Positions 1 to 64,000 of a stretch of DNA of 64,000 nt are shown in pieces. Within the stretch, counting starts at the first letter, position 1. Each line of letters begins with the position of its first letter. A model generated the notes under the pieces. That model was not told where the DNA came from. It did not search any database and saw nothing but the letters and a program-made list of their open reading frames with translations. The translations under genes were made by a program, and so were the position numbers. Source of the stretch: a virus (lineage: Duplodnaviria; Heunggongvirae; Uroviricota; Caudoviricetes); the IMG/VR virus record IMGVR_UViG_3300046006_001304. One strand, 5' to 3'.

Positions 1-547
1 CGCCATCTGCGGTTAAGTTTCCGCTAGAATCTAATACTACTTCAAAGGAACCGTTGACCAATTTATCGCCACCACCAACATTCTCAACCTCACCTGCTCG
101 CATTTTAGGACGGAAAGGAATCTGTGTCCAGTTGGCCGTGTTGAATGACACAAACGGCGTAGGTGTTGTGGTAGCCCACATGTTGGCTGCTTCCACACGA
201 GTCTTGTCAGCGGCTAAAAATAAACCTGGTGTTTCAACCGTAATCTCTTCAATGTCGCCAAGTTCGTTTAGTTCATCAACACTGTAAGTGGCCGAAACAT
301 AATCAGCACTTGGAGAGTCGCCGTCATCGACAAGATACAAGTATTCAGCATTGTCAATCACAGTAACAGCAGTTTCGTCACTGCCAAGGTCTTGACCTCC
401 GATGTTAGGCATCTCATCAACTTCTTCCACACGGAAGTTGACCGCTTGTGTAACACCAGGAATAACAACTCCAGTTGTACCTGCTTGTAAGTTCACGCCG
501 CCTAGTGTTAGGTCGGAGCCTTGTATTGCAAAAGGTTTGTTTGCCAT
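1..547 (-). CDS. Partial (5' part in window, continues past window start) fibre/structural protein, N-term MANKPFAIQGSDLTLGGVNL...
   Basis: Manual translation of minus strand from ATG at 547 runs without a stop to position 1. Composition is T/G/V-rich like the neighbouring fibre genes. Absent from the ORF track because it is truncated at the window edge. Confidence 0.5.
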   Translation of the reverse strand, partial: MANKPFAIQGSDLTLGGVNLQAGTTGVVIPGVTQAVNFRVEEVDEMPNIGGQDLGSDETAVTVIDNAEYLYLVDDGDSPSADYVSATYSVDELNELGDIEEITVETPGLFLAADKTRVEAANMWATTTPTPFVSFNTANWTQIPFRPKMRAGEVENVGGGDKLVNGSFEVVLDSSGNLTADG

Positions 548-560
548 TTTATATTATTCC

Positions 561-1187
561 TTAATCCATTGTTCCGGTTTCTACCGAGTATATTCTTAAA
601 CTTGCGTTGCCAGTTGTTGTTGCGGTTGCCGTTCTAGTTCCTACAATTTCAATCAAACTAGTTGTTGGATTGCGGTCTACGGTAAATGTCATCAGTGGGG
701 CTACACTAGTGTGCGTTACACCATATACAGATATTACAGGTACGCTAGTATTATCCCAACCTCTTACGGCAATGACAGCCTCACACATCTGTGTTTCCCA
801 ATTGCCAGTGCCGCCAGTTTCTTCTGCTTCCACTTGGATGGTCAGTTTAGCACCGCTAATAAAAGTTTCAGTAGCAGTCCATACTATTTGTGTTAGTACT
901 GTGGTGACGAGATTATTTGTTGTTGTTTTAATAAAACTACCACCAGCATCTGTCAGTACGCCGCTAGCATTGAGTACAACTTCGTTAAGACCGTTGACTA
1001 GTCTGTCCCCAGCACCGCCTGCTCCTGGTTGGAAGTAAGTCAATGCCGCCCATGTACTAGCACCATCACCTAACTTAAACTCACCTGATGTTAAGTTAAC
1101 ACCAATCTCGCCTGCGCCTAGAACAACAGTACTATTAGTAGTCCAATTTGCGGCAGTATCTCTTCTTAATTTTATTTGCGTTGCCAT
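561..1187 (-). CDS. Tail-fibre-associated structural protein (208 aa)
   Basis: Co-directional and tightly packed with the giant fibre gene. Gly/Thr/Val-rich beta-rich composition. The antisense + ORFs here are rejected. Confidence 0.6.
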   Translation of the reverse strand: MATQIKLRRDTAANWTTNSTVVLGAGEIGVNLTSGEFKLGDGASTWAALTYFQPGAGGAGDRLVNGLNEVVLNASGVLTDAGGSFIKTTTNNLVTTVLTQIVWTATETFISGAKLTIQVEAEETGGTGNWETQMCEAVIAVRGWDNTSVPVISVYGVTHTSVAPLMTFTVDRNPTTSLIEIVGTRTATATTTGNASLRIYSVETGTMD

Positions 1188-1199
1188 TTTTAATAGTCC

Positions 1200-1468
1200 T
1201 TAAAACGTTGTCGAAGCGGTGCCGCCGTCGATAGTCACTGTTATATTTAATTTATTAGTAGAATCGATATACTCTACGTTAACTCCACTATGTGTTCCAC
1301 CAGTTAGCATTGTTGCCGCATAGTCCTGTGCTAGTTCAGTTAAACTTGACACTGCTAACGTCGCATAAAGCTCATCAAAGTTAGCATTTACTTTTTCAAA
1401 TGCAGTACGTATCGGGTCGCCATTTTTAGCATTGGCTGCGGTTCCGGTGTTAATTACTTGTTTAGTCA

Positions 1469-1469
<1 letters not shown>
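1200..1469 (-). CDS. Small fibre-module protein sharing the N-terminal motif of the giant fibre (MTKQVINTGTAANAKNGDPIRTAFEKVNANFDELY)
   Basis: Its N-terminal ~35 aa closely parallel the N-terminus of the 3740-aa protein ([35 protein letters not shown]). Its stop overlaps the upstream gene. Confidence 0.6.
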
Positions 1470-12984
<11,515 letters not shown>

Positions 12985-13040
12985 ATTAGGTCCTTGTTAT
13001 GATATTTATCAATACCATTTTATAACCTTAATGTAAATAC

Positions 13041-13331
13041 ATGATGTATATTAGCGTTGAATTTGTTAACACTCCGCACTATCGTAAAAGCAAATACGGT
13101 ACAATGCATACCTATATGCGTAAAAAATCAGTATTAGTAATGAGGTGCGATAGTTGCCAAACAGTATTTAGGCGTGACAAGGGCAACATGTCTCCTAAGC
13201 GAGTAAGCGACAAATATTACCATGTGTGTGGTGATTGTGATGCTAAGAAGTTTGCCCAGAGTAAGGGCGTTGAAGCACGGCGAGTTTGGGATATGCCCGC
13301 TAGTAGTCTTAAGACGCTAGGCCAACTGTAG
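13041..13331 (+). CDS. Small zinc-ribbon-like protein (CDSCQ...CGDCD)
   Basis: 96 aa with two CxxC pairs. Convergent with, and overlapping the 3' end of, the SOD-like gene. Confidence 0.4.
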   Translation: MMYISVEFVNTPHYRKSKYGTMHTYMRKKSVLVMRCDSCQTVFRRDKGNMSPKRVSDKYYHVCGDCDAKKFAQSKGVEARRVWDMPASSLKTLGQL

Positions 13332-13869
13332 CACTAATGGCATTCCAGTTGATAATTTTCCATTGATTTTCTAAATATCTTTTCTTATCTGACTGATAAT
13401 CTAATGCCCAAGCGTGTTCCCACCAGTCCACAAGTAGTACAATATCTTGTTTAATTTCGTGATTAACGATCGTTTTAATTTTACCATCTCGAGCTAGGTA
13501 CACCCATCCACTGCCTTGAATACCCATCGCAGTCTTAAAAAAGGCTTCTTTAAAGCGGTCAAACGTTTTAAAGTGTTTAGTTATAAATTCTCCAATTGGC
13601 CCATCTGGAGTATTAGTACTTGTTGGTGATTGATACTGACCAAACAAAATACGGTGTAAAAACGCACCCGCTTCATTAAAGTCTGCGTCACCTTCTCCGT
13701 CATTAAAACGAGTCACGTATGCTTTGTATAACTTACCATAATGATAGTTAATAGTATCTTCGCTCAATGCCGGCTCTAACTCGTCCTTAGCGTAAGGCAG
13801 TTTAAATAGTTCTAGCGTTTTAGGCGTTTTGCCTTCGTTAAGCGTAATATGCTTGATAAAGTTATACAT
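13309..13869 (-). CDS. Fe/Mn superoxide dismutase-like protein
   Basis: 186 aa. Signature DWWEHAWALDY (the D-x-WEHAYY motif). N-terminal ...LPYAKDELEPALSEDTINYHYGKLYKAYV matches the SOD N-terminal helix, but the usual HH / KHH pairs are HY / KLY here. Confidence 0.7.
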   Translation of the reverse strand: MYNFIKHITLNEGKTPKTLELFKLPYAKDELEPALSEDTINYHYGKLYKAYVTRFNDGEGDADFNEAGAFLHRILFGQYQSPTSTNTPDGPIGEFITKHFKTFDRFKEAFFKTAMGIQGSGWVYLARDGKIKTIVNHEIKQDIVLLVDWWEHAWALDYQSDKKRYLENQWKIINWNAISATVGLAS

Positions 13870-13908
13870 AATGATATTTACCTATAAATAGAACACAGGA
13901 GATTAACC

Positions 13909-14133
13909 ATGATTAAATTCATCAAAAGTTTTTTTAGTAAAAACGAAGTAGTAGTTGAGCCAGCACCCTATAAAGTAGAAGTTGCCCCAACTCCTGCTAC
14001 AGTAGTAGAAGTTGTTCCAGCAGTGGCTGAACAGGCTGTACAAGCGGTAGTTGAATCTATTGCTCCAGCTAAAAAACCAGCGCCTAAAAAGCCAGCGGCT
14101 AAAAAGCCTCGTACTCCAAAAGCGGCAAAATAA
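13909..14133 (+). CDS. Small basic Ala/Pro/Lys-rich (histone H1-like KPAAKK repeat) DNA-binding-type protein
   Basis: 74 aa ending PAKKPAPKKPAAKKPRTPKAAK. Strong SD (caggagattaacc) upstream of the ATG. Confidence 0.5.
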   Translation: MIKFIKSFFSKNEVVVEPAPYKVEVAPTPATVVEVVPAVAEQAVQAVVESIAPAKKPAPKKPAAKKPRTPKAAK

Positions 14134-14273
14134 TATAAGGGCATTGCGCCCTTATATTAGCTTGTTTAATTGCTCTGAGTAACGAGCCATATCTTCTTGA
14201 ATTCTAGCCTTACGCTGATCGTTTAGGTTAGGATTTTCTTCTAGCTCTTCTCTAAGAGTTTCCAACCTAAATA

Positions 14274-15308
14274 TCAGTTGTTCTCGAGATAGCTTTTGGC
14301 TTGATTGTACAGTTCCATGCTGGCGAGGTTTTTGCCCTTGCTTTCGCACATTATGTCGAACTGGTTTAGAAAAGTTATTGCCCATTCGTTTGTTTTTTGA
14401 TTCCAATAAAAGTCGCTGTGTGCCCTCAGCTTTTGTTTCTTATACCCATCTAGAAGTAGTTGGCTGTGAACAGGAGCGGTAAGTCCGTCATGGCCCACAA
14501 GATAATCTTCACGAGATACTGAATAATGCATAGTAGGGCGCATACCACGCCAACTATCCACGACACGCTTAACACGATTGTCTGTCGAAAGGAGATACTC
14601 CCCTTCGCGAATCCAATGATGGTGAATATCGAGCACAATAGGAACGATATCGCTAATAGTAAGACAGTCATCTAGTCCCCACGAGTTTTCTTCGTTTTCA
14701 ATTGTAATACAATTCCGGGCCTCGGGGGTAAGTCTTTTGTAGGCAGATCGAATACCTTCGGGACCTTGTTTACCCGAGATGTGTACGTTGATTTTAAAAT
14801 CCTGGAAGGATTTACCGTAGCCCATGTATCTGACCATATCGGCATGATATTCAAACTCCTCTATTGATCGTTGGACAATGCCTTCGTTAATACTAGCAAG
14901 AACAACAAACTGGCCAGGATGCATAGAAAGACGGGTATTGCTTGCACGAGCACTATTACCAATAAGGATAAAATTGCGCTCGAGATAGCTAACAACATCA
15001 GGCCTGCGCCAAAAATAACTCCAGTCAGACTGGGTATAAGCAGGAAGGATATCACTACTAATACGAACCATCCTAAGATTTTCATTAAGTTCTCCCACAC
15101 GGTCTACAAGTTTTTGTGTAGCTGCAATATTTTGGACCATTAAGTCCCAGAGCTTTTGCTCTGCTACTTCTTTAGTCTGTCTATTTAACCAACTTATGGT
15201 AGTTGAGCCAGTGTTATATTGTTTAGCATCGTCATCTTTTTTGATGCCGTTTACTTGATCGGCATGATCGATCCATTTACATGCGAAGCCTATTTTGCCC
15301 ATTACCAA
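14274..15308 (-). CDS. uvdE: UV-damage endonuclease (UvdE/UvsE family)
   Basis: Motifs RISSDILP, SMHPGQFVVLAS, NVHISG, TIENEE and DIHHHW parallel the conserved blocks of bacterial UvsE (RISSSLVP, SFHPGQFTVLNS, NIHVGG, TLENDD, DYHHH). Confidence 0.85.
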   Translation of the reverse strand: MVMGKIGFACKWIDHADQVNGIKKDDDAKQYNTGSTTISWLNRQTKEVAEQKLWDLMVQNIAATQKLVDRVGELNENLRMVRISSDILPAYTQSDWSYFWRRPDVVSYLERNFILIGNSARASNTRLSMHPGQFVVLASINEGIVQRSIEEFEYHADMVRYMGYGKSFQDFKINVHISGKQGPEGIRSAYKRLTPEARNCITIENEENSWGLDDCLTISDIVPIVLDIHHHWIREGEYLLSTDNRVKRVVDSWRGMRPTMHYSVSREDYLVGHDGLTAPVHSQLLLDGYKKQKLRAHSDFYWNQKTNEWAITFLNQFDIMCESKGKNLASMELYNQAKSYLENN

Positions 15309-15452
15309 TGCCTTATGACGCCTGCGATTATAAAAAAGTTTGTGATAATATATATTAACACAATCAGCGTTCTAATACAAGCAATTCGGTCCGCTTCCAC
15401 GTCCGAACTGCCTGCTTTCTCACCTAATGCTTTAGCCCAAACGTGCCAAATT

Positions 15453-15959
15453 TTACGCAAATAAATCTTCATTCCATTCACGGTGACCTTCAGTAAAGGC
15501 CATGTTGCTTTGAGTTTCACGTACTTCTACACGATAGCACCATAGACGCTTTGCTTCGCCATCACCCCACATGTCTGGAATGTAAACACCATTAACATAC
15601 TTGTACAGCATTTCACTAAGACCTTCACATCCTAGTTTTGGTAAAACAACTATCTTAGCCATTTTCTTTTCTACTAACAGATTGTATGTTTCCATTTCTG
15701 GATCATCTGCGGCTACAATAAGTGTATGATCAAATTGATCTTCTAAAATCTTTTTGAGTTCTTTTAAACCACCATAGTCAGCCGCCCAATTGCGGACATC
15801 TAGGTCGTTAGTGCCAAAGTAAAATTTCATGCTAAATGAATAGCCGTGAATTAGATTACAGTGACTATCAGCTCGCCATTGGCGATAGGCGCAAGGAAAT
15901 GCGTCGTGATATTCTTTTGTGCTTGTATACTTATAAGCGACAGGTTGTAAAGTTGCCAT
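15453..15959 (-). CDS. queD: 6-pyruvoyl-tetrahydropterin synthase / QueD-like (6-carboxy-tetrahydropterin synthase family)
   Basis: 168 aa. Catalytic Cys followed by the HGH-like triad region (...ADSHCNLIHGYSFSMKFYF...). Size and motif order typical of PTPS/QueD. Confidence 0.7.
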   Translation of the reverse strand: MATLQPVAYKYTSTKEYHDAFPCAYRQWRADSHCNLIHGYSFSMKFYFGTNDLDVRNWAADYGGLKELKKILEDQFDHTLIVAADDPEMETYNLLVEKKMAKIVVLPKLGCEGLSEMLYKYVNGVYIPDMWGDGEAKRLWCYRVEVRETQSNMAFTEGHREWNEDLFA

Positions 15960-16062
15960 TGTTATATCTCCTAGTTAACAATGACACGCAGAGTTTATAT
16001 TCCGGGATGAGCGTCTAAGTCCGGATATAGTAATTATACGCTTTTATAGCGTAAAGTCAATA

Positions 16063-17514
16063 TTATTGGCGAACAATTGCCCCAAACGGTAACCATGTCC
16101 CTGGCTCACCAGTAGCAACACATACCCAACCGATATAAGTAAATTCGGCAGGATTAGAGTTCCAACAAATATCGCCTTTAGTTGCTAATCCAGTTACAGG
16201 CGCACTCGCTCCAGTTGTAAATTTTTTATCAGCAAAACTAATATTCCCTTTAACTGCTAAATCTACAGTTGGGTCAGGATTATTAATTCCAACACTTAGC
16301 GGTCCAAATACTTTAACAACTCGTCGACTATTTAATTTGTTACCGATTTCAATTTTTAAATCGTCTGCGTAGAAAGCCTGATGGCCATCGACGTTAACAG
16401 CAAACGAGTCTGTACCAGACACTGACTTTACTGCTAGTGATTTAACAGTAATTGCGTCAACGTCCACTGGCCCTAAGAATTTTGACTCACCTTTAACTAC
16501 TAATGATGTTAGTGCGCCAACTGCTGTTAAGTTAGATTCTGTTACATTTGGCCCAAGTCCGTGTGCGGATAATACAACGGAACCGTTAATATAATATTGT
16601 TTATCTTGTGCTAGTTCTAATGATTCTGTTGATAGTAGTCTATCGGGGTTGGCTTGAATTGTTAGTTGTTTTGCTGTGCCGTTACCCAACCATACTAGGC
16701 CTTTTCCATAAATGTTATCATCGCCGGTTGCTCTAAATTCTAATGACGTTGATTTTTCTAATCTAGTATCAGAAATTATGTTTTCAGCAAACAGTGTTCC
16801 GTATACACGTAACACACCGTTTTTATAACGTTCTTCACCAATGTGAACCTCACCATCATTTTTTACAGTAATTCGAGCAGTATTATCTGTTACTAAGGCT
16901 AGGTCGTGATTGGTATAAGTTCCAACAGTGGCCAATCCTACACTTGGAGAATCGATAATGATTTCAACATCGTTTTCAACAATGCTTAGGACACCGTGTG
17001 GGTTTTCAATGTTAATTCCAACACGATTAACTGATGAGTTAAAGAACGCAAACTCACCAATAGTAGCATCACCGTCTACGGCTAATTTCTTTAAATTACC
17101 AACTTCTGTTAAGCTACTCTTTTTAACTTGTGTACCTAGTTGAGTTAGGCCAATAACAGTGGTGTTATCAATTTTATAAGACTTATCACGGTTAAGGTCA
17201 ATGTCCCCGTTGGTCCAAACTCTGCCACCGTTTTTATAAATTAGCTGTACATTACCCAGACCCCAAGTCCAACCTAATCCCTTGCCGTTTAGTTCTTCTT
17301 CGGTGTTAACAGTCCACTGACCAACACCTTCAATTGTACCGGATTCTGTAATTAAGTTTTTAACTTTAACGGTACCGGCTGTTATAGTACCACCTACAGC
17401 GAGGTCGCTACTAACAGTAAGTGTTCCGTCATGTGTTATCGCACCCGAAGTTGATTCTAAAACTAAGGTTTTTATAACAATTTTATCGTCTTGGATAGTA
17501 AGCAAGTTGGTCAT
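16063..17514 (-). CDS. Tail fibre / receptor-binding-type structural protein (483 aa)
   Basis: Thr/Val/Gly/Asn-rich beta-rich sequence with short repeated strands. C-terminal ...ICWNSNPAEFTYIGWVCVATGEPGTWLPFG. Confidence 0.55.
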   Translation of the reverse strand: MTNLLTIQDDKIVIKTLVLESTSGAITHDGTLTVSSDLAVGGTITAGTVKVKNLITESGTIEGVGQWTVNTEEELNGKGLGWTWGLGNVQLIYKNGGRVWTNGDIDLNRDKSYKIDNTTVIGLTQLGTQVKKSSLTEVGNLKKLAVDGDATIGEFAFFNSSVNRVGINIENPHGVLSIVENDVEIIIDSPSVGLATVGTYTNHDLALVTDNTARITVKNDGEVHIGEERYKNGVLRVYGTLFAENIISDTRLEKSTSLEFRATGDDNIYGKGLVWLGNGTAKQLTIQANPDRLLSTESLELAQDKQYYINGSVVLSAHGLGPNVTESNLTAVGALTSLVVKGESKFLGPVDVDAITVKSLAVKSVSGTDSFAVNVDGHQAFYADDLKIEIGNKLNSRRVVKVFGPLSVGINNPDPTVDLAVKGNISFADKKFTTGASAPVTGLATKGDICWNSNPAEFTYIGWVCVATGEPGTWLPFGAIVRQ

Positions 17515-17515
17515 G

Positions 17516-17544
17516 GATAATACTCTCTTTCGAGTATTTATCCA
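17516..17544 (-). promoter_or_regulatory. 12-bp-stem hairpin (ggataatactc tctttc gagtatttatcc) immediately 5' of the ATG of the 16063..17514 gene
   Basis: Near-perfect inverted repeat read in the DNA. No U-tract follows on the minus strand, so translational control or RNA processing is more likely than termination. Confidence 0.4.
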
Positions 17545-17558
17545 TGTTTTGCTAACCC

Positions 17559-18767
17559 TTATACTACTTTAAGTAGAATAATTTCTTCGTTTAAGCGACC
17601 GTTCATTTTAGTGTCTGTAGCGTTAATGTCGTCTAAGAACTTACGCAACTGTACCTTGCCTGCGGCCTTGAACTCTTTAAGTTTCTCTTCTGGCTTGCGA
17701 AGTGTTTTACACACACTGGTAGTTTCGTTAAACCCAATAATTGTAGTACCCTTCACACTGAGTGTTTGGTACTCGGCAGCAACATATTTGCCTAGTTTAC
17801 GACTTTTAGAGTTATAAACCCACAATTCTGTAGCCCCTACAATGTCTGTAGGATTAATACTTACAAGTTTTAACGGCTCGTTAGTTTTCATGTATTTGAG
17901 CTTACTAACAATCTTTTCTGCCGGAACAGCTTTCTTAGCACGTGGCGCACGATTAACCTTAGCTTCTTGTGCCAACATAGTACAAGCCGCCATGATCTCT
18001 TGATAGAAAGCAATTAAATTCTTAATCTGCTTTTTACTGCGATGTGAGTATCCTTCGCGCAACTGCTCGTCAGCTTTACCGCTAGCAAGCTCTTCTAACT
18101 CGGCTAAGTCTTTAGAATAAAACTCTTTAATAATACGAGCGTGAGCGGCCTTTGCTTCTACAGCTTTGAGCAAGTTAAGCATTTTAAATGATTTTGGATC
18201 AAACGTTTCTGCGTCAGTTTGAAACGATTCAATAGCGTTTTCAATTTCTTCAGTCATACGCATAGCCGCTTCACGTACTCGTTCTTGAATACTCGGAGTA
18301 TATACATCTGCTTTTGCGGCTTCTTTTTCAGCGGCAGCAACTTCTGGGTCGATATCGTTTTTACCTTCGGTAATAACTTTAACAATCTCTGCTCGCAACC
18401 AAGCGGCAGTGTCACGACCTTGATTAAAGTCGGCACGTTGCGGAGTCATACCTCGATTCAAACAACAGGCAACTGCTCCCATTGTTGTGCCAACACGTGA
18501 ATCTTTAACTTTCTTGAACGCTGTAATGTCAGCTTTGGTACAGCCAACAGTTTCCATCCATTTGGCAACGGCAGGCTTGTAACTTTTAATGTCACTTTCC
18601 AAACGATAGTAGTCCATTGAGCGTTTAAAATGACGATGGAACGTAGCGTCATCCCAAGTTTCGCAACCTTCCCAAACTGGACTATGGTCTTTAACAGCAC
18701 GAGTACGATGTGCTGTAACTTGGGCCTTAGTTACACGGGTCTTTTTTGTGGGTGCTTTAGTCGCCAT
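17559..18767 (-). CDS. Hypothetical Lys/Glu/Ala-rich protein (402 aa)
   Basis: Long ORF, co-directional with its neighbours. No recognisable catalytic motif. Confidence 0.5.
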   Translation of the reverse strand: MATKAPTKKTRVTKAQVTAHRTRAVKDHSPVWEGCETWDDATFHRHFKRSMDYYRLESDIKSYKPAVAKWMETVGCTKADITAFKKVKDSRVGTTMGAVACCLNRGMTPQRADFNQGRDTAAWLRAEIVKVITEGKNDIDPEVAAAEKEAAKADVYTPSIQERVREAAMRMTEEIENAIESFQTDAETFDPKSFKMLNLLKAVEAKAAHARIIKEFYSKDLAELEELASGKADEQLREGYSHRSKKQIKNLIAFYQEIMAACTMLAQEAKVNRAPRAKKAVPAEKIVSKLKYMKTNEPLKLVSINPTDIVGATELWVYNSKSRKLGKYVAAEYQTLSVKGTTIIGFNETTSVCKTLRKPEEKLKEFKAAGKVQLRKFLDDINATDTKMNGRLNEEIILLKVV

Positions 18768-18806
18768 TTCTACTCCTGTTTGTTTAGCAATACATGTATT
18801 ATACGT

Positions 18807-19976
18807 TCATTCTGAGGCATTGTCAACCGAGTCTTCAAGCAATCTAGTAATATCCGGAACCATTTTGAGTATATCTAGATTACGTTCTTTGGCTAATGAT
18901 AACGATCTTTCCCAAAATTCTTTGATATCACTTTTTGGAGTCTTTAACAATTCAACTATTGATCTTTTAAATGGATTACCCTTGTCTATATTCCAATTAC
19001 CTTGTATAGTAGATTCCCACTCTGTTAGTTGTCTTGTTAACAATATTTTTTGATTCGGCGGAATAATTGATAACATTTGCCATTCTCTTCCAGATACCCA
19101 GTCCCAATCTAACTCCCATTTGGGATAATTATTAGTCATAAACATAATAAATTGGTCTAATGTAAAAATATTATAAACGCTGATAACGCTATGTATGGTT
19201 AGTGTAACATTGTCTTTTGTGCCCCACCATTCGTTATATTGATCCATCACTTGTTGTACTTCTGTAAATTTGCTTGGCCAACGATACCAATCATTCACAG
19301 ATCCTAGACCATCTAAACTTACATCCAAATATATTGAAGCACATTGATCCATTAACGATTTTAATTCGCTATTCGGTAAACTAGTTCCGTTTGTCGATAC
19401 TAATAGTTTAATCTTAGATAAATCTAATTTTTTCATAAGATGAATAAATCTATCCTGATCCATAAACGGCTCACCGCCAAATATCTTTAGTGTAGTTAAC
19501 TGACTTAAATCTAAGTTGTCAACTATTGAGGTCGGGTGATCTATAAGAACTTTTATTTCTTTTCCTATCCTGCCTGCTTTATAATCTTCAGTACCCCATG
19601 TTGTTGAGTATTGTCTACTACAACTGACACACGCAAGATTACACAAGTTACTAAAAGCAATATCTAACATTTTAATATGACGTAATTCTGTTGTGGTGGG
19701 TAATTCAGTATCTTGTAAACTATAAGTTCTTGTACTCATACCACCAGCATCTTCTTGTTTATAACATTGCTGACATGCTGTATTTTTTTTACCAGATAGC
19801 ATGTCTTCCTGTAGTTCACGCCAGGGTGTTGATTTTCTAAAATCAATTGATACTGTACTGCCTTCCAAAAATTCTGTGGAAGGCCAAAATCTACAACAAG
19901 GTTCCGCCCTACCACCTGCTCTAATAGCAATGCTATCCCAGGGTAGCAAACACATTGCTCCGTTATCTGTTTGCAT
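18807..19976 (-). CDS. Radical SAM enzyme with N-terminal SPASM-like Cys-rich domain
   Basis: N-terminal C-x8-G..PCC..W.....CQQC (SPASM/twitch-like pattern), then SNLCNLACVSC (CxxxCxxC) and FGGEP SAM-binding motif. Confidence 0.75.
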   Translation of the reverse strand: MQTDNGAMCLLPWDSIAIRAGGRAEPCCRFWPSTEFLEGSTVSIDFRKSTPWRELQEDMLSGKKNTACQQCYKQEDAGGMSTRTYSLQDTELPTTTELRHIKMLDIAFSNLCNLACVSCSRQYSTTWGTEDYKAGRIGKEIKVLIDHPTSIVDNLDLSQLTTLKIFGGEPFMDQDRFIHLMKKLDLSKIKLLVSTNGTSLPNSELKSLMDQCASIYLDVSLDGLGSVNDWYRWPSKFTEVQQVMDQYNEWWGTKDNVTLTIHSVISVYNIFTLDQFIMFMTNNYPKWELDWDWVSGREWQMLSIIPPNQKILLTRQLTEWESTIQGNWNIDKGNPFKRSIVELLKTPKSDIKEFWERSLSLAKERNLDILKMVPDITRLLEDSVDNASE

Positions 19977-22404
19977 TAATCATCCAATCCATTTCTTCTG
20001 TTGCGTAAACTTTTATTTTTTGTTCGGCATTTTGATCATGGAGACCTTGTACTGCTACACTGTTTAGAGATGGGAACAACTGTTTAAACTCGTTATAACA
20101 TTTTTCTGCTAGATCTTTATATCCAGGCTCCAACATAATCCGTACACCAATCCACATTGACGATGCCGGACCGCCGTCTGTTCTAGCTTTTAGAACAGCA
20201 TCTACTGCTCCTCTAACCGCTTTGGTAAATTTTTCTAATCCAAATTTTTCAACGTATCTTAAATGAATGCTAAATGTTATACTACTGTACTGTGCTAACT
20301 CTGCGTAATATTGTTCTGTTGCGCTACCGTTAGTTGTTGTAGAAATAGTATGACCTTTTTCTCGTAACATTTTAACAAACGGCAAATAATCTTTATAGAT
20401 CGCAGGTTCGCCTCCAGTAAAACTAAATTTGGCCTTAACATCTTCAATCCAATACTTATTTAAATTTTCATAAGCATGAGTAAGCTCTATTAAATTTTTT
20501 TGCTGTTCATAATTGTTGTGACTGTTTTTACTACAGTACCAACAATCAAAATTACAACGTCTTCCTAGATCCCATGAAATAAACTTATGTCTATGAAAGT
20601 CCTTAGAAAAAATTATTTCAGGTTGGATACTACTTTCTGGGACCGGGTTGAGTAATTTAACACGGGCTCTAGTTTTAAGAGTAGGAAAAAAAGTTGCTAT
20701 GTGCTCAACTTTTTTTACCTTTGGAGTATTCATATCTGCAGCACAAGAACATAATGTTTTTGTACAAGTGACCCAATTGCCAGCTTTTAAATAAATTCCT
20801 TGGTCTAATCCTGTTGCTACGTGTACATTACCAACAAACCCGCCAACTCGGCAAGTGCCGCGCCACACATTGCCATCAAAGTCTATATATATCGAATTAA
20901 GGCCGGTACTACAATGCCAACCCTTCCAATTATTTCTTGATGTAGTATGAAGTGTTTCACCATCTACATAGGCAAAGTTCATAGACGCATCAGCTAATAC
21001 TAAATTTTTATGATCAGTTTTACTATCTTGATTATCGATTTTCCATTTGCCTACTTCGTCTGTTCCAAACAACACTCCTATTTGAAATCTATCTATAACT
21101 GTCTTTTTAAACGTGTTGTATATTTCAGTAACTTCTTCAATAGTATGATCAACAAACAAAAAATCTGTAGAAAAAATGTTGCTGTAATAAAAGAATACTT
21201 CTTCGTGTTGTGATCGAACTAGTAATTTTTTAACACTTTCAGGGTCATATAAATTACACTGAGCAAATTTTATGTCGCACTCTTTAAATCGTTGCCACAA
21301 CTCTTTAAAATGTTCTTCACCGCCAAATTGTCGATGTAACAATGCTTCATTGCTTTCAAAATTGCCGTGAACAAATCTAAATTTAGATTTAAAACTATCA
21401 TCTTGATTATTTAAAAACGTAACAATGTCGTGACCGTCCCAGTTTTCTACCAAATGCTGTAGCCAGTCTAAACTTAATTGATTGTAATCGTAAAAAATAA
21501 ATTTACATCGTTTATTATACAGCAGTAAGTCTAAATACTTAAAACCTGCAGCTGGACCAAAGTATGACTTGATACCTTTTAAAGAAACTTCAAATCTGTA
21601 ATTCTCACTATTAAACACCCATATTGGAATATCTTTAGTTAGCGACTTAATCCATTTCTTTTGATTAGGATTAGTTAATCGTGTAAAGTCTTTATCTGTT
21701 GTTGATTTAAATAAGTTATCGCTGTCGGTTTCTGGGTACACAAACAATCGACAGTCTCTCATCTCCTGAGTAAAATTATCAATTTTAAGTCCGTGACTTA
21801 ACCCAGCCTTAATAAATCCCCACCCCTGAGCAGTTCGGGTACTAGTAACTGTACCCGGTTCTCCCTTGATCCAGTAAGGTGTATATTTGTCATGGAAGTT
21901 TTCTTCGGAACGACTATACACAGGCAACTCTTCAGTAACGGTTTCCCACTTACCAAATTCTGGTGATCCAACCTTTTTCCAAGTTGCTACATTAACAAAC
22001 ATCATTTGATGATGGCATTCTATCCATCCTACTCCTCTTTCTGGAAACCAGTCAAGGGTAAACGCAACTAGATAAAAATCAGGGTTATCATTATAATAAG
22101 TTGCTAGATGCTCTAGCAAGACGTTAAATCTAATAATATTCCCAATTGATTGTATTAACACTACGTCATAATTATTTTTATCTGCGTACAACATTGCATC
22201 GTCTACGGTATCAAACGATTTTAAATCGTTAGGATAATGGGTTGTACATCTGCTAGTCTTTGTATACGTATAGTCGTGCATCCGTTGAAACAACCCTGGA
22301 TGTTTAAGTTTTACGTTAGCTTGATCGACAATAGCAAACAGTGGCCGTTTATTTCCGAAAAAATTCAATCTCTTGTAAATTTTAGTATGCTGTGGTTTTG
22401 TCAT
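19963..22404 (-). CDS. Large multidomain protein (813 aa): N-terminal unknown domain, mid SPASM-like Cys cluster, C-terminal radical SAM core
   Basis: WHCSTGLN...FDGNVWRGTCRVGG...CTKTLCSC followed ~50 aa later by RRCNFDCWYC and FTGGEP. Confidence 0.7.
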   Translation of the reverse strand: MTKPQHTKIYKRLNFFGNKRPLFAIVDQANVKLKHPGLFQRMHDYTYTKTSRCTTHYPNDLKSFDTVDDAMLYADKNNYDVVLIQSIGNIIRFNVLLEHLATYYNDNPDFYLVAFTLDWFPERGVGWIECHHQMMFVNVATWKKVGSPEFGKWETVTEELPVYSRSEENFHDKYTPYWIKGEPGTVTSTRTAQGWGFIKAGLSHGLKIDNFTQEMRDCRLFVYPETDSDNLFKSTTDKDFTRLTNPNQKKWIKSLTKDIPIWVFNSENYRFEVSLKGIKSYFGPAAGFKYLDLLLYNKRCKFIFYDYNQLSLDWLQHLVENWDGHDIVTFLNNQDDSFKSKFRFVHGNFESNEALLHRQFGGEEHFKELWQRFKECDIKFAQCNLYDPESVKKLLVRSQHEEVFFYYSNIFSTDFLFVDHTIEEVTEIYNTFKKTVIDRFQIGVLFGTDEVGKWKIDNQDSKTDHKNLVLADASMNFAYVDGETLHTTSRNNWKGWHCSTGLNSIYIDFDGNVWRGTCRVGGFVGNVHVATGLDQGIYLKAGNWVTCTKTLCSCAADMNTPKVKKVEHIATFFPTLKTRARVKLLNPVPESSIQPEIIFSKDFHRHKFISWDLGRRCNFDCWYCSKNSHNNYEQQKNLIELTHAYENLNKYWIEDVKAKFSFTGGEPAIYKDYLPFVKMLREKGHTISTTTNGSATEQYYAELAQYSSITFSIHLRYVEKFGLEKFTKAVRGAVDAVLKARTDGGPASSMWIGVRIMLEPGYKDLAEKCYNEFKQLFPSLNSVAVQGLHDQNAEQKIKVYATEEMDWMINANR

Positions 22405-23069
22405 AAGTTAAAAAACTCTTGTGTGTAATGTCCATGGACAATAATATGATATCTAACTTCATTGCTATTGTTGATAACAATGTGATCGCGCCCAACATCT
22501 AATATCATGCCAGTCCCAGCTTCAAACGGAACTATTCCTTTATCTTTGAATACAAATTGACAGCCTGTAGGATTGTTAATAGCAATGTTAAGAGGACTAA
22601 ATGCTCTTTGATTTTTATTATCAGTATGTGGCATTATATATCCACCTGGCGCAAGACGCATTATTCTAACACGATCAAATAGTTTATAAGGTAAATTGCT
22701 TAAAAATTTATGTAAGTTAGGGACTAACTCGCATACATCGGTCCAACAATAATTTGCTTCTTCTAAACTAGTAAATCCATATTTTGTATAATGTTCAGTC
22801 TTATGTTTATCAATGCCGTGTAATGTAAGACTTTGCCAGCCAAAATGGCCGTACCCAGACTTTTTATCTTGGCTTCTATGATCAAAGTATAAATGATCTA
22901 CACTTTGACATTCTTTTAAAAAAAGAGCGGTATCAAAATTAAACTTTACAGGATAATACGCACACTCGACATCCTTTTGTGATTCAACAACAGATGAATG
23001 AACTGAACTATTAAGCTCTTTGTTTGTGTTGTAAAATTCTAAAAGTTCATTTGGAAATTCAAAACTCAT
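22401..23069 (-). CDS. AspH-like (aspartyl/asparaginyl beta-hydroxylase family) cupin Fe(II)/2OG oxygenase
   Basis: PGGYIMPHTDN...RAFSPLNIAIN...CQFVF...VPFEAGTGMILDVGRDHIVINNSNEVRYHIIV matches the HxD...H cupin order of the AspH family. Confidence 0.55.
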   Translation of the reverse strand: MSFEFPNELLEFYNTNKELNSSVHSSVVESQKDVECAYYPVKFNFDTALFLKECQSVDHLYFDHRSQDKKSGYGHFGWQSLTLHGIDKHKTEHYTKYGFTSLEEANYCWTDVCELVPNLHKFLSNLPYKLFDRVRIMRLAPGGYIMPHTDNKNQRAFSPLNIAINNPTGCQFVFKDKGIVPFEAGTGMILDVGRDHIVINNSNEVRYHIIVHGHYTQEFFNL

Positions 23070-24105
23070 TATCTACTATCCTAATATCTGAAATATGATT
23101 AAACTTACTCCACACATTTAGATTCCAGTCTTTAGTATCTGTAATAGCTGTAGCAAATGTATAAACTGTGCTGTCAAAAGAATAGCTGTTTAAAGCACCA
23201 ACAGGGATAAACCCAAGAGCAAGGTCTTCCAGCCTCATTCGCGGATCCATAATTTCTGAAAAATTATTATCCATCCACCATTTATATAAAGATACCCTAG
23301 CATGGTGCGGACTATCTTCTCTAAAACTCATATATGTTTCTGCGGCAAATCTTTTTTGTGGTCGGATTGCTTTTCTATGAACAGCCTCTAAGTCGTTATC
23401 GTTACACGCACTCGCCCAATGCTTGCCTAAAGTGTTGTAACCTAAGTATACCCACCCCCATTTATGTTCAGGGTCAAATAACAAATAATCCTCAGGCTTT
23501 AGTAATTCGTGTAGATAGTCTTCCGGCATAACATCTTTAGGATCTTTATTGGGCAAAAAATCCGCCAGGCATGTGCATATTGATTTTTCTCGCCTATTCC
23601 AAGTTCTAAATATTGCTTCAAAGTTATGTATTTGCTCATTCAGTCTTAGGAACGCTTCGTGGACACTTTTGTCGTGTACATCCCCGGGCCACACGGTATT
23701 GTAATCAGGACTTAATTTAGGATTATCAAAATAACCGTCAGCAATAAACTTTTCTAATCGATTGCCATAAATTTCATATTCTTCGTGTAGGTCGTTTAAT
23801 ACACCAGCATCGTTGCGTAATTGATCAACAGATTCAACCTCAGTTAACCGTCGGTCATAGTTATTGTTTATAAATTCAATATTAGATTTGAACGCTACTA
23901 GTTGCTCTTCAATTTCAATATCTGATAGAATCTTTCTATAATTATATCGTAAGGTATTACCTAGCTCGTTATTTTTGTTTATTAAATTAATCCATCTATC
24001 AGCGATGTCAGTATCAAGTATTGAATATCTTAATTTTACAAATTTTCTTGATTTAGTGCCTTGACAAGTAATTTCTAAATACTTGTCTTTCTTCCATATA
24101 TTCAT
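23059..24105 (-). CDS. Hypothetical protein (348 aa) in radical-SAM operon
   Basis: ORF translationally coupled to both neighbours (4-11 nt overlaps). Confidence 0.5.
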   Translation of the reverse strand: MNIWKKDKYLEITCQGTKSRKFVKLRYSILDTDIADRWINLINKNNELGNTLRYNYRKILSDIEIEEQLVAFKSNIEFINNNYDRRLTEVESVDQLRNDAGVLNDLHEEYEIYGNRLEKFIADGYFDNPKLSPDYNTVWPGDVHDKSVHEAFLRLNEQIHNFEAIFRTWNRREKSICTCLADFLPNKDPKDVMPEDYLHELLKPEDYLLFDPEHKWGWVYLGYNTLGKHWASACNDNDLEAVHRKAIRPQKRFAAETYMSFREDSPHHARVSLYKWWMDNNFSEIMDPRMRLEDLALGFIPVGALNSYSFDSTVYTFATAITDTKDWNLNVWSKFNHISDIRIVDNEF

Positions 24106-25406
24106 AACGATGCGCCCTCAACGCTAAGTTGGACATCTTCCATTTCTGGAATTGTCTTAAATGTATCTTCGCCTCGAAGTTTATCAAGTTGCGCAGTAGT
24201 TGATAAAAATCGTTTTGCTGATTTAAGATCAAAGGGTTTTGTTAATTCGTGTAGAATATGAGTAAACTGTTTGCTTATATCAGTGTTGTACTTAGTATTA
24301 TGAGTTTCTATAAACACATTTAATTTTTCAATAGTATCTTTTCTATATTGATCTGATAAAATTGAAACATGATAATGCGGTGGATGTTCAATTAGATTAA
24401 TAAAAAAATTATTATAATTTATAAGTTTAGATTTAGGATGACTTTTAATAACGCCAATTTCAGTTAGATGCGTAATAATTTCAGGGAGTCTTGCTACATT
24501 CCATGCGCCTGTAGTAATACCAGGTCGAAGGATTATGTTGTCGTGTTTAGCTAGCTCTTTTAGATTCTCTTCTACTTTATGCCATACTGTGCCGGACCGA
24601 ATTAATTCAGCACGATCACCAATTTCGTCAATGCTAGGCCATACTTCAAGTTTACCAAACTTCCACTGTTTCCAATAGTCAATGACATTTTTCTTGCCGT
24701 GTGTTAACGTCAAGCAATTAGTGTTATATGAAAGTTTTACATCAAATCTTTCATTGTCAACTAACATATCTAAGATTTGCCAATGTTCGGGCATAATTAA
24801 CGGTTCGCCGCCCGCAAAGTAAATTCTTTTTACGTTTTTGATTTGATCCTTTAAAAAATCGTAGTTTGTTTGTTCGTCAACATTTTCAATACTCCAAACT
24901 TTTTCTTGATCAGTATACCCTAATTTTTTAGCATCAGGTACCCATGCTGAACTGTAACGTGGTCCGCAACTGCGACATTTCATGTTACATAGATTACTAA
25001 AACGGAAATCCCAATAGTTTAATTCCATTTCAGTACAAGTGCCGTCTTCTAATGTTATACTTGGAATCTTTTCCAATACTTCCGGAAAGTCTCTATTTTG
25101 ATAAGTCCGACCACTTTCACCTGTAACTTTCTCTCTGTTAAAACACTTATCGCAGACTGTTGGTTCAACGCCGTTAATCATATCTTTCCTCAGTGATTTC
25201 ATATTATCACTGTTCCAGATCTCTTCAATAGTATCTTTATTGAGGTCGCCGGCAAAATAACTATGTGCCGAAGTTAAACAGCACGGCACAACTTTACCGC
25301 TTGGTTCGAACGCAAGATGCATCCACGGTACCGCACATAATGTCTTAGTTTGGACTTCTTTTACAATAGGTATAATTTTATTCATACTGTACTTATTTCC
25401 ACGCAT
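24102..25406 (-). CDS. Radical SAM enzyme with N-terminal SPASM-like Cys-rich domain
   Basis: LCAVPWMHLAFEPSGKVVPCC...EIW...CDKC then FSNLCNMKCRSC and FAGGEPL. Confidence 0.75.
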   Translation of the reverse strand: MRGNKYSMNKIIPIVKEVQTKTLCAVPWMHLAFEPSGKVVPCCLTSAHSYFAGDLNKDTIEEIWNSDNMKSLRKDMINGVEPTVCDKCFNREKVTGESGRTYQNRDFPEVLEKIPSITLEDGTCTEMELNYWDFRFSNLCNMKCRSCGPRYSSAWVPDAKKLGYTDQEKVWSIENVDEQTNYDFLKDQIKNVKRIYFAGGEPLIMPEHWQILDMLVDNERFDVKLSYNTNCLTLTHGKKNVIDYWKQWKFGKLEVWPSIDEIGDRAELIRSGTVWHKVEENLKELAKHDNIILRPGITTGAWNVARLPEIITHLTEIGVIKSHPKSKLINYNNFFINLIEHPPHYHVSILSDQYRKDTIEKLNVFIETHNTKYNTDISKQFTHILHELTKPFDLKSAKRFLSTTAQLDKLRGEDTFKTIPEMEDVQLSVEGASL

Positions 25407-25430
25407 GAGAAATTATTCTAGATGTGAATA

Positions 25431-26288
25431 CTAAGTCCAGAGGCTGTCACGAGCCTTAATAAGACGAATCATCATAGCTTCATCTTCTGCTTCATAACCC
25501 TCTTCGATCTTTTGAAGCAACTTATGAGCCTTATCGCTGGCCTTTTTAAGCACAGGATCTTTTGGTGTGCTAAAACTCAACTTACCGCCGTTAGCTTCAC
25601 GTTGTGCTTCACAGGCGGCAGTCCAACCACTTGCGTCATATGGATCAGGACGAGCACGATAGGTCACAGTCCACCACACATAAAGCTCTTTGAGTTCTTT
25701 AGCACGGAGAGCCTGTCCAGTGGGCTTGCCGTAGTCTGGATGTTCTGGGCCACACCAGTCAGTGTTAGTCAGTGTCATTGCCCAGTCAAGATGATCGATA
25801 CCTGCTTGAGGGCAACGCCAAGTACGCCAACGGAACCAACCAGTAGCGTAAAAGGGAGGATCATACTTAGCACGAGCTTCCTTATCTCCCCAGGCGATGT
25901 GCGACCAAGCGGATTCAACTTCGACGAAATCAACCAACTCATTAAATAGGCATGGCAGGAACCGATTGCCAACATCACACCAGTTGCCAGGCTTAATATC
26001 ACGAGCATGGGCGGTAAGAGAGTGAGTACGAGTAACCCAACGGTTATTGATGTAATACTTAACATCGTAGATCTTTCTAACAGGCCAAGTAACAAAATCC
26101 TGGATATAGCCTAAGGCCTCTTCAGCTAGCCAGTAACGAAAATTGTGCTTCATCTGAGCCGCAGTGGTCCAGTCATCCCATTCTTCACTGGTACCCGCAC
26201 TCAATTTCTTAGTGCCGCGAAGCCAATCTGCGAACGGTGTGCATGACCAGTAGTTTGTGTGATGTGCCATCTTATTTTCTATCGCCAA
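25431..26288 (-). CDS. Hypothetical Trp-rich protein (285 aa)
   Basis: Long ORF; first gene of the minus-strand operon. Confidence 0.45.
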   Translation of the reverse strand: MAIENKMAHHTNYWSCTPFADWLRGTKKLSAGTSEEWDDWTTAAQMKHNFRYWLAEEALGYIQDFVTWPVRKIYDVKYYINNRWVTRTHSLTAHARDIKPGNWCDVGNRFLPCLFNELVDFVEVESAWSHIAWGDKEARAKYDPPFYATGWFRWRTWRCPQAGIDHLDWAMTLTNTDWCGPEHPDYGKPTGQALRAKELKELYVWWTVTYRARPDPYDASGWTAACEAQREANGGKLSFSTPKDPVLKKASDKAHKLLQKIEEGYEAEDEAMMIRLIKARDSLWT

Positions 26289-26967
26289 ATAGTTGTAACA
26301 AGTTTAAGAACAAGTTTATAAAGTCCATATACAGTGTCAGTGCTCCGCTAACTTCAGCGGCTGGGCTGGTGTCTACGCTAAGTTCTTCACGAATACGTTG
26401 TGTGTCGTATGCTGTCAATCCCAGGAATATAATAATAGCCAAGGTTGAGATCACCATCTGCATTACTGTTGAGCCAATAAAGATATTGACAATACTAGCA
26501 ATGACAATAGCAATTAGTCCAACAAACAACAAACTACCAAGTCCGCTTAGATCTTTCTTGGTAAAATAACCGTATCCACTCATAACACCAAATAGAATTG
26601 CCGCACCCATGAACGCTGACACAATACTGCCCATATTGAACACAGCAAAGATTGTAGCAAAGCTCAATCCCATCAATGCCGCGAATCCGTGTAGACATAA
26701 CTGTGCTACTCCCTTACTAGGATTATTACCTAGCACATAGCCAACACCAAAGATTGCCGCCAGCGGAGCAAAGATTACAATCCATTTTAGTACACCTGTA
26801 AAAAAGAATTGTAACAATTCTGGGCTTGTGCCCACAAAATAACTTACAAACATTGATACAATAACAGCAAGACTCATGTGTCCGTAGACACGACCCATTG
26901 CCGAATTAATTTCACTAGCACTACGGTAACTTAGAGTGTCGCCGCCTGTATAATTTGTTCCAAACAT
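26272..26967 (-). CDS. Bax-inhibitor-1/YccA (TMBIM) family integral membrane protein
   Basis: 231 aa with ~7 hydrophobic helices. Family-typical C-terminal ...TAYDTQRI... motif. Confidence 0.7.
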   Translation of the reverse strand: MFGTNYTGGDTLSYRSASEINSAMGRVYGHMSLAVIVSMFVSYFVGTSPELLQFFFTGVLKWIVIFAPLAAIFGVGYVLGNNPSKGVAQLCLHGFAALMGLSFATIFAVFNMGSIVSAFMGAAILFGVMSGYGYFTKKDLSGLGSLLFVGLIAIVIASIVNIFIGSTVMQMVISTLAIIIFLGLTAYDTQRIREELSVDTSPAAEVSGALTLYMDFINLFLNLLQLFGDRK

Positions 26968-26968
26968 A

Positions 26969-27340
26969 TTATTCTCCTTTAATAAATTGAGCCAATTCCG
27001 GAGCCTTCCAGCCCACTGGCTTTAGTACCTTGCCATCTTCACGCTTGCGGACCCTGCCAGTATCGTGATCAATTTTAGCAAAATTAGTTGTCATTACTTC
27101 TTTCCAAGCACCTTCGGCATCTGCTCCCATACTATGAATAGCACCAATAGTAACAACTAAAATATCGATTAACGCATCTAGTTGTTCTACTTGATCTTCT
27201 GCCAGGGTTGCCTCTAGAAGTTCTTGGTGCTCTTCGGTAATAAGATTAGTATACAAGGCAAATTGTCCTTCATCAAACTTGCCAACACTTTGGTCGCAAG
27301 CCTTCATAAATTTTTCTTGATCTCTAAACGGGTTTGTCAT
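26969..27340 (-). CDS. mazG: MazG-like nucleoside triphosphate pyrophosphohydrolase
   Basis: 123 aa. EExxE...E..D acidic helix pattern (TEEHQELLEA...EQLDALIDIL...EVMTTNFAK) typical of phage MazG. Confidence 0.65.
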   Translation of the reverse strand: MTNPFRDQEKFMKACDQSVGKFDEGQFALYTNLITEEHQELLEATLAEDQVEQLDALIDILVVTIGAIHSMGADAEGAWKEVMTTNFAKIDHDTGRVRKREDGKVLKPVGWKAPELAQFIKGE

Positions 27341-27540
27341 TATGCCATCCTATCTACATTTTGTCCCGGACGATTCATCCGGCGATTCATTTCAACTCTT
27401 GCTTCTTCATTAGCTTTGATATTTAACTTCACACGCTGTTCTTCTAGTCTAAGTTCTTCGTGACGCTTGTCTAATTTTTTAATTTCTGTCTGTCGATAAA
27501 TTTCTGCATTTTGAGCAGTTACTCTACTAACTTCGGTCAT
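27340..27540 (-). CDS. Small charged coiled-coil protein (66 aa)
   Basis: ORF fills the gap between MazG and ligase exactly, with overlapping start/stop codons. Confidence 0.35.
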   Translation of the reverse strand: MTEVSRVTAQNAEIYRQTEIKKLDKRHEELRLEEQRVKLNIKANEEARVEMNRRMNRPGQNVDRMA

Positions 27541-28865
27541 ATCTTTTCTCCTACTTCAAAACCGCGGAACCGTAGGAACCTTGGAAATCGCAAACTGTAT
27601 GTTCCGTCTTGGTTTTGGGTGACGGCGTCTGCTCGCACTTCCACGATCTGACCAAGTAGGGAATCACGTGAAGCCCAGTAGCTATCACGATCACTATCAC
27701 TAAAACCACTGCCAACATTGACTCGAATAGCTTTGCCATCGTCGACTCCTTGGCAGACAATCGCTCCAAGCCGTCCAACGTTTCTTCCTGTTCCTTCTTC
27801 AACATCTACTACCTCCAGTGATACTTCAATAAATGGTTTAAGTTTCAACCATGCTACACTACGTTTACATTCGTATCCAGCTTCGGGATCCTTGATCATA
27901 ATACCTTCATAACCACCAGCTACTGCCTTGGCATTAATTTCTTTGTAACGTGTTTGTCCTTCATCGGTATCCAAATCAACTAGTTCGTTAGTTAGTGCTG
28001 TTACGTTTGGCAACTGGTCTTTGTTCTGGTCAACCCAAAAACTAACCATTGTACTACGCACCTGCTGAGTTTTATCATACGTACCTTTTTCAAAGTCTTC
28101 TAATGGTAATACATCAAATAGATTAAGAATAGCATCGTTGGCCTTAACATCGCTCTTGCGGTGTACTTGCGTCATTAAGTCTTGGAAACTACTGCTCATG
28201 ATCTCGCCGTCTAACACTAAATCCATATCTTTGCTTGTAGATTTTGCTTTAACCACTGCACTAATCTGTTCTACAATGTGCGGAAAATTAACAAGTTCTT
28301 TACCATTGCGACTGAACATATCCACCCGACCATCACTACGTACAATAGTAATGACTCTAACTCCGTCGAGTTTAACTTCGATGAGTTTTTTGCCTGATAC
28401 CTTCGACTCATGATTAGCACTATCATGAGCAAGCTGACAACTGAATACAGGAATAGCGTAACTAGCATATTTCTTTTCTACTACTTTGTTAATTGTTTTT
28501 TCACTAGTACCGCAACGCAAATCCTTGATAAGGATACGTCGATACCAACCATTCCACTCTGCTTTAGTAGCAGACTTCATCATAGCTTGAATTACATCAC
28601 GTGCTGTATTACCGGTAACTTGACGTGTAACAAAGCCAGTAAGAGCGAGAGTAAAACTATCCCAAGGTAGCCCAGCGCCATCTTCATCTTTTTTCTCCGG
28701 AACTTGTTTAATACCAAAAGTAATCATTGGGTCCAAAGCTAGGCGACAACCTTCAAAGAATTCGTTATTACCAGCTTCAGCCTGCGCCAACACAATAGCT
28801 TCTTTATTCAAACGACTAGGATGATCTTCGAGTGAAGAAATGACGGTGTAGCAAGGATCGCTCAT
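27537..28865 (-). CDS. ATP-dependent DNA ligase
   Basis: 442 aa. Motif I EVKLDGVR (KxDGxR adenylation lysine) with downstream nucleotidyltransferase/OB organisation. Confidence 0.85.
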   Translation of the reverse strand: MSDPCYTVISSLEDHPSRLNKEAIVLAQAEAGNNEFFEGCRLALDPMITFGIKQVPEKKDEDGAGLPWDSFTLALTGFVTRQVTGNTARDVIQAMMKSATKAEWNGWYRRILIKDLRCGTSEKTINKVVEKKYASYAIPVFSCQLAHDSANHESKVSGKKLIEVKLDGVRVITIVRSDGRVDMFSRNGKELVNFPHIVEQISAVVKAKSTSKDMDLVLDGEIMSSSFQDLMTQVHRKSDVKANDAILNLFDVLPLEDFEKGTYDKTQQVRSTMVSFWVDQNKDQLPNVTALTNELVDLDTDEGQTRYKEINAKAVAGGYEGIMIKDPEAGYECKRSVAWLKLKPFIEVSLEVVDVEEGTGRNVGRLGAIVCQGVDDGKAIRVNVGSGFSDSDRDSYWASRDSLLGQIVEVRADAVTQNQDGTYSLRFPRFLRFRGFEVGEKI

Positions 28866-28916
28866 TATATTAGACCTTTAGTTAACTGTTTAAGTAACTA
28901 TTATACTGTCTAATTA

Positions 28917-29645
28917 TCAATAAGTCAAGTGATTTGTTGTCTTAAATGGCTTGCCGTAGTAAGCATTTTCTAGCTGAGTCATTATTTTACGCTTCATTTG
29001 GACTACTTTTGGATGGGTATGATCATACTCAAAAGACTTCATAAAACGTCCCCAACCGTTTGGGCGGACTCTTTTTGGTACAGGACTATCCAAATATTCT
29101 CTGATAGCCTTTGGATCAAAATCAAACTTGTCAATCATATCCTGGGCAATATTAAATGAGTGTGCGCCCATTTCGTCTCGGTGACCGTAGTATTCTTGCC
29201 AAGCACGATCTTTAGCATAGTAGGCAGTACTTTCGTATCCAGGAATATCTTTGAAATTTCTAGCCCGATATTGACGAGTATGGATTATTTCATGAAGTAC
29301 TGTATCAGCAAATAAATGACACATACGTTCCCAACGATACAAACTAGTTTTCATGCTGTCAGCAGTAGTTGGAAATGCTAGTTCAACTTCGATAAATCGT
29401 TTCTTGCCTTGCTTATCATCGTCACTATAATATGCCCCACCGATCCAAACTTCGCCAGGTTTGACGGGCTTGTGTCTGTGACTTCGAACTTTGATTGGAA
29501 GGTGTGATTTAACATGCTTACTTATAATGCTGGTAATTTCACCTATAGGTAAGCGTCTATCTACAATCTCAGATTTGAGTTCGTAAATCATCGAGTACAA
29601 TATATTTCGATCCAACGCGGACCAATTAAAGGCTTGACGGGCCAT
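28917..29645 (-). CDS. HExxH-motif protein (putative SprT-like metallopeptidase fold), paralogue of 37966..38634
   Basis: ...VLHEIIHTRQY... shares a block with ...TVHEYKHQRQ... in the second copy. Confidence 0.45.
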   Translation of the reverse strand: MARQAFNWSALDRNILYSMIYELKSEIVDRRLPIGEITSIISKHVKSHLPIKVRSHRHKPVKPGEVWIGGAYYSDDDKQGKKRFIEVELAFPTTADSMKTSLYRWERMCHLFADTVLHEIIHTRQYRARNFKDIPGYESTAYYAKDRAWQEYYGHRDEMGAHSFNIAQDMIDKFDFDPKAIREYLDSPVPKRVRPNGWGRFMKSFEYDHTHPKVVQMKRKIMTQLENAYYGKPFKTTNHLTY

Positions 29646-29703
29646 AGCACACTCCTAGTAAGTATATTTATATTATACTAGGGTGTACCATTATGTACGC
29701 ACT

Positions 29704-30294
29704 TTACGGGCGTTTTGTTATGATTTCGTCAATCAAACCGTATTCTAGGGCCTCTTGCGCACTCATAAATTTATCACGTTCCATATCGTTTTTAAAGTCT
29801 TCAAAAGTTTTACCCTTTGAATTATGGTTAACGTAGATTTGAGTTAGATTCTTTTTCATTTTAAGAATCTCTTCAACTTGGATTTCCATGTCAGTAGCTT
29901 GCCCACCAGCACCGCCACTTGGTTGGTGAATCATGTGTCGGGCGCTTGGTAGCATTTTACGCTTACCAGACGCACCAGCAGTAGCTAGCAAACTTCCCAT
30001 ACTACAGGCTTGACCCATAACAACGGTGCTAACGTCAGGCTTAATGAATTGCATAGTATCGTAAATAGCCATACCAGCGGTGACCATTCCACCAGGACTA
30101 TTAATGAACATGGTAATGTCTTCGTTGCCCTGACTCTCTAAAAAGAGCAACTGAGCCACAAGTAAACTAGCAGAATGTTCGTTAACATCTGTATCGAGCA
30201 TAACAATACGATCTTTAAGCAGACGACTGTAAATGTCATAACTGCGTTCTCCGCGAGCTTCTTGCTCAATAACCATTGGTACTAAATTAGGCAT
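29704..30294 (-). CDS. clpP: ATP-dependent Clp protease proteolytic subunit ClpP
   Basis: 196 aa. Catalytic Ser in GQACSMGS, His in MIHQP, plus ClpP-wide blocks (RIVML, INSPGG). Confidence 0.85.
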
Positions 30295-30433
30295 CTTTTT
30301 CCTTTTCTTTATTTTCAGTTTCTTCTAATTTTGGGAAGCACATCTTTTCACCATCCCAACGCTGACCGCACCAACACTCGCCATCAAGATTAATGATACA
30401 AGAACCGTTGCCGCAACAGCGTTGATCTTCCAT
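30287..30433 (-). CDS. Small Cys-rich protein (~48 aa, [33 protein letters not shown]...), stop overlaps clpP start
   Basis: Hand-translated. Below the ORF-track size cut-off. Seven Cys in 33 residues. Confidence 0.35.
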
Positions 30434-30434
30434 T

Positions 30435-31235
30435 TTATTTTCCGTTAGTTTGTACAGTGGGTGTTACAACGCCGTTGATAACTAGTGTTTGACCTTTAAA
30501 GTTGGCAATAGCATCTGGCAACTTACGCATGGCTTCTGCTTGTGCTTCGGCCATCAGCAATGGAATAGCCATTGGGTTGGCCTGCATACTTTCATTACGC
30601 TTACGTGCCGTAGCCACTTTGACTTCTTCTGTCTTATATTCATTCTTGGCTTTGACCAATTCGTTAGCACTTAGCACAACAGAGTCTGCTGGAATAATGC
30701 TACGAATTAATACTTGTGTAATAGAGATAGTACCGTCCAACTTTTCATCAGCCAAGGTCTTAACCACAGTTTCACGGATCTCTTGTTCCATTGCTGTGCG
30801 GTTATCGCCCATGTCCAATGCTTCGTACTTGCGAGCGGCCTTGTAGGTTGCGTTACGTGCGGCATTGAAGATGTAGTTATACATCAAATAGGTATCGCCG
30901 TTATGAACAGCGTGGAAACTTTTGTTCTTGCTATTGTAGATCTCAGCAACTTGAGCTTGATTGATGTTATAGATAACAGTCAAGTCAAAGTCTTTCATTG
31001 TTGAATTATCTTTAGCCTGCGGAGTAATGTCGTCAACTTTGACGGCAACTTCTTTGATTGGGAATGTCATAACACTACCGATGATAACTTGATTAAAAGA
31101 TCCAGGAAGCAATTCACCGGTACTAACCTGTTTGTCAAAACCAACACGGAGACCAACCTCACCAGTTTCAATACGTGTACAACCTGTTGCCAACACAGCC
31201 GCGGCAAGAACGGAGAGAGTCAAAATACGTTTCAT
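30435..31235 (-). CDS. SPFH/band-7 (prohibitin-like) domain lipoprotein
   Basis: Lipobox LATGC at residues 16-20; SPFH-like core follows. Confidence 0.55.
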   Translation of the reverse strand: MKRILTLSVLAAAVLATGCTRIETGEVGLRVGFDKQVSTGELLPGSFNQVIIGSVMTFPIKEVAVKVDDITPQAKDNSTMKDFDLTVIYNINQAQVAEIYNSKNKSFHAVHNGDTYLMYNYIFNAARNATYKAARKYEALDMGDNRTAMEQEIRETVVKTLADEKLDGTISITQVLIRSIIPADSVVLSANELVKAKNEYKTEEVKVATARKRNESMQANPMAIPLLMAEAQAEAMRKLPDAIANFKGQTLVINGVVTPTVQTNGK

Positions 31236-31243
31236 GTGATACC

Positions 31244-31420
31244 TTAAAATAAAATAACAATTATAGTCATTACTAGAACAGCTAGTAATGCGACAAGTAT
31301 ACTATACGTTATGGACTTTGTCAATGCCCAACGCTCTTTACCATCAAATTGTCTAATAGTAGTAATACTAAAGTGAATAAGATACGCAAAGATAGCAAAA
31401 ACTAACAGTTGGAGAATCAT
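31244..31420 (-). CDS. Small two-helix membrane protein (~58 aa)
   Basis: Hand-translated MILQLLVFAIFAYLIHF...LVALLAVLVMTIIVILF; fills an intergenic gap. Confidence 0.3.
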   Translation of the reverse strand: MILQLLVFAIFAYLIHFSITTIRQFDGKERWALTKSITYSILVALLAVLVMTIIVILF

Positions 31421-31839
31421 TTTGATCCTAATAGATTCATCATTGTACGAGCATGTACACGATCTTTTTCTTTTTCATCTTCGGGCAACTCGTCATACGG
31501 TACGTGTTGCGCTGCATTGTAGTCAGCCTTGGGATTACGTTCCATCCATTTAATATGAATGTATTCAGAAGCCTTTTCAATATCATTGGGGAATTTCTTT
31601 ACAGCGTGTTCTGCAGCCTGGCCGGCAGCAAGATTTTCCTTTTGCCAATCCGGGTGTAGTTTATCAAATGGTACGTTAATGTCCCCTTCTGTGCCATCCC
31701 CGTTTTTCTTAATACGTGGTTTAGTTCCAGTCGGGTCAAAGTTTTGACGCCATTCTTCATGTGCCGCACTGGCAAATCGCTGTACAGCATTTTCAGCGAT
31801 CATTGCTGATTCTACAATATTCATAAATTCTTTAATCAT
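31417..31839 (-). CDS. Hypothetical protein (140 aa)
   Basis: ORF with 4-nt overlap to downstream gene. Confidence 0.45.
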   Translation of the reverse strand: MIKEFMNIVESAMIAENAVQRFASAAHEEWRQNFDPTGTKPRIKKNGDGTEGDINVPFDKLHPDWQKENLAAGQAAEHAVKKFPNDIEKASEYIHIKWMERNPKADYNAAQHVPYDELPEDEKEKDRVHARTMMNLLGSK

Positions 31840-31841
31840 AA

Positions 31842-32393
31842 TCAGTCCAATTCTTTAAATGCTTCCGGAGCACGTCGAGCTACTTGTTCTTGTAGACGAG
31901 CAGATTCTTTAGCTTTCTTTAATATGTTAGCATCGCCAGTTGGCAGTACTACTAGCACGTATGCACGGAATTGAGTACCCTGAGAAACAATTTTCTTTTC
32001 TTGTACTTCAACACCAGTTAAATCAACTTCCTTACAACTTGTACGCAAGACCATTTCGCTTAACTCTGAGCTAGCATCTGCGGTGTCTGCTTTGTAGATC
32101 TTTGTACGTTGACTAACAGTGCCACCGGCGGCCATACAGATCTTTCCGTATGCGTCGGCTTTGGCTTTGATAAATGCCATTGAGTAATCACCACTAGCAC
32201 TAGTACCAGCCGCATAAACAGCTGAGTTACTAACTGGACTTTGAGTCATCCATTTAGGCGCCTTATCAATCGCACGTTCAACCATACGTTCTCTATGTTC
32301 ACGTTCGTTATTAGCACGTTTCTGATATGGGTCACTAGTACCACATGCGGCAAGTAAAGCAACAACAGGTAACAACAATAAAGTCTTTTTCAT
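31842..32393 (-). CDS. Lipoprotein (signal peptide + lipobox LLAAC)
   Basis: N-terminal MKKTLLLLPVVALLAACGTS. Track start at 32405 is a GTG; the ATG at 32393 is preferred. Confidence 0.5.
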   Translation of the reverse strand: MKKTLLLLPVVALLAACGTSDPYQKRANNEREHRERMVERAIDKAPKWMTQSPVSNSAVYAAGTSASGDYSMAFIKAKADAYGKICMAAGGTVSQRTKIYKADTADASSELSEMVLRTSCKEVDLTGVEVQEKKIVSQGTQFRAYVLVVLPTGDANILKKAKESARLQEQVARRAPEAFKELD

Positions 32394-32394
32394 T

Positions 32395-32517
32395 TTATTT
32401 TCCACTCATTTTATCTTTTGTCCAATCTGCGGACGATTTAATATCTTGCCCAACACCGGCTACGGTGCTACAAGCGGCAAGTGCCATTACAACAAGTAAT
32501 ACTGAAAAAGTTTTCAT
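32395..32517 (-). CDS. Entericidin-like small lipoprotein (40 aa)
   Basis: Hand-translated MKTFSVLLVVMALAACSTVAGVGQDIKSSADWTKDKMSGK. The lipobox plus GVGxDI motif parallel EcnA/EcnB. Confidence 0.45.
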   Translation of the reverse strand: MKTFSVLLVVMALAACSTVAGVGQDIKSSADWTKDKMSGK

Positions 32518-32642
32518 TTTGCCATCTCCTGACTGTGTGTTTTAACTGTGTCCACGCCTTTGTCCATAATTCGAGCAATGCCAGAAAATCCAACAGTTGC
32601 TAGGACTAGTCCAAAAACTGTGCCTAAAATAAATGCCTTCAT
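32514..32642 (-). CDS. Small single-TM protein (42 aa) overlapping entericidin-like gene by ATGA
   Basis: Hand-translated MKAFILGTVFGLVLATVGFSGIARIMDKGVDTVKTHSQEMAK. Confidence 0.35.
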   Translation of the reverse strand: MKAFILGTVFGLVLATVGFSGIARIMDKGVDTVKTHSQEMAK

Positions 32643-32710
32643 AAAAGCCTCTCTGTGTGTTAATATGTGTATAGTATACTTGATTGGTTAGTAGTTGTCA
32701 ATACTCAATC

Positions 32711-33256
32711 TTACCATTTGTCTACAACTAGCCAATTTGTGTTACTATTATCAATTTGGCAAATCACTCCGTGGTATACAGCTAGCGTTCCTTTAAAGTC
32801 ATTCCGTTCTGTAAACATACGGCATCGAGCATTGTTGTGTGTAAAGTATTTGTCTATTTTGGATTTACCAACTTCAGTTTCCAAAATGTGATCACCCTTC
32901 TTGATCTTTTGGATTGTAGTAGTACCCTCTTTACATATAGTAACAGCTTCGGTACTAAACTTCCCACCCAAATCTAAAAGCAAATTCTTACGGGCACGTT
33001 CTCGAGCATAGTAACACAAACTTTCTTCTTGTTCCATGCCCGTTTCAGTTTCTTGTAAACGATGCGTTACACCGTTAACTGTAATGTTAAATGTAACTAC
33101 GCATTTACCGTACGTCTTAACTTTTACTAGATCAGTAATTGGCCCCACTTCTCTTTCGTTAGTCAGTTGGCTAGCTGATCGAACTTTACATTCGTCTGAA
33201 TATACAGGGCTTATGATTAAAAAGGTCAGCGTCAGAATTAAAATAATATGTTTCAT
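32711..33256 (-). CDS. Secreted protein with N-terminal signal peptide (181 aa)
   Basis: MKHIILILTLTFLIISPVYS then a Cys-containing mature part. Confidence 0.5.
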   Translation of the reverse strand: MKHIILILTLTFLIISPVYSDECKVRSASQLTNEREVGPITDLVKVKTYGKCVVTFNITVNGVTHRLQETETGMEQEESLCYYARERARKNLLLDLGGKFSTEAVTICKEGTTTIQKIKKGDHILETEVGKSKIDKYFTHNNARCRMFTERNDFKGTLAVYHGVICQIDNSNTNWLVVDKW

Positions 33257-33513
33257 GATTGTTCACACCTGTAGGCATACCACCAAATACTTGCTTTTAA
33301 GCGACTGTTGTAAGCACGGTCTGCCGGATTTAACTTATCAGGATCTTGGTCAAAGTTTTTAATTCGCTGTATCTCTTTAAGCTCACGAAGTTGTGAGTTA
33401 GCTTTGGCACATTGACTAGGGTAGCTAACTAGCTCGTTGTAAGTCAGTACCCTTGACGAGGTTTCGTTACAACCAACTAGTAATAGTACTAGAACAAGCA
33501 GAGAAGATTTCAT
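33253..33513 (-). CDS. Small lipoprotein (86 aa, lipobox LLLVGC)
   Basis: MKSSLLVLVLLLVGCNETSS. Confidence 0.5.
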   Translation of the reverse strand: MKSSLLVLVLLLVGCNETSSRVLTYNELVSYPSQCAKANSQLRELKEIQRIKNFDQDPDKLNPADRAYNSRLKASIWWYAYRCEQS

Positions 33514-33935
33514 TTATATTTGTCATCTAATTCTACGTTGGTAAGACTTGCGACCGTTTGAAACTTGGCCCAAGCGGCTTTGGCGGCTGGATTGTTTTCC
33601 AACTCACTGTTAGGTAATACTGCTTCTAGCCAAATTTCTGGGCGCCGTTGTGGATGTGCGCCAAACTTACGGGGCTGATGCATTTTACCATCATCATAGA
33701 GCATACTGCTCACACTACGGAATTTGTCCTCGTGGTCCTTGTTGGTCAAATCGTATTTGGACCATTCTGGATTACTCATACCACCTAGTGTGTATCCTTG
33801 CCAAATTCCTGCCCATTGCTCGTCATCATGCGGATCAAAATCTGTTCGAGTAATTAGTACTAAGACATCCTCAACGTCCACACGGCCTTCGACAATATCC
33901 AAAATGCAACGGCTATAGCTCAGTCCAATTTTCAT
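33510..33935 (-). CDS. Hypothetical protein (141 aa)
   Basis: Translationally coupled ORF. Confidence 0.5.
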   Translation of the reverse strand: MKIGLSYSRCILDIVEGRVDVEDVLVLITRTDFDPHDDEQWAGIWQGYTLGGMSNPEWSKYDLTNKDHEDKFRSVSSMLYDDGKMHQPRKFGAHPQRRPEIWLEAVLPNSELENNPAAKAAWAKFQTVASLTNVELDDKYK

Positions 33936-34339
33936 ACAATTACACTCTCAGTTTTATGGGTTCTAAAAACATTTTGGCCACAACGCCTAACAGCATCTGC
34001 CAATTCCTGTGGTTGCTCTTTAGCATACTCGTTTAACTCGTCTAAACTAATCTCACTTTCGAATGCCCAAATTTCGGGAAATCTCTGCGGATTAGCTTGT
34101 GCTCTTATTATAGCATGTCTGGGTATAGGGAAGTCAACCTTCTCGTCACCTTTTAATACTGCCCACATTTTCTTTTTTTCGTAATCGGTTACATTAAAGA
34201 TCCATTCAAACCCCAATGTATCAAAATATGCCATGTAAGCTGACATGTTAACCCCTTGTGCTTGTTTTGGTTTTACTAATAGTAGGACCATTACTGATAA
34301 AGTCCATACCTGCCATGTGTCCTTCGTACACTCGGCCAT
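33932..34339 (-). CDS. Hypothetical protein (135 aa)
   Basis: Translationally coupled ORF. Confidence 0.45.
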   Translation of the reverse strand: MAECTKDTWQVWTLSVMVLLLVKPKQAQGVNMSAYMAYFDTLGFEWIFNVTDYEKKKMWAVLKGDEKVDFPIPRHAIIRAQANPQRFPEIWAFESEISLDELNEYAKEQPQELADAVRRCGQNVFRTHKTESVIV

Positions 34340-34461
34340 TCCACTTCATAGACATTTTAACACTTTTGTTAAGAACAACAGTAAGCATTTCACATTCTTT
34401 AAAATCTTGTACCACTGCTTCAACTAACTTATTACTGGATACTTGCTTGACTTGGCAAGTA

Positions 34462-34791
34462 TCACTGTGCCTCGTTATGGTGTTCATGTTCTTCTCCAAT
34501 AGTTATCATAACACTCTTAATCGAATCCCAACGAAAACTTTTCCAAGCATCTGATTCCAAATCATAAACCGGCATAATGTCTTCGTTTACTTTTTTTTCT
34601 CTTTTAGATTCAAGAATTGATGGATCCTTAAACATAATAAAAGTAGGATTTGTAGTACACTTCATTACTCTTTCAGATCCATCTTTTTTAGTAAAGGTTA
34701 CAGTAACTGGCCCAAATTTAAGATGAGACCTTAGCCATTTTTTAAATAGCTTAAAGTCAGTTTCATTTAAGGTCATCAACATGCCTTTCAA
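34462..34791 (-). CDS. Hypothetical protein (109 aa)
   Basis: ORF co-directional with its neighbours. The overlapping 34248..34499 ORF is uncertain. Confidence 0.4.
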   Translation of the reverse strand: MKGMLMTLNETDFKLFKKWLRSHLKFGPVTVTFTKKDGSERVMKCTTNPTFIMFKDPSILESKREKKVNEDIMPVYDLESDAWKSFRWDSIKSVMITIGEEHEHHNEAQ

Positions 34792-34938
34792 GATCGGTTA
34801 CTCGTTCTTTCAACAACACAATTTGATGTTCTAAATCGTCAACATGATCCGCTACCTTCTTCATAAAGTCAGCAGTGTTACTTCCAGTCAATTTAAGCAT
34901 TTCGCTTACGCTTAATGTTTTAGTTTCTTCACTCATTT

Positions 34939-35790
34939 TTAAATCTCCAAAATTTTAGTAGGATCCCAGCCAGTGTCTTCGCTGTATCCGTCATTTTCGT
35001 AACCACGTGGGTTACATACAACTCTAGTCTCACCGATGACATAATCAAAAGGATGATGGGTATGTCCGTGTGTCCACAACACAATCTGCGGATGATCCAG
35101 AATGAATTCACTCAAGTCACTATGGTAGCCACCGTTCATTAAAGTGTCGCTAGCATAGCTTGGATGACAACTTTGGAAACTAGGACTATGATGCCCAACA
35201 ACAACGCACTTCTTGTCTTTGTGTTCTTGGATAACGTGTTTGATATAGCCTAGTGTCTTGTCGTGACGAACAGCAACATCCAACGCACTCATAGGAGCAT
35301 AGTTCCTTTGATCGTTACGGATGATACGAAAGTCGTTCATCATGTCTTTCATAGCATGCATTGTAAGTGGGTCACGCTTGTTCATGTTGGTCCAAAGGGT
35401 TCCGCCAACAAACACAACATCATCAATAATCTTTGTGTCTTGCTCTAACATATACACGTTAGGATATTTGGCACACTCCTCACGCATGTAGTCGATGCCA
35501 GCATAGAACTTTCCGTGATAGAATTCGTGGTTCCCCATAATGTAAATTACATGTGGGAACTGAAAACTACAACGCTTGAAGAAATCACGGAACCGTTGAA
35601 CACGCTCTTGCTTACGGCTTAGATCCGGAATGGCACCATACATGTTGTAACTGGGCAGTTCTATATGGTCGTGGAGATCCTGGGCAATCATAATATCACC
35701 ACCCAAAATCAATACATCGGCACCTTCATCATTGTTAATAAAACAATCCGAAAATTCCAAATGTAAATCACTAACTAGTTTTATCTTCAT
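34939..35790 (-). CDS. Calcineurin-like metallophosphoesterase
   Basis: MKIKLVSDLHLE...GGDIM...MGNHEF...GHTH order of MPP motifs. Start moved to the internal Met to avoid a 140-nt overlap. Confidence 0.75.
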   Translation of the reverse strand: MKIKLVSDLHLEFSDCFINNDEGADVLILGGDIMIAQDLHDHIELPSYNMYGAIPDLSRKQERVQRFRDFFKRCSFQFPHVIYIMGNHEFYHGKFYAGIDYMREECAKYPNVYMLEQDTKIIDDVVFVGGTLWTNMNKRDPLTMHAMKDMMNDFRIIRNDQRNYAPMSALDVAVRHDKTLGYIKHVIQEHKDKKCVVVGHHSPSFQSCHPSYASDTLMNGGYHSDLSEFILDHPQIVLWTHGHTHHPFDYVIGETRVVCNPRGYENDGYSEDTGWDPTKILEI

Positions 35791-36442
35791 CTTTTTCTTT
35801 CGCAAAGGGCCAAGCCAGCTCGCTTTCGAGTACAAATTGTTTAGCATCATCTTTAGTAAGACGCCCTGCGTTAACTTCTTCAAGGGCGTGACGCAATGCT
35901 TCTTCAACAAAATCGTTAAAGGTCATATCGCGTTCGTGTGCCATCTTCATATATTGTAACAGTTCTTCGTCTGAAAAGTCAACCGGAACTAGTACTCGTG
36001 TATCATAATCCTCGCCTGCCCGAATGGCAAGTGCTTTTTGGAAAAAGTCATCATCTACATCCAAGTCAATATAGTTAACATCATCCCATGCCTGGTTCTC
36101 CAGTACACTTCTATGTTCGGCTTCCTTATGATGCTTTTCAACATTTTTAGGATTAATCATGCGATAGGCACGATCATTAGTATAGTCACACATACTAACT
36201 TCATAAACCTTTTGACTCTTAGTGCTGAACACGATACTAAAGCTATATCCACCTTTGCCGTGAACACCGTTCCAACTGTCTAGTGTATAGCTGTTAGGAC
36301 CGTAACAAGTCCACATATAATCACTGCCCTCAGTGATTTTATAGTCAACCAATTCCATCCATTCTTTCATTGTAATCATTTGAACATCCTTGTATCTAAA
36401 ATTATTGCCGCACCCAGGACTAACCATAATATTCCGGGCCAA
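35771..36442 (-). CDS. Hypothetical acidic protein (223 aa)
   Basis: Long ORF. Confidence 0.5.
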   Translation of the reverse strand: MARNIMVSPGCGNNFRYKDVQMITMKEWMELVDYKITEGSDYMWTCYGPNSYTLDSWNGVHGKGGYSFSIVFSTKSQKVYEVSMCDYTNDRAYRMINPKNVEKHHKEAEHRSVLENQAWDDVNYIDLDVDDDFFQKALAIRAGEDYDTRVLVPVDFSDEELLQYMKMAHERDMTFNDFVEEALRHALEEVNAGRLTKDDAKQFVLESELAWPFAKEKDEDKTS

Positions 36443-36548
36443 ACACTACCACCAACAATTGCGGCAATGCCAGCTCCTAAGTTAACACCGCCGACAGTGT
36501 ATCCAATCGTTTTACGGTTACGACCAAACCATTCAAAAAACTTGTCCA

Positions 36549-37013
36549 TTATTGCTCGTTTCCTTCTTTGAGTAACTTTTTAAATTCGTATTCTTCGTCT
36601 AATTTTTTACGTGCTAGTTCACGTGCTTCTTCACATGGTTCGCAAATAGTACGAATCCATCCGGGCCCATGTGTCTTTGCCGGTGCGCTACATTCTTCAC
36701 AGGTAACGCCACTCATGCTTTCTGCCATACGTACCATACCGCTAATAGTATCATCACCACCTGTGTAATAAAATCTCAGTGTGCCAAACTTTTCTTTAAT
36801 TTGGTCCAACGTTACCTGTGCTACCACTTCTCCTTGACGATTTTTCCAATCAATGTGATGCTGAATATTACCCATAAGTTGATCCAAAATATTGTACCAA
36901 CCATCACCACATTCAAATCCCCAACACATACAAGTTTCCTGCATGTTCTTGTTGCGGTTGACCATCATCTTTGGATACTTCTCGCACAACAACTTATCTA
37001 ATTCTTGTTTCAT
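36549..37013 (-). CDS. Cys-rich hypothetical protein (154 aa)
   Basis: Multiple CxxC-type pairs (CMCWGFEC, CEEC, CEPC). Confidence 0.45.
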   Translation of the reverse strand: MKQELDKLLCEKYPKMMVNRNKNMQETCMCWGFECGDGWYNILDQLMGNIQHHIDWKNRQGEVVAQVTLDQIKEKFGTLRFYYTGGDDTISGMVRMAESMSGVTCEECSAPAKTHGPGWIRTICEPCEEARELARKKLDEEYEFKKLLKEGNEQ

Positions 37014-37236
37014 AATTTTTCCTAGTCGTATGCCACGTTAGGCATTTTCTTTTTACCTTCCCAATGATCTCGTGTTACACATAAACCTTTATGTGTTACA
37101 CGCATAGGGTGATCTAATTTTGGTAATTGTACTCTTACTGCTTCACATTCTTTCTGACTTTTAAATTCCATGATATCCTTGCTCATAAAGTCACCCGCGG
37201 GGCTGTACATAGCAATAATCAAAATCCAACTGTATG

Positions 37237-37929
37237 TCATTGTGCCGCCTTTACATAGTTAAGTCTAGTAATATCGTTACCGTGCTTCCAGTGCTTGGAA
37301 TGTTCTTTTACCTTGGCTTTAACAATAATACACGCACCCACGTTAAGGTTAGTTTTGTTAAGCCACGATGCCATCCTATTGTTAATTATAGCAGAAATAT
37401 TGTAACCTTCAAAGTTTTTTGACTTAACTGATTCAAGTATTTCGCAATCCAAATCTTTAAGTGTGGCACTAACTGCGCCTAAGTAGCCGTCTTCTACACT
37501 TCGTGCGACTTTTTTAATTTTGGTTTGGGCAACGTCTCTAGCATATACGCTAGGCAAACAGGCAATATAACCAAAGTTCTTTGTTTCAATATTTTCTGCA
37601 TTTAGAAAACTATTAACATTTGTTTGGAATTCGTTTTCACCTTCTATGGCGCTAAACATAAATTTTCTAAAATGTCGTTTAATTTCTTCTGCTAGTGTCG
37701 TATCTTCAGGTAACACACGAAGTGGCATCGGAGCATCTTTTGGATCAGCGGTCCAATTAGCAGGAACTATAGTACACAGCATTAACATTTTGTTAGACTG
37801 TTTTGAGTACATATAAGTAAAGTCTGCGGCCAATACTGGGACAGGTTCTTTAAGATATGCGCCATTAACTCGTTGTGCTGCACAAGCTAGCTCTAATACT
37901 TGTTGTGCGGGGAAATCTTTTTTAGACAT
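37237..37929 (-). CDS. Hypothetical protein (230 aa)
   Basis: Long ORF. Confidence 0.45.
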   Translation of the reverse strand: MSKKDFPAQQVLELACAAQRVNGAYLKEPVPVLAADFTYMYSKQSNKMLMLCTIVPANWTADPKDAPMPLRVLPEDTTLAEEIKRHFRKFMFSAIEGENEFQTNVNSFLNAENIETKNFGYIACLPSVYARDVAQTKIKKVARSVEDGYLGAVSATLKDLDCEILESVKSKNFEGYNISAIINNRMASWLNKTNLNVGACIIVKAKVKEHSKHWKHGNDITRLNYVKAAQ

Positions 37930-37965
37930 TGCTCGCTCGCTGGGTGAGTTAATATACTTTGTATT

Positions 37966-38634
37966 TTACACAAATATACAGTCAGTGTCAACCTTCTGTA
38001 AGCGGATATAGATCTTTTTGGCTAGCAATTTTAATATTGGGTGATCTAAAGAATGAAATTGTCCATAATACGCACTTAGACATGGACTAACATATTGATC
38101 GTTGAATTTGAGTTTACATAAACTGTTGAACTTAGTCATGTAGCGTATAGCACGGTACTTGCCCAAACTTCGACACAATTCGATAGCTATGCTTATAGCA
38201 TACGCATCAACTTCATCTGGATCAGCTAGATAATCTTTAAATGGACTTCTATTATGATTTGAGTAAACTTTATGTTTACGTTTAACACTTTGTCTTTGAT
38301 GTTTGTATTCGTGTACAGTAGCATCGAATATTTGTATTAGGAATTCTGTTACTTGCTGTTGATCCCATAGTAACGATTTATTGAAGTTGTGATGTACTAT
38401 TACTTCAATTGGTATTTCATTATTATGATCGTCTTCGGCATCGTAGTACGCATTAACGTAAAATTCTTCTGAGTTGAGTTTTTTATCTCTATCAGATTTT
38501 ATCTTAAGATTAAAATTGTACTCGCGAAACTCGCGACGTAACAATGTCAGTAACTGCTGGAAACTTATGCCTAACTTACTTTTGGCTTTAACTCGATTAC
38601 AAACTAAGCAAACGGTTTCCATAATACTGTTCAT
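37966..38634 (-). CDS. HExxH-motif protein, paralogue of 28917..29645
   Basis: ...TVHEYKHQRQ... block. Confidence 0.45.
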   Translation of the reverse strand: MNSIMETVCLVCNRVKAKSKLGISFQQLLTLLRREFREYNFNLKIKSDRDKKLNSEEFYVNAYYDAEDDHNNEIPIEVIVHHNFNKSLLWDQQQVTEFLIQIFDATVHEYKHQRQSVKRKHKVYSNHNRSPFKDYLADPDEVDAYAISIAIELCRSLGKYRAIRYMTKFNSLCKLKFNDQYVSPCLSAYYGQFHSLDHPILKLLAKKIYIRLQKVDTDCIFV

Positions 38635-38636
38635 AG

Positions 38637-38855
38637 TTACAACCTATAAGTTACTCTACCCTTAGTCAAATCGTATGGACTGACTTCTACTCGCACATTA
38701 TCTCCTAAGATAATTCGAATTTTGTGTTGTTTTAATTTTCCACCCATGTAACACAATAAAGGTTTAGGCATATTTTCTACTTTAACCCTAAACATGTTAC
38801 CTGGTAGTACTTCCTCTACTTCACCAACTAATTCAATAATGTCGTCTTTGGCCAT
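38637..38855 (-). CDS. infA: Translation initiation factor IF-1 homologue
   Basis: 72 aa. MAKDDIIELVGEVEEVLPGNMFRVKVENM...KIRIILGDNVRVEVSPYDLTKGRVTYRL aligns along its whole length with bacterial IF-1 (S1-like OB fold). Confidence 0.8.
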   Translation of the reverse strand: MAKDDIIELVGEVEEVLPGNMFRVKVENMPKPLLCYMGGKLKQHKIRIILGDNVRVEVSPYDLTKGRVTYRL

Positions 38856-39055
38856 TACGGTTTGCTGATGACAATTGCGCCATCTTCAATTTGAATGTTT
38901 AACGTATCACCATTCTTCCACCCATTGCGTTCTAATAGTTCCGGAGGAAGCTTCATTATAACATTATCCGGATCACCGGGGATGTCTTCAAAAATGTCTT
39001 CTACGTTATATATATGTTTTTCCATGCTGTTATTTACCACGTTATTTGTCATCAC
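38855..39055 (-). CDS. Small hypothetical protein (66 aa)
   Basis: ORF abutting infA-like gene. Confidence 0.35.
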   Translation of the reverse strand: MMTNNVVNNSMEKHIYNVEDIFEDIPGDPDNVIMKLPPELLERNGWKNGDTLNIQIEDGAIVISKP

Positions 39056-39620
39056 TATATGGAACTGGTCTCCAACCTAACCGATTAAGATCTAACTCAA
39101 TTTCTTCAGTGACTTGACCTTCGGGTACGTAATCACGGCCGGCAGGGTCCGCAGTAGGTTCATAATGATCTAAACCAAAACCAGCTTCTTTATTACCAAT
39201 ACCGCTACAGTACCAATCAATGTAGTCGCCCTTTTCTTGCATATCGGCAATTATACCACCAGCATGTCTCCAACTGCATGACCAAGTTTCGCCCTTCATC
39301 TCTTGCCAAAACTCTCTGCTTTGCCAATCCATGTTACACATTGCGGCATACAAATTTTGCGCATAGTTGTCAGACTCTTTAACCTTATCACATAGTTCTT
39401 TACTACTACGGAGGTCGTACTCCATGTTGTTCTTTTGCCAAGCGGGATCGTGAATCTTGTTAGCTTCATCAATCTTGATCTGATCCCACATGTCAATGTA
39501 TGCTTGGTTAGGCTCTTCACCCTTTTCTTCTGCCCGCTTGATTGCGCCTTCTTTTTGAAAAGTATTTCGCTCAGGACTTGATGCTACTTTTTTCATTAAT
39601 GGAAACTGCCTTGGAAACAA
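39042..39620 (-). CDS. Hypothetical Trp/Asp-rich protein (192 aa)
   Basis: Long ORF. Confidence 0.45.
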   Translation of the reverse strand: MFPRQFPLMKKVASSPERNTFQKEGAIKRAEEKGEEPNQAYIDMWDQIKIDEANKIHDPAWQKNNMEYDLRSSKELCDKVKESDNYAQNLYAAMCNMDWQSREFWQEMKGETWSCSWRHAGGIIADMQEKGDYIDWYCSGIGNKEAGFGLDHYEPTADPAGRDYVPEGQVTEEIELDLNRLGWRPVPYSDDK

Positions 39621-39916
39621 TGTCGGACTTCGTGACCTACATCGTGAAGGGTAGGAGTGTTACTAGTAATAATAGTACAGACATTGCCTTCCCAAAAAGA
39701 GCAAGCATATACAGTATAACCAAACCCACCTAACTTACGTTTTTTACTTTCAACTTCACAGGTAGCTTGTACGTTGGACACCCGCAACCAAGTGATAGTT
39801 GATTTTTCTATATTAAGAGTACGGGCATTAAATGGTTTTTCGGGATTAGCCCAATCTGGCTTTGCCATGGCTGATAAACTTACTACTGCTAAAAGTATTG
39901 CTAGTGCCTTTTTCAT
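39596..39916 (-). CDS. Secreted small protein with signal peptide (106 aa)
   Basis: MKKALAILLAVVSLSAMA. Confidence 0.45.
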   Translation of the reverse strand: MKKALAILLAVVSLSAMAKPDWANPEKPFNARTLNIEKSTITWLRVSNVQATCEVESKKRKLGGFGYTVYACSFWEGNVCTIITSNTPTLHDVGHEVRHCFQGSFH

Positions 39917-39940
39917 ATAAACCTCTGTGTGTAGTTAAAA

Positions 39941-40050
39941 TGGTGTAGACGGTAGGATTCGAACCTACAAAGTCGCCCTAAGGGCTAGACCCTATCCCTC
40001 CGTTCGCCGAAGCTACTAGGAGGAGGTATACCAAGTTCCACTCACGTCCA
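39941..40050 (-). tRNA. tRNA-like element ~110 nt (canonical T-arm GTAGG-TTCGAAT-CCTAC, 7-bp acceptor GTGGACG/CGTCTAC, discriminator A, encoded CCA)
   Basis: T-loop, acceptor pairing and CCA read directly. The D and anticodon arms could not be folded canonically and the length exceeds type-II tRNAs. Possible insertion/intron or degenerate tRNA. Confidence 0.35.
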
Positions 40051-40125
40051 CATAATAATTATATAGTCGTTTCTACCAAATGTCAACCATCTTTGAAATA
40101 AATATTCAAAATAAAGTGAGCCAAA

Positions 40126-40980
40126 ATGAAAATTGAATACCCGTACAACGATTGGACACCAGTAGTTTTTGGTGATGTTAGGACCTTTACCGATGCTGAC
40201 ATACAACAGTTAGGGGTTGCTCTAGCTGAAGAAATTATGGTCTTATTCAGAGGCCAAACCTTAACTCCCCAAGAAGAAGTTGATTTTGGTGCTCGATTTG
40301 GCACCTTAGAAGACAAATCGATTGTTAATGCTAAAAACAAACGAGCAATTAATATTGACGGTATGGGCGGGCTAATTAGTCGGGTAACTGGCAAATTGAA
40401 TGAAGACGGAATGCCGGGAATACACGGCGGTGTATCTGCGTTAGATTGGCACTGTAATAGAGCTTGGGATAAGAACAGAGATCCTGTTGTGTATTTGTAC
40501 AGCGTCGAAGGTAGCGCAGGAAGTAAGACCAGCTGGGGGAATTATGTAAAAGCATATAACGAATTACCTCAGGAGTGGAAAGATCGACTTGCCAATCTTA
40601 AAGTTAAGACTGCCCAAACATACAGTAAGTATTCTGAGATGGGGAAATATTTTGGAGTTCCAGATCAACCAAGTAATTGGTCAGTTAATATTATTACAAA
40701 AAATCCTGCGGGGAAAACTGTTATATTCTTTCCGTGGAATCAAATGGATGGCATTGCGGATGTATCCCCTGAAGAAGATAAAGAAATTACCGACTTCTTA
40801 ATAAATTATCTACTACAAGAAAAATTCACTTACCATCACGATTGGGAAGACGGTGATATCATTATTGCTGACCAGTGGAGCGGAATGCACAAACGCTGGG
40901 AATTTGAAAAGATGGCAGAACGAGTTTTACATAGAATGGCATTCAACTATGATAAAATTCGCCTGCCAAATCAAACTTAA
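40126..40980 (+). CDS. TauD/TfdA-family Fe(II)/2-oxoglutarate dioxygenase-like protein
   Basis: 284 aa. LDWHCNRA (HxD-type) ... SKTSWGNYVKAYNELPQEWKDRL ... C-terminal His region, parallel to the TauD motif order. Paralogue of 58669..59544. Confidence 0.55.
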   Translation: MKIEYPYNDWTPVVFGDVRTFTDADIQQLGVALAEEIMVLFRGQTLTPQEEVDFGARFGTLEDKSIVNAKNKRAINIDGMGGLISRVTGKLNEDGMPGIHGGVSALDWHCNRAWDKNRDPVVYLYSVEGSAGSKTSWGNYVKAYNELPQEWKDRLANLKVKTAQTYSKYSEMGKYFGVPDQPSNWSVNIITKNPAGKTVIFFPWNQMDGIADVSPEEDKEITDFLINYLLQEKFTYHHDWEDGDIIIADQWSGMHKRWEFEKMAERVLHRMAFNYDKIRLPNQT

Positions 40981-42335
40981 TCTTTAGAAAACTTCCTTGA
41001 CAACAGGTATCCAATTAAAGGAATACCTAGTCCACACAGCATAGCATATAAATCAAACTCGGGAGTTTTAGTCATCTTTGATTGTATTGAAAAATACAAG
41101 GCCGATGCTATTCCTAAAATTGACGAGTAGAAAATCCAGTTTTCACTTAACTTTCTATCTAGTGCGTGTAATACTAGCGGCACAAACATAGTGGCTCTAA
41201 CAGCAGACATTAATACAAATAGCGTCCAGATATCAATCTTAAGCCACGACACTAACCAGACCGCAATTAAAAATCCAAACATGAACAGTCTAGATACTCC
41301 AACGCTTTCTTTGTGGGTCCAGTCAATTGACCCTAGACTTGCGATATAGTTTAACGCTGAATCAATAACAGTAGATGCTTGTCCAATTAGTAAAATACCA
41401 AATATTAATAATCCACCTACACCTACATAGGTTCCGATGCTAGTTAACGTAGCAAAGTCTGGAGAAGTTATAGCAATACCGTTACTAAATGCTAGTAAAC
41501 TTAGTGATCCAAGAAAAAACACAATTACAGCAAACACCGCAGATGCTGTCAAGTAACTGGGTATAATATTTTCTCGGGGCATACTAAATGCCTTTTGCCA
41601 CATCATACCGTGACTAGTTGCTCCTACAATCATTGTAATAACGTAGGTAATACCAAACGTGGTTAAGAATTTCCAATCTAGTACAGATTCAAGATTGTTC
41701 TGCCCTAGTGTAAAAATTCCATTGTCAGTAGCATTCATACCGATGATAGCACATGTTACAAAGAATATTACCCACGCAGCCGATTGAAATGCTCCGGAGA
41801 ACACACTGGTCCTAATACCGCCACGCATAGTGAATACCAATGTAATAACACCCACAGCTAGCGTAGCGTAGTAAGGGGCAATAGAATTGATTCCAGCAAA
41901 TGCCCAAAACTTTTCAATCGCAATAAACGCTAACAAGATTGCGTAAAATGATACTAAGATAAAGTCTAATTGATACAAGCCGCTAAGACGTTTGCTAAAA
42001 TTATCTTGAATGTATTTTGTTAACGAATACCCGTCTGGATACTTGTTCCTGATCTTGTATGATATTAATCCAACAACCGCAATGCTTAGGGCGTTAGGAA
42101 TTACAAACCAAATTAGTCCATATAATCCCCATTTGTAAGCAACCGCTGGTCCAACAAACATTGCAATGGCAAAGAACCAGTGGCTACAAATAGCCAAACT
42201 TGATTCGGCAATTCGTAGTGATCGATTAGCAAATAAAAAATTGGTAAACGTAGAGCTCCATTGTTTACCTAATATAAATGTAGTCCCTAAAATACCCAAT
42301 AAAAATATTAATGAGTAGGTAGTTAAGTGTTCCAT
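40977..42335 (-). CDS. Multi-pass membrane transporter (SSS/APC-like, ~12-13 TM)
   Basis: 452 aa, almost entirely hydrophobic helices. Confidence 0.55.
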   Translation of the reverse strand: MEHLTTYSLIFLLGILGTTFILGKQWSSTFTNFLFANRSLRIAESSLAICSHWFFAIAMFVGPAVAYKWGLYGLIWFVIPNALSIAVVGLISYKIRNKYPDGYSLTKYIQDNFSKRLSGLYQLDFILVSFYAILLAFIAIEKFWAFAGINSIAPYYATLAVGVITLVFTMRGGIRTSVFSGAFQSAAWVIFFVTCAIIGMNATDNGIFTLGQNNLESVLDWKFLTTFGITYVITMIVGATSHGMMWQKAFSMPRENIIPSYLTASAVFAVIVFFLGSLSLLAFSNGIAITSPDFATLTSIGTYVGVGGLLIFGILLIGQASTVIDSALNYIASLGSIDWTHKESVGVSRLFMFGFLIAVWLVSWLKIDIWTLFVLMSAVRATMFVPLVLHALDRKLSENWIFYSSILGIASALYFSIQSKMTKTPEFDLYAMLCGLGIPLIGYLLSRKFSKD

Positions 42336-42375
42336 GTCAAATCCTTTTAAGTGGAATATTTATAGCGATAAGTAG

Positions 42376-43308
42376 TTGATGTACGCACATTATGGAATCA
42401 ACTACGATCCGACCAACTTTAAAATCTGGTATTCTCATTGCCAACGTCCGTCAGCTACGTGGACAGAGGAGATTAAAAAATCTGCTCAAATGTTAGCAGA
42501 CTCAACTGATCGAGATATATGGATATGTATGAGTGGCGGAATTGATAGCGAAGTTGTTGCTAAAACATTTAAAGATTTGGGAATACCATTTCGTGCGTTA
42601 ATAGCTCAGTTTCCAGACAAGTTAAACGAGCATGACATTGTGTATGCTCGTCGATGGTGCGAGTATCACAATGTTGAATATAAATTGTTTGACTTTGACA
42701 TGCTGAACTTTATAAAACAAGGCCACACTAAGTATCTTAAAGATGGACTAGTATCCAATAATATCTTTAGGTATTTTTGTATAGAGATGTTACAATGTAT
42801 TGAAGACATGAACGGTTTTGGAATACTAGGTGGAAAGAGTGTTGGACTTGGGCTATTACAAAAAGATAAAGATATTGTAGATCCCAACAATGATCCAATT
42901 TACGACAGTTATGATATTGGATCATTAGCACCAATAGAATGGTGCCGTAGAAACAATCTTAATCATTGTGTTTTCTTTTATCAAACAAGTTCAGAAATAC
43001 ACAAGGCTTACTTAAATGATCCTATCAATCAAATGTTAATCAATAATCCCTATATGTTGCGAGCTTCATCAGCTAACGAAGCCGCCAAGACATTAATGAT
43101 GAGATCACATTTTCCGTTTACTGTGCCAAGAACAAAGCATCATGGCTTTGAAAAAATTATGGGTATTAGGGAAGAAGCACAGAAAAATATGGCTAGGTAC
43201 TTTGGTCTTGATCCAGAGACTGATAACAAACGTTTTAAGTTTGTATTTTACAATGACCATATATCTATTCCCATAGGACACGTATTGGACCAATTACATT
43301 ATGAATAA
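42376..43308 (+). CDS. PP-loop ATP pyrophosphatase (adenine-nucleotide alpha-hydrolase superfamily) paralogue 1
   Basis: DIWICMSGGIDSEVVAK (SGGxDS P-loop-like motif). 310 aa, no glutaminase domain. Confidence 0.65.
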   Translation: MMYAHYGINYDPTNFKIWYSHCQRPSATWTEEIKKSAQMLADSTDRDIWICMSGGIDSEVVAKTFKDLGIPFRALIAQFPDKLNEHDIVYARRWCEYHNVEYKLFDFDMLNFIKQGHTKYLKDGLVSNNIFRYFCIEMLQCIEDMNGFGILGGKSVGLGLLQKDKDIVDPNNDPIYDSYDIGSLAPIEWCRRNNLNHCVFFYQTSSEIHKAYLNDPINQMLINNPYMLRASSANEAAKTLMMRSHFPFTVPRTKHHGFEKIMGIREEAQKNMARYFGLDPETDNKRFKFVFYNDHISIPIGHVLDQLHYE

Positions 43309-43948
43309 CCCTCAGATATTATTTGCGCTCAGTAGTTTCCATAGTTTTGATTCACGGCTATTGGTAATATCTGATCGTGTATCAATATTAGAATGGCTTC
43401 GAGAAACTATTCCAACATATGAGTTTAGAGTTACTACAAACTTGTTGCCAATGAATGGTTACACTAAAGAACTTACATATACTAATAGTCACCTTTATAA
43501 GACTATAGATCAGAATGTAATGTTACAGAGTAATGCTAACAGCGAGATTGTAGAAATGAGCAACTTATGCAGATCGTGGTACGAAGGTTATATTAAAATT
43601 AATAACACAATTAGTCATCAGCGCAAACATTTGGGCGCCATGTGGATGTTTTCCTTACAAGATGTAGTGTACCAAGAAAAAGTTAAAGAAGCAGAAAAAG
43701 TATTAAACAACCAAACGGAAGATTTGAAATTCCTTCCATCAGAAGCAGGTTATAAAAAGATGTCTCTTCGAGAGCTAGCCGACCGAGTATTAGTAGAACA
43801 CGAAATTGCGATGGGCTTCCTAGCAAGAACTGAACACTTGCGAGTCAAGTGGCTTGACACTTTGAAAGCATCAACTAGCATTGCTAAACACAAAGAGATC
43901 CTAGTAGGGTTTAATAGAGAATTATATGAATACCATCTCATGTCCTAA
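43301..43948 (+). CDS. Hypothetical protein (215 aa)
   Basis: Translationally coupled ORF inside the island. Confidence 0.45.
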   Translation: MNNPQILFALSSFHSFDSRLLVISDRVSILEWLRETIPTYEFRVTTNLLPMNGYTKELTYTNSHLYKTIDQNVMLQSNANSEIVEMSNLCRSWYEGYIKINNTISHQRKHLGAMWMFSLQDVVYQEKVKEAEKVLNNQTEDLKFLPSEAGYKKMSLRELADRVLVEHEIAMGFLARTEHLRVKWLDTLKASTSIAKHKEILVGFNRELYEYHLMS

Positions 43949-45050
43949 TATTTTATTGTTTAACAGTATTGTAGCCGAGGAACAGTTTAGAGGGTTGCCC
44001 GGGGTACATCAGTGGTCTAAGACTAGAAAAATTTGGGGGCATAACGGCTCTATGATTGATCGCACTGGTGTAGTACAGTTGCCGTTTAAAACAGAATTTT
44101 TAGATTCTATGCGGATTCCAGACATCCCTCAGAATTTTTCAAAAACATTAGAACAATGTTGTGTTGAACACGCACGGACAATAGTCGACCAAGCAGTGGG
44201 TACAGATCAAACAATTTCTATACTATGGTCCGGCGGCATTGATTCTACATGTGCGGTGTCTAGTTTCTTAATGTGTACTACTGCCCAAGAACGCACCCGT
44301 ATCACAATCTTACTTAACAGAGAAAGCATTCTTGAAAATACTAAGTTTTATCAAACACACTTGGTAGGGAAATTAAATTGTAAAAGTAGCAACACTTGGG
44401 AATCATATATACGTCCAAATAACATATTTGTCACAGGTGAAGGTGGCGACCAGGTCTGCTGGAACGGGTTTACTAGAGCATCGGATACTATATTCAATGT
44501 ACTAGGATGGGATACGCTTAAACAGTTTGCCAGTGCCGACTTAATGATCAAGGTACTTGAAATGGTAAGCCTTGATAAAGAGTCGGCAACTATAGGGTAT
44601 GAGCGTGTGCTTGAACCCCTAAGGCAAAACTCAGTTGTTCCTGTAAATACAGTCGGCCAGCTATTATGGTATTTTAACTTTGCCGCTAAATGGCAAAACG
44701 TGTATCTTAGAACACTGCTAAACTTAGTAGACAACTCTGTCATAACTGATAACTATATAGCAACGAATTTTAAAATGTTTTTCCAAAGCAGTGATATACA
44801 AATTTGGACTATGTTAAACAATGAAAGCACAGTGTTAGTTAACAAGTTTACAGACATCAAGATGCCGTTAAAGCAAGTAACATATCAGTATGATAAAGAT
44901 GAATACTACAGAGAGCATAAAGTAAAAATTGGAAGTCTAGGACGATTATCACGTATGCGTCCTAATATAGGGTATTTAAAATCTAACTGGGAGTTTTCTC
45001 CAACAGTTGATATTGACCAGTATTACAATAACCAGAATAGTTTTATTTGA
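43926..45050 (+). CDS. PP-loop ATP pyrophosphatase paralogue 2
   Basis: ISILWSGGIDSTCAVSSF. Confidence 0.6.
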   Translation: MNTISCPNILLFNSIVAEEQFRGLPGVHQWSKTRKIWGHNGSMIDRTGVVQLPFKTEFLDSMRIPDIPQNFSKTLEQCCVEHARTIVDQAVGTDQTISILWSGGIDSTCAVSSFLMCTTAQERTRITILLNRESILENTKFYQTHLVGKLNCKSSNTWESYIRPNNIFVTGEGGDQVCWNGFTRASDTIFNVLGWDTLKQFASADLMIKVLEMVSLDKESATIGYERVLEPLRQNSVVPVNTVGQLLWYFNFAAKWQNVYLRTLLNLVDNSVITDNYIATNFKMFFQSSDIQIWTMLNNESTVLVNKFTDIKMPLKQVTYQYDKDEYYREHKVKIGSLGRLSRMRPNIGYLKSNWEFSPTVDIDQYYNNQNSFI

Positions 45051-46492
45051 TGAATAAAAAAGGTAAAGACATAATCATATGGACCGGCATTCCTAAAAGG
45101 TTGCCACAAAAGGTCATCGGGGCTTACCAAGTAGCACATTGGGTACGCCAGCACGGTTATACCGCACAAGTGATTGATCATATTCACAGATGGGACACTG
45201 AAACTATTGTGTCTATGACTGAGCACTTTATTGGTACTGAAACTGTAGCAGTTGGGCTTAGTGCTACATTTATGTTCACGGTAGGTGAAACTGTATCATA
45301 CAAAGATTCAGATATTCCAGAAGCTGCCTTTCCTCGAGCTATCGCAGTTCTAAAAGCCAAATATCCAAAGATTAAATTTATACTAGGTGGCGCAAGTGTA
45401 CGACTAGACTTGTACGAACATAGTGATTTGTTTGATATTAAGTTAGGTGGGTTTGGTGAAGAGACTATTATAGATACTATGGCTAAATTAAAGACCGGCG
45501 GTATACACAAGCGGCCACCGGATATATTTGATATTACTAAGGCATCGCATAGATGGCATAGTGATGACATTATCCAGCCAGGTGAGGCACTACCTATTGA
45601 GATTGGTCGAGGGTGTATTTTCAAATGTAAATTTTGTCGTTACAGATTAACAGGTAAAGCTAAAGGAACATACTTACGAAGTATGGATTGTATCAAAGAA
45701 GAGATTCTTGATAACTATGAGAAATTTGGAACAACTCGTTACTTTTTATTAGACGATACGTTTAATGAAGATGTTGATAAAATTACTGCTTGGTATAAGA
45801 TGTCCCAGTCTTTGCCTTTTAAAATTGAGTCAACTGCCTATACACGGGCTGACCTAGTGTGGTCAACTCCCGAAACAGCTCACATGCTACAAGAAGGTGG
45901 CCTAGTTAGTACGTTCCTTGGGATTGAATCATTCCATCCTAAAGCTAGTATGGCTGTGGGTAAGGGGTGGATGGGCAAGCACGGTAAAACTTGGTTGCCA
46001 CATCTTAAGGATGATTTATGGAAAGGCCAAATGTCCATAACTATGGGATTTATTGTAGGACTACCGGGTGAGCCAGTAGACAGTATGTACGAATCTCAAA
46101 AATGGTTAGTTGATAATAAAATTAACAGTTGGAGATTTAGAACTTTACAAATTACCCCTAACGCTCAAGATTACGATGACGTTAGCGAATTTGAAAGAGA
46201 CGTTGCAAAGTACGGTTATTCATTTCCATATGCTGATGATCCAAATAAATGGAAAACTGATATTATGGATAAGAATCGTGCTAACGAAATACAAGATGAC
46301 ATGTTAGCTAAATCTCGACCGTACATGCGCCACAGTTCTTGGGATCTGCCTGCTATGTTAAGTTTGGGGTATACCTGTGAAGATGTTCATATGAAATACT
46401 TTAATAATCCAATTTGGCAAACTAAGACTGATAGGATTCGACAGTTCTTAAAAACCTACAAGCAAATGATGTTTGCTATCGATGTAGTTTAA
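45047..46492 (+). CDS. Cobalamin-binding (class B) radical SAM enzyme, paralogue A
   Basis: N-terminal Rossmann-like region, then IEIGRGCIFKCKFCRY (CxxxCxxC). 481 aa. Confidence 0.75.
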   Translation: MMNKKGKDIIIWTGIPKRLPQKVIGAYQVAHWVRQHGYTAQVIDHIHRWDTETIVSMTEHFIGTETVAVGLSATFMFTVGETVSYKDSDIPEAAFPRAIAVLKAKYPKIKFILGGASVRLDLYEHSDLFDIKLGGFGEETIIDTMAKLKTGGIHKRPPDIFDITKASHRWHSDDIIQPGEALPIEIGRGCIFKCKFCRYRLTGKAKGTYLRSMDCIKEEILDNYEKFGTTRYFLLDDTFNEDVDKITAWYKMSQSLPFKIESTAYTRADLVWSTPETAHMLQEGGLVSTFLGIESFHPKASMAVGKGWMGKHGKTWLPHLKDDLWKGQMSITMGFIVGLPGEPVDSMYESQKWLVDNKINSWRFRTLQITPNAQDYDDVSEFERDVAKYGYSFPYADDPNKWKTDIMDKNRANEIQDDMLAKSRPYMRHSSWDLPAMLSLGYTCEDVHMKYFNNPIWQTKTDRIRQFLKTYKQMMFAIDVV

Positions 46493-47604
46493 AGTTTGCC
46501 TATAGTGAATGCTGGAGTTCTGCTTGATTTTAAAGAAGCACCCTCTCCATGATAGCTGTTGTTGATACCATCTAACAATCCATTGTAATGATACTTCCAT
46601 GCGTCAATAGTTCTTTCAAACTCTGGATTTTCATATAACCAAAAATCTCTATCAGTACGTGCAGCAGTAGTAGGCTTTCCAGCTTGAAACTTGTTTAAGT
46701 CCCATGTATCTTTGTAACAGATACGCTTGGTTAATTCGTTGTTATATTCTACTATAGTATTTCTATGATGTGCTAAGGGTTCGCGCCACATATATTGTTG
46801 AGCTGACGGGTTTTCTTTATAGAACAAAAACATTTGATATGCCATTTCAAAAGGTAACTCTGGCATAGATGGTGACCAGTAGAATGGTTCAAATGCGCCT
46901 ACAGAGTTTGACGCAATATGAAATGTTATGTCAGTAAAATACATACCAACCATTCCATCACCCCAAGTAGCAACAAACGGTTTATCAAATCCATAAATGC
47001 TAGCAACTGTTTTACCCTTGTCAAGCATACTAGTTGCCACCTTTGGCTTATTTAAATTTCTAAGTAATGCTCCTGCCCCCCAAAATACAGATGTTTCTAA
47101 AAATCTATTGTCAGTGTAATAGTGCTCGGATATATTTTCAGACCAATCGCCTATCTCAATATGTATCTCTGGGTGAGCTGAGCTGAGCCATTTGAGAGTT
47201 GGCTCGACAACAAGGTCCCACTCACTGAGCAAATTTTTAGCTGTTATATCTTGAGTGTTTGGAACATACACTCCGTTACGTATTGTGTGCTTAGGCCAAT
47301 TAACGTATATTTGATCTAATTTAATGCCATTGTTAATAAATGACATTAGAATAGTGTGACTATCTGCGCCGCCCGAATAAAATAATACTAGGTGATCGTA
47401 AGTATCTCTCAGTTGCTGAGCACGTTGCTTGTACAGCATGGACAACGATTGAGTACCCATAAGAGTTCTATCAAAGCTAGCAAACACATGATTATGCCAG
47501 TTCCATTTTATATCAGGACATCCGTTAGTACTAGCATACAATACTGCCTCTCTCTTATTAGTAAAGGTGGTATCTCCAACGGTCCATGTGCCCCAACTAC
47601 TCAT
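46489..47604 (-). CDS. PP-loop ATP pyrophosphatase paralogue 3
   Basis: HLVLFYSGGADSHTILMSF; N-terminus paralogous to 51815..52969. Confidence 0.65.
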   Translation of the reverse strand: MSSWGTWTVGDTTFTNKREAVLYASTNGCPDIKWNWHNHVFASFDRTLMGTQSLSMLYKQRAQQLRDTYDHLVLFYSGGADSHTILMSFINNGIKLDQIYVNWPKHTIRNGVYVPNTQDITAKNLLSEWDLVVEPTLKWLSSAHPEIHIEIGDWSENISEHYYTDNRFLETSVFWGAGALLRNLNKPKVATSMLDKGKTVASIYGFDKPFVATWGDGMVGMYFTDITFHIASNSVGAFEPFYWSPSMPELPFEMAYQMFLFYKENPSAQQYMWREPLAHHRNTIVEYNNELTKRICYKDTWDLNKFQAGKPTTAARTDRDFWLYENPEFERTIDAWKYHYNGLLDGINNSYHGEGASLKSSRTPAFTIGKL

Positions 47605-47606
47605 TG

Positions 47607-47912
47607 TTAGTTGATAGTTTCTGTAATTTCTGAAACAATTCCGTTAACTAAATTGTATTCTTGTCTCTCGGCCCAACCTAGCTTTGAAGTTCTTATTTCA
47701 TGATAGTTGGCATAATTTTCTACAGTGTCAAATACAATAGTAAAAATACGTGTATTATTGTCAACTACTTCCATGGCATTGCTCACGCATCCCGGTAGTA
47801 CTCGAATCTGTTCGTTAAATGTTTTAAGCATTTGGCTATTCTGTTCGCTAACTTCACCAAAAAATTGTGTGTTTGCTGGCTTAGTACTAGTGATTTTTAA
47901 TGTAACTGGCAT
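47607..47912 (-). CDS. Small hypothetical protein (101 aa), possibly Dabb/ABM-like
   Basis: ORF within the minus-strand operon of the island. Confidence 0.4.
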   Translation of the reverse strand: MPVTLKITSTKPANTQFFGEVSEQNSQMLKTFNEQIRVLPGCVSNAMEVVDNNTRIFTIVFDTVENYANYHEIRTSKLGWAERQEYNLVNGIVSEITETIN

Positions 47913-47943
47913 GTTACTGATCTCCTAAAAGTATATTTATCAG

Positions 47944-49386
47944 TCAGTAATTCATTGATCTGCTAAGATAGGTTGTGACTAATTGTTCGTTAAGATTGTC
48001 TTTAATGATTCGTTGATTCATTTCGTAGTATGTGGTGTTTAATACATCTTTATAACTAAATCCAAAATTTCTAATAGCAGAGAGATTCCATACACTGGGT
48101 ACTCGATGTTGCTCAGTACGTTGTTTAAACTTGTTACACCATGCTCCTGCTCTAGCTTCAGTCATAAAGTCAGTTTCCCATTTGCCGCCTACAAATCGAT
48201 ACCCGTGTTTTTCAGGCTCTCTTTCAAAATCACTCATTGCTAGAGTAGGTGACAAGTATAACTTGTTATAGTGAAAGTCGTGTACTCTTGATTTAAAATA
48301 CCATTCAGTTGAGTCGTCCCAATCTTTTTCAGTTTCCTGTCCGAGACCAGCTATCATAGAACATCTAACTATAACATCATCGCCCCATAGCTCTCCAATT
48401 TGCGTAAGCGCAGGTTTATAGTTCTTAGCACCCCACCCCTTACCAATCATGTTACACGATATTGGATCAAAAGATTCTATGCCAAAGTGACAGCTGACTA
48501 AACCAGACTCTGGCAATGATTCAAACTGTTCTGGCCAAATGTTTATTAAATCTAATCTAGCATATCCAATGTATTCTATTTTAAAAGGTAAGTCCTTGGT
48601 CATTTCAAAGAACTTCTGTGTACGTATACGATGTGCGTTTAACGTATCATCAGTAATATGATATCGTGTTGTTCCAAATAAATTGTAATTTGATATCAGA
48701 GATTCTCTAATACACTCCATCGATTTGTTAAAGTCATCCTTATCCTTGCCAATATTAGGGTATTGACAAAACTTGCATTTAAAAATACACCCCCTGCTTA
48801 ACTCTAATGGGAGAGATTCGCCTGGCAGTATAAAATCATTCTCGGCAAACTTCATAGTACAAGTTTGTATATCAAATGTGTTCACAGAGCTGGGATGAAA
48901 TACTCTATTACCGGAACCAATTTGAAATACTGGTGCTACTTCGTTTTTAAATACATGATTACAATACTCTAAAAAAGAATTTTCAGATTCATCTTTAAAA
49001 ACTGCGTCAACTTTAAAAGCAAGCCGTTTATGGCCATACCATAAAAATCCTCTAACAAACTGGCCTCCTATTACAATTTTAACCCACGGAAAATTGTCTT
49101 TGATTTCGTTAAGTATATCAAAGACAGGGCCTTCGCCCTCAGTAATAATTTGTGGACTGTCTAACATTACAAAGGGAGAAAATCCAACAATCTTTGTTTC
49201 TGTGGTTATATACTTTTTAAATAAAGCAAGACGTTGCTCACTAGTCATAAAATATAAAAAGTCTAACACTTGGGTACTGTAACCGTTAGTCCGTAGCCAC
49301 CAAGCAATTTGATAAGGCCCTAAGTATCGAACCTGGCGTAACGGATTAGTATCAGTTGTTAATATTACTACTTGCATTGCTGACAA
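47944..49386 (-). CDS. Cobalamin-binding (class B) radical SAM enzyme, paralogue B
   Basis: LELSRGCIFKCKFCQY; overall collinear with 45047..46492. Confidence 0.75.
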   Translation of the reverse strand: MSAMQVVILTTDTNPLRQVRYLGPYQIAWWLRTNGYSTQVLDFLYFMTSEQRLALFKKYITTETKIVGFSPFVMLDSPQIITEGEGPVFDILNEIKDNFPWVKIVIGGQFVRGFLWYGHKRLAFKVDAVFKDESENSFLEYCNHVFKNEVAPVFQIGSGNRVFHPSSVNTFDIQTCTMKFAENDFILPGESLPLELSRGCIFKCKFCQYPNIGKDKDDFNKSMECIRESLISNYNLFGTTRYHITDDTLNAHRIRTQKFFEMTKDLPFKIEYIGYARLDLINIWPEQFESLPESGLVSCHFGIESFDPISCNMIGKGWGAKNYKPALTQIGELWGDDVIVRCSMIAGLGQETEKDWDDSTEWYFKSRVHDFHYNKLYLSPTLAMSDFEREPEKHGYRFVGGKWETDFMTEARAGAWCNKFKQRTEQHRVPSVWNLSAIRNFGFSYKDVLNTTYYEMNQRIIKDNLNEQLVTTYLSRSMNY

Positions 49387-49981
49387 GATTCTTTTCTCTT
49401 AGTTTATCAATAGTTGAATAATAATGGTCGTATGTTATAGGACCTTTAGTTTTTAACGGGCTCAATTCATAATAACCCATTGATAGTACGTACCTAGTAA
49501 CAGATCCGTAATTAATGCTGTTGTGTGGTATTTGTGTGTTTAACAAATAAAATTGATTAGTCTCGTAATTAAGATTAGTATAAGGAAAATAGATGTAGTC
49601 TCTAGGCATAAACGAATCCTTTTTATGTTCGTGGGCAAACATAACTAAGTACCGGTCATCTTGTGTTAGCATTAAATTAAATGCAGTAGCACGGTACGCA
49701 TCTCTATGCCAATTATAAATGTGTCCCGGTTCTATTAACAGTATTTTTGGGAGTAAATTAAATTCATGTATAAGCTCTAAAATCGGTTCATCCTTAAAAT
49801 ATTCCAACGGAACTTTATGTTGTCTAAACGTGGCTATTACTTCTACATCGTCAGCAATTCTTCCATCTTTACCTTCTCGTTTAGATACATCGACATGCCC
49901 ATAATCAAAAGTTTTACAATCTTCAAATAATTTATTTGTTGGCAACAGTCCTATATTTAATTTTGTAAAACATTCATTCAT
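49352..49981 (-). CDS. AspH-like cupin Fe(II)/2OG hydroxylase
   Basis: IEPGHIYNWHRD ... AFNLML ... FYLLNTQIPHNSIN in AspH motif order. Confidence 0.5.
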   Translation of the reverse strand: MNECFTKLNIGLLPTNKLFEDCKTFDYGHVDVSKREGKDGRIADDVEVIATFRQHKVPLEYFKDEPILELIHEFNLLPKILLIEPGHIYNWHRDAYRATAFNLMLTQDDRYLVMFAHEHKKDSFMPRDYIYFPYTNLNYETNQFYLLNTQIPHNSINYGSVTRYVLSMGYYELSPLKTKGPITYDHYYSTIDKLREKNLVSNASSNINN

Positions 49982-49982
49982 G

Positions 49983-50915
49983 CTACTTCTCCATTTTTGC
50001 TAGTCTTGCTTTACTAGCAGTAATTGTGTCCAATACCCCCTTAGTACCAAACGTTGCACTGATTGTAAAGTCTTTTGCAAACTCTTGCTGAACTTGTTTG
50101 TTACTGATATATTCTTTTAAGAACCCCGACCAGAATTTAGTTACTTCAGCACTAGCGCCAGTCGGTGTTACGACTGCAAATCCGTCAAACTCCTTCCAAC
50201 CTGTATATCTATCTTCTACCACAGGGATTGACATGTAGCCTTCTACTTTTGATTTTGAAGTTGCAACAAGTCGTAACTTGCCCGCATCAATATGGGCCTT
50301 GACAATATTCAACGGTACGTATGCTGCATCAATTGTTCCTGCCAGCAAGTCATTGATTACTGGGCCGCCGCCTTTATATGGAACTGCCAAAGGTTCCTTG
50401 CTTGGTTTAGCAAATTCAAAAAATTGATCCAGTACCATTCGTTGACCCGGAGCACCATATCCAAATTTAACATCGTCTCCACGTCTAACTGCGTTTTCCA
50501 AATCTTCAAGAGTTTTAATTGAACTTTTTGGATTGACTACAAATGCGCCAATACTATCTCGAATACCAGTAACAATCGTACAACATTTTTCAGAGTCTTT
50601 TAATTCTTGATATGCTAATACTCCAGCAGTTGTTACTGAGATATGAAATCCGTCTGTTGGCATAGATGCTAATGCTCGCATGGCAATTAAGCCGTCGGCA
50701 CCTGGCCGATATTCAGCTACTAATTTAATTCCTCTGTCAAGCGCATATTTTTGTAAATGTCTAAATGATTGATCAACTCCACCACCCGGAGCAAAAGGAA
50801 TGATTACAGTTATTGGTTTGGCTGTTGGTTCAAATCCAAAAACGTACGGACTGATTACTGTTAGTAATGAGCTAAGTGTTATTGCGGCAATTGATTTTTT
50901 AGTTTTAAGTCTCAT
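49983..50915 (-). CDS. TctC/Bug-family periplasmic substrate-binding protein
   Basis: Signal peptide MRLKTKKSIAAITLSSLLTV then ...VIIPFAPGGGVDQSFR... (family PxxPGGxxD motif). Start moved to the internal Met with the signal peptide. Confidence 0.6.
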   Translation of the reverse strand: MRLKTKKSIAAITLSSLLTVISPYVFGFEPTAKPITVIIPFAPGGGVDQSFRHLQKYALDRGIKLVAEYRPGADGLIAMRALASMPTDGFHISVTTAGVLAYQELKDSEKCCTIVTGIRDSIGAFVVNPKSSIKTLEDLENAVRRGDDVKFGYGAPGQRMVLDQFFEFAKPSKEPLAVPYKGGGPVINDLLAGTIDAAYVPLNIVKAHIDAGKLRLVATSKSKVEGYMSIPVVEDRYTGWKEFDGFAVVTPTGASAEVTKFWSGFLKEYISNKQVQQEFAKDFTISATFGTKGVLDTITASKARLAKMEK

Positions 50916-50975
50916 ACTGTATTTTATCACTTTTTGATAATATTTCCTACGATTGTGGCAGGCCATAAATAACAG
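50916..50975. promoter_or_regulatory. Short divergent intergenic region between TctC-like (-) and NMO-like (+) genes
   Basis: Only ~60 bp separate the divergent starts. TTGATA hexamer present. Promoters are inferred, not demonstrated. Confidence 0.3.
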
Positions 50976-51818
50976 ATGAATTCATTAGGATCCAAATACC
51001 CAATTATAGCTGCCGCAATGAATCAAGTATCGGATATTCAGTTGTCCAAAGCAGTCAGGCATGCTGGTGGGATTCCTAGCTTGTCTATTTATAATTACAA
51101 AAATAACTTTCAAGGCTTAGTAAACGACCTTATAGATTATAAGAAAGAGTTCAACGACCTTAAACTCTTTTTAAGTGTTGGCGATGCTGAGTTAAAAATT
51201 CCAGCAGTACTTGATTTAATTTTAAAATCTAAAATTGAATTTATAGAATTAATAATTGAAAGTACTAATACGCTAGTTGGACTACAATCTATTACAGATA
51301 ACGGAACAAAAGTATTTGTAAAATGTTTAACCATTGATGGAGTTATCCCCGGAGTCACTGGAGTTATACTTAAAGGTAACGCTGGCGCCGGGCGAGGTGC
51401 TGAAGATTTAGATAACTTATTTCACCAAATTAAAACGCACTACCCAGATCTAAAAATAATTGTATCTGGCGGTATTGGTACTTCTACCCAAGTAAAGCAT
51501 TATATAGACAACGGCGCATTAGCAATATCAATAGGAACATTGTTTGCTGTAGCAGAAGAAAGTAAAATTTCTCTAGAAACAAAACTTAAGATAATTAATT
51601 CTACAAGCACTGATATTTCTCAGTTTAATATTGGCGCAACTCAAAACGCATTAGTTTTTAGTAGTGTAGATAATGACGATTATAATCACACTACGGGGTT
51701 GCACATTGGTATACAGAGTCCAACAGCTGGACATGTATTTGTTGGCACTGCCGTAGACTATATAACTAGCAGTAGGCCAGTAGCCGATATTATTAACGAT
51801 CTAGTAGCAAAATTATGA
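50976..51818 (+). CDS. Nitronate monooxygenase / FabK-like FMN-dependent TIM-barrel oxidoreductase
   Basis: YPIIAAAMNQVSD...AGGIPSLS ... IVSGGIGTSTQV, parallel to NMO/FabK blocks. Confidence 0.6.
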   Translation: MNSLGSKYPIIAAAMNQVSDIQLSKAVRHAGGIPSLSIYNYKNNFQGLVNDLIDYKKEFNDLKLFLSVGDAELKIPAVLDLILKSKIEFIELIIESTNTLVGLQSITDNGTKVFVKCLTIDGVIPGVTGVILKGNAGAGRGAEDLDNLFHQIKTHYPDLKIIVSGGIGTSTQVKHYIDNGALAISIGTLFAVAEESKISLETKLKIINSTSTDISQFNIGATQNALVFSSVDNDDYNHTTGLHIGIQSPTAGHVFVGTAVDYITSSRPVADIINDLVAKL

Positions 51819-52969
51819 TATTAAACTCAACTAGTGTTTATACAGTCGATGGTATAAATTTTGAATCTAAAATTCAGGCTTGCCTATTTGCCAGCCAAGT
51901 AAACAAACCAGTAACTTGGAACTTCAACAAAGAATTTTTTAATACCTACAACTGGTCCGTTGAGCCTGATCAATCGTTGGATGAGTTGTACAATGCGCGG
52001 GCAAGGCGACTTAGAGAAAACTACGATTACTTAGTATTGAGTTATAGTGGAGGTGCTGATAGTCATAACATTTTGATGAGCTTTGTTCGACAAGGATTGA
52101 AAATTGACGAGTTGTTGATTAATCACATGTCTGATGCGTGGAAGAGTCATGTAGTGTTAGACGCAACCCAAACAGCCAGCTGGAATACCGGCGCCGAACA
52201 CGATCTTCATACAATGCCCTTATTAAAAAATATTCAGCATTTAATTCCTAACACCAAGATAACTGTATTAGATTTAAGTCAAAATTTGTTTGACACATTT
52301 ATTAAAGCAGGCGATGCTAGTTGGGTACTAGAAAGAAATGAGGGACTGAATCCATTAAACGTTACAAGATTTAATTACGCATATTTTTCTGATATTAGAA
52401 AACAGTTTGATAAGAATCATAAGATTGCTATGATAGTAGGAATTGATAAACCTAGGCTTATTATTAGCAACAACATTGCCTACTTGTTGTTTAATGACAG
52501 AACTGTTAATATTGTTCCTGTAAAGAATCACTTTGAAGAATATACAAACTCGTCGTTAGAATTTTTCTACTGGAGTCCGGACGCGGTTGATATTATGTGT
52601 AAACAGGCTCATGTTATTAAAAGATTTGTTGAAACAAATATTCAGCACAGATCGTTGTTTGAATGGAATAATAATTACACTTCTAACTTTAGACTATTCC
52701 AGGAAAAAATGTTAAGACAAATACTGTATACTACCTGGAATAAAAGTTGGTTCCAAACTGATAAAGCAGTAAGTGATTGGGACAGCGAATTTGACACGTG
52801 GTTTGCTAAAGGCTACGAGGGACATAAAGCACACACTATATGGAAGGAAGGGTTGACCCACATGATTAAGAATGCCCCAACCTTCTTAAAATATAAAGCT
52901 GACGGAACTCCTGACGGACTAAAAGGATACCTACAGCATTATAAAATTGGACCAATAGTTACTATGTAA
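51815..52969 (+). CDS. PP-loop ATP pyrophosphatase paralogue 4
   Basis: YLVLSYSGGADSHNILMSF. Confidence 0.65.
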   Translation: MILNSTSVYTVDGINFESKIQACLFASQVNKPVTWNFNKEFFNTYNWSVEPDQSLDELYNARARRLRENYDYLVLSYSGGADSHNILMSFVRQGLKIDELLINHMSDAWKSHVVLDATQTASWNTGAEHDLHTMPLLKNIQHLIPNTKITVLDLSQNLFDTFIKAGDASWVLERNEGLNPLNVTRFNYAYFSDIRKQFDKNHKIAMIVGIDKPRLIISNNIAYLLFNDRTVNIVPVKNHFEEYTNSSLEFFYWSPDAVDIMCKQAHVIKRFVETNIQHRSLFEWNNNYTSNFRLFQEKMLRQILYTTWNKSWFQTDKAVSDWDSEFDTWFAKGYEGHKAHTIWKEGLTHMIKNAPTFLKYKADGTPDGLKGYLQHYKIGPIVTM

Positions 52970-53396
52970 CAGCCTTGCCCCAAGATACTCTATTCCATAC
53001 ACGTTCGTGTGTGTAGTATATAATAATATTCATAATAGTAGCAATGGTTAGAAAGGCCACTGCCGCCTTCCATGATCCAGTAGTAAGGTATGGGATCATA
53101 AAGTTATTAAATGTAATCAATGCTCGCCAAGTAATACTCTTACTAATAGTTCTAGGTTGACCGTCCACAAACATATTAGTATCACCGTCTTTACGATTCC
53201 ACTGAGCATAATTCCATGCTCGCTCGTGTAGCCAATGTAAGGTCATATTAACTACCGCGGCAATGCCAAGGATTTGGGCGCCAATGATCCAGCTACCAGA
53301 CACTATAAATCCGTTCAGCAAGTGACTTAACGAAAAACAAACTCTGATAGTTAATGTTTTGGCAATGCTTCTTTTGTGTTGTTCTGTATATTTCAT
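52962..53396 (-). CDS. Small membrane protein (144 aa, ~4 TM)
   Basis: Hydrophobic helices. Confidence 0.4.
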   Translation of the reverse strand: MKYTEQHKRSIAKTLTIRVCFSLSHLLNGFIVSGSWIIGAQILGIAAVVNMTLHWLHERAWNYAQWNRKDGDTNMFVDGQPRTISKSITWRALITFNNFMIPYLTTGSWKAAVAFLTIATIMNIIIYYTHERVWNRVSWGKAVT

Positions 53397-53440
53397 CAGC
53401 TATTTATTTTAGCAGCCTTACGGTATAAAATAAATATCTC

Positions 53441-54277
53441 ATGTTTAATAATCCATCTAAAGTGTTAGCCCATTTGTCGGCTGTAGCAACTGGTAATTTT
53501 GTAACTGCTGAATATATCCTTAACGGTGATAACAGTGGAGTTAATCTATTCCACAGATTTTGCCCACACAGAATGTATCCGCTAGCACAACCGGGTCAGC
53601 ACACTGGAGAAATAGTATGTAAGTTCCACGGCTTTAAGTGGACTGACCGTGGCCAACCTATTAACAACGAACGTAAAATTACGTGTGGTAAAGCAACAGT
53701 TGGAAGATCTGGATTAGTGTTTAAAGACTTTATCGAACCAGAGCATAAGTGGGTAGATATTCTAGCTAGTGAAGATAGATTAGTTTACAGTCATTCTATG
53801 ACCGGTGCTAGTAAAACAGGTAGCTGGTTATGGATGATGGATATACAAGCAGACTTACTACACATCTGGAATGATGGAATACATCCATCGCTGGCCGCCA
53901 GTACTAATCTAGACGATGTTATTATGGATCAAGGTAACGGCTGGGCGTTACAGTACTGCTCAACAGGTTTTTGGTTAGTGTTATATCCTTTTACATTTAT
54001 TGAGTGGAGCCCAGGCTGTCTAGCTATAAATGTTGCTACTCCTAACGACAATAACACCGAATTTGGATTTACTTGGATTACGCAGTTCTATTACGATCCT
54101 AGCACTTCTCCTGAGAAGCGAGCAGACTTTGAAACTTTAGAAGATGTATTCAAAGAAGATGTTGAAGCAGTTGAAACTCAGCGAGGCGGCTACTATCCGT
54201 TAATGCAACCTATTAACAGACTAGAAGACCATTGTGTACATTTTGGTAAATGGGTCACTGAGAATAGATCAGTTTAA
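53441..54277 (+). CDS. Rieske [2Fe-2S] non-haem iron oxygenase-like protein
   Basis: Rieske ligands FCPHR ...(17 aa)... CKFHG. Downstream DLLHIWNDGIH resembles the mononuclear-iron D-x2-H-x(4-6)-H box. Confidence 0.6.
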   Translation: MFNNPSKVLAHLSAVATGNFVTAEYILNGDNSGVNLFHRFCPHRMYPLAQPGQHTGEIVCKFHGFKWTDRGQPINNERKITCGKATVGRSGLVFKDFIEPEHKWVDILASEDRLVYSHSMTGASKTGSWLWMMDIQADLLHIWNDGIHPSLAASTNLDDVIMDQGNGWALQYCSTGFWLVLYPFTFIEWSPGCLAINVATPNDNNTEFGFTWITQFYYDPSTSPEKRADFETLEDVFKEDVEAVETQRGGYYPLMQPINRLEDHCVHFGKWVTENRSV

Positions 54278-55244
54278 GCAAATCAGCTTCTGAATACGTT
54301 TGCTTTTTAGGCGGTATAAAAGGTTTCCATATATACTGCTCGCCAAACTCTACCATGAACGGTGGAAACAATTTTTCTTTATTAGGAACTTGACCTTCAA
54401 ACCCAACAAGCTTCATTCGGTTTAAAAGTGTTGGCCAGTATTCTTGATGAATCCTAGATTTACTACTCACATTGTCTAACTTACCTATTATGCTATCATT
54501 AATTAGTTGCTGGACATATGGCAGTTGTGTATACGCTACTACAATTTCCGGAGAGTATTCGTACCAATCAGTGATAGCAGTACGTCCAATAGTCTTATGA
54601 TACGTTGCCCAATGATGTGGGGCTTCGTCCAGCTCAAATACCCAAGGGTGCTCAGTAGCCATATCTCTGCTAGTTCTTCTATAGTAAGGTTCGCCGCTGC
54701 CAATTATCGGAAGACCGTCTACATACTCTGTCATTTTCATGTGCGGCAACCATCCTGGCCCAGTAGCATAAGACTTAGTCCAGATGTCGTATGCTTCGTT
54801 TTCAAAAAACTTTTCTAAATTAAAATCAATCACACACGGAGTAACATTAAGCTCTTGGCAAATCTTAATAGCGGAGTTGTAATCGTGTACGTTGTGATTG
54901 TTGCTGTACTTACAGATATATACCTTAATTGGAATTTTTAGATCTAAATAAATTCTTAATATTACTTCGCTATCTATGCCGCCTGAAAACAGCAAACTCA
55001 ATTCGCCGTTAAATGTATCTCTGATTGCACATGCGTTTGCCTTTAATTCTTCATAGTAACTTTTTACAGGACGTGTGATTACATTTTTAATTGTACACTT
55101 AAATTCTGCCGTTGGATCTAACTTAGGGCCATACTCAGAGCCGTCATTGTAAGTCCACGATAACCAATTATCTCGATAAAACATATTGCCCCATTTGATG
55201 TGACCAGCGATGTGCACCTTGAAAAGTAATACCGTGTACAGCAA
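54255..55244 (-). CDS. PP-loop ATP pyrophosphatase paralogue 5
   Basis: ELSLLFSGGIDSEVILRIY. Confidence 0.65.
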   Translation of the reverse strand: MLYTVLLFKVHIAGHIKWGNMFYRDNWLSWTYNDGSEYGPKLDPTAEFKCTIKNVITRPVKSYYEELKANACAIRDTFNGELSLLFSGGIDSEVILRIYLDLKIPIKVYICKYSNNHNVHDYNSAIKICQELNVTPCVIDFNLEKFFENEAYDIWTKSYATGPGWLPHMKMTEYVDGLPIIGSGEPYYRRTSRDMATEHPWVFELDEAPHHWATYHKTIGRTAITDWYEYSPEIVVAYTQLPYVQQLINDSIIGKLDNVSSKSRIHQEYWPTLLNRMKLVGFEGQVPNKEKLFPPFMVEFGEQYIWKPFIPPKKQTYSEADLLKLIYSQ

Positions 55245-55749
55245 CCCATTGCTTACAACTTTCCGGAACAGGATCTAACGATCCGCATACATTATATTTG
55301 TCCTCAGCCATATAAAATTTAACTCCACAATTAGTTTCAATTAGATCTAAGTAATGTTTAAACGCTAAGGGATTATGTTCTCTGCTGATAAACACACAGT
55401 CTAAACCTAGTATCTGTGCTTTGGCCATTTGTAAGGGCAAACAATAGGTTGTATTGAGAAACTTGTCCCCACCGGTAAATTTACCTTTGTGTCTGTAGTC
55501 AGGATGTATCCACATACGAGTACTTACCCGCCCGACACCCGTACCCCACTTAGTGTCACTCAATTGTAAAGCACTAAAACAGACAATTTGATCGTCAATT
55601 ATCACTACTGGAAAGCAGGCAAAGTCACGTGGGTCTAACCCTATGTAATTATCTTTAAGGCTATCATTAGTAGTTGCTAGATATTTTTGGTACTGATCCC
55701 AGAGTTCCTGATCAAAATTTGTAGCAAAGTCAATTATTGTTCTTACCAT
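55168..55749 (-). CDS. Hypothetical protein (193 aa)
   Basis: Overlaps downstream gene by ~77 nt, so its true start may be internal. Confidence 0.4.
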   Translation of the reverse strand: MVRTIIDFATNFDQELWDQYQKYLATTNDSLKDNYIGLDPRDFACFPVVIIDDQIVCFSALQLSDTKWGTGVGRVSTRMWIHPDYRHKGKFTGGDKFLNTTYCLPLQMAKAQILGLDCVFISREHNPLAFKHYLDLIETNCGVKFYMAEDKYNVCGSLDPVPESCKQWVAVHGITFQGAHRWSHQMGQYVLSR

Positions 55750-56597
55750 ACGATATTTACTTAAATACTACCATGCCTAAAATAAATTCATTTCTCTATT
55801 ATATTCTCTATCCTGTACACGCACTAGCATGGATTGGCGTTATTGCTTATTCATTTTTCTTTGACTTTACGTGGACAAACTTCTTTCAATTGTTAGTTGG
55901 ATGGATTATAATTGAGGGGTTGGGGGTTGCTGTAGTCTTACACAGATATGTAAGCCATAAGGCGTTTGAGGCTCGCCCTGGATTAAAGCCAATCTTACTT
56001 TGGATTAGTTGCTTGTCCTTGCAAGGGAGTCCACTAGGTTGGGCCGCAGTACACAGAGGTAGTCATCATAGATACACGGATACAGAAAAAGACGCACATA
56101 CTCCTACTAAGGGATGGTGGTATTCTTGGCATGCTTGGCTATATGATTGGGATCAATACTTTAACCCTAAGTACGTAATTGATCTAGTTAGGGATCCTAT
56201 ATACATGTGGTTTGCTAAACATTACAATGCTGTTATTATCGGAACCTACATAGTTGTAGGACTGTTTAGTTGGCAGTTGTTACTATTTGGATTTATGATA
56301 CCGGCTGCTATAAGTTTGTATATGGAAAGTAATATTAATGTATTCTGTCACACCCCCGGAATTGGTTACAGAAATTTTGAAACTAAAGATGCTAGTCAAA
56401 ACGTGCCGTTTCTAGCATTGATTACTTGGGGACAAGGCTGGCACAATAACCATCACGCAAAAGCAAGTTCATATGACTTTGGTACAACAGTAAGTGGCAA
56501 CAAAAAAGAGTGGGATCCTAGTTTAATATTCCTTCCGTTAATTGCTACAAAAGAAAGTCGTGAGAAAATTTACAATGACCGACTTCACCCACAATAA
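55737..56597 (+). CDS. Membrane fatty-acid (stearoyl-CoA/delta-9-type) desaturase-like di-iron enzyme
   Basis: Three His boxes in the canonical order and spacing of SCD-type desaturases: HRYVSH (HxxxxH), HRGSHHRYTDTEKDAHTP (HxxHH + DxH), GWHNNHH (HxxHH). Four hydrophobic spans. Confidence 0.8.
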   Translation: MFLPYDIYLNTTMPKINSFLYYILYPVHALAWIGVIAYSFFFDFTWTNFFQLLVGWIIIEGLGVAVVLHRYVSHKAFEARPGLKPILLWISCLSLQGSPLGWAAVHRGSHHRYTDTEKDAHTPTKGWWYSWHAWLYDWDQYFNPKYVIDLVRDPIYMWFAKHYNAVIIGTYIVVGLFSWQLLLFGFMIPAAISLYMESNINVFCHTPGIGYRNFETKDASQNVPFLALITWGQGWHNNHHAKASSYDFGTTVSGNKKEWDPSLIFLPLIATKESREKIYNDRLHPQ

Positions 56598-57486
56598 TCA
56601 TTTAAAGTATACTATAGGTCAAGGACAGTATCGTAGTACATCTATAGAAAAGTATAATGTTCAGTTAGGCACAATAGACCCTGATAGATATGCCTGTAGC
56701 TCGTATACTGATGAACTACATAGGACCGCTGAACTAGTGCGCACGGATTTAGGCAACGACCTAGTACTATTCCTATCAGGCGGAACTGACAGTGAAATTG
56801 TTCTACGTAATTTTATACATACAGGATTTAAACCACAGTGCGTTGTCCTACGGTTTGAAAACAATTACAATGCCGGCGAGGTAGCAGAAGCACAGGCTAT
56901 TGCTAGTGAACTAGATGTAAAGTTAAACATTATAGATTTTGATGTACATGACTTTTACAACTCCGGCGAAGCAAAAGAATTTGGTAATCAAATACAATGT
57001 ACACAATTGACATACAATATGGTCTACAAAAGTATATTAACTCTGGGTGCGCCCGCAGTAATGGGCGGTGAAGCACTATTAACTAGGCAAGTAAGTACAA
57101 CAGATAGTTATTGGTATTATACGTTTCGTGAAAACGAAGATGCTAGTGCTATGCGCTTTACTAACAAGTTTAGTATACCGTTAGTTAACGAATGGTTTAG
57201 TTACACACCCGAGTTGTTACTCTACTATCTAGAGCACCCCAGCATTAAAGAATTAACTACTAGTACTAACTATAAACTAACATCTGCGTCTAGTAAGAAC
57301 GCTATCTTAAAACAACTGTATCCTAATTTTAGAACTAAGAAAAAGATACACGGGTTTGAAAGTTTGTTAGCATTTAACCTAACGGCTTATAAGGACTTAG
57401 GACATGATCAAGTTAAGAGGTTAGAGTTTAGCTTGGATGGTGTTGAATACACGCAAGCAATTGCACAACTTAAAGGCCAACAATGA
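56575..57486 (+). CDS. PP-loop ATP pyrophosphatase paralogue 6
   Basis: DLVLFLSGGTDSEIVLRNF. Start placed at the internal MTDF Met to limit overlap with the desaturase. Confidence 0.65.
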   Translation: MTDFTHNNHLKYTIGQGQYRSTSIEKYNVQLGTIDPDRYACSSYTDELHRTAELVRTDLGNDLVLFLSGGTDSEIVLRNFIHTGFKPQCVVLRFENNYNAGEVAEAQAIASELDVKLNIIDFDVHDFYNSGEAKEFGNQIQCTQLTYNMVYKSILTLGAPAVMGGEALLTRQVSTTDSYWYYTFRENEDASAMRFTNKFSIPLVNEWFSYTPELLLYYLEHPSIKELTTSTNYKLTSASSKNAILKQLYPNFRTKKKIHGFESLLAFNLTAYKDLGHDQVKRLEFSLDGVEYTQAIAQLKGQQ

Positions 57487-58070
57487 TTGTAGAATTAGGT
57501 CAAACACACAAAGAATTAATTAAGCCTCTTTTTTATAGAGACACTTATATGGGCATGGACCTAAGCTCTAACTATATTGTTGACCCCAGCGAAAAAGTAC
57601 AAACGGTATTTTACAATACGTTTGTAGATACATACCTATCTGGTCTACGTAACTACAAGGCTTTAGGCTTAGTTGAAAATGGCGTAGTAAAATCACTGAT
57701 ATCATTTTATATGAGCCCAGATGAACCTTGTTGGTACGGAACAATGATCCGTAGTCTTAATGATAAGAACTATGTACGACCACTATTAGATTCAGCGATG
57801 GCATTTAACGAGACTCGTGGCCGTTTAAAGTTTTACACTCTTTGGAATGCCGACCACGGTAAATTACTACGTAGATTTGCGTTTAGCACAGTCGCAAACA
57901 CTCGTTACGATTATGTAGATGAAATACTAGTACCAGCAAGGACTAAATGTGTTTACACTAACTACTGGCAAATACTGTTTAACAGAACTTTACTGCCCGT
58001 TGACAGTGTTGTACGCTGTACCTTTTTAAAACAAGAATACAGAACTACTCCTATAGGAGGTAATATATGA
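57483..58070 (+). CDS. Hypothetical protein (195 aa)
   Basis: Translationally coupled ORF. Confidence 0.45.
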   Translation: MIVELGQTHKELIKPLFYRDTYMGMDLSSNYIVDPSEKVQTVFYNTFVDTYLSGLRNYKALGLVENGVVKSLISFYMSPDEPCWYGTMIRSLNDKNYVRPLLDSAMAFNETRGRLKFYTLWNADHGKLLRRFAFSTVANTRYDYVDEILVPARTKCVYTNYWQILFNRTLLPVDSVVRCTFLKQEYRTTPIGGNI

Positions 58071-58672
58071 ATATGGTAAGCCCGTTCAAATTGTTTGAAC
58101 AAGATCTAAACACATTCAAGCTCAGTGCTAATATACATCTAGGACAAGAGCTACGTGAATTCTTTACAGACCCCACTAACGATTACCTGTGGCAGTTAAG
58201 TACCCATAGACAAACTGTTACTCACGCTCTACGCTACACAGAAAGTATACCTTTACGCTACTTAAAAGACTTGCCCAAAGGTTCCACAACAATGGAAGCC
58301 AATCAGCATATGGCAGTTACCGATTCAAAGCTAGCTGACATACCTGTATTTAGAAAGACGATCAATTGGTTTGAATCCACACTCGCCGCAACTGGCTGTA
58401 GTCGTGTAGAGTTTGGTCGAGTCTTTGCTAGTAAGCTCTCAGGCAATCAAAAGATAGACATACATACAGATGACGGCAAGTATTTTAGCTATTACGATCG
58501 ATTTCATTTTACGGTAACAGCCGCCCCCAATAATCTGTTTGTTATACGTGATGAAGAATGTGTACTAGAACAGGATTCGTTGTATTGGGTCAATAATCAT
58601 GTGCCGCACTGGCTTGAGAATAAAAGTACAGAAGGCAGAATAAATTTTATTATAGATGCTAGATTAATATGA
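58067..58672 (+). CDS. AspH-like cupin Fe(II)/2OG hydroxylase
   Basis: IDIHTDDGKYFSYYDRFHF...CVLEQDSLYWVNNHVPHWLEN parallels the AspH C-terminal W-EG-..-FDDSFEHEV-N block. Confidence 0.6.
   Translation: MNMVSPFKLFEQDLNTFKLSANIHLGQELREFFTDPTNDYLWQLSTHRQTVTHALRYTESIPLRYLKDLPKGSTTMEANQHMAVTDSKLADIPVFRKTINWFESTLAATGCSRVEFGRVFASKLSGNQKIDIHTDDGKYFSYYDRFHFTVTAAPNNLFVIRDEECVLEQDSLYWVNNHVPHWLENKSTEGRINFIIDARLI

Positions 58673-64000: not shown

Follow-up and report, generated by a model that had tools for sequence, protein, structure and literature searches.

A minus-strand gene cassette in the window (the whole 64,000-nt stretch of phage DNA that was analysed) encodes three radical-SAM (rSAM) proteins of 434, 389 and 813 aa, and in all three a domain of the auxiliary-cluster type was confirmed, at the level of sequence, to precede the (beta/alpha)6 radical-SAM core. 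The best overall explanation, which we regard as probable, is that these are Twitch-before-core rSAMs, the third of them from a permuted family and fused to another module, in a cassette for glycan tailoring; the glycan part is graded separately below. The features are as follows.

18798..18826, minus strand: perfect sigma-70 consensus TTGACA-17-TATAAT (consensus match only)
18807..19976, minus strand: 389-aa radical-SAM protein, second N_Twi_rSAM member (NF033640)
19620-19643, minus strand: CNLACVSC triad of the 389-aa protein, aa 112-119 (motif)
19764-19952, minus strand: Twitch domain of the 389-aa protein, aa 9-71, with C9, C27, C28, C68 and C71 (PF13186, sub-threshold)
19963-22404, minus strand: 813-aa fusion protein (ORF)
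19966..20586, minus strand: radical-SAM core of the 813-aa protein, aa ~607-813, with CNFDCWYC at aa 617-624 (20533-20556) and GGEP at 664
20710..20937, minus strand: SkfB-type Twitch domain of the 813-aa protein, aa ~490-565, with C498, C518, C547, C552 and C554 (family alignment)
20995..22404, minus strand: GT-A-like and class-I methyltransferase-like module, N-terminal 470 aa of the 813-aa protein (predicted folds)
22401..23069, minus strand: AspH-like Fe(II)/2-oxoglutarate oxygenase, 222 aa (Pfam PF05118)
23059..24105, minus strand: 348-aa protein, constant downstream partner of the N_Twi rSAM (no family match)
24102..25406, minus strand: 434-aa radical-SAM protein, N_Twi_rSAM member (NF033640)
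24966..24989, minus strand: CNMKCRSC triad of the 434-aa protein, aa 140-147 (motif; PF04055 at aa 136-288)
25143..25337, minus strand: Twitch domain of the 434-aa protein, aa 24-88, with C24, C42, C43, C85 and C88 (PF13186)
25431..26288, minus strand: 285-aa ORF preceding the cassette (no family match)

The original prediction described a tightly coupled operon of three rSAM genes, an AspH-like gene and genes for two unknown proteins. All six ORFs were found on the minus strand, and the genes are tightly coupled, since four junctions have stop-start overlaps of 4-14 nt and the only gap is 24 nt. The two unknown proteins are those of 348 aa (no match in Pfam, NCBIfam, PHROG or PDB) and 285 aa (no family match in Pfam, NCBIfam or PHROG); searches for homologues and profiles gave no functional clue for either. 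The coupled gene run from 18807 thus stands, but an operon start at 26288 is not supported, because upstream of the 285-aa ORF the run continues unbroken into Bax1-I, MazG-like and ligase genes. That ORF is called as 278-279 aa in related contigs, and its start is probably at 26270, giving 279 aa. The sigma-70 consensus lies at the 3' end of the cassette, directly past the last gene and upstream of the next (402 aa).

Motif scanning located each predicted triad, followed by GGEP at 199 (434-aa protein), 167 (389-aa protein) and 664 (813-aa protein). The upstream Cys domain was found in three of three proteins, with 52, 41 and 63 residues, respectively, between its last Cys and the triad. A C-terminal Cys cluster was sought past the triad in each protein and none was found; the single stray Cys there (C231, C212 and C769, respectively) means that no C-terminal SPASM domain was overlooked. 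Profile HMMs gave the same order in the 434-aa protein, placing SPASM (PF13186) at aa 24-88 and Radical_SAM (PF04055) at aa 136-288. The domains had been called SPASM-like; a relation to SPASM/Twitch is borne out, but they are Twitch (one cluster) and not full SPASM domains, because they have five Cys and lack the CxxCx5Cx3C motif of a second cluster.

The 434-aa and 389-aa proteins are, by their profile matches, bona fide members of NF033640 (N_Twi_rSAM, twitch domain-containing radical SAM protein). Both match this NCBIfam profile end to end above its cutoff of 170 bits (361.9 bits over aa 21-424 and 210.4 bits, respectively), and both have the N-terminal C...CC...CxxC domain followed by CxxxCxxC and GGEP. 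PF13186 was matched by the 434-aa protein at E 6e-13 over profile positions 1-66 of 67, and, in register, by the 389-aa protein at a sub-threshold E of 0.012. A search with the 434-aa protein returned 4,841 homologues, the best 120 of which are 69-93% identical and show the Pfam order SPASM then Radical_SAM without exception (120/120). In 8 aligned N_Twi sequences with 21-66% identity to the window protein, C10, C28, C29, C71 and C74 are invariant. The two window members are 24% identical over 421 aa, and the 389-aa protein is missing in two 90%-identical relatives (L001 and L002). The N-terminal-Twitch layout is already curated and very common, with proteins of this type routinely annotated by JGI, and it is not new for these two proteins. 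No paper describing or characterising the N_Twi_rSAM architecture was found in a literature search, and a sequence search found no solved structure.

By sequence, the last 343 residues of the 813-aa protein belong to another family, SkfB-related and uncurated, so that only two of the three proposed co-operonic paralogues belong together. This protein matches NF033640 through the core only (36 bits) and is not a member, has no match to PF13186, and gave no BLASTP match to the 434-aa or 389-aa protein at E<=0.01; hhalign found no similarity between the 813-type and N_Twi N-terminal domains (probability 0.4%). The sactisynthase SkfB (PDB 6EFN) carries its Twitch domain C-terminally, whereas in the 813-aa protein it comes before the core. 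The family nevertheless aligns to the SkfB core and Twitch, and the Cys spacing is nearly identical (C-x19-C-x28-C-x4-C-x-C against C-x17-C-x28-C-x4-C-x-C in SkfB). The profile of the form with a C-terminal Twitch (C-type) is collinear with SkfB over both domains (E 5.3e-13, profile 21-306 to chain 112-393), and that of the isolated 813-type Twitch domain aligns to the SkfB Twitch, weakly (E 0.057) but with all Cys in register. The SkfB cluster ligands Cys351, Cys385 and Cys387 (PMC6231123) align with invariant Cys of the family.

Within this family the ~75-residue five-Cys domain is N-terminal in 84 and C-terminal in 59 of the best 150 relatives, and nine residues, including the five Cys, are invariant in both forms (40 sequences, 37% mean identity). 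BLASTP of the 813-aa protein against stand-alone rSAMs of a related locus (L003) gave two swapped HSPs, in which the core (aa 609-810) matches aa 17-198 and the Cys domain (aa 471-562) matches aa 217-311. The canonical-order relative NF038073 (rSAM_STM4011) is matched at positions 198-253 of 278 by the N-terminal domain of N-type proteins (E 2e-7 and 9e-7) and through its core by C-type proteins, but all scores are far under its cutoff of 200 and the 813-aa protein is not a member. The two domain orders are, on these alignments, a natural circular permutation. The predicted permuted or unusual architecture was therefore right as to permutation for the 813-aa family and wrong as to unusualness for the other two proteins. 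An AlphaFold2 model of aa 471-813 (pLDDT 92.8, pTM 0.91) has a beta-hairpin between the first two Cys; its pTM, pLDDT and secondary structure suggest that the five Cys would cluster and where the Twitch domain would sit relative to the barrel.

Two other accounts of the N-terminal domains were weighed. That the Cys motifs are structural, zinc-ribbon-like sites unrelated to SPASM/Twitch, and the permutation a coincidental accretion of domains, is very improbable: Zn could be bound by a C...C...CxxC arrangement of four to five Cys, and PF13186 has no match in the 813-aa domain and only one below threshold in the 389-aa protein, but the same profile matches the 434-aa protein strongly, NF033640 spans both N_Twi proteins, and the 813-type domain occurs C-terminally in homologues, where it is collinear Cys for Cys with the SkfB Twitch. 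The modelled hairpin, a Twitch hallmark, also speaks against zinc, and the N-terminal domains are related to SPASM/Twitch. Independent re-attachment of a mobile Twitch module, in place of duplication, fusion and truncation, is rather unlikely as the origin of the 813-type order. Both forms are old and abundant, and the C-terminal half of the 813-aa protein shares 43-48% identity with stand-alone N-type proteins against ~24% with the C-type rSAMs of sister cassettes, so no recent intermediate is seen in the lineage. Sister loci (L003 and others) nevertheless hold tandem C-type paralogues head to tail, and the family includes fused double-unit proteins of the form core-Twitch-(unit)-Twitch (P0298, P0322 and P0331), the intermediate expected for permutation by duplication, which counts against shuffling.

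In this phage lineage an N-terminal-Twitch rSAM has become fused to a GT-A glycosyltransferase-like and class-I methyltransferase (MTase)-like protein, whose gene it extends at the 3' end; the 813-aa protein is the product. The GT-A/MTase module usually forms a stand-alone protein of 450-470 aa. The domain order is kept in 8 of 8 fusion homologues, which are 51-90% identical. The cassette itself is conserved across many uncultured large phages: one to six N_Twi rSAMs, the 348-aa protein, an accessory Twitch rSAM, the AspH-like 2-oxoglutarate oxygenase and the GT-A/MTase protein, in an order kept in 79 IMG/VR loci. Of the accessory rSAMs in related cassettes, 46 were C-type and 2 were N-type. 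Most of the 79 loci have an ORF whose best match is the 348-aa protein (127 homologues, all annotated "hypothetical") or its 338-aa counterpart in L003, and the 285-aa protein lies upstream of an N_Twi gene only in L019, L056, L060 and L062. The 222-aa AspH-like protein matches PF05118 (E 8.7e-11, 42.3 bits against a cutoff of 22.6), shows the HxD...H residues (MPHTDN...YHIIVHG), and its gene adjoins that of the 460-aa/GT-A protein in most related loci.

The cassette adjoins a giant tail-fibre ORF and other fibre-like ORFs, and phage-encoded IscA-like and Fe-SOD genes lie near it. The neighbourhood of fibre genes is shared with pelagimyophages and cyanomyophages, whose "host recognition cluster" holds variable rSAM cassettes beside giant structural/tail-fibre and GT8 genes, commonly with an AspH-like gene (Zaragoza-Solas et al. 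2020, PMC7029224). Those cassettes were noted without domain analysis or function, and the window phage differs: it is a jumbo phage of ~276 kb, and the 402-aa gene next to its cassette resembles PA5oct-like phages. The rSAM cluster of Vibrio phage K566/K567 (OZ196521) likewise groups four N_Twi-type paralogues, 21-28% identical to the window proteins, but there GT8 and GT4-like genes, and not those for the 348-aa, AspH and GT-A/MTase proteins, lie between them, and a permuted SkfB-like rSAM was not observed.

Each Twitch domain would bind one auxiliary Fe-S cluster. Packing of this cluster on the barrel's open side, where the core's two chain ends would be close to each other, may account for the tolerance of either connectivity. 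During 5'-deoxyadenosyl-radical chemistry the cluster could transfer electrons or anchor the substrate. The genomic context tentatively suggests oxidative tailoring, by the cassette enzymes, of a sugar, glycan or glycoprotein tied to host recognition, possibly a fibre protein or host surface polysaccharide. Counted in its favour were the GT-A and MTase folds of the fused module, the K566 GT8 genes amid four N_Twi rSAMs, the adjoining fibre ORFs, the pelagimyophage rSAM/GT8 cassettes (PMC7029224), and the IscA-like and Fe-SOD genes; counted against it were the Bdellovibrionia context of a bacterial N-type homologue, with further rSAMs and no glycan genes, and the action of characterised Twitch/SPASM enzymes on peptides too.

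RiPP-like maturation of a peptide or protein, with the Twitch rSAMs making thioether or C-C crosslinks or epimerising and the AspH-like enzyme hydroxylating Asp/Asn, is unlikely. Among the solved structures nearest to the permuted family are those of the peptide-modifying enzymes SkfB and EpeE, PF05118 takes its name from protein Asp/Asn beta-hydroxylation, and the rSAM paralogue arrays resemble multi-maturase RiPP clusters. The overlaps and 24-nt gap, however, leave no room for a precursor-peptide ORF, Pfam and NCBIfam scans gave no RRE-family match for any of the three rSAMs, NCBIfam RiPP-maturase models scored far under their cutoffs, and one rSAM is fused to a GT-A/MTase module; a variant acting on a large protein, for example a fibre, overlaps our preferred explanation. 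Still less probable is remodelling of host envelope lipids, with the AspH-like protein as an acyl-chain hydroxylase, or modification of nucleotides or DNA. PF05118 also includes lipid hydroxylases (LpxO and OlsC), and the window carries fatty-acid desaturase, TauD, Rieske and QueC-like genes (40-60 kb) and PTPS/QueD (15453-15959), but these are said to lie >=14 kb from the cassette and do not belong to the cassette as conserved in other loci, the cassette proteins matched no family for membrane anchoring or nucleotide binding in Pfam or NCBIfam, and none of the three rSAMs reached QueE cutoffs. Glycan tailoring is the preferred, tentative reading. The finding is partly known already; its new parts are the permuted rSAM family to which the C-terminal half of the 813-aa protein belongs and the fusion of that half to the GT-A/MTase module.

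The cassette comprises six minus-strand ORFs, found where the original prediction had placed them, and neighbouring ORFs overlap or nearly abut. The CxxxCxxC triad, the GGE(P) SAM-binding motif and the partial (beta/alpha)6 barrel that define the radical SAM (rSAM) superfamily were all found in the window proteins.

Genes and cysteine motifs of the cassette
18807-19976, minus strand: 389-aa rSAM protein; triad CNLACVSC at aa 112-119, GGEP at 167, upstream C9, C27, C28, C68 and C71, post-triad C212
19963-22404, minus strand: 813-aa rSAM protein, with a GT-A/MTase module (first ~470 aa) and a C-half (aa 471-813); triad CNFDCWYC at aa 617-624, GGEP at 664, upstream C498, C518, C547, C552 and C554, post-triad C769
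22401-23069, minus strand: 222-aa AspH-like protein
23059-24105, minus strand: 348-aa protein
24102-25406, minus strand: 434-aa rSAM protein; triad CNMKCRSC at aa 140-147, GGEP at 199, upstream C24, C42, C43, C85 and C88, post-triad C231
25431-26288, minus strand: 285-aa ORF

As had been predicted, the Cys motif lay upstream of the triad in all three rSAM proteins, with the last Cys 52, 41 and 63 residues ahead of it in the 434-, 389- and 813-aa proteins, respectively. The Cys inventory left a single isolated Cys after each triad, and therefore no C-terminal auxiliary-cluster domain was missed in these three proteins. The 222-aa protein was assigned to PF05118 (Asp/Asn beta-hydroxylase) in Pfam at 42.3 bits (cutoff 22.6), and the Fe(II)-binding His residues are visible in its sequence as HTD...H. 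Homologues of the 348-aa protein in the family search were all hypothetical, and PDB sequence searches with the 434-, 222- and 348-aa proteins returned nothing useful. The TTG start of the 285-aa ORF at 26288 overlaps the Bax1-I gene; in identical contigs this ORF is called 6 codons later, from an ATG at 26270 (279 aa).

The 434-aa and 389-aa proteins, and only these two of the three rSAMs, are members of NCBIfam NF033640 ("N_Twi_rSAM, twitch domain-containing radical SAM protein"). Membership was assigned at the curated cutoff of 170 bits with an end-to-end match to the model, and the two proteins scored 361.9 bits (aa 21-424) and 210.4 bits (aa 7-378), each end to end. The profile-HMM check proposed earlier was run in Pfam: in the 434-aa protein, SPASM (PF13186) covers aa 24-88 (E 6e-13) and precedes Radical_SAM, which covers aa 136-288; the SPASM match was made via the first half of the SPASM profile, and the 389-aa N-terminus matched PF13186 in register below threshold (E 0.012). 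SPASM domains (PF13186 / TIGR04085) carry seven or eight Cys, including CxxCx5Cx3C, and bind Aux I and Aux II. Each of the three window proteins has 5 Cys ahead of the triad and lacks the CxxCx5Cx3C of the second SPASM cluster, and the TIGR04085 score was 23.2 bits, under the cutoff of 27. The N_Twi Cys domain, with the pattern C-x17-CC...CxxC, is therefore a Twitch domain with one predicted cluster, in agreement with the family name. What had been called SPASM-like is thus an N-terminal domain of the auxiliary-cluster type, but a Twitch and not a SPASM domain.

The 434-aa protein had 4,841 homologues, the best 120 of which were 69-93% identical and all had SPASM followed by Radical_SAM in Pfam; their JGI name is "radical SAM protein with 4Fe4S-binding SPASM domain". 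The N-terminal-Twitch architecture of the two N_Twi proteins is already curated and common. A sequence search returned no solved structure of the N-terminal-Twitch class, and a search of the literature library found no paper on N-terminal SPASM/Twitch domain architecture.

The C-half of the 813-aa protein belongs, on its sequence, to a different family from the N_Twi proteins. NF033640 matched the 813-aa protein below cutoff (36.4 bits, core positions 109-226 only), so it is not a member; BLASTP of the C-half against the 434- and 389-aa rSAMs gave no match at E<=0.01, and hhalign detected no similarity between the two types of N-terminal Cys domain (probability 0.4%). The proposal that the three co-operonic rSAMs are paralogues was accordingly dropped in favour of two unrelated Twitch types. 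Because Pfam SPASM gave no match to the 813-aa Cys segment even at E<=10, its identity was taken from homologues with the canonical domain order. A profile of 51 full-length proteins with the Twitch domain after the core (C-type) was collinear with the SkfB core plus Twitch (21-306 to chain 112-393, E 5.3e-13), and SkfB was the only PDB match of this profile reaching into the Cys domain. The Cys-domain profile alone aligned weakly to the SkfB Twitch (6EFN, aa 325-396; E 0.057), with every Cys in register: the spacing is C-x19-C-x28-C-x4-C-x-C in the 813-aa protein and C-x17-C-x28-C-x4-C-x-C in SkfB. The Aux-I ligands of SkfB are Cys351, Cys385 and Cys387, with one unliganded Cys before the hairpin (PMC6231123), and all four positions fall on invariant Cys of the 813-type family. 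An AlphaFold2 model of aa 471-813 was a confident single body (pLDDT 92.8, pTM 0.91), in which a beta-hairpin is predicted between the first two Cys (E34-37/E42-44 between C28 and C48, C-half numbering) and six beta/alpha units after a linker. In SkfB, BtrN and MoaA, a Twitch domain consists of a Cys-flanked beta-hairpin and a downstream Cys pair that provide 3-4 ligands for one cluster; both types of window domain have this make-up, as judged from sequence for the N_Twi type and from sequence and model for the 813 type, and the Fe-S cluster itself is predicted.

The canonical position of a Twitch domain is C-terminal to the rSAM core, and in all three window proteins it is N-terminal. On sequence comparison, the domain order of the 813-aa C-half is real and genuinely permuted. 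Stand-alone rSAMs of 314 and 313 aa in a related locus (L003) matched the 813-aa protein in two pieces whose order is swapped, with aa 17-198 (core) corresponding to aa 609-810 and the C-terminal aa 217-311 to aa 471-562. A search with aa 471-813 gave 1,794 representative clusters; when segments were mapped in the best 150 of these, the Cys domain lay before the core in 84 (N-type) and after it in 59, the remaining 7 being fragments. A joint alignment of 20 N-type and 20 C-type sequences had W, G, G, G and five Cys invariant. The N-terminal domain of N-type proteins also matched positions 198-253 of 278 of NF038073 (rSAM_STM4011), an NCBIfam of canonical order in which the order of the matched segments is swapped relative to the N-type proteins; these matches were below cutoff (E 2e-7 and 9e-7), and scores of 12.6 to 37.7 bits against the required 200 place the proteins outside that family. 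No curated NCBIfam model reached cutoff for the N-type or the C-type form. The original view of an unusual architecture stood for the permuted order in this family; the impression that the architecture is unprecedented is corrected by the membership of two of the three proteins in a family that is already curated.

The C-half shares 43-48% identity with N-type proteins that stand alone (P0208 and the L031 protein) versus ~24% with its C-type neighbours, which places the permutation before the fusion. A direct origin of the 813-aa fusion from the tandem 314/313-aa rSAM pair was considered and withdrawn, as the C-half shares only ~24% identity with that pair. Tandem C-type paralogues exist in related loci, and three proteins of ~650 aa (P0298, P0322 and P0331) have the order core, Twitch, a second unit without the CxxxCxxC triad, and a second Twitch-like domain. 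The latter are fused tandem duplicates of the type expected as intermediates in circular permutation, and both fit a duplication-fusion-truncation route. In cellular genomes scanned with a 10-sequence alignment, full-length N-type matches occurred almost only in Bdellovibrionota MAGs (L090-L117); in one Bdellovibrionia locus (L090), the N-type rSAM is followed by two more radical-SAM genes, FolD and GcvT are also present, and none of these neighbours points to a substrate.

Full-length homologues of the 813-aa protein were few (8 of 87, 51-90% identical); the other 79 stand alone, at 450-470 aa or about 590 aa in length, and correspond to aa 1-455. In the ~590-aa variants (P0012, P0017, P0022 etc.), an extra C-terminal segment carrying VIDVGCSGG, a methyltransferase motif-I-like sequence, replaces the rSAM half. 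Neither tblastn of the GT-A/MTase module nor megablast of the region gave a match in a collection of 50,697 phage genomes, and there is no cultured close relative in that collection.

Scanning IMG/VR with the GT-A/MTase module gave 79 loci, most of which had the order [604-aa] - N_Twi rSAM(s) - 338/348-aa - accessory rSAM - AspH-like - GT-A/MTase - [270-aa] - [180-aa]. The number of N_Twi copies per locus was 1 (13 loci), 2 (21), 3 (9), 4 (3) or 6 (1). The accessory rSAM was of the C-terminal-Twitch type in 46 cases. Two loci alone had the N-terminal-Twitch type: L011, which carries the window-like fusion, and L031, in which the rSAM is a stand-alone protein of 343 aa, 43% identical to the window's C-half. 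Both connectivities thus appear to be alternative accessory rSAMs of one conserved cassette, which suggests, short of proof, equivalent function. The 389-aa rSAM gene is absent from two loci (L001 and L002) whose 813-aa protein is 90% identical, and cassette content therefore changes rapidly. Three loci (L056, L060 and L062) have an unfused GT-A/MTase gene, a C-type rSAM and a 270-aa gene. Locus L076 (1091-8888) has six consecutive N_Twi-type rSAM paralogues of 404-454 aa upstream of a 348-like gene, each with the N-terminal C...C(C)...CxxC pattern. Locus L003 encodes three paralogous ~270-aa proteins (8497-9333, 11370-12188 and 12217-13029) starting with LRVYGDSF, a sequence reminiscent of SGNH/GDSL hydrolases; the one paralogue tested had no Pfam match.

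The window belongs to a ~276 kb contig of an uncultured jumbo phage, and the 402-aa gene next to the cassette is similar to genes of PA5oct-like jumbo phages. Three ORFs downstream of the cassette (483, 3740 and 208 aa) match tail-fibre or virion PHROGs and place it in a fibre/host-recognition region. Sigma-70-like sites are included below; in total, promoter-like sites were no more numerous than in shuffles.

Features around the cassette
561-1187, minus strand: 208-aa ORF with a tail-fibre-type N-terminus
1469-12691, minus strand: 3740-aa ORF matching giant tail-fibre PHROGs 5342 and 4527
12661-12984 and 13309-13869, minus strand: IscA/HesB-like Fe-S assembly protein and Fe-superoxide dismutase (Pfam, identical contig)
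16033-16060 and 28900-28928, minus strand: sigma-70-like sites (11/12) upstream of the PTPS and ligase genes, respectively
16063-17514: 483-aa ORF with a tail-fibre or virion PHROG match
18798-18826, minus strand: perfect sigma-70 consensus (12/12) directly past the last cassette gene
40126-59544: island with two TauD, TctC-like, NMO-like, Rieske oxygenase, two QueC-like PP-loop, fatty-acid desaturase and another AspH-like gene

The IscA-like protein and Fe-superoxide dismutase, a few kb from the cassette, plausibly support oxygen-sensitive Fe-S enzymes through assembly and protection. The island is a second dense set of redox/tailoring genes and includes two ~480-aa radical-SAM proteins with long Cys-free N-terminal extensions, which are not Twitch.

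The cassette may, tentatively, tailor a glycan or glycoprotein, tied to host recognition, a reading that is quite possible and still short of probable. Twitch enzymes are known to act on sugars (BtrN, SpeY, AprD4 and BlsE) and on peptides (SkfB and EpeE). Further hints at a carbohydrate or glycoprotein substrate come from the fusion of the GT-A/MTase module to an rSAM and from Vibrio phage K566, whose four N_Twi rSAMs are interspersed with two GT8 genes that pass the Pfam cutoff and with a weak GT4 match. Fibre genes adjoin the cassette, and variable rSAM cassettes and GT8 genes have been described in the "host recognition cluster" of pelagimyophages (PMC7029224). Maturation of a peptide or protein is an unlikely alternative. 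RiPP maturases are marked by a peptide-recognition (RRE) domain together with a neighbouring gene for a precursor peptide. General Pfam/NCBIfam scans found no RRE-type family for the three rSAMs, and a precursor-peptide ORF was looked for inside the cassette, which has no intergenic space for one; both results lower the likelihood of a classical RiPP role, although a protein such as a fibre may still be the substrate. RiPP-maturase equivalog models were also all far under cutoff for the three rSAMs. A lipid or nucleotide target seems very improbable.

Beyond glycan tailoring, a bolder and distinctly unlikely proposal is that the cassette modifies proteins of the virion after translation. Tail-fibre or giant-fibre proteins would be hydroxylated by the AspH-like oxygenase and glycosylated or methylated by the GT-A/MTase module, and the arrays of Twitch rSAM paralogues would use radical chemistry to tailor or crosslink these proteins or their glycans. 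Host recognition would then diversify as rSAM genes are gained, lost, permuted and fused. Such a pathway, if real, would be the first to modify phage receptor-binding structures by means of radical-SAM enzymes.

What is new here is an uncurated SkfB-like family with both connectivities, its GT-A/MTase fusion and the definition of a widespread phage cassette. The family provides natural pairs of circular permutants, with the Twitch domain before or after the core and sometimes in the same cassette slot, in which the effect of Twitch position and connectivity on folding, cluster assembly and electron transfer can be tested. Uncultured large phages widely carry, beside host-recognition genes, a cassette of 1-6 N_Twi rSAMs, a 2OG oxygenase and a GT-A/MTase protein, and the cassette's product, once identified, could reveal a new modification of the virion or host surface.

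Follow-up and report, generated by a model that had tools for sequence, protein, structure and literature searches.

Three families of PP-loop proteins, two of them asparagine synthetase-like in predicted structure, share one locus of an uncultured aquatic jumbo phage

AsnB and human ASNS combine a synthetase domain bearing the SGGxDS PP-loop (PF00733; PDB 1ct9 and 9b6c) with an N-terminal Ntn glutaminase domain and an ammonia tunnel. Their catalytic glutamate, AsnB Glu-348, sits in a Gly-Glu motif, and the role of its human equivalent, Glu-364, has been described (PMC6748925). Beta-lactam synthetase (1jgt) and carbapenam synthetase CarA (1q15) keep a dead N-terminal domain of ∼200 aa. Lasso-peptide cyclases (McjC/LarC type) are likewise AsnB homologues, ATP-dependent and lactam-forming, with a glutaminase activity that is non-functional or absent, and they require a precursor peptide, an RRE and a B protease. 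NadE (NH3-dependent NAD synthetase), QueC and LarE are stand-alone PP-loop enzymes. Here we compare these systems with six PP-loop proteins encoded in a 64-kb stretch of DNA (referred to as the window) from an uncultured aquatic jumbo phage. The phage label is backed by the content of the window (tRNAs, a phage-type DNA ligase and endonuclease, a tail-fibre fragment), by an identical protein on a 276-kb contig and by relatives that are IMG/VR viral contigs.

A six-frame regex scan of the window found exactly six SGGxDS motifs, one in each of the following ORFs, against 0.02 expected by residue composition (2000 shuffles: mean 0.02, maximum 2).

42376 to 43308, plus strand: family A copy, subfamily PP7; 310 aa, SGGIDS at residue 53
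43926 to 45050, plus strand: family C copy, subfamily PP6; 374 aa, SGGIDST at residue 102, TGEGGDQ at residues 170 to 176
46489 to 47604, minus strand: family B copy, subfamily PP3; 371 aa, SGGADS at residue 77
51815 to 52969, plus strand: family B copy, subfamily PP0; 384 aa, SGGADS at residue 78
54255 to 55244, minus strand: family A copy, subfamily PP2; SGGIDS
56575 to 57486, plus strand: family A copy, subfamily PP5; 303 aa, SGGTDS

This confirms the observation of six PP-loop ORFs made in an earlier note on this DNA, with every ORF at the position given there; the note's interpretation is partly supported by the results below. In ORF order, the motif variants are SGGIDSE, SGGIDST, SGGADSH, SGGADSH, SGGIDSE and SGGTDSE, starting at residues 53, 102, 77, 78, 87 and 79 of the longest ORFs. 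The motif is thus close to the N-terminus, as had been noted, with a range of 53 to 102 rather than 40 to 90 residues; the proteins are 303 to 384 aa long. Since the products called on identical metagenome contigs are 309 aa long in both cases, the 42376 gene may start at ATG 42379, and the true start of the 54255 gene is probably 55184 instead of 55244, giving 309 aa. The ATG at 56575 is backed by orthologues of 303 to 306 aa.

Deep divergence separates the six ORFs into three families, whose detectable mutual similarity is limited to ∼45 to 55 residues around the PP-loop (hhalign of family C in this region: 88.6% probability against A, 94% against B). They can therefore be called paralogues, as previously proposed, only at the level of the superfamily. 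Within family A, BLASTP matches 42376 to 54255 (E 1.6e-16) and to 56542 (E 2e-12). The two B copies, earlier taken for recent paralogues, are 28% identical (E 1.4e-33) and belong to different subfamilies that co-occur in other contigs. Indeed, the six copies represent six different 35%-identity subfamilies, each kept across many uncultured viral contigs; they are not a recent tandem expansion but anciently diverged orthologous subfamilies, none of them a recent duplicate. In alignments of metagenomic homologues, SGGxDS is invariant or almost so in A, B and C; further conserved positions are two lysines throughout family A and G-x-x-K-P, Asp, Glu and Lys in family B. The neighbouring subfamily PP1, seen in relatives, has an altered loop, SSGLDS.

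High-confidence AlphaFold2 models of 56575 (family A, pLDDT 88) and 51815 (family B, pLDDT 90) show the Rossmann-like alpha/beta/alpha nucleotide-binding fold of the PP-loop superfamily. The SGGxDS matches are genuine PP-loops and not fortuitous, and downstream Lys, Asp and Glu residues are conserved family-wide. The best structural matches of the two models were the C-terminal synthetase domain of AsnB, beta-lactam synthetase and CarA, and the match to the AsnB-type synthetase is not limited to the PP-loop core but reaches the C-terminal helical subdomain as well. Of the types that the earlier note proposed to distinguish (QueC, asparagine synthetase, PAPS reductase), the models thus assign families A and B to the asparagine synthetase type. 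By hhalign, family A aligns to AsnB residues 210 to 349, from the PP-loop through the SGE that contains Glu-348. The corresponding residues are GGE in 56575, SGE in 54255 and GGK in 42376; this glutamate, a lysine in 42376, is not conserved family-wide. Family C, a PP-loop protein as judged by motif and profile, aligns its GEGGDQ with AsnB SGEGSDE (E 0.016); on these alignments, a Gly-Glu motif would lie at the position of Glu-348 in two A copies and in C. Conserved C-terminal lysines are present, but their equivalence to AsnB K449 is without statistical support, as is the match of a C-terminal PFLD motif to AsnB, both made by eye.

Sequence profiles reach less far. None of the six copies attains the Pfam Asn_synthase gathering score (two A copies reach 18.1 and 11.5 bits, where 21 would be required), and the B and C copies have no match to this profile; among family C members, 4 of 62 match it weakly (best E 0.0023). 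All matches of 42376 to QueC, Asn_synthase and NadE profiles are weak and below cut-off. Against PDB sequences, the N-terminal 60 to 90 residues of family A match NadE (E 6.6e-5), QueC (4.5e-3) and LarE (8e-3) best, and family C matches LarE best (E 0.0057) and also ASNS (E 0.075). Beyond the PP-loop, B and C show no significant match in Pfam, NCBIfam or PDB sequences, and the C-terminal half of family C matches nothing there. Identity to AsnB and ASNS is 8 to 12%, and the aspartate-binding residues of these enzymes are not mappable onto the phage copies; aspartate is almost certainly not the substrate of all six.

In contrast to AsnB and ASNS, the phage copies lack an N-terminal Ntn glutaminase domain and an ammonia tunnel. 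Profile scans of the six proteins found no glutamine-amidotransferase (Ntn class II, Cys-1) match, and in the A and B models the part ahead of the PP-loop helix and strand measures only ∼45 to 60 residues; this extension is too short to accommodate a glutaminase domain, whose absence had been noted before. It is also unlike the N-terminal domain retained by beta-lactam synthetase and CarA, and we saw no CarB or CEAS-type partner in the locus; the product would be an amide or lactam, with nothing pointing to a beta-lactam. The likeness to NadE, QueC and LarE is confined to the core, with lower structural scores than for the AsnB type. A QueC assignment was rejected: the profile scores 18.8 to 21.8 bits against a cut-off of 22, covers only positions 3 to 68 of 210, and the zinc cysteines are absent, as the earlier note had judged by eye. 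A LarE/TtuA-type assignment was likewise rejected, as the catalytic or Fe-S-ligating cysteines are not conserved in A, B or C. The family alignments contain no conserved cysteine (no Cys column of at least 50% in A, and one of 59% in B), which together with the missing glutaminase domain argues against the QueC, LarE and TtuA types. Finally, "Uncharacterized protein" entries of uncultured Caudovirales phages in UniProt/BFVD (such as A0A6J5TD96 and A0A6J7WGK7) are genuine members of family B (Foldseek E 1e-21 to 7e-31, TM-score 0.67 to 0.88, 22 to 27% identity); they are unannotated and unstudied and add no functional information.

The six genes are interspersed with or flanked by the following neighbours.

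40126 to 40980, plus strand: TauD-family Fe(II)/2-oxoglutarate dioxygenase (Pfam TauD, 2.6e-29), left edge of the island
45047 to 46492, plus strand: class B (B12-binding) radical SAM protein (Pfam Radical_SAM), directly 3' of the family C gene
47944 to 49386, minus strand: second class B radical SAM protein, 32% identical to 45047
49983 to 50966, minus strand: TctC-like (Bug family) solute-binding protein (Pfam TctC, 2.3e-19) with an N-terminal signal peptide
50976 to 51818, plus strand: NMO/IMPDH-like FMN TIM-barrel protein (Pfam NMO, 4.3e-11)
53441 to 54277, plus strand: Rieske non-haem iron oxygenase alpha-subunit-like protein (Pfam Rieske and Ring_hydroxyl_A)
55168 to 55749, minus strand: GNAT-like protein (hhalign to a Pfam-positive GNAT cluster, 83% probability, E 8e-6)
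55737 to 56597, plus strand: membrane fatty-acid-desaturase-family protein (Pfam FA_desaturase, 2.3e-16)
57483 to 58070, plus strand: 195-aa protein, always 3' of the PP5 gene
58067 to 58672, plus strand: LpxO/Asp-Asn-beta-hydroxylase-like cupin
58669 to 59544, plus strand: second TauD-family dioxygenase, directly after the cupin

The window also holds a SPASM radical SAM protein, and its Asp/Asn-beta-hydroxylase-like cupins number three. The best NCBIfam match of the 45047 radical SAM protein is the PhpK family, weakly (65 bits against a 600-bit cut-off), and the 47944 gene belongs to a minus-strand operon whose last gene is the 46489 B copy.

Several of these arrangements recur in relatives, where 73 of 87 loci have at least two family members within ±10 kb and contigs usually carry two to five within 20 kb. 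PP0, the most widespread subfamily, is accompanied by the TctC-like protein, its commonest neighbour (44 of 87 loci), and by the NMO-like gene (33 loci), whose stop overlaps the 51815 start in the window. PP5 and PP2 go with the GNAT-like gene (directly upstream of the 54255 copy), the desaturase gene (directly upstream of the 56575 copy and seen in 25 loci) and the 195-aa protein; the latter has no Pfam, PHROG or PDB match, and its pairing with PP5 is kept in six loci (L007, L009 to L011, L025 and L027). Family C is followed by the B12 radical SAM gene in relatives as well. Between related phages, these gene-pair modules come and go independently of one another. The partners diverge in what they hint at: lipid enzymes, peptide-type radical SAM proteins and, in some relatives, adjacency to tail fibres. 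An N-terminal hydrophobic signal segment is found in 32 of 37 viral TctC-like homologues, compared to 2 of 85 family B proteins, and these signal peptides imply a diderm host.

We therefore favour, with moderate confidence, a reading in which the locus is a modular accessory island encoding six stand-alone AsnB-type synthetase domains that form amides or lactams on differing substrates. Each protein would consist of a PP-loop ATP pyrophosphatase core and an AsnB-type C-terminal helical region, with the short N-terminal extension seen in the modelled copies replacing the glutaminase domain. By analogy with the fold family, the SGGxDS loop would bind MgATP and the substrate carboxylate would be adenylated with release of PPi; attack of an amine on the acyl-adenylate would then yield the amide or lactam, consistent with the adenylation before amination suggested previously. 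Since no glutaminase partner is present, the amine may be free ammonia, another amine or one inside the substrate itself. Small-molecule or lipid-linked carboxylates are the probable substrates. Because every subfamily is accompanied by a partner set of its own, the six copies most likely act on different substrates and not as a single assembly line. Of the two possibilities raised earlier, a substrate-diversified family thus fits better, and serial ligation onto one scaffold is not favoured for copies that move as separate modules.

The homology of lasso cyclases to AsnB raises the alternative that the enzymes adenylate a phage or host protein, such as virion fibres or a RiPP-like precursor, on its Asp/Glu side chains or C-terminus to give an isopeptide, macrolactam or amide. 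The two class B and one SPASM radical SAM proteins and the three cupins of the window could modify the same target further, and one group of relatives has the PP0 gene immediately after ORFs of tail-fibre-like and Gly-rich collagen-like type and a P4H-type 2OG oxygenase. However, Pfam and PHROG scans of the neighbours revealed no RRE/PqqD, lasso B-type (transglutaminase-like leader) protease or recognisable precursor (small unannotated ORFs may still encode a precursor), and the commonest partners are of small-molecule or lipid type (TctC-like, NMO-like, Rieske, TauD, fatty-acid desaturase and hydroxylase), so that we regard peptide modification as rather unlikely. Modification of tRNA or of phage DNA bases (anti-restriction hypermodification) by TilS-, QueC- or ArcS-like enzymes appears improbable. 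It would suit the phage context, the nearby tRNA genes and the weak family A matches to QueC (also in PADLOC), TilS and MnmA, but all of these are below cut-off and cover only the 60- to 90-residue core, whereas the best full-length structural matches are AsnB, beta-lactam synthetase and CarA; moreover, zinc-binding cysteines are not conserved, and the scanned ORFs contain no DpdA/TGT, QueD/E or RNA-binding domain.

The top rank of LarE for family C, and its presence among the matches for A, could point to thiolation of an adenylated carbonyl or carboxylate (LarE/TtuA/ThiI/PAPS-reductase type). Yet neither a sacrificial nor an Fe-S-binding cysteine is conserved in any family, the scanned neighbours include no cysteine desulfurase or sulfur carrier, and AsnB-type proteins come out ahead, with alignments that are much longer, which makes sulfur transfer quite improbable. 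It is even harder to believe that the proteins are catalytically dead scaffolds or regulators. The PP1 loop and the lysine of 42376 would agree with such pseudoenzymes, but all six window copies have a complete SGGxDS loop, and within each family no other block is conserved as well over hundreds of divergent sequences, as expected of active ATP-binding sites.

The proteins are part of a large radiation whose members so far all come from uncultured aquatic viral contigs. Family C alone comprises 1790 representatives at 50% identity, and the PP3 subfamily has 11 members. With four of the six copies as queries, no relatives were detected among 50,697 GenBank phages, nor did pattern-limited scans detect any in GTDB species genomes. 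Tentatively, three glutaminase-less, asparagine synthetase-like ligase families that diversified into dozens of subfamilies, apparently only in uncultured aquatic large phages, might form a modular viral toolkit for making or remodelling undescribed amide metabolites or lipids during infection; its partners would be B12 radical SAM, Fe/2OG, Rieske, desaturase and GNAT enzymes and a secreted carboxylate-binding protein. In P0392, a family C domain is naturally fused to a GNAT domain (28.2 bits, cut-off 20.7 bits).

Our analysis showed that the locus holds six genuine PP-loop proteins. The six ORFs described in the earlier note, designated here by their lower window coordinates (42376, 43926, 46489, 51815, 54255 and 56575), were all present in the ORF listing, and a six-frame scan of the 64-kb window detected exactly six S-G-G-x-D-S motifs, one per listed ORF, each preceded by a hydrophobic strand. 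The number expected from composition is 0.02 (2000 shuffles: mean 0.02, maximum 2), and the loop and downstream Asp/Lys residues are conserved in the families, so that the matches are not fortuitous. All six ORFs thus carry the motif, but its distance from the N-terminus, previously put at 40-90 residues, is 53-102 when counted in the longest ORFs. The start of 56575 is backed by orthologues of 303-306 aa; the true start of the 54255 gene is probably 55184, which would yield a protein of 309 aa.

All-versus-all BLASTP of the six proteins defined their relationships. Family A comprises 42376, 54255 and 56575, which are similar over their full length (E 1e-12 to 1e-21, 19-27% identity), family B is the pair 46489/51815 (28% identity, E 1e-33), and family C is represented by 43926, which had no BLASTP link to the other five. 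Between families, similarity in hhalign was confined to 43-55 columns around the PP-loop, with probabilities of 65-77% for shallow alignments that rose to 88.6% and 94% when family C was represented by a diverse set of sequences. The six are therefore paralogues at the superfamily level only, and the broader paralogy suggested earlier does not extend beyond it. Clustering at 35% identity divided the members into 17 or more multi-member subfamilies (PP0, PP1 and so on), each of the six window copies falling in a different one. Given their low identity and separate subfamilies, 46489 and 51815, which had been taken for recent paralogues, are an ancient pair; recent in-locus duplication was ruled out on the same grounds.

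We next consider the fold. Family A gave sub-threshold matches to QueC, Asn_synthase, NadE, MnmA and LarE over the first 60-90 residues of the domain, and its profile matched NadE at E 6.6e-5. Family B had no match in Pfam, NCBIfam or PDB by sequence-profile search, and family C matched LarE (E 0.006-0.016) and ASNS (E 0.075). AF2 gave confident models of 51815 (pLDDT 90) and 56575 (pLDDT 88), and in structural comparison the family B model (51815) scored 11.3 with AsnB, 10.5 with beta-lactam synthetase and 10.2 with ASNS over 240-260 residues, and 9.7 with PAPS reductase and 9.6 with TilS. In hhalign, family A aligned with residues 210-349 of AsnB, a stretch that starts ahead of the PP-loop and ends at the SGE containing Glu-348; the human counterpart of this residue, Glu-364, is needed for activity (PMC6748925). 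A G-E-x-x-D-Q-(L-F-G) motif is invariant in family C (TGEGGDQ at 170-176 of 43926), and its GEGGDQ aligned weakly with AsnB S-G-E-G-S-D-E-V-F-G (E 0.016). Judging from the models, the modelled copies are Asn-synthetase-type synthetase domains without a glutaminase domain. In agreement with the earlier note, no glutamine-amidotransferase domain was detected in the ORFs, which also leave no space for a glutaminase domain.

Conserved across family A are the loop and a Glu that precedes it, together with an Asn and, towards the C-terminus, two Lys residues, and across family B the loop, D98, E128, D153, G209-x-x-K212-P213, D228, E249 and K317. No Cys is conserved in the family A or B alignments, which bears out the by-eye absence of QueC-type zinc cysteines and excludes both QueC-type zinc sites and LarE/TtuA-type sulfur chemistry. 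The C-terminal halves showed no significant Smith-Waterman similarity to AsnB residues 386-480 (z -1.0 to 1.2); by-eye equivalences of PFLD and K449 to AsnB were dropped as statistically unsupported and are not relied on here. Permissive hhalign settings gave alignments no longer than before, and the C-terminal half of family C matched neither PDB in a profile search nor families A and B in hhalign.

Searches at E <= 1e-3 retrieved 782 clusters at 90% identity for family A (56575 type) and 795 for family B (51815 type). For family C, a word-indexed search found 25, versus 1,790 representatives at 50% identity in an exhaustive HMM search, of which 665 reached E <= 1e-30. In tblastn of 50,697 GenBank phage records, none matched the four proteins (of six) that were used as queries, and pattern scans for families A and B found none in 185,579 GTDB species genomes; the same family B patterns retrieved 140 relatives in IMG/VR. 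Family B matches in BFVD were exclusively "Uncharacterized protein [uncultured Caudovirales phage]" entries. Within the sensitivity of the pattern scans, the families are apparently restricted to viruses. One IMG/VR contig of 11 kb labelled GVMAG (giant-virus MAG; L082) carries three family B-like genes and a TctC gene.

The six proteins belong to large, diversified families with modular gene linkage. Among 87 fetched loci, analyzed with local HMMs and clustering, 73 had at least two family members within 10 kb on either side (maximum, five). The commonest neighbours were TctC-like (44 loci), NMO-like (33), class B radical SAM (29), fatty-acid desaturase (25) and family C (23) genes; relatives also encode 2OG-Fe(II) oxygenases, GNATs, fatty-acid hydroxylases, GDSL lipases and DSP phosphatases. 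Small modules recurred in the gene order: PP0 with TctC, in some cases joined by NMO and by a PP1 gene with an SSGLDS loop; PP5 followed by the family of the 195-aa 57483 protein, with GNAT-like and desaturase genes close by; a B12 radical SAM gene following family C; and PP4 following c28. The entire 42-50 kb segment of the window (PP7, PP6, both B12 radical SAMs, PP3 and TctC) is missing from a close relative (L009), which retains the right-hand modules in unchanged order, showing that modules are gained and lost. PP1, a family A-like subfamily that 38 loci carry and the window lacks, adjoins PP0 and lies directly upstream of a family B gene in L033 (9024-9959), L037, L069, L054 and other loci. 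Its PP-loop is often altered to SSGLDS or SSGIDS, with Ser replacing the first Gly, and PP1 may be a partner subunit or a variant ATP site. In one group of relatives, loci L057-L062 and L073-L078 (about 6-10 kb of each), tail-fibre-like and Gly-rich collagen-like ORFs and a gene for a prolyl-hydroxylase-type 2OG oxygenase lie immediately upstream of a family B gene, an arrangement that hints at virion-protein modification.

Three findings on partner proteins are relevant to function. Sec-type signal peptides were found in 32 of 37 viral TctC-like proteins, which argues for a periplasmic role and a diderm host. In P0392 (L089:8001-9686), a family C domain (residues 1-362) is naturally fused to a GNAT domain (460-541) that scores above the Pfam cut-off; the gene for this protein adjoins a family A gene on a huge-phage-like 51-kb contig. 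This contig also encodes ribosomal protein S21, IF3, ClpX, ClpS, HSP20, PRPP synthetase and a CHASE2-guanylate cyclase, and a 457-aa double-GNAT protein is encoded near P0392. The 55168 protein, beside 54255, is GNAT-related. The 57483 family is not related to the 55168 family, the GNAT link applying to 55168 only, and neither matched PDB sequences. A phosphonate-pathway lead from a PhpK-like radical SAM match and from PMC8942020 came to nothing.

The predicted activity is adenylation of a carboxylate followed by amide or lactam formation, and the six putative enzymes would act on different substrates. These are more likely to be small molecules or lipids than proteins, because solute-binding, flavoprotein, Rieske, TauD and lipid-type enzymes are the partners that recur most consistently. 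Peptide or protein modification is less likely but a serious contender, as it would fit the presence of radical SAM and hydroxylase genes and, in some relatives, the position next to tail-fibre genes. Nucleic-acid modification appears improbable, and thiolation, against which the lack of conserved Cys in families A and B speaks, highly improbable.

The fold and chemistry class of the favoured amide- or lactam-forming ligases are already known. Full-text literature searches found no account of these families or of phages with several copies of Asn-synthetase-like genes, and in the literature searched the stand-alone architecture, the three families (two undetectable by Pfam and NCBIfam) and the multi-copy modular deployment in phages all appear to be undescribed. 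Families B and C, being invisible to Pfam/NCBIfam, are missed by standard surveys of phage auxiliary metabolic genes. If the proteins are active ligases, large aquatic phages hold a sizeable, diversified and uncharacterised set of ATP-dependent amide/lactam-forming enzymes, which would also yield new amide-bond-forming biocatalysts. The fixed pairings with secreted TctC-like proteins, GNATs (including the natural fusion), membrane desaturases and B12 radical SAMs provide testable handles on substrates, and a new type of metabolite or membrane remodelling under viral direction could come to light.

The window itself is phage-like, with tRNAs, a phage-type ATP-dependent DNA ligase, an endonuclease, a tail-fibre fragment and a Ro/TROVE-like protein. 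The locus is identical to sequence on metagenome contigs, and an identical 43926 protein is encoded on a contig of 275,918 bp; no close cultured relative was found, and megablast of the locus against GenBank phages gave no close relatives. An Rfam scan found no riboswitch or other RNA element in the six-gene locus, and PADLOC returned weak QueC-core matches only. Further features of the window are as follows.

13309-13869, minus strand, Fe/Mn superoxide dismutase
18807-19976, minus strand, radical SAM, upstream of the six-gene locus
19963-22404, minus strand, radical SAM of 813 aa with the core at its C-terminus, upstream of the six-gene locus
22401-23069, minus strand, a further Asp/Asn-beta-hydroxylase (LpxO)-like cupin
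24102-25406, minus strand, radical SAM with SPASM (residues 24-88) N-terminal to the core (136-288), upstream of the six-gene locus
26272-26967, minus strand, Bax1-I/YccA-like membrane protein
40977-42335, minus strand, polytopic membrane protein of 452 aa inside the island, sole match PHROG 20720 (unknown function)
52962-53396, minus strand, DUF2061 membrane protein inside the island
61241-62719 and 63233-63780, both minus strand, Ro/TROVE-like protein (DUF7788 and DUF2828, phrog_850) and adjacent tRNAs

The domain order in 24102, SPASM before the radical SAM core, is the reverse of the usual one, and the 452-aa polytopic protein could be a transporter. An ORF of 3740 aa (1469-12691, minus strand), which had no Pfam or PDB sequence match, may encode a giant structural or fibre protein. 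The Ro/TROVE-like protein adjoins three tRNAs, of which the one at 63233-63306 was detected by Rfam and not by ARAGORN.
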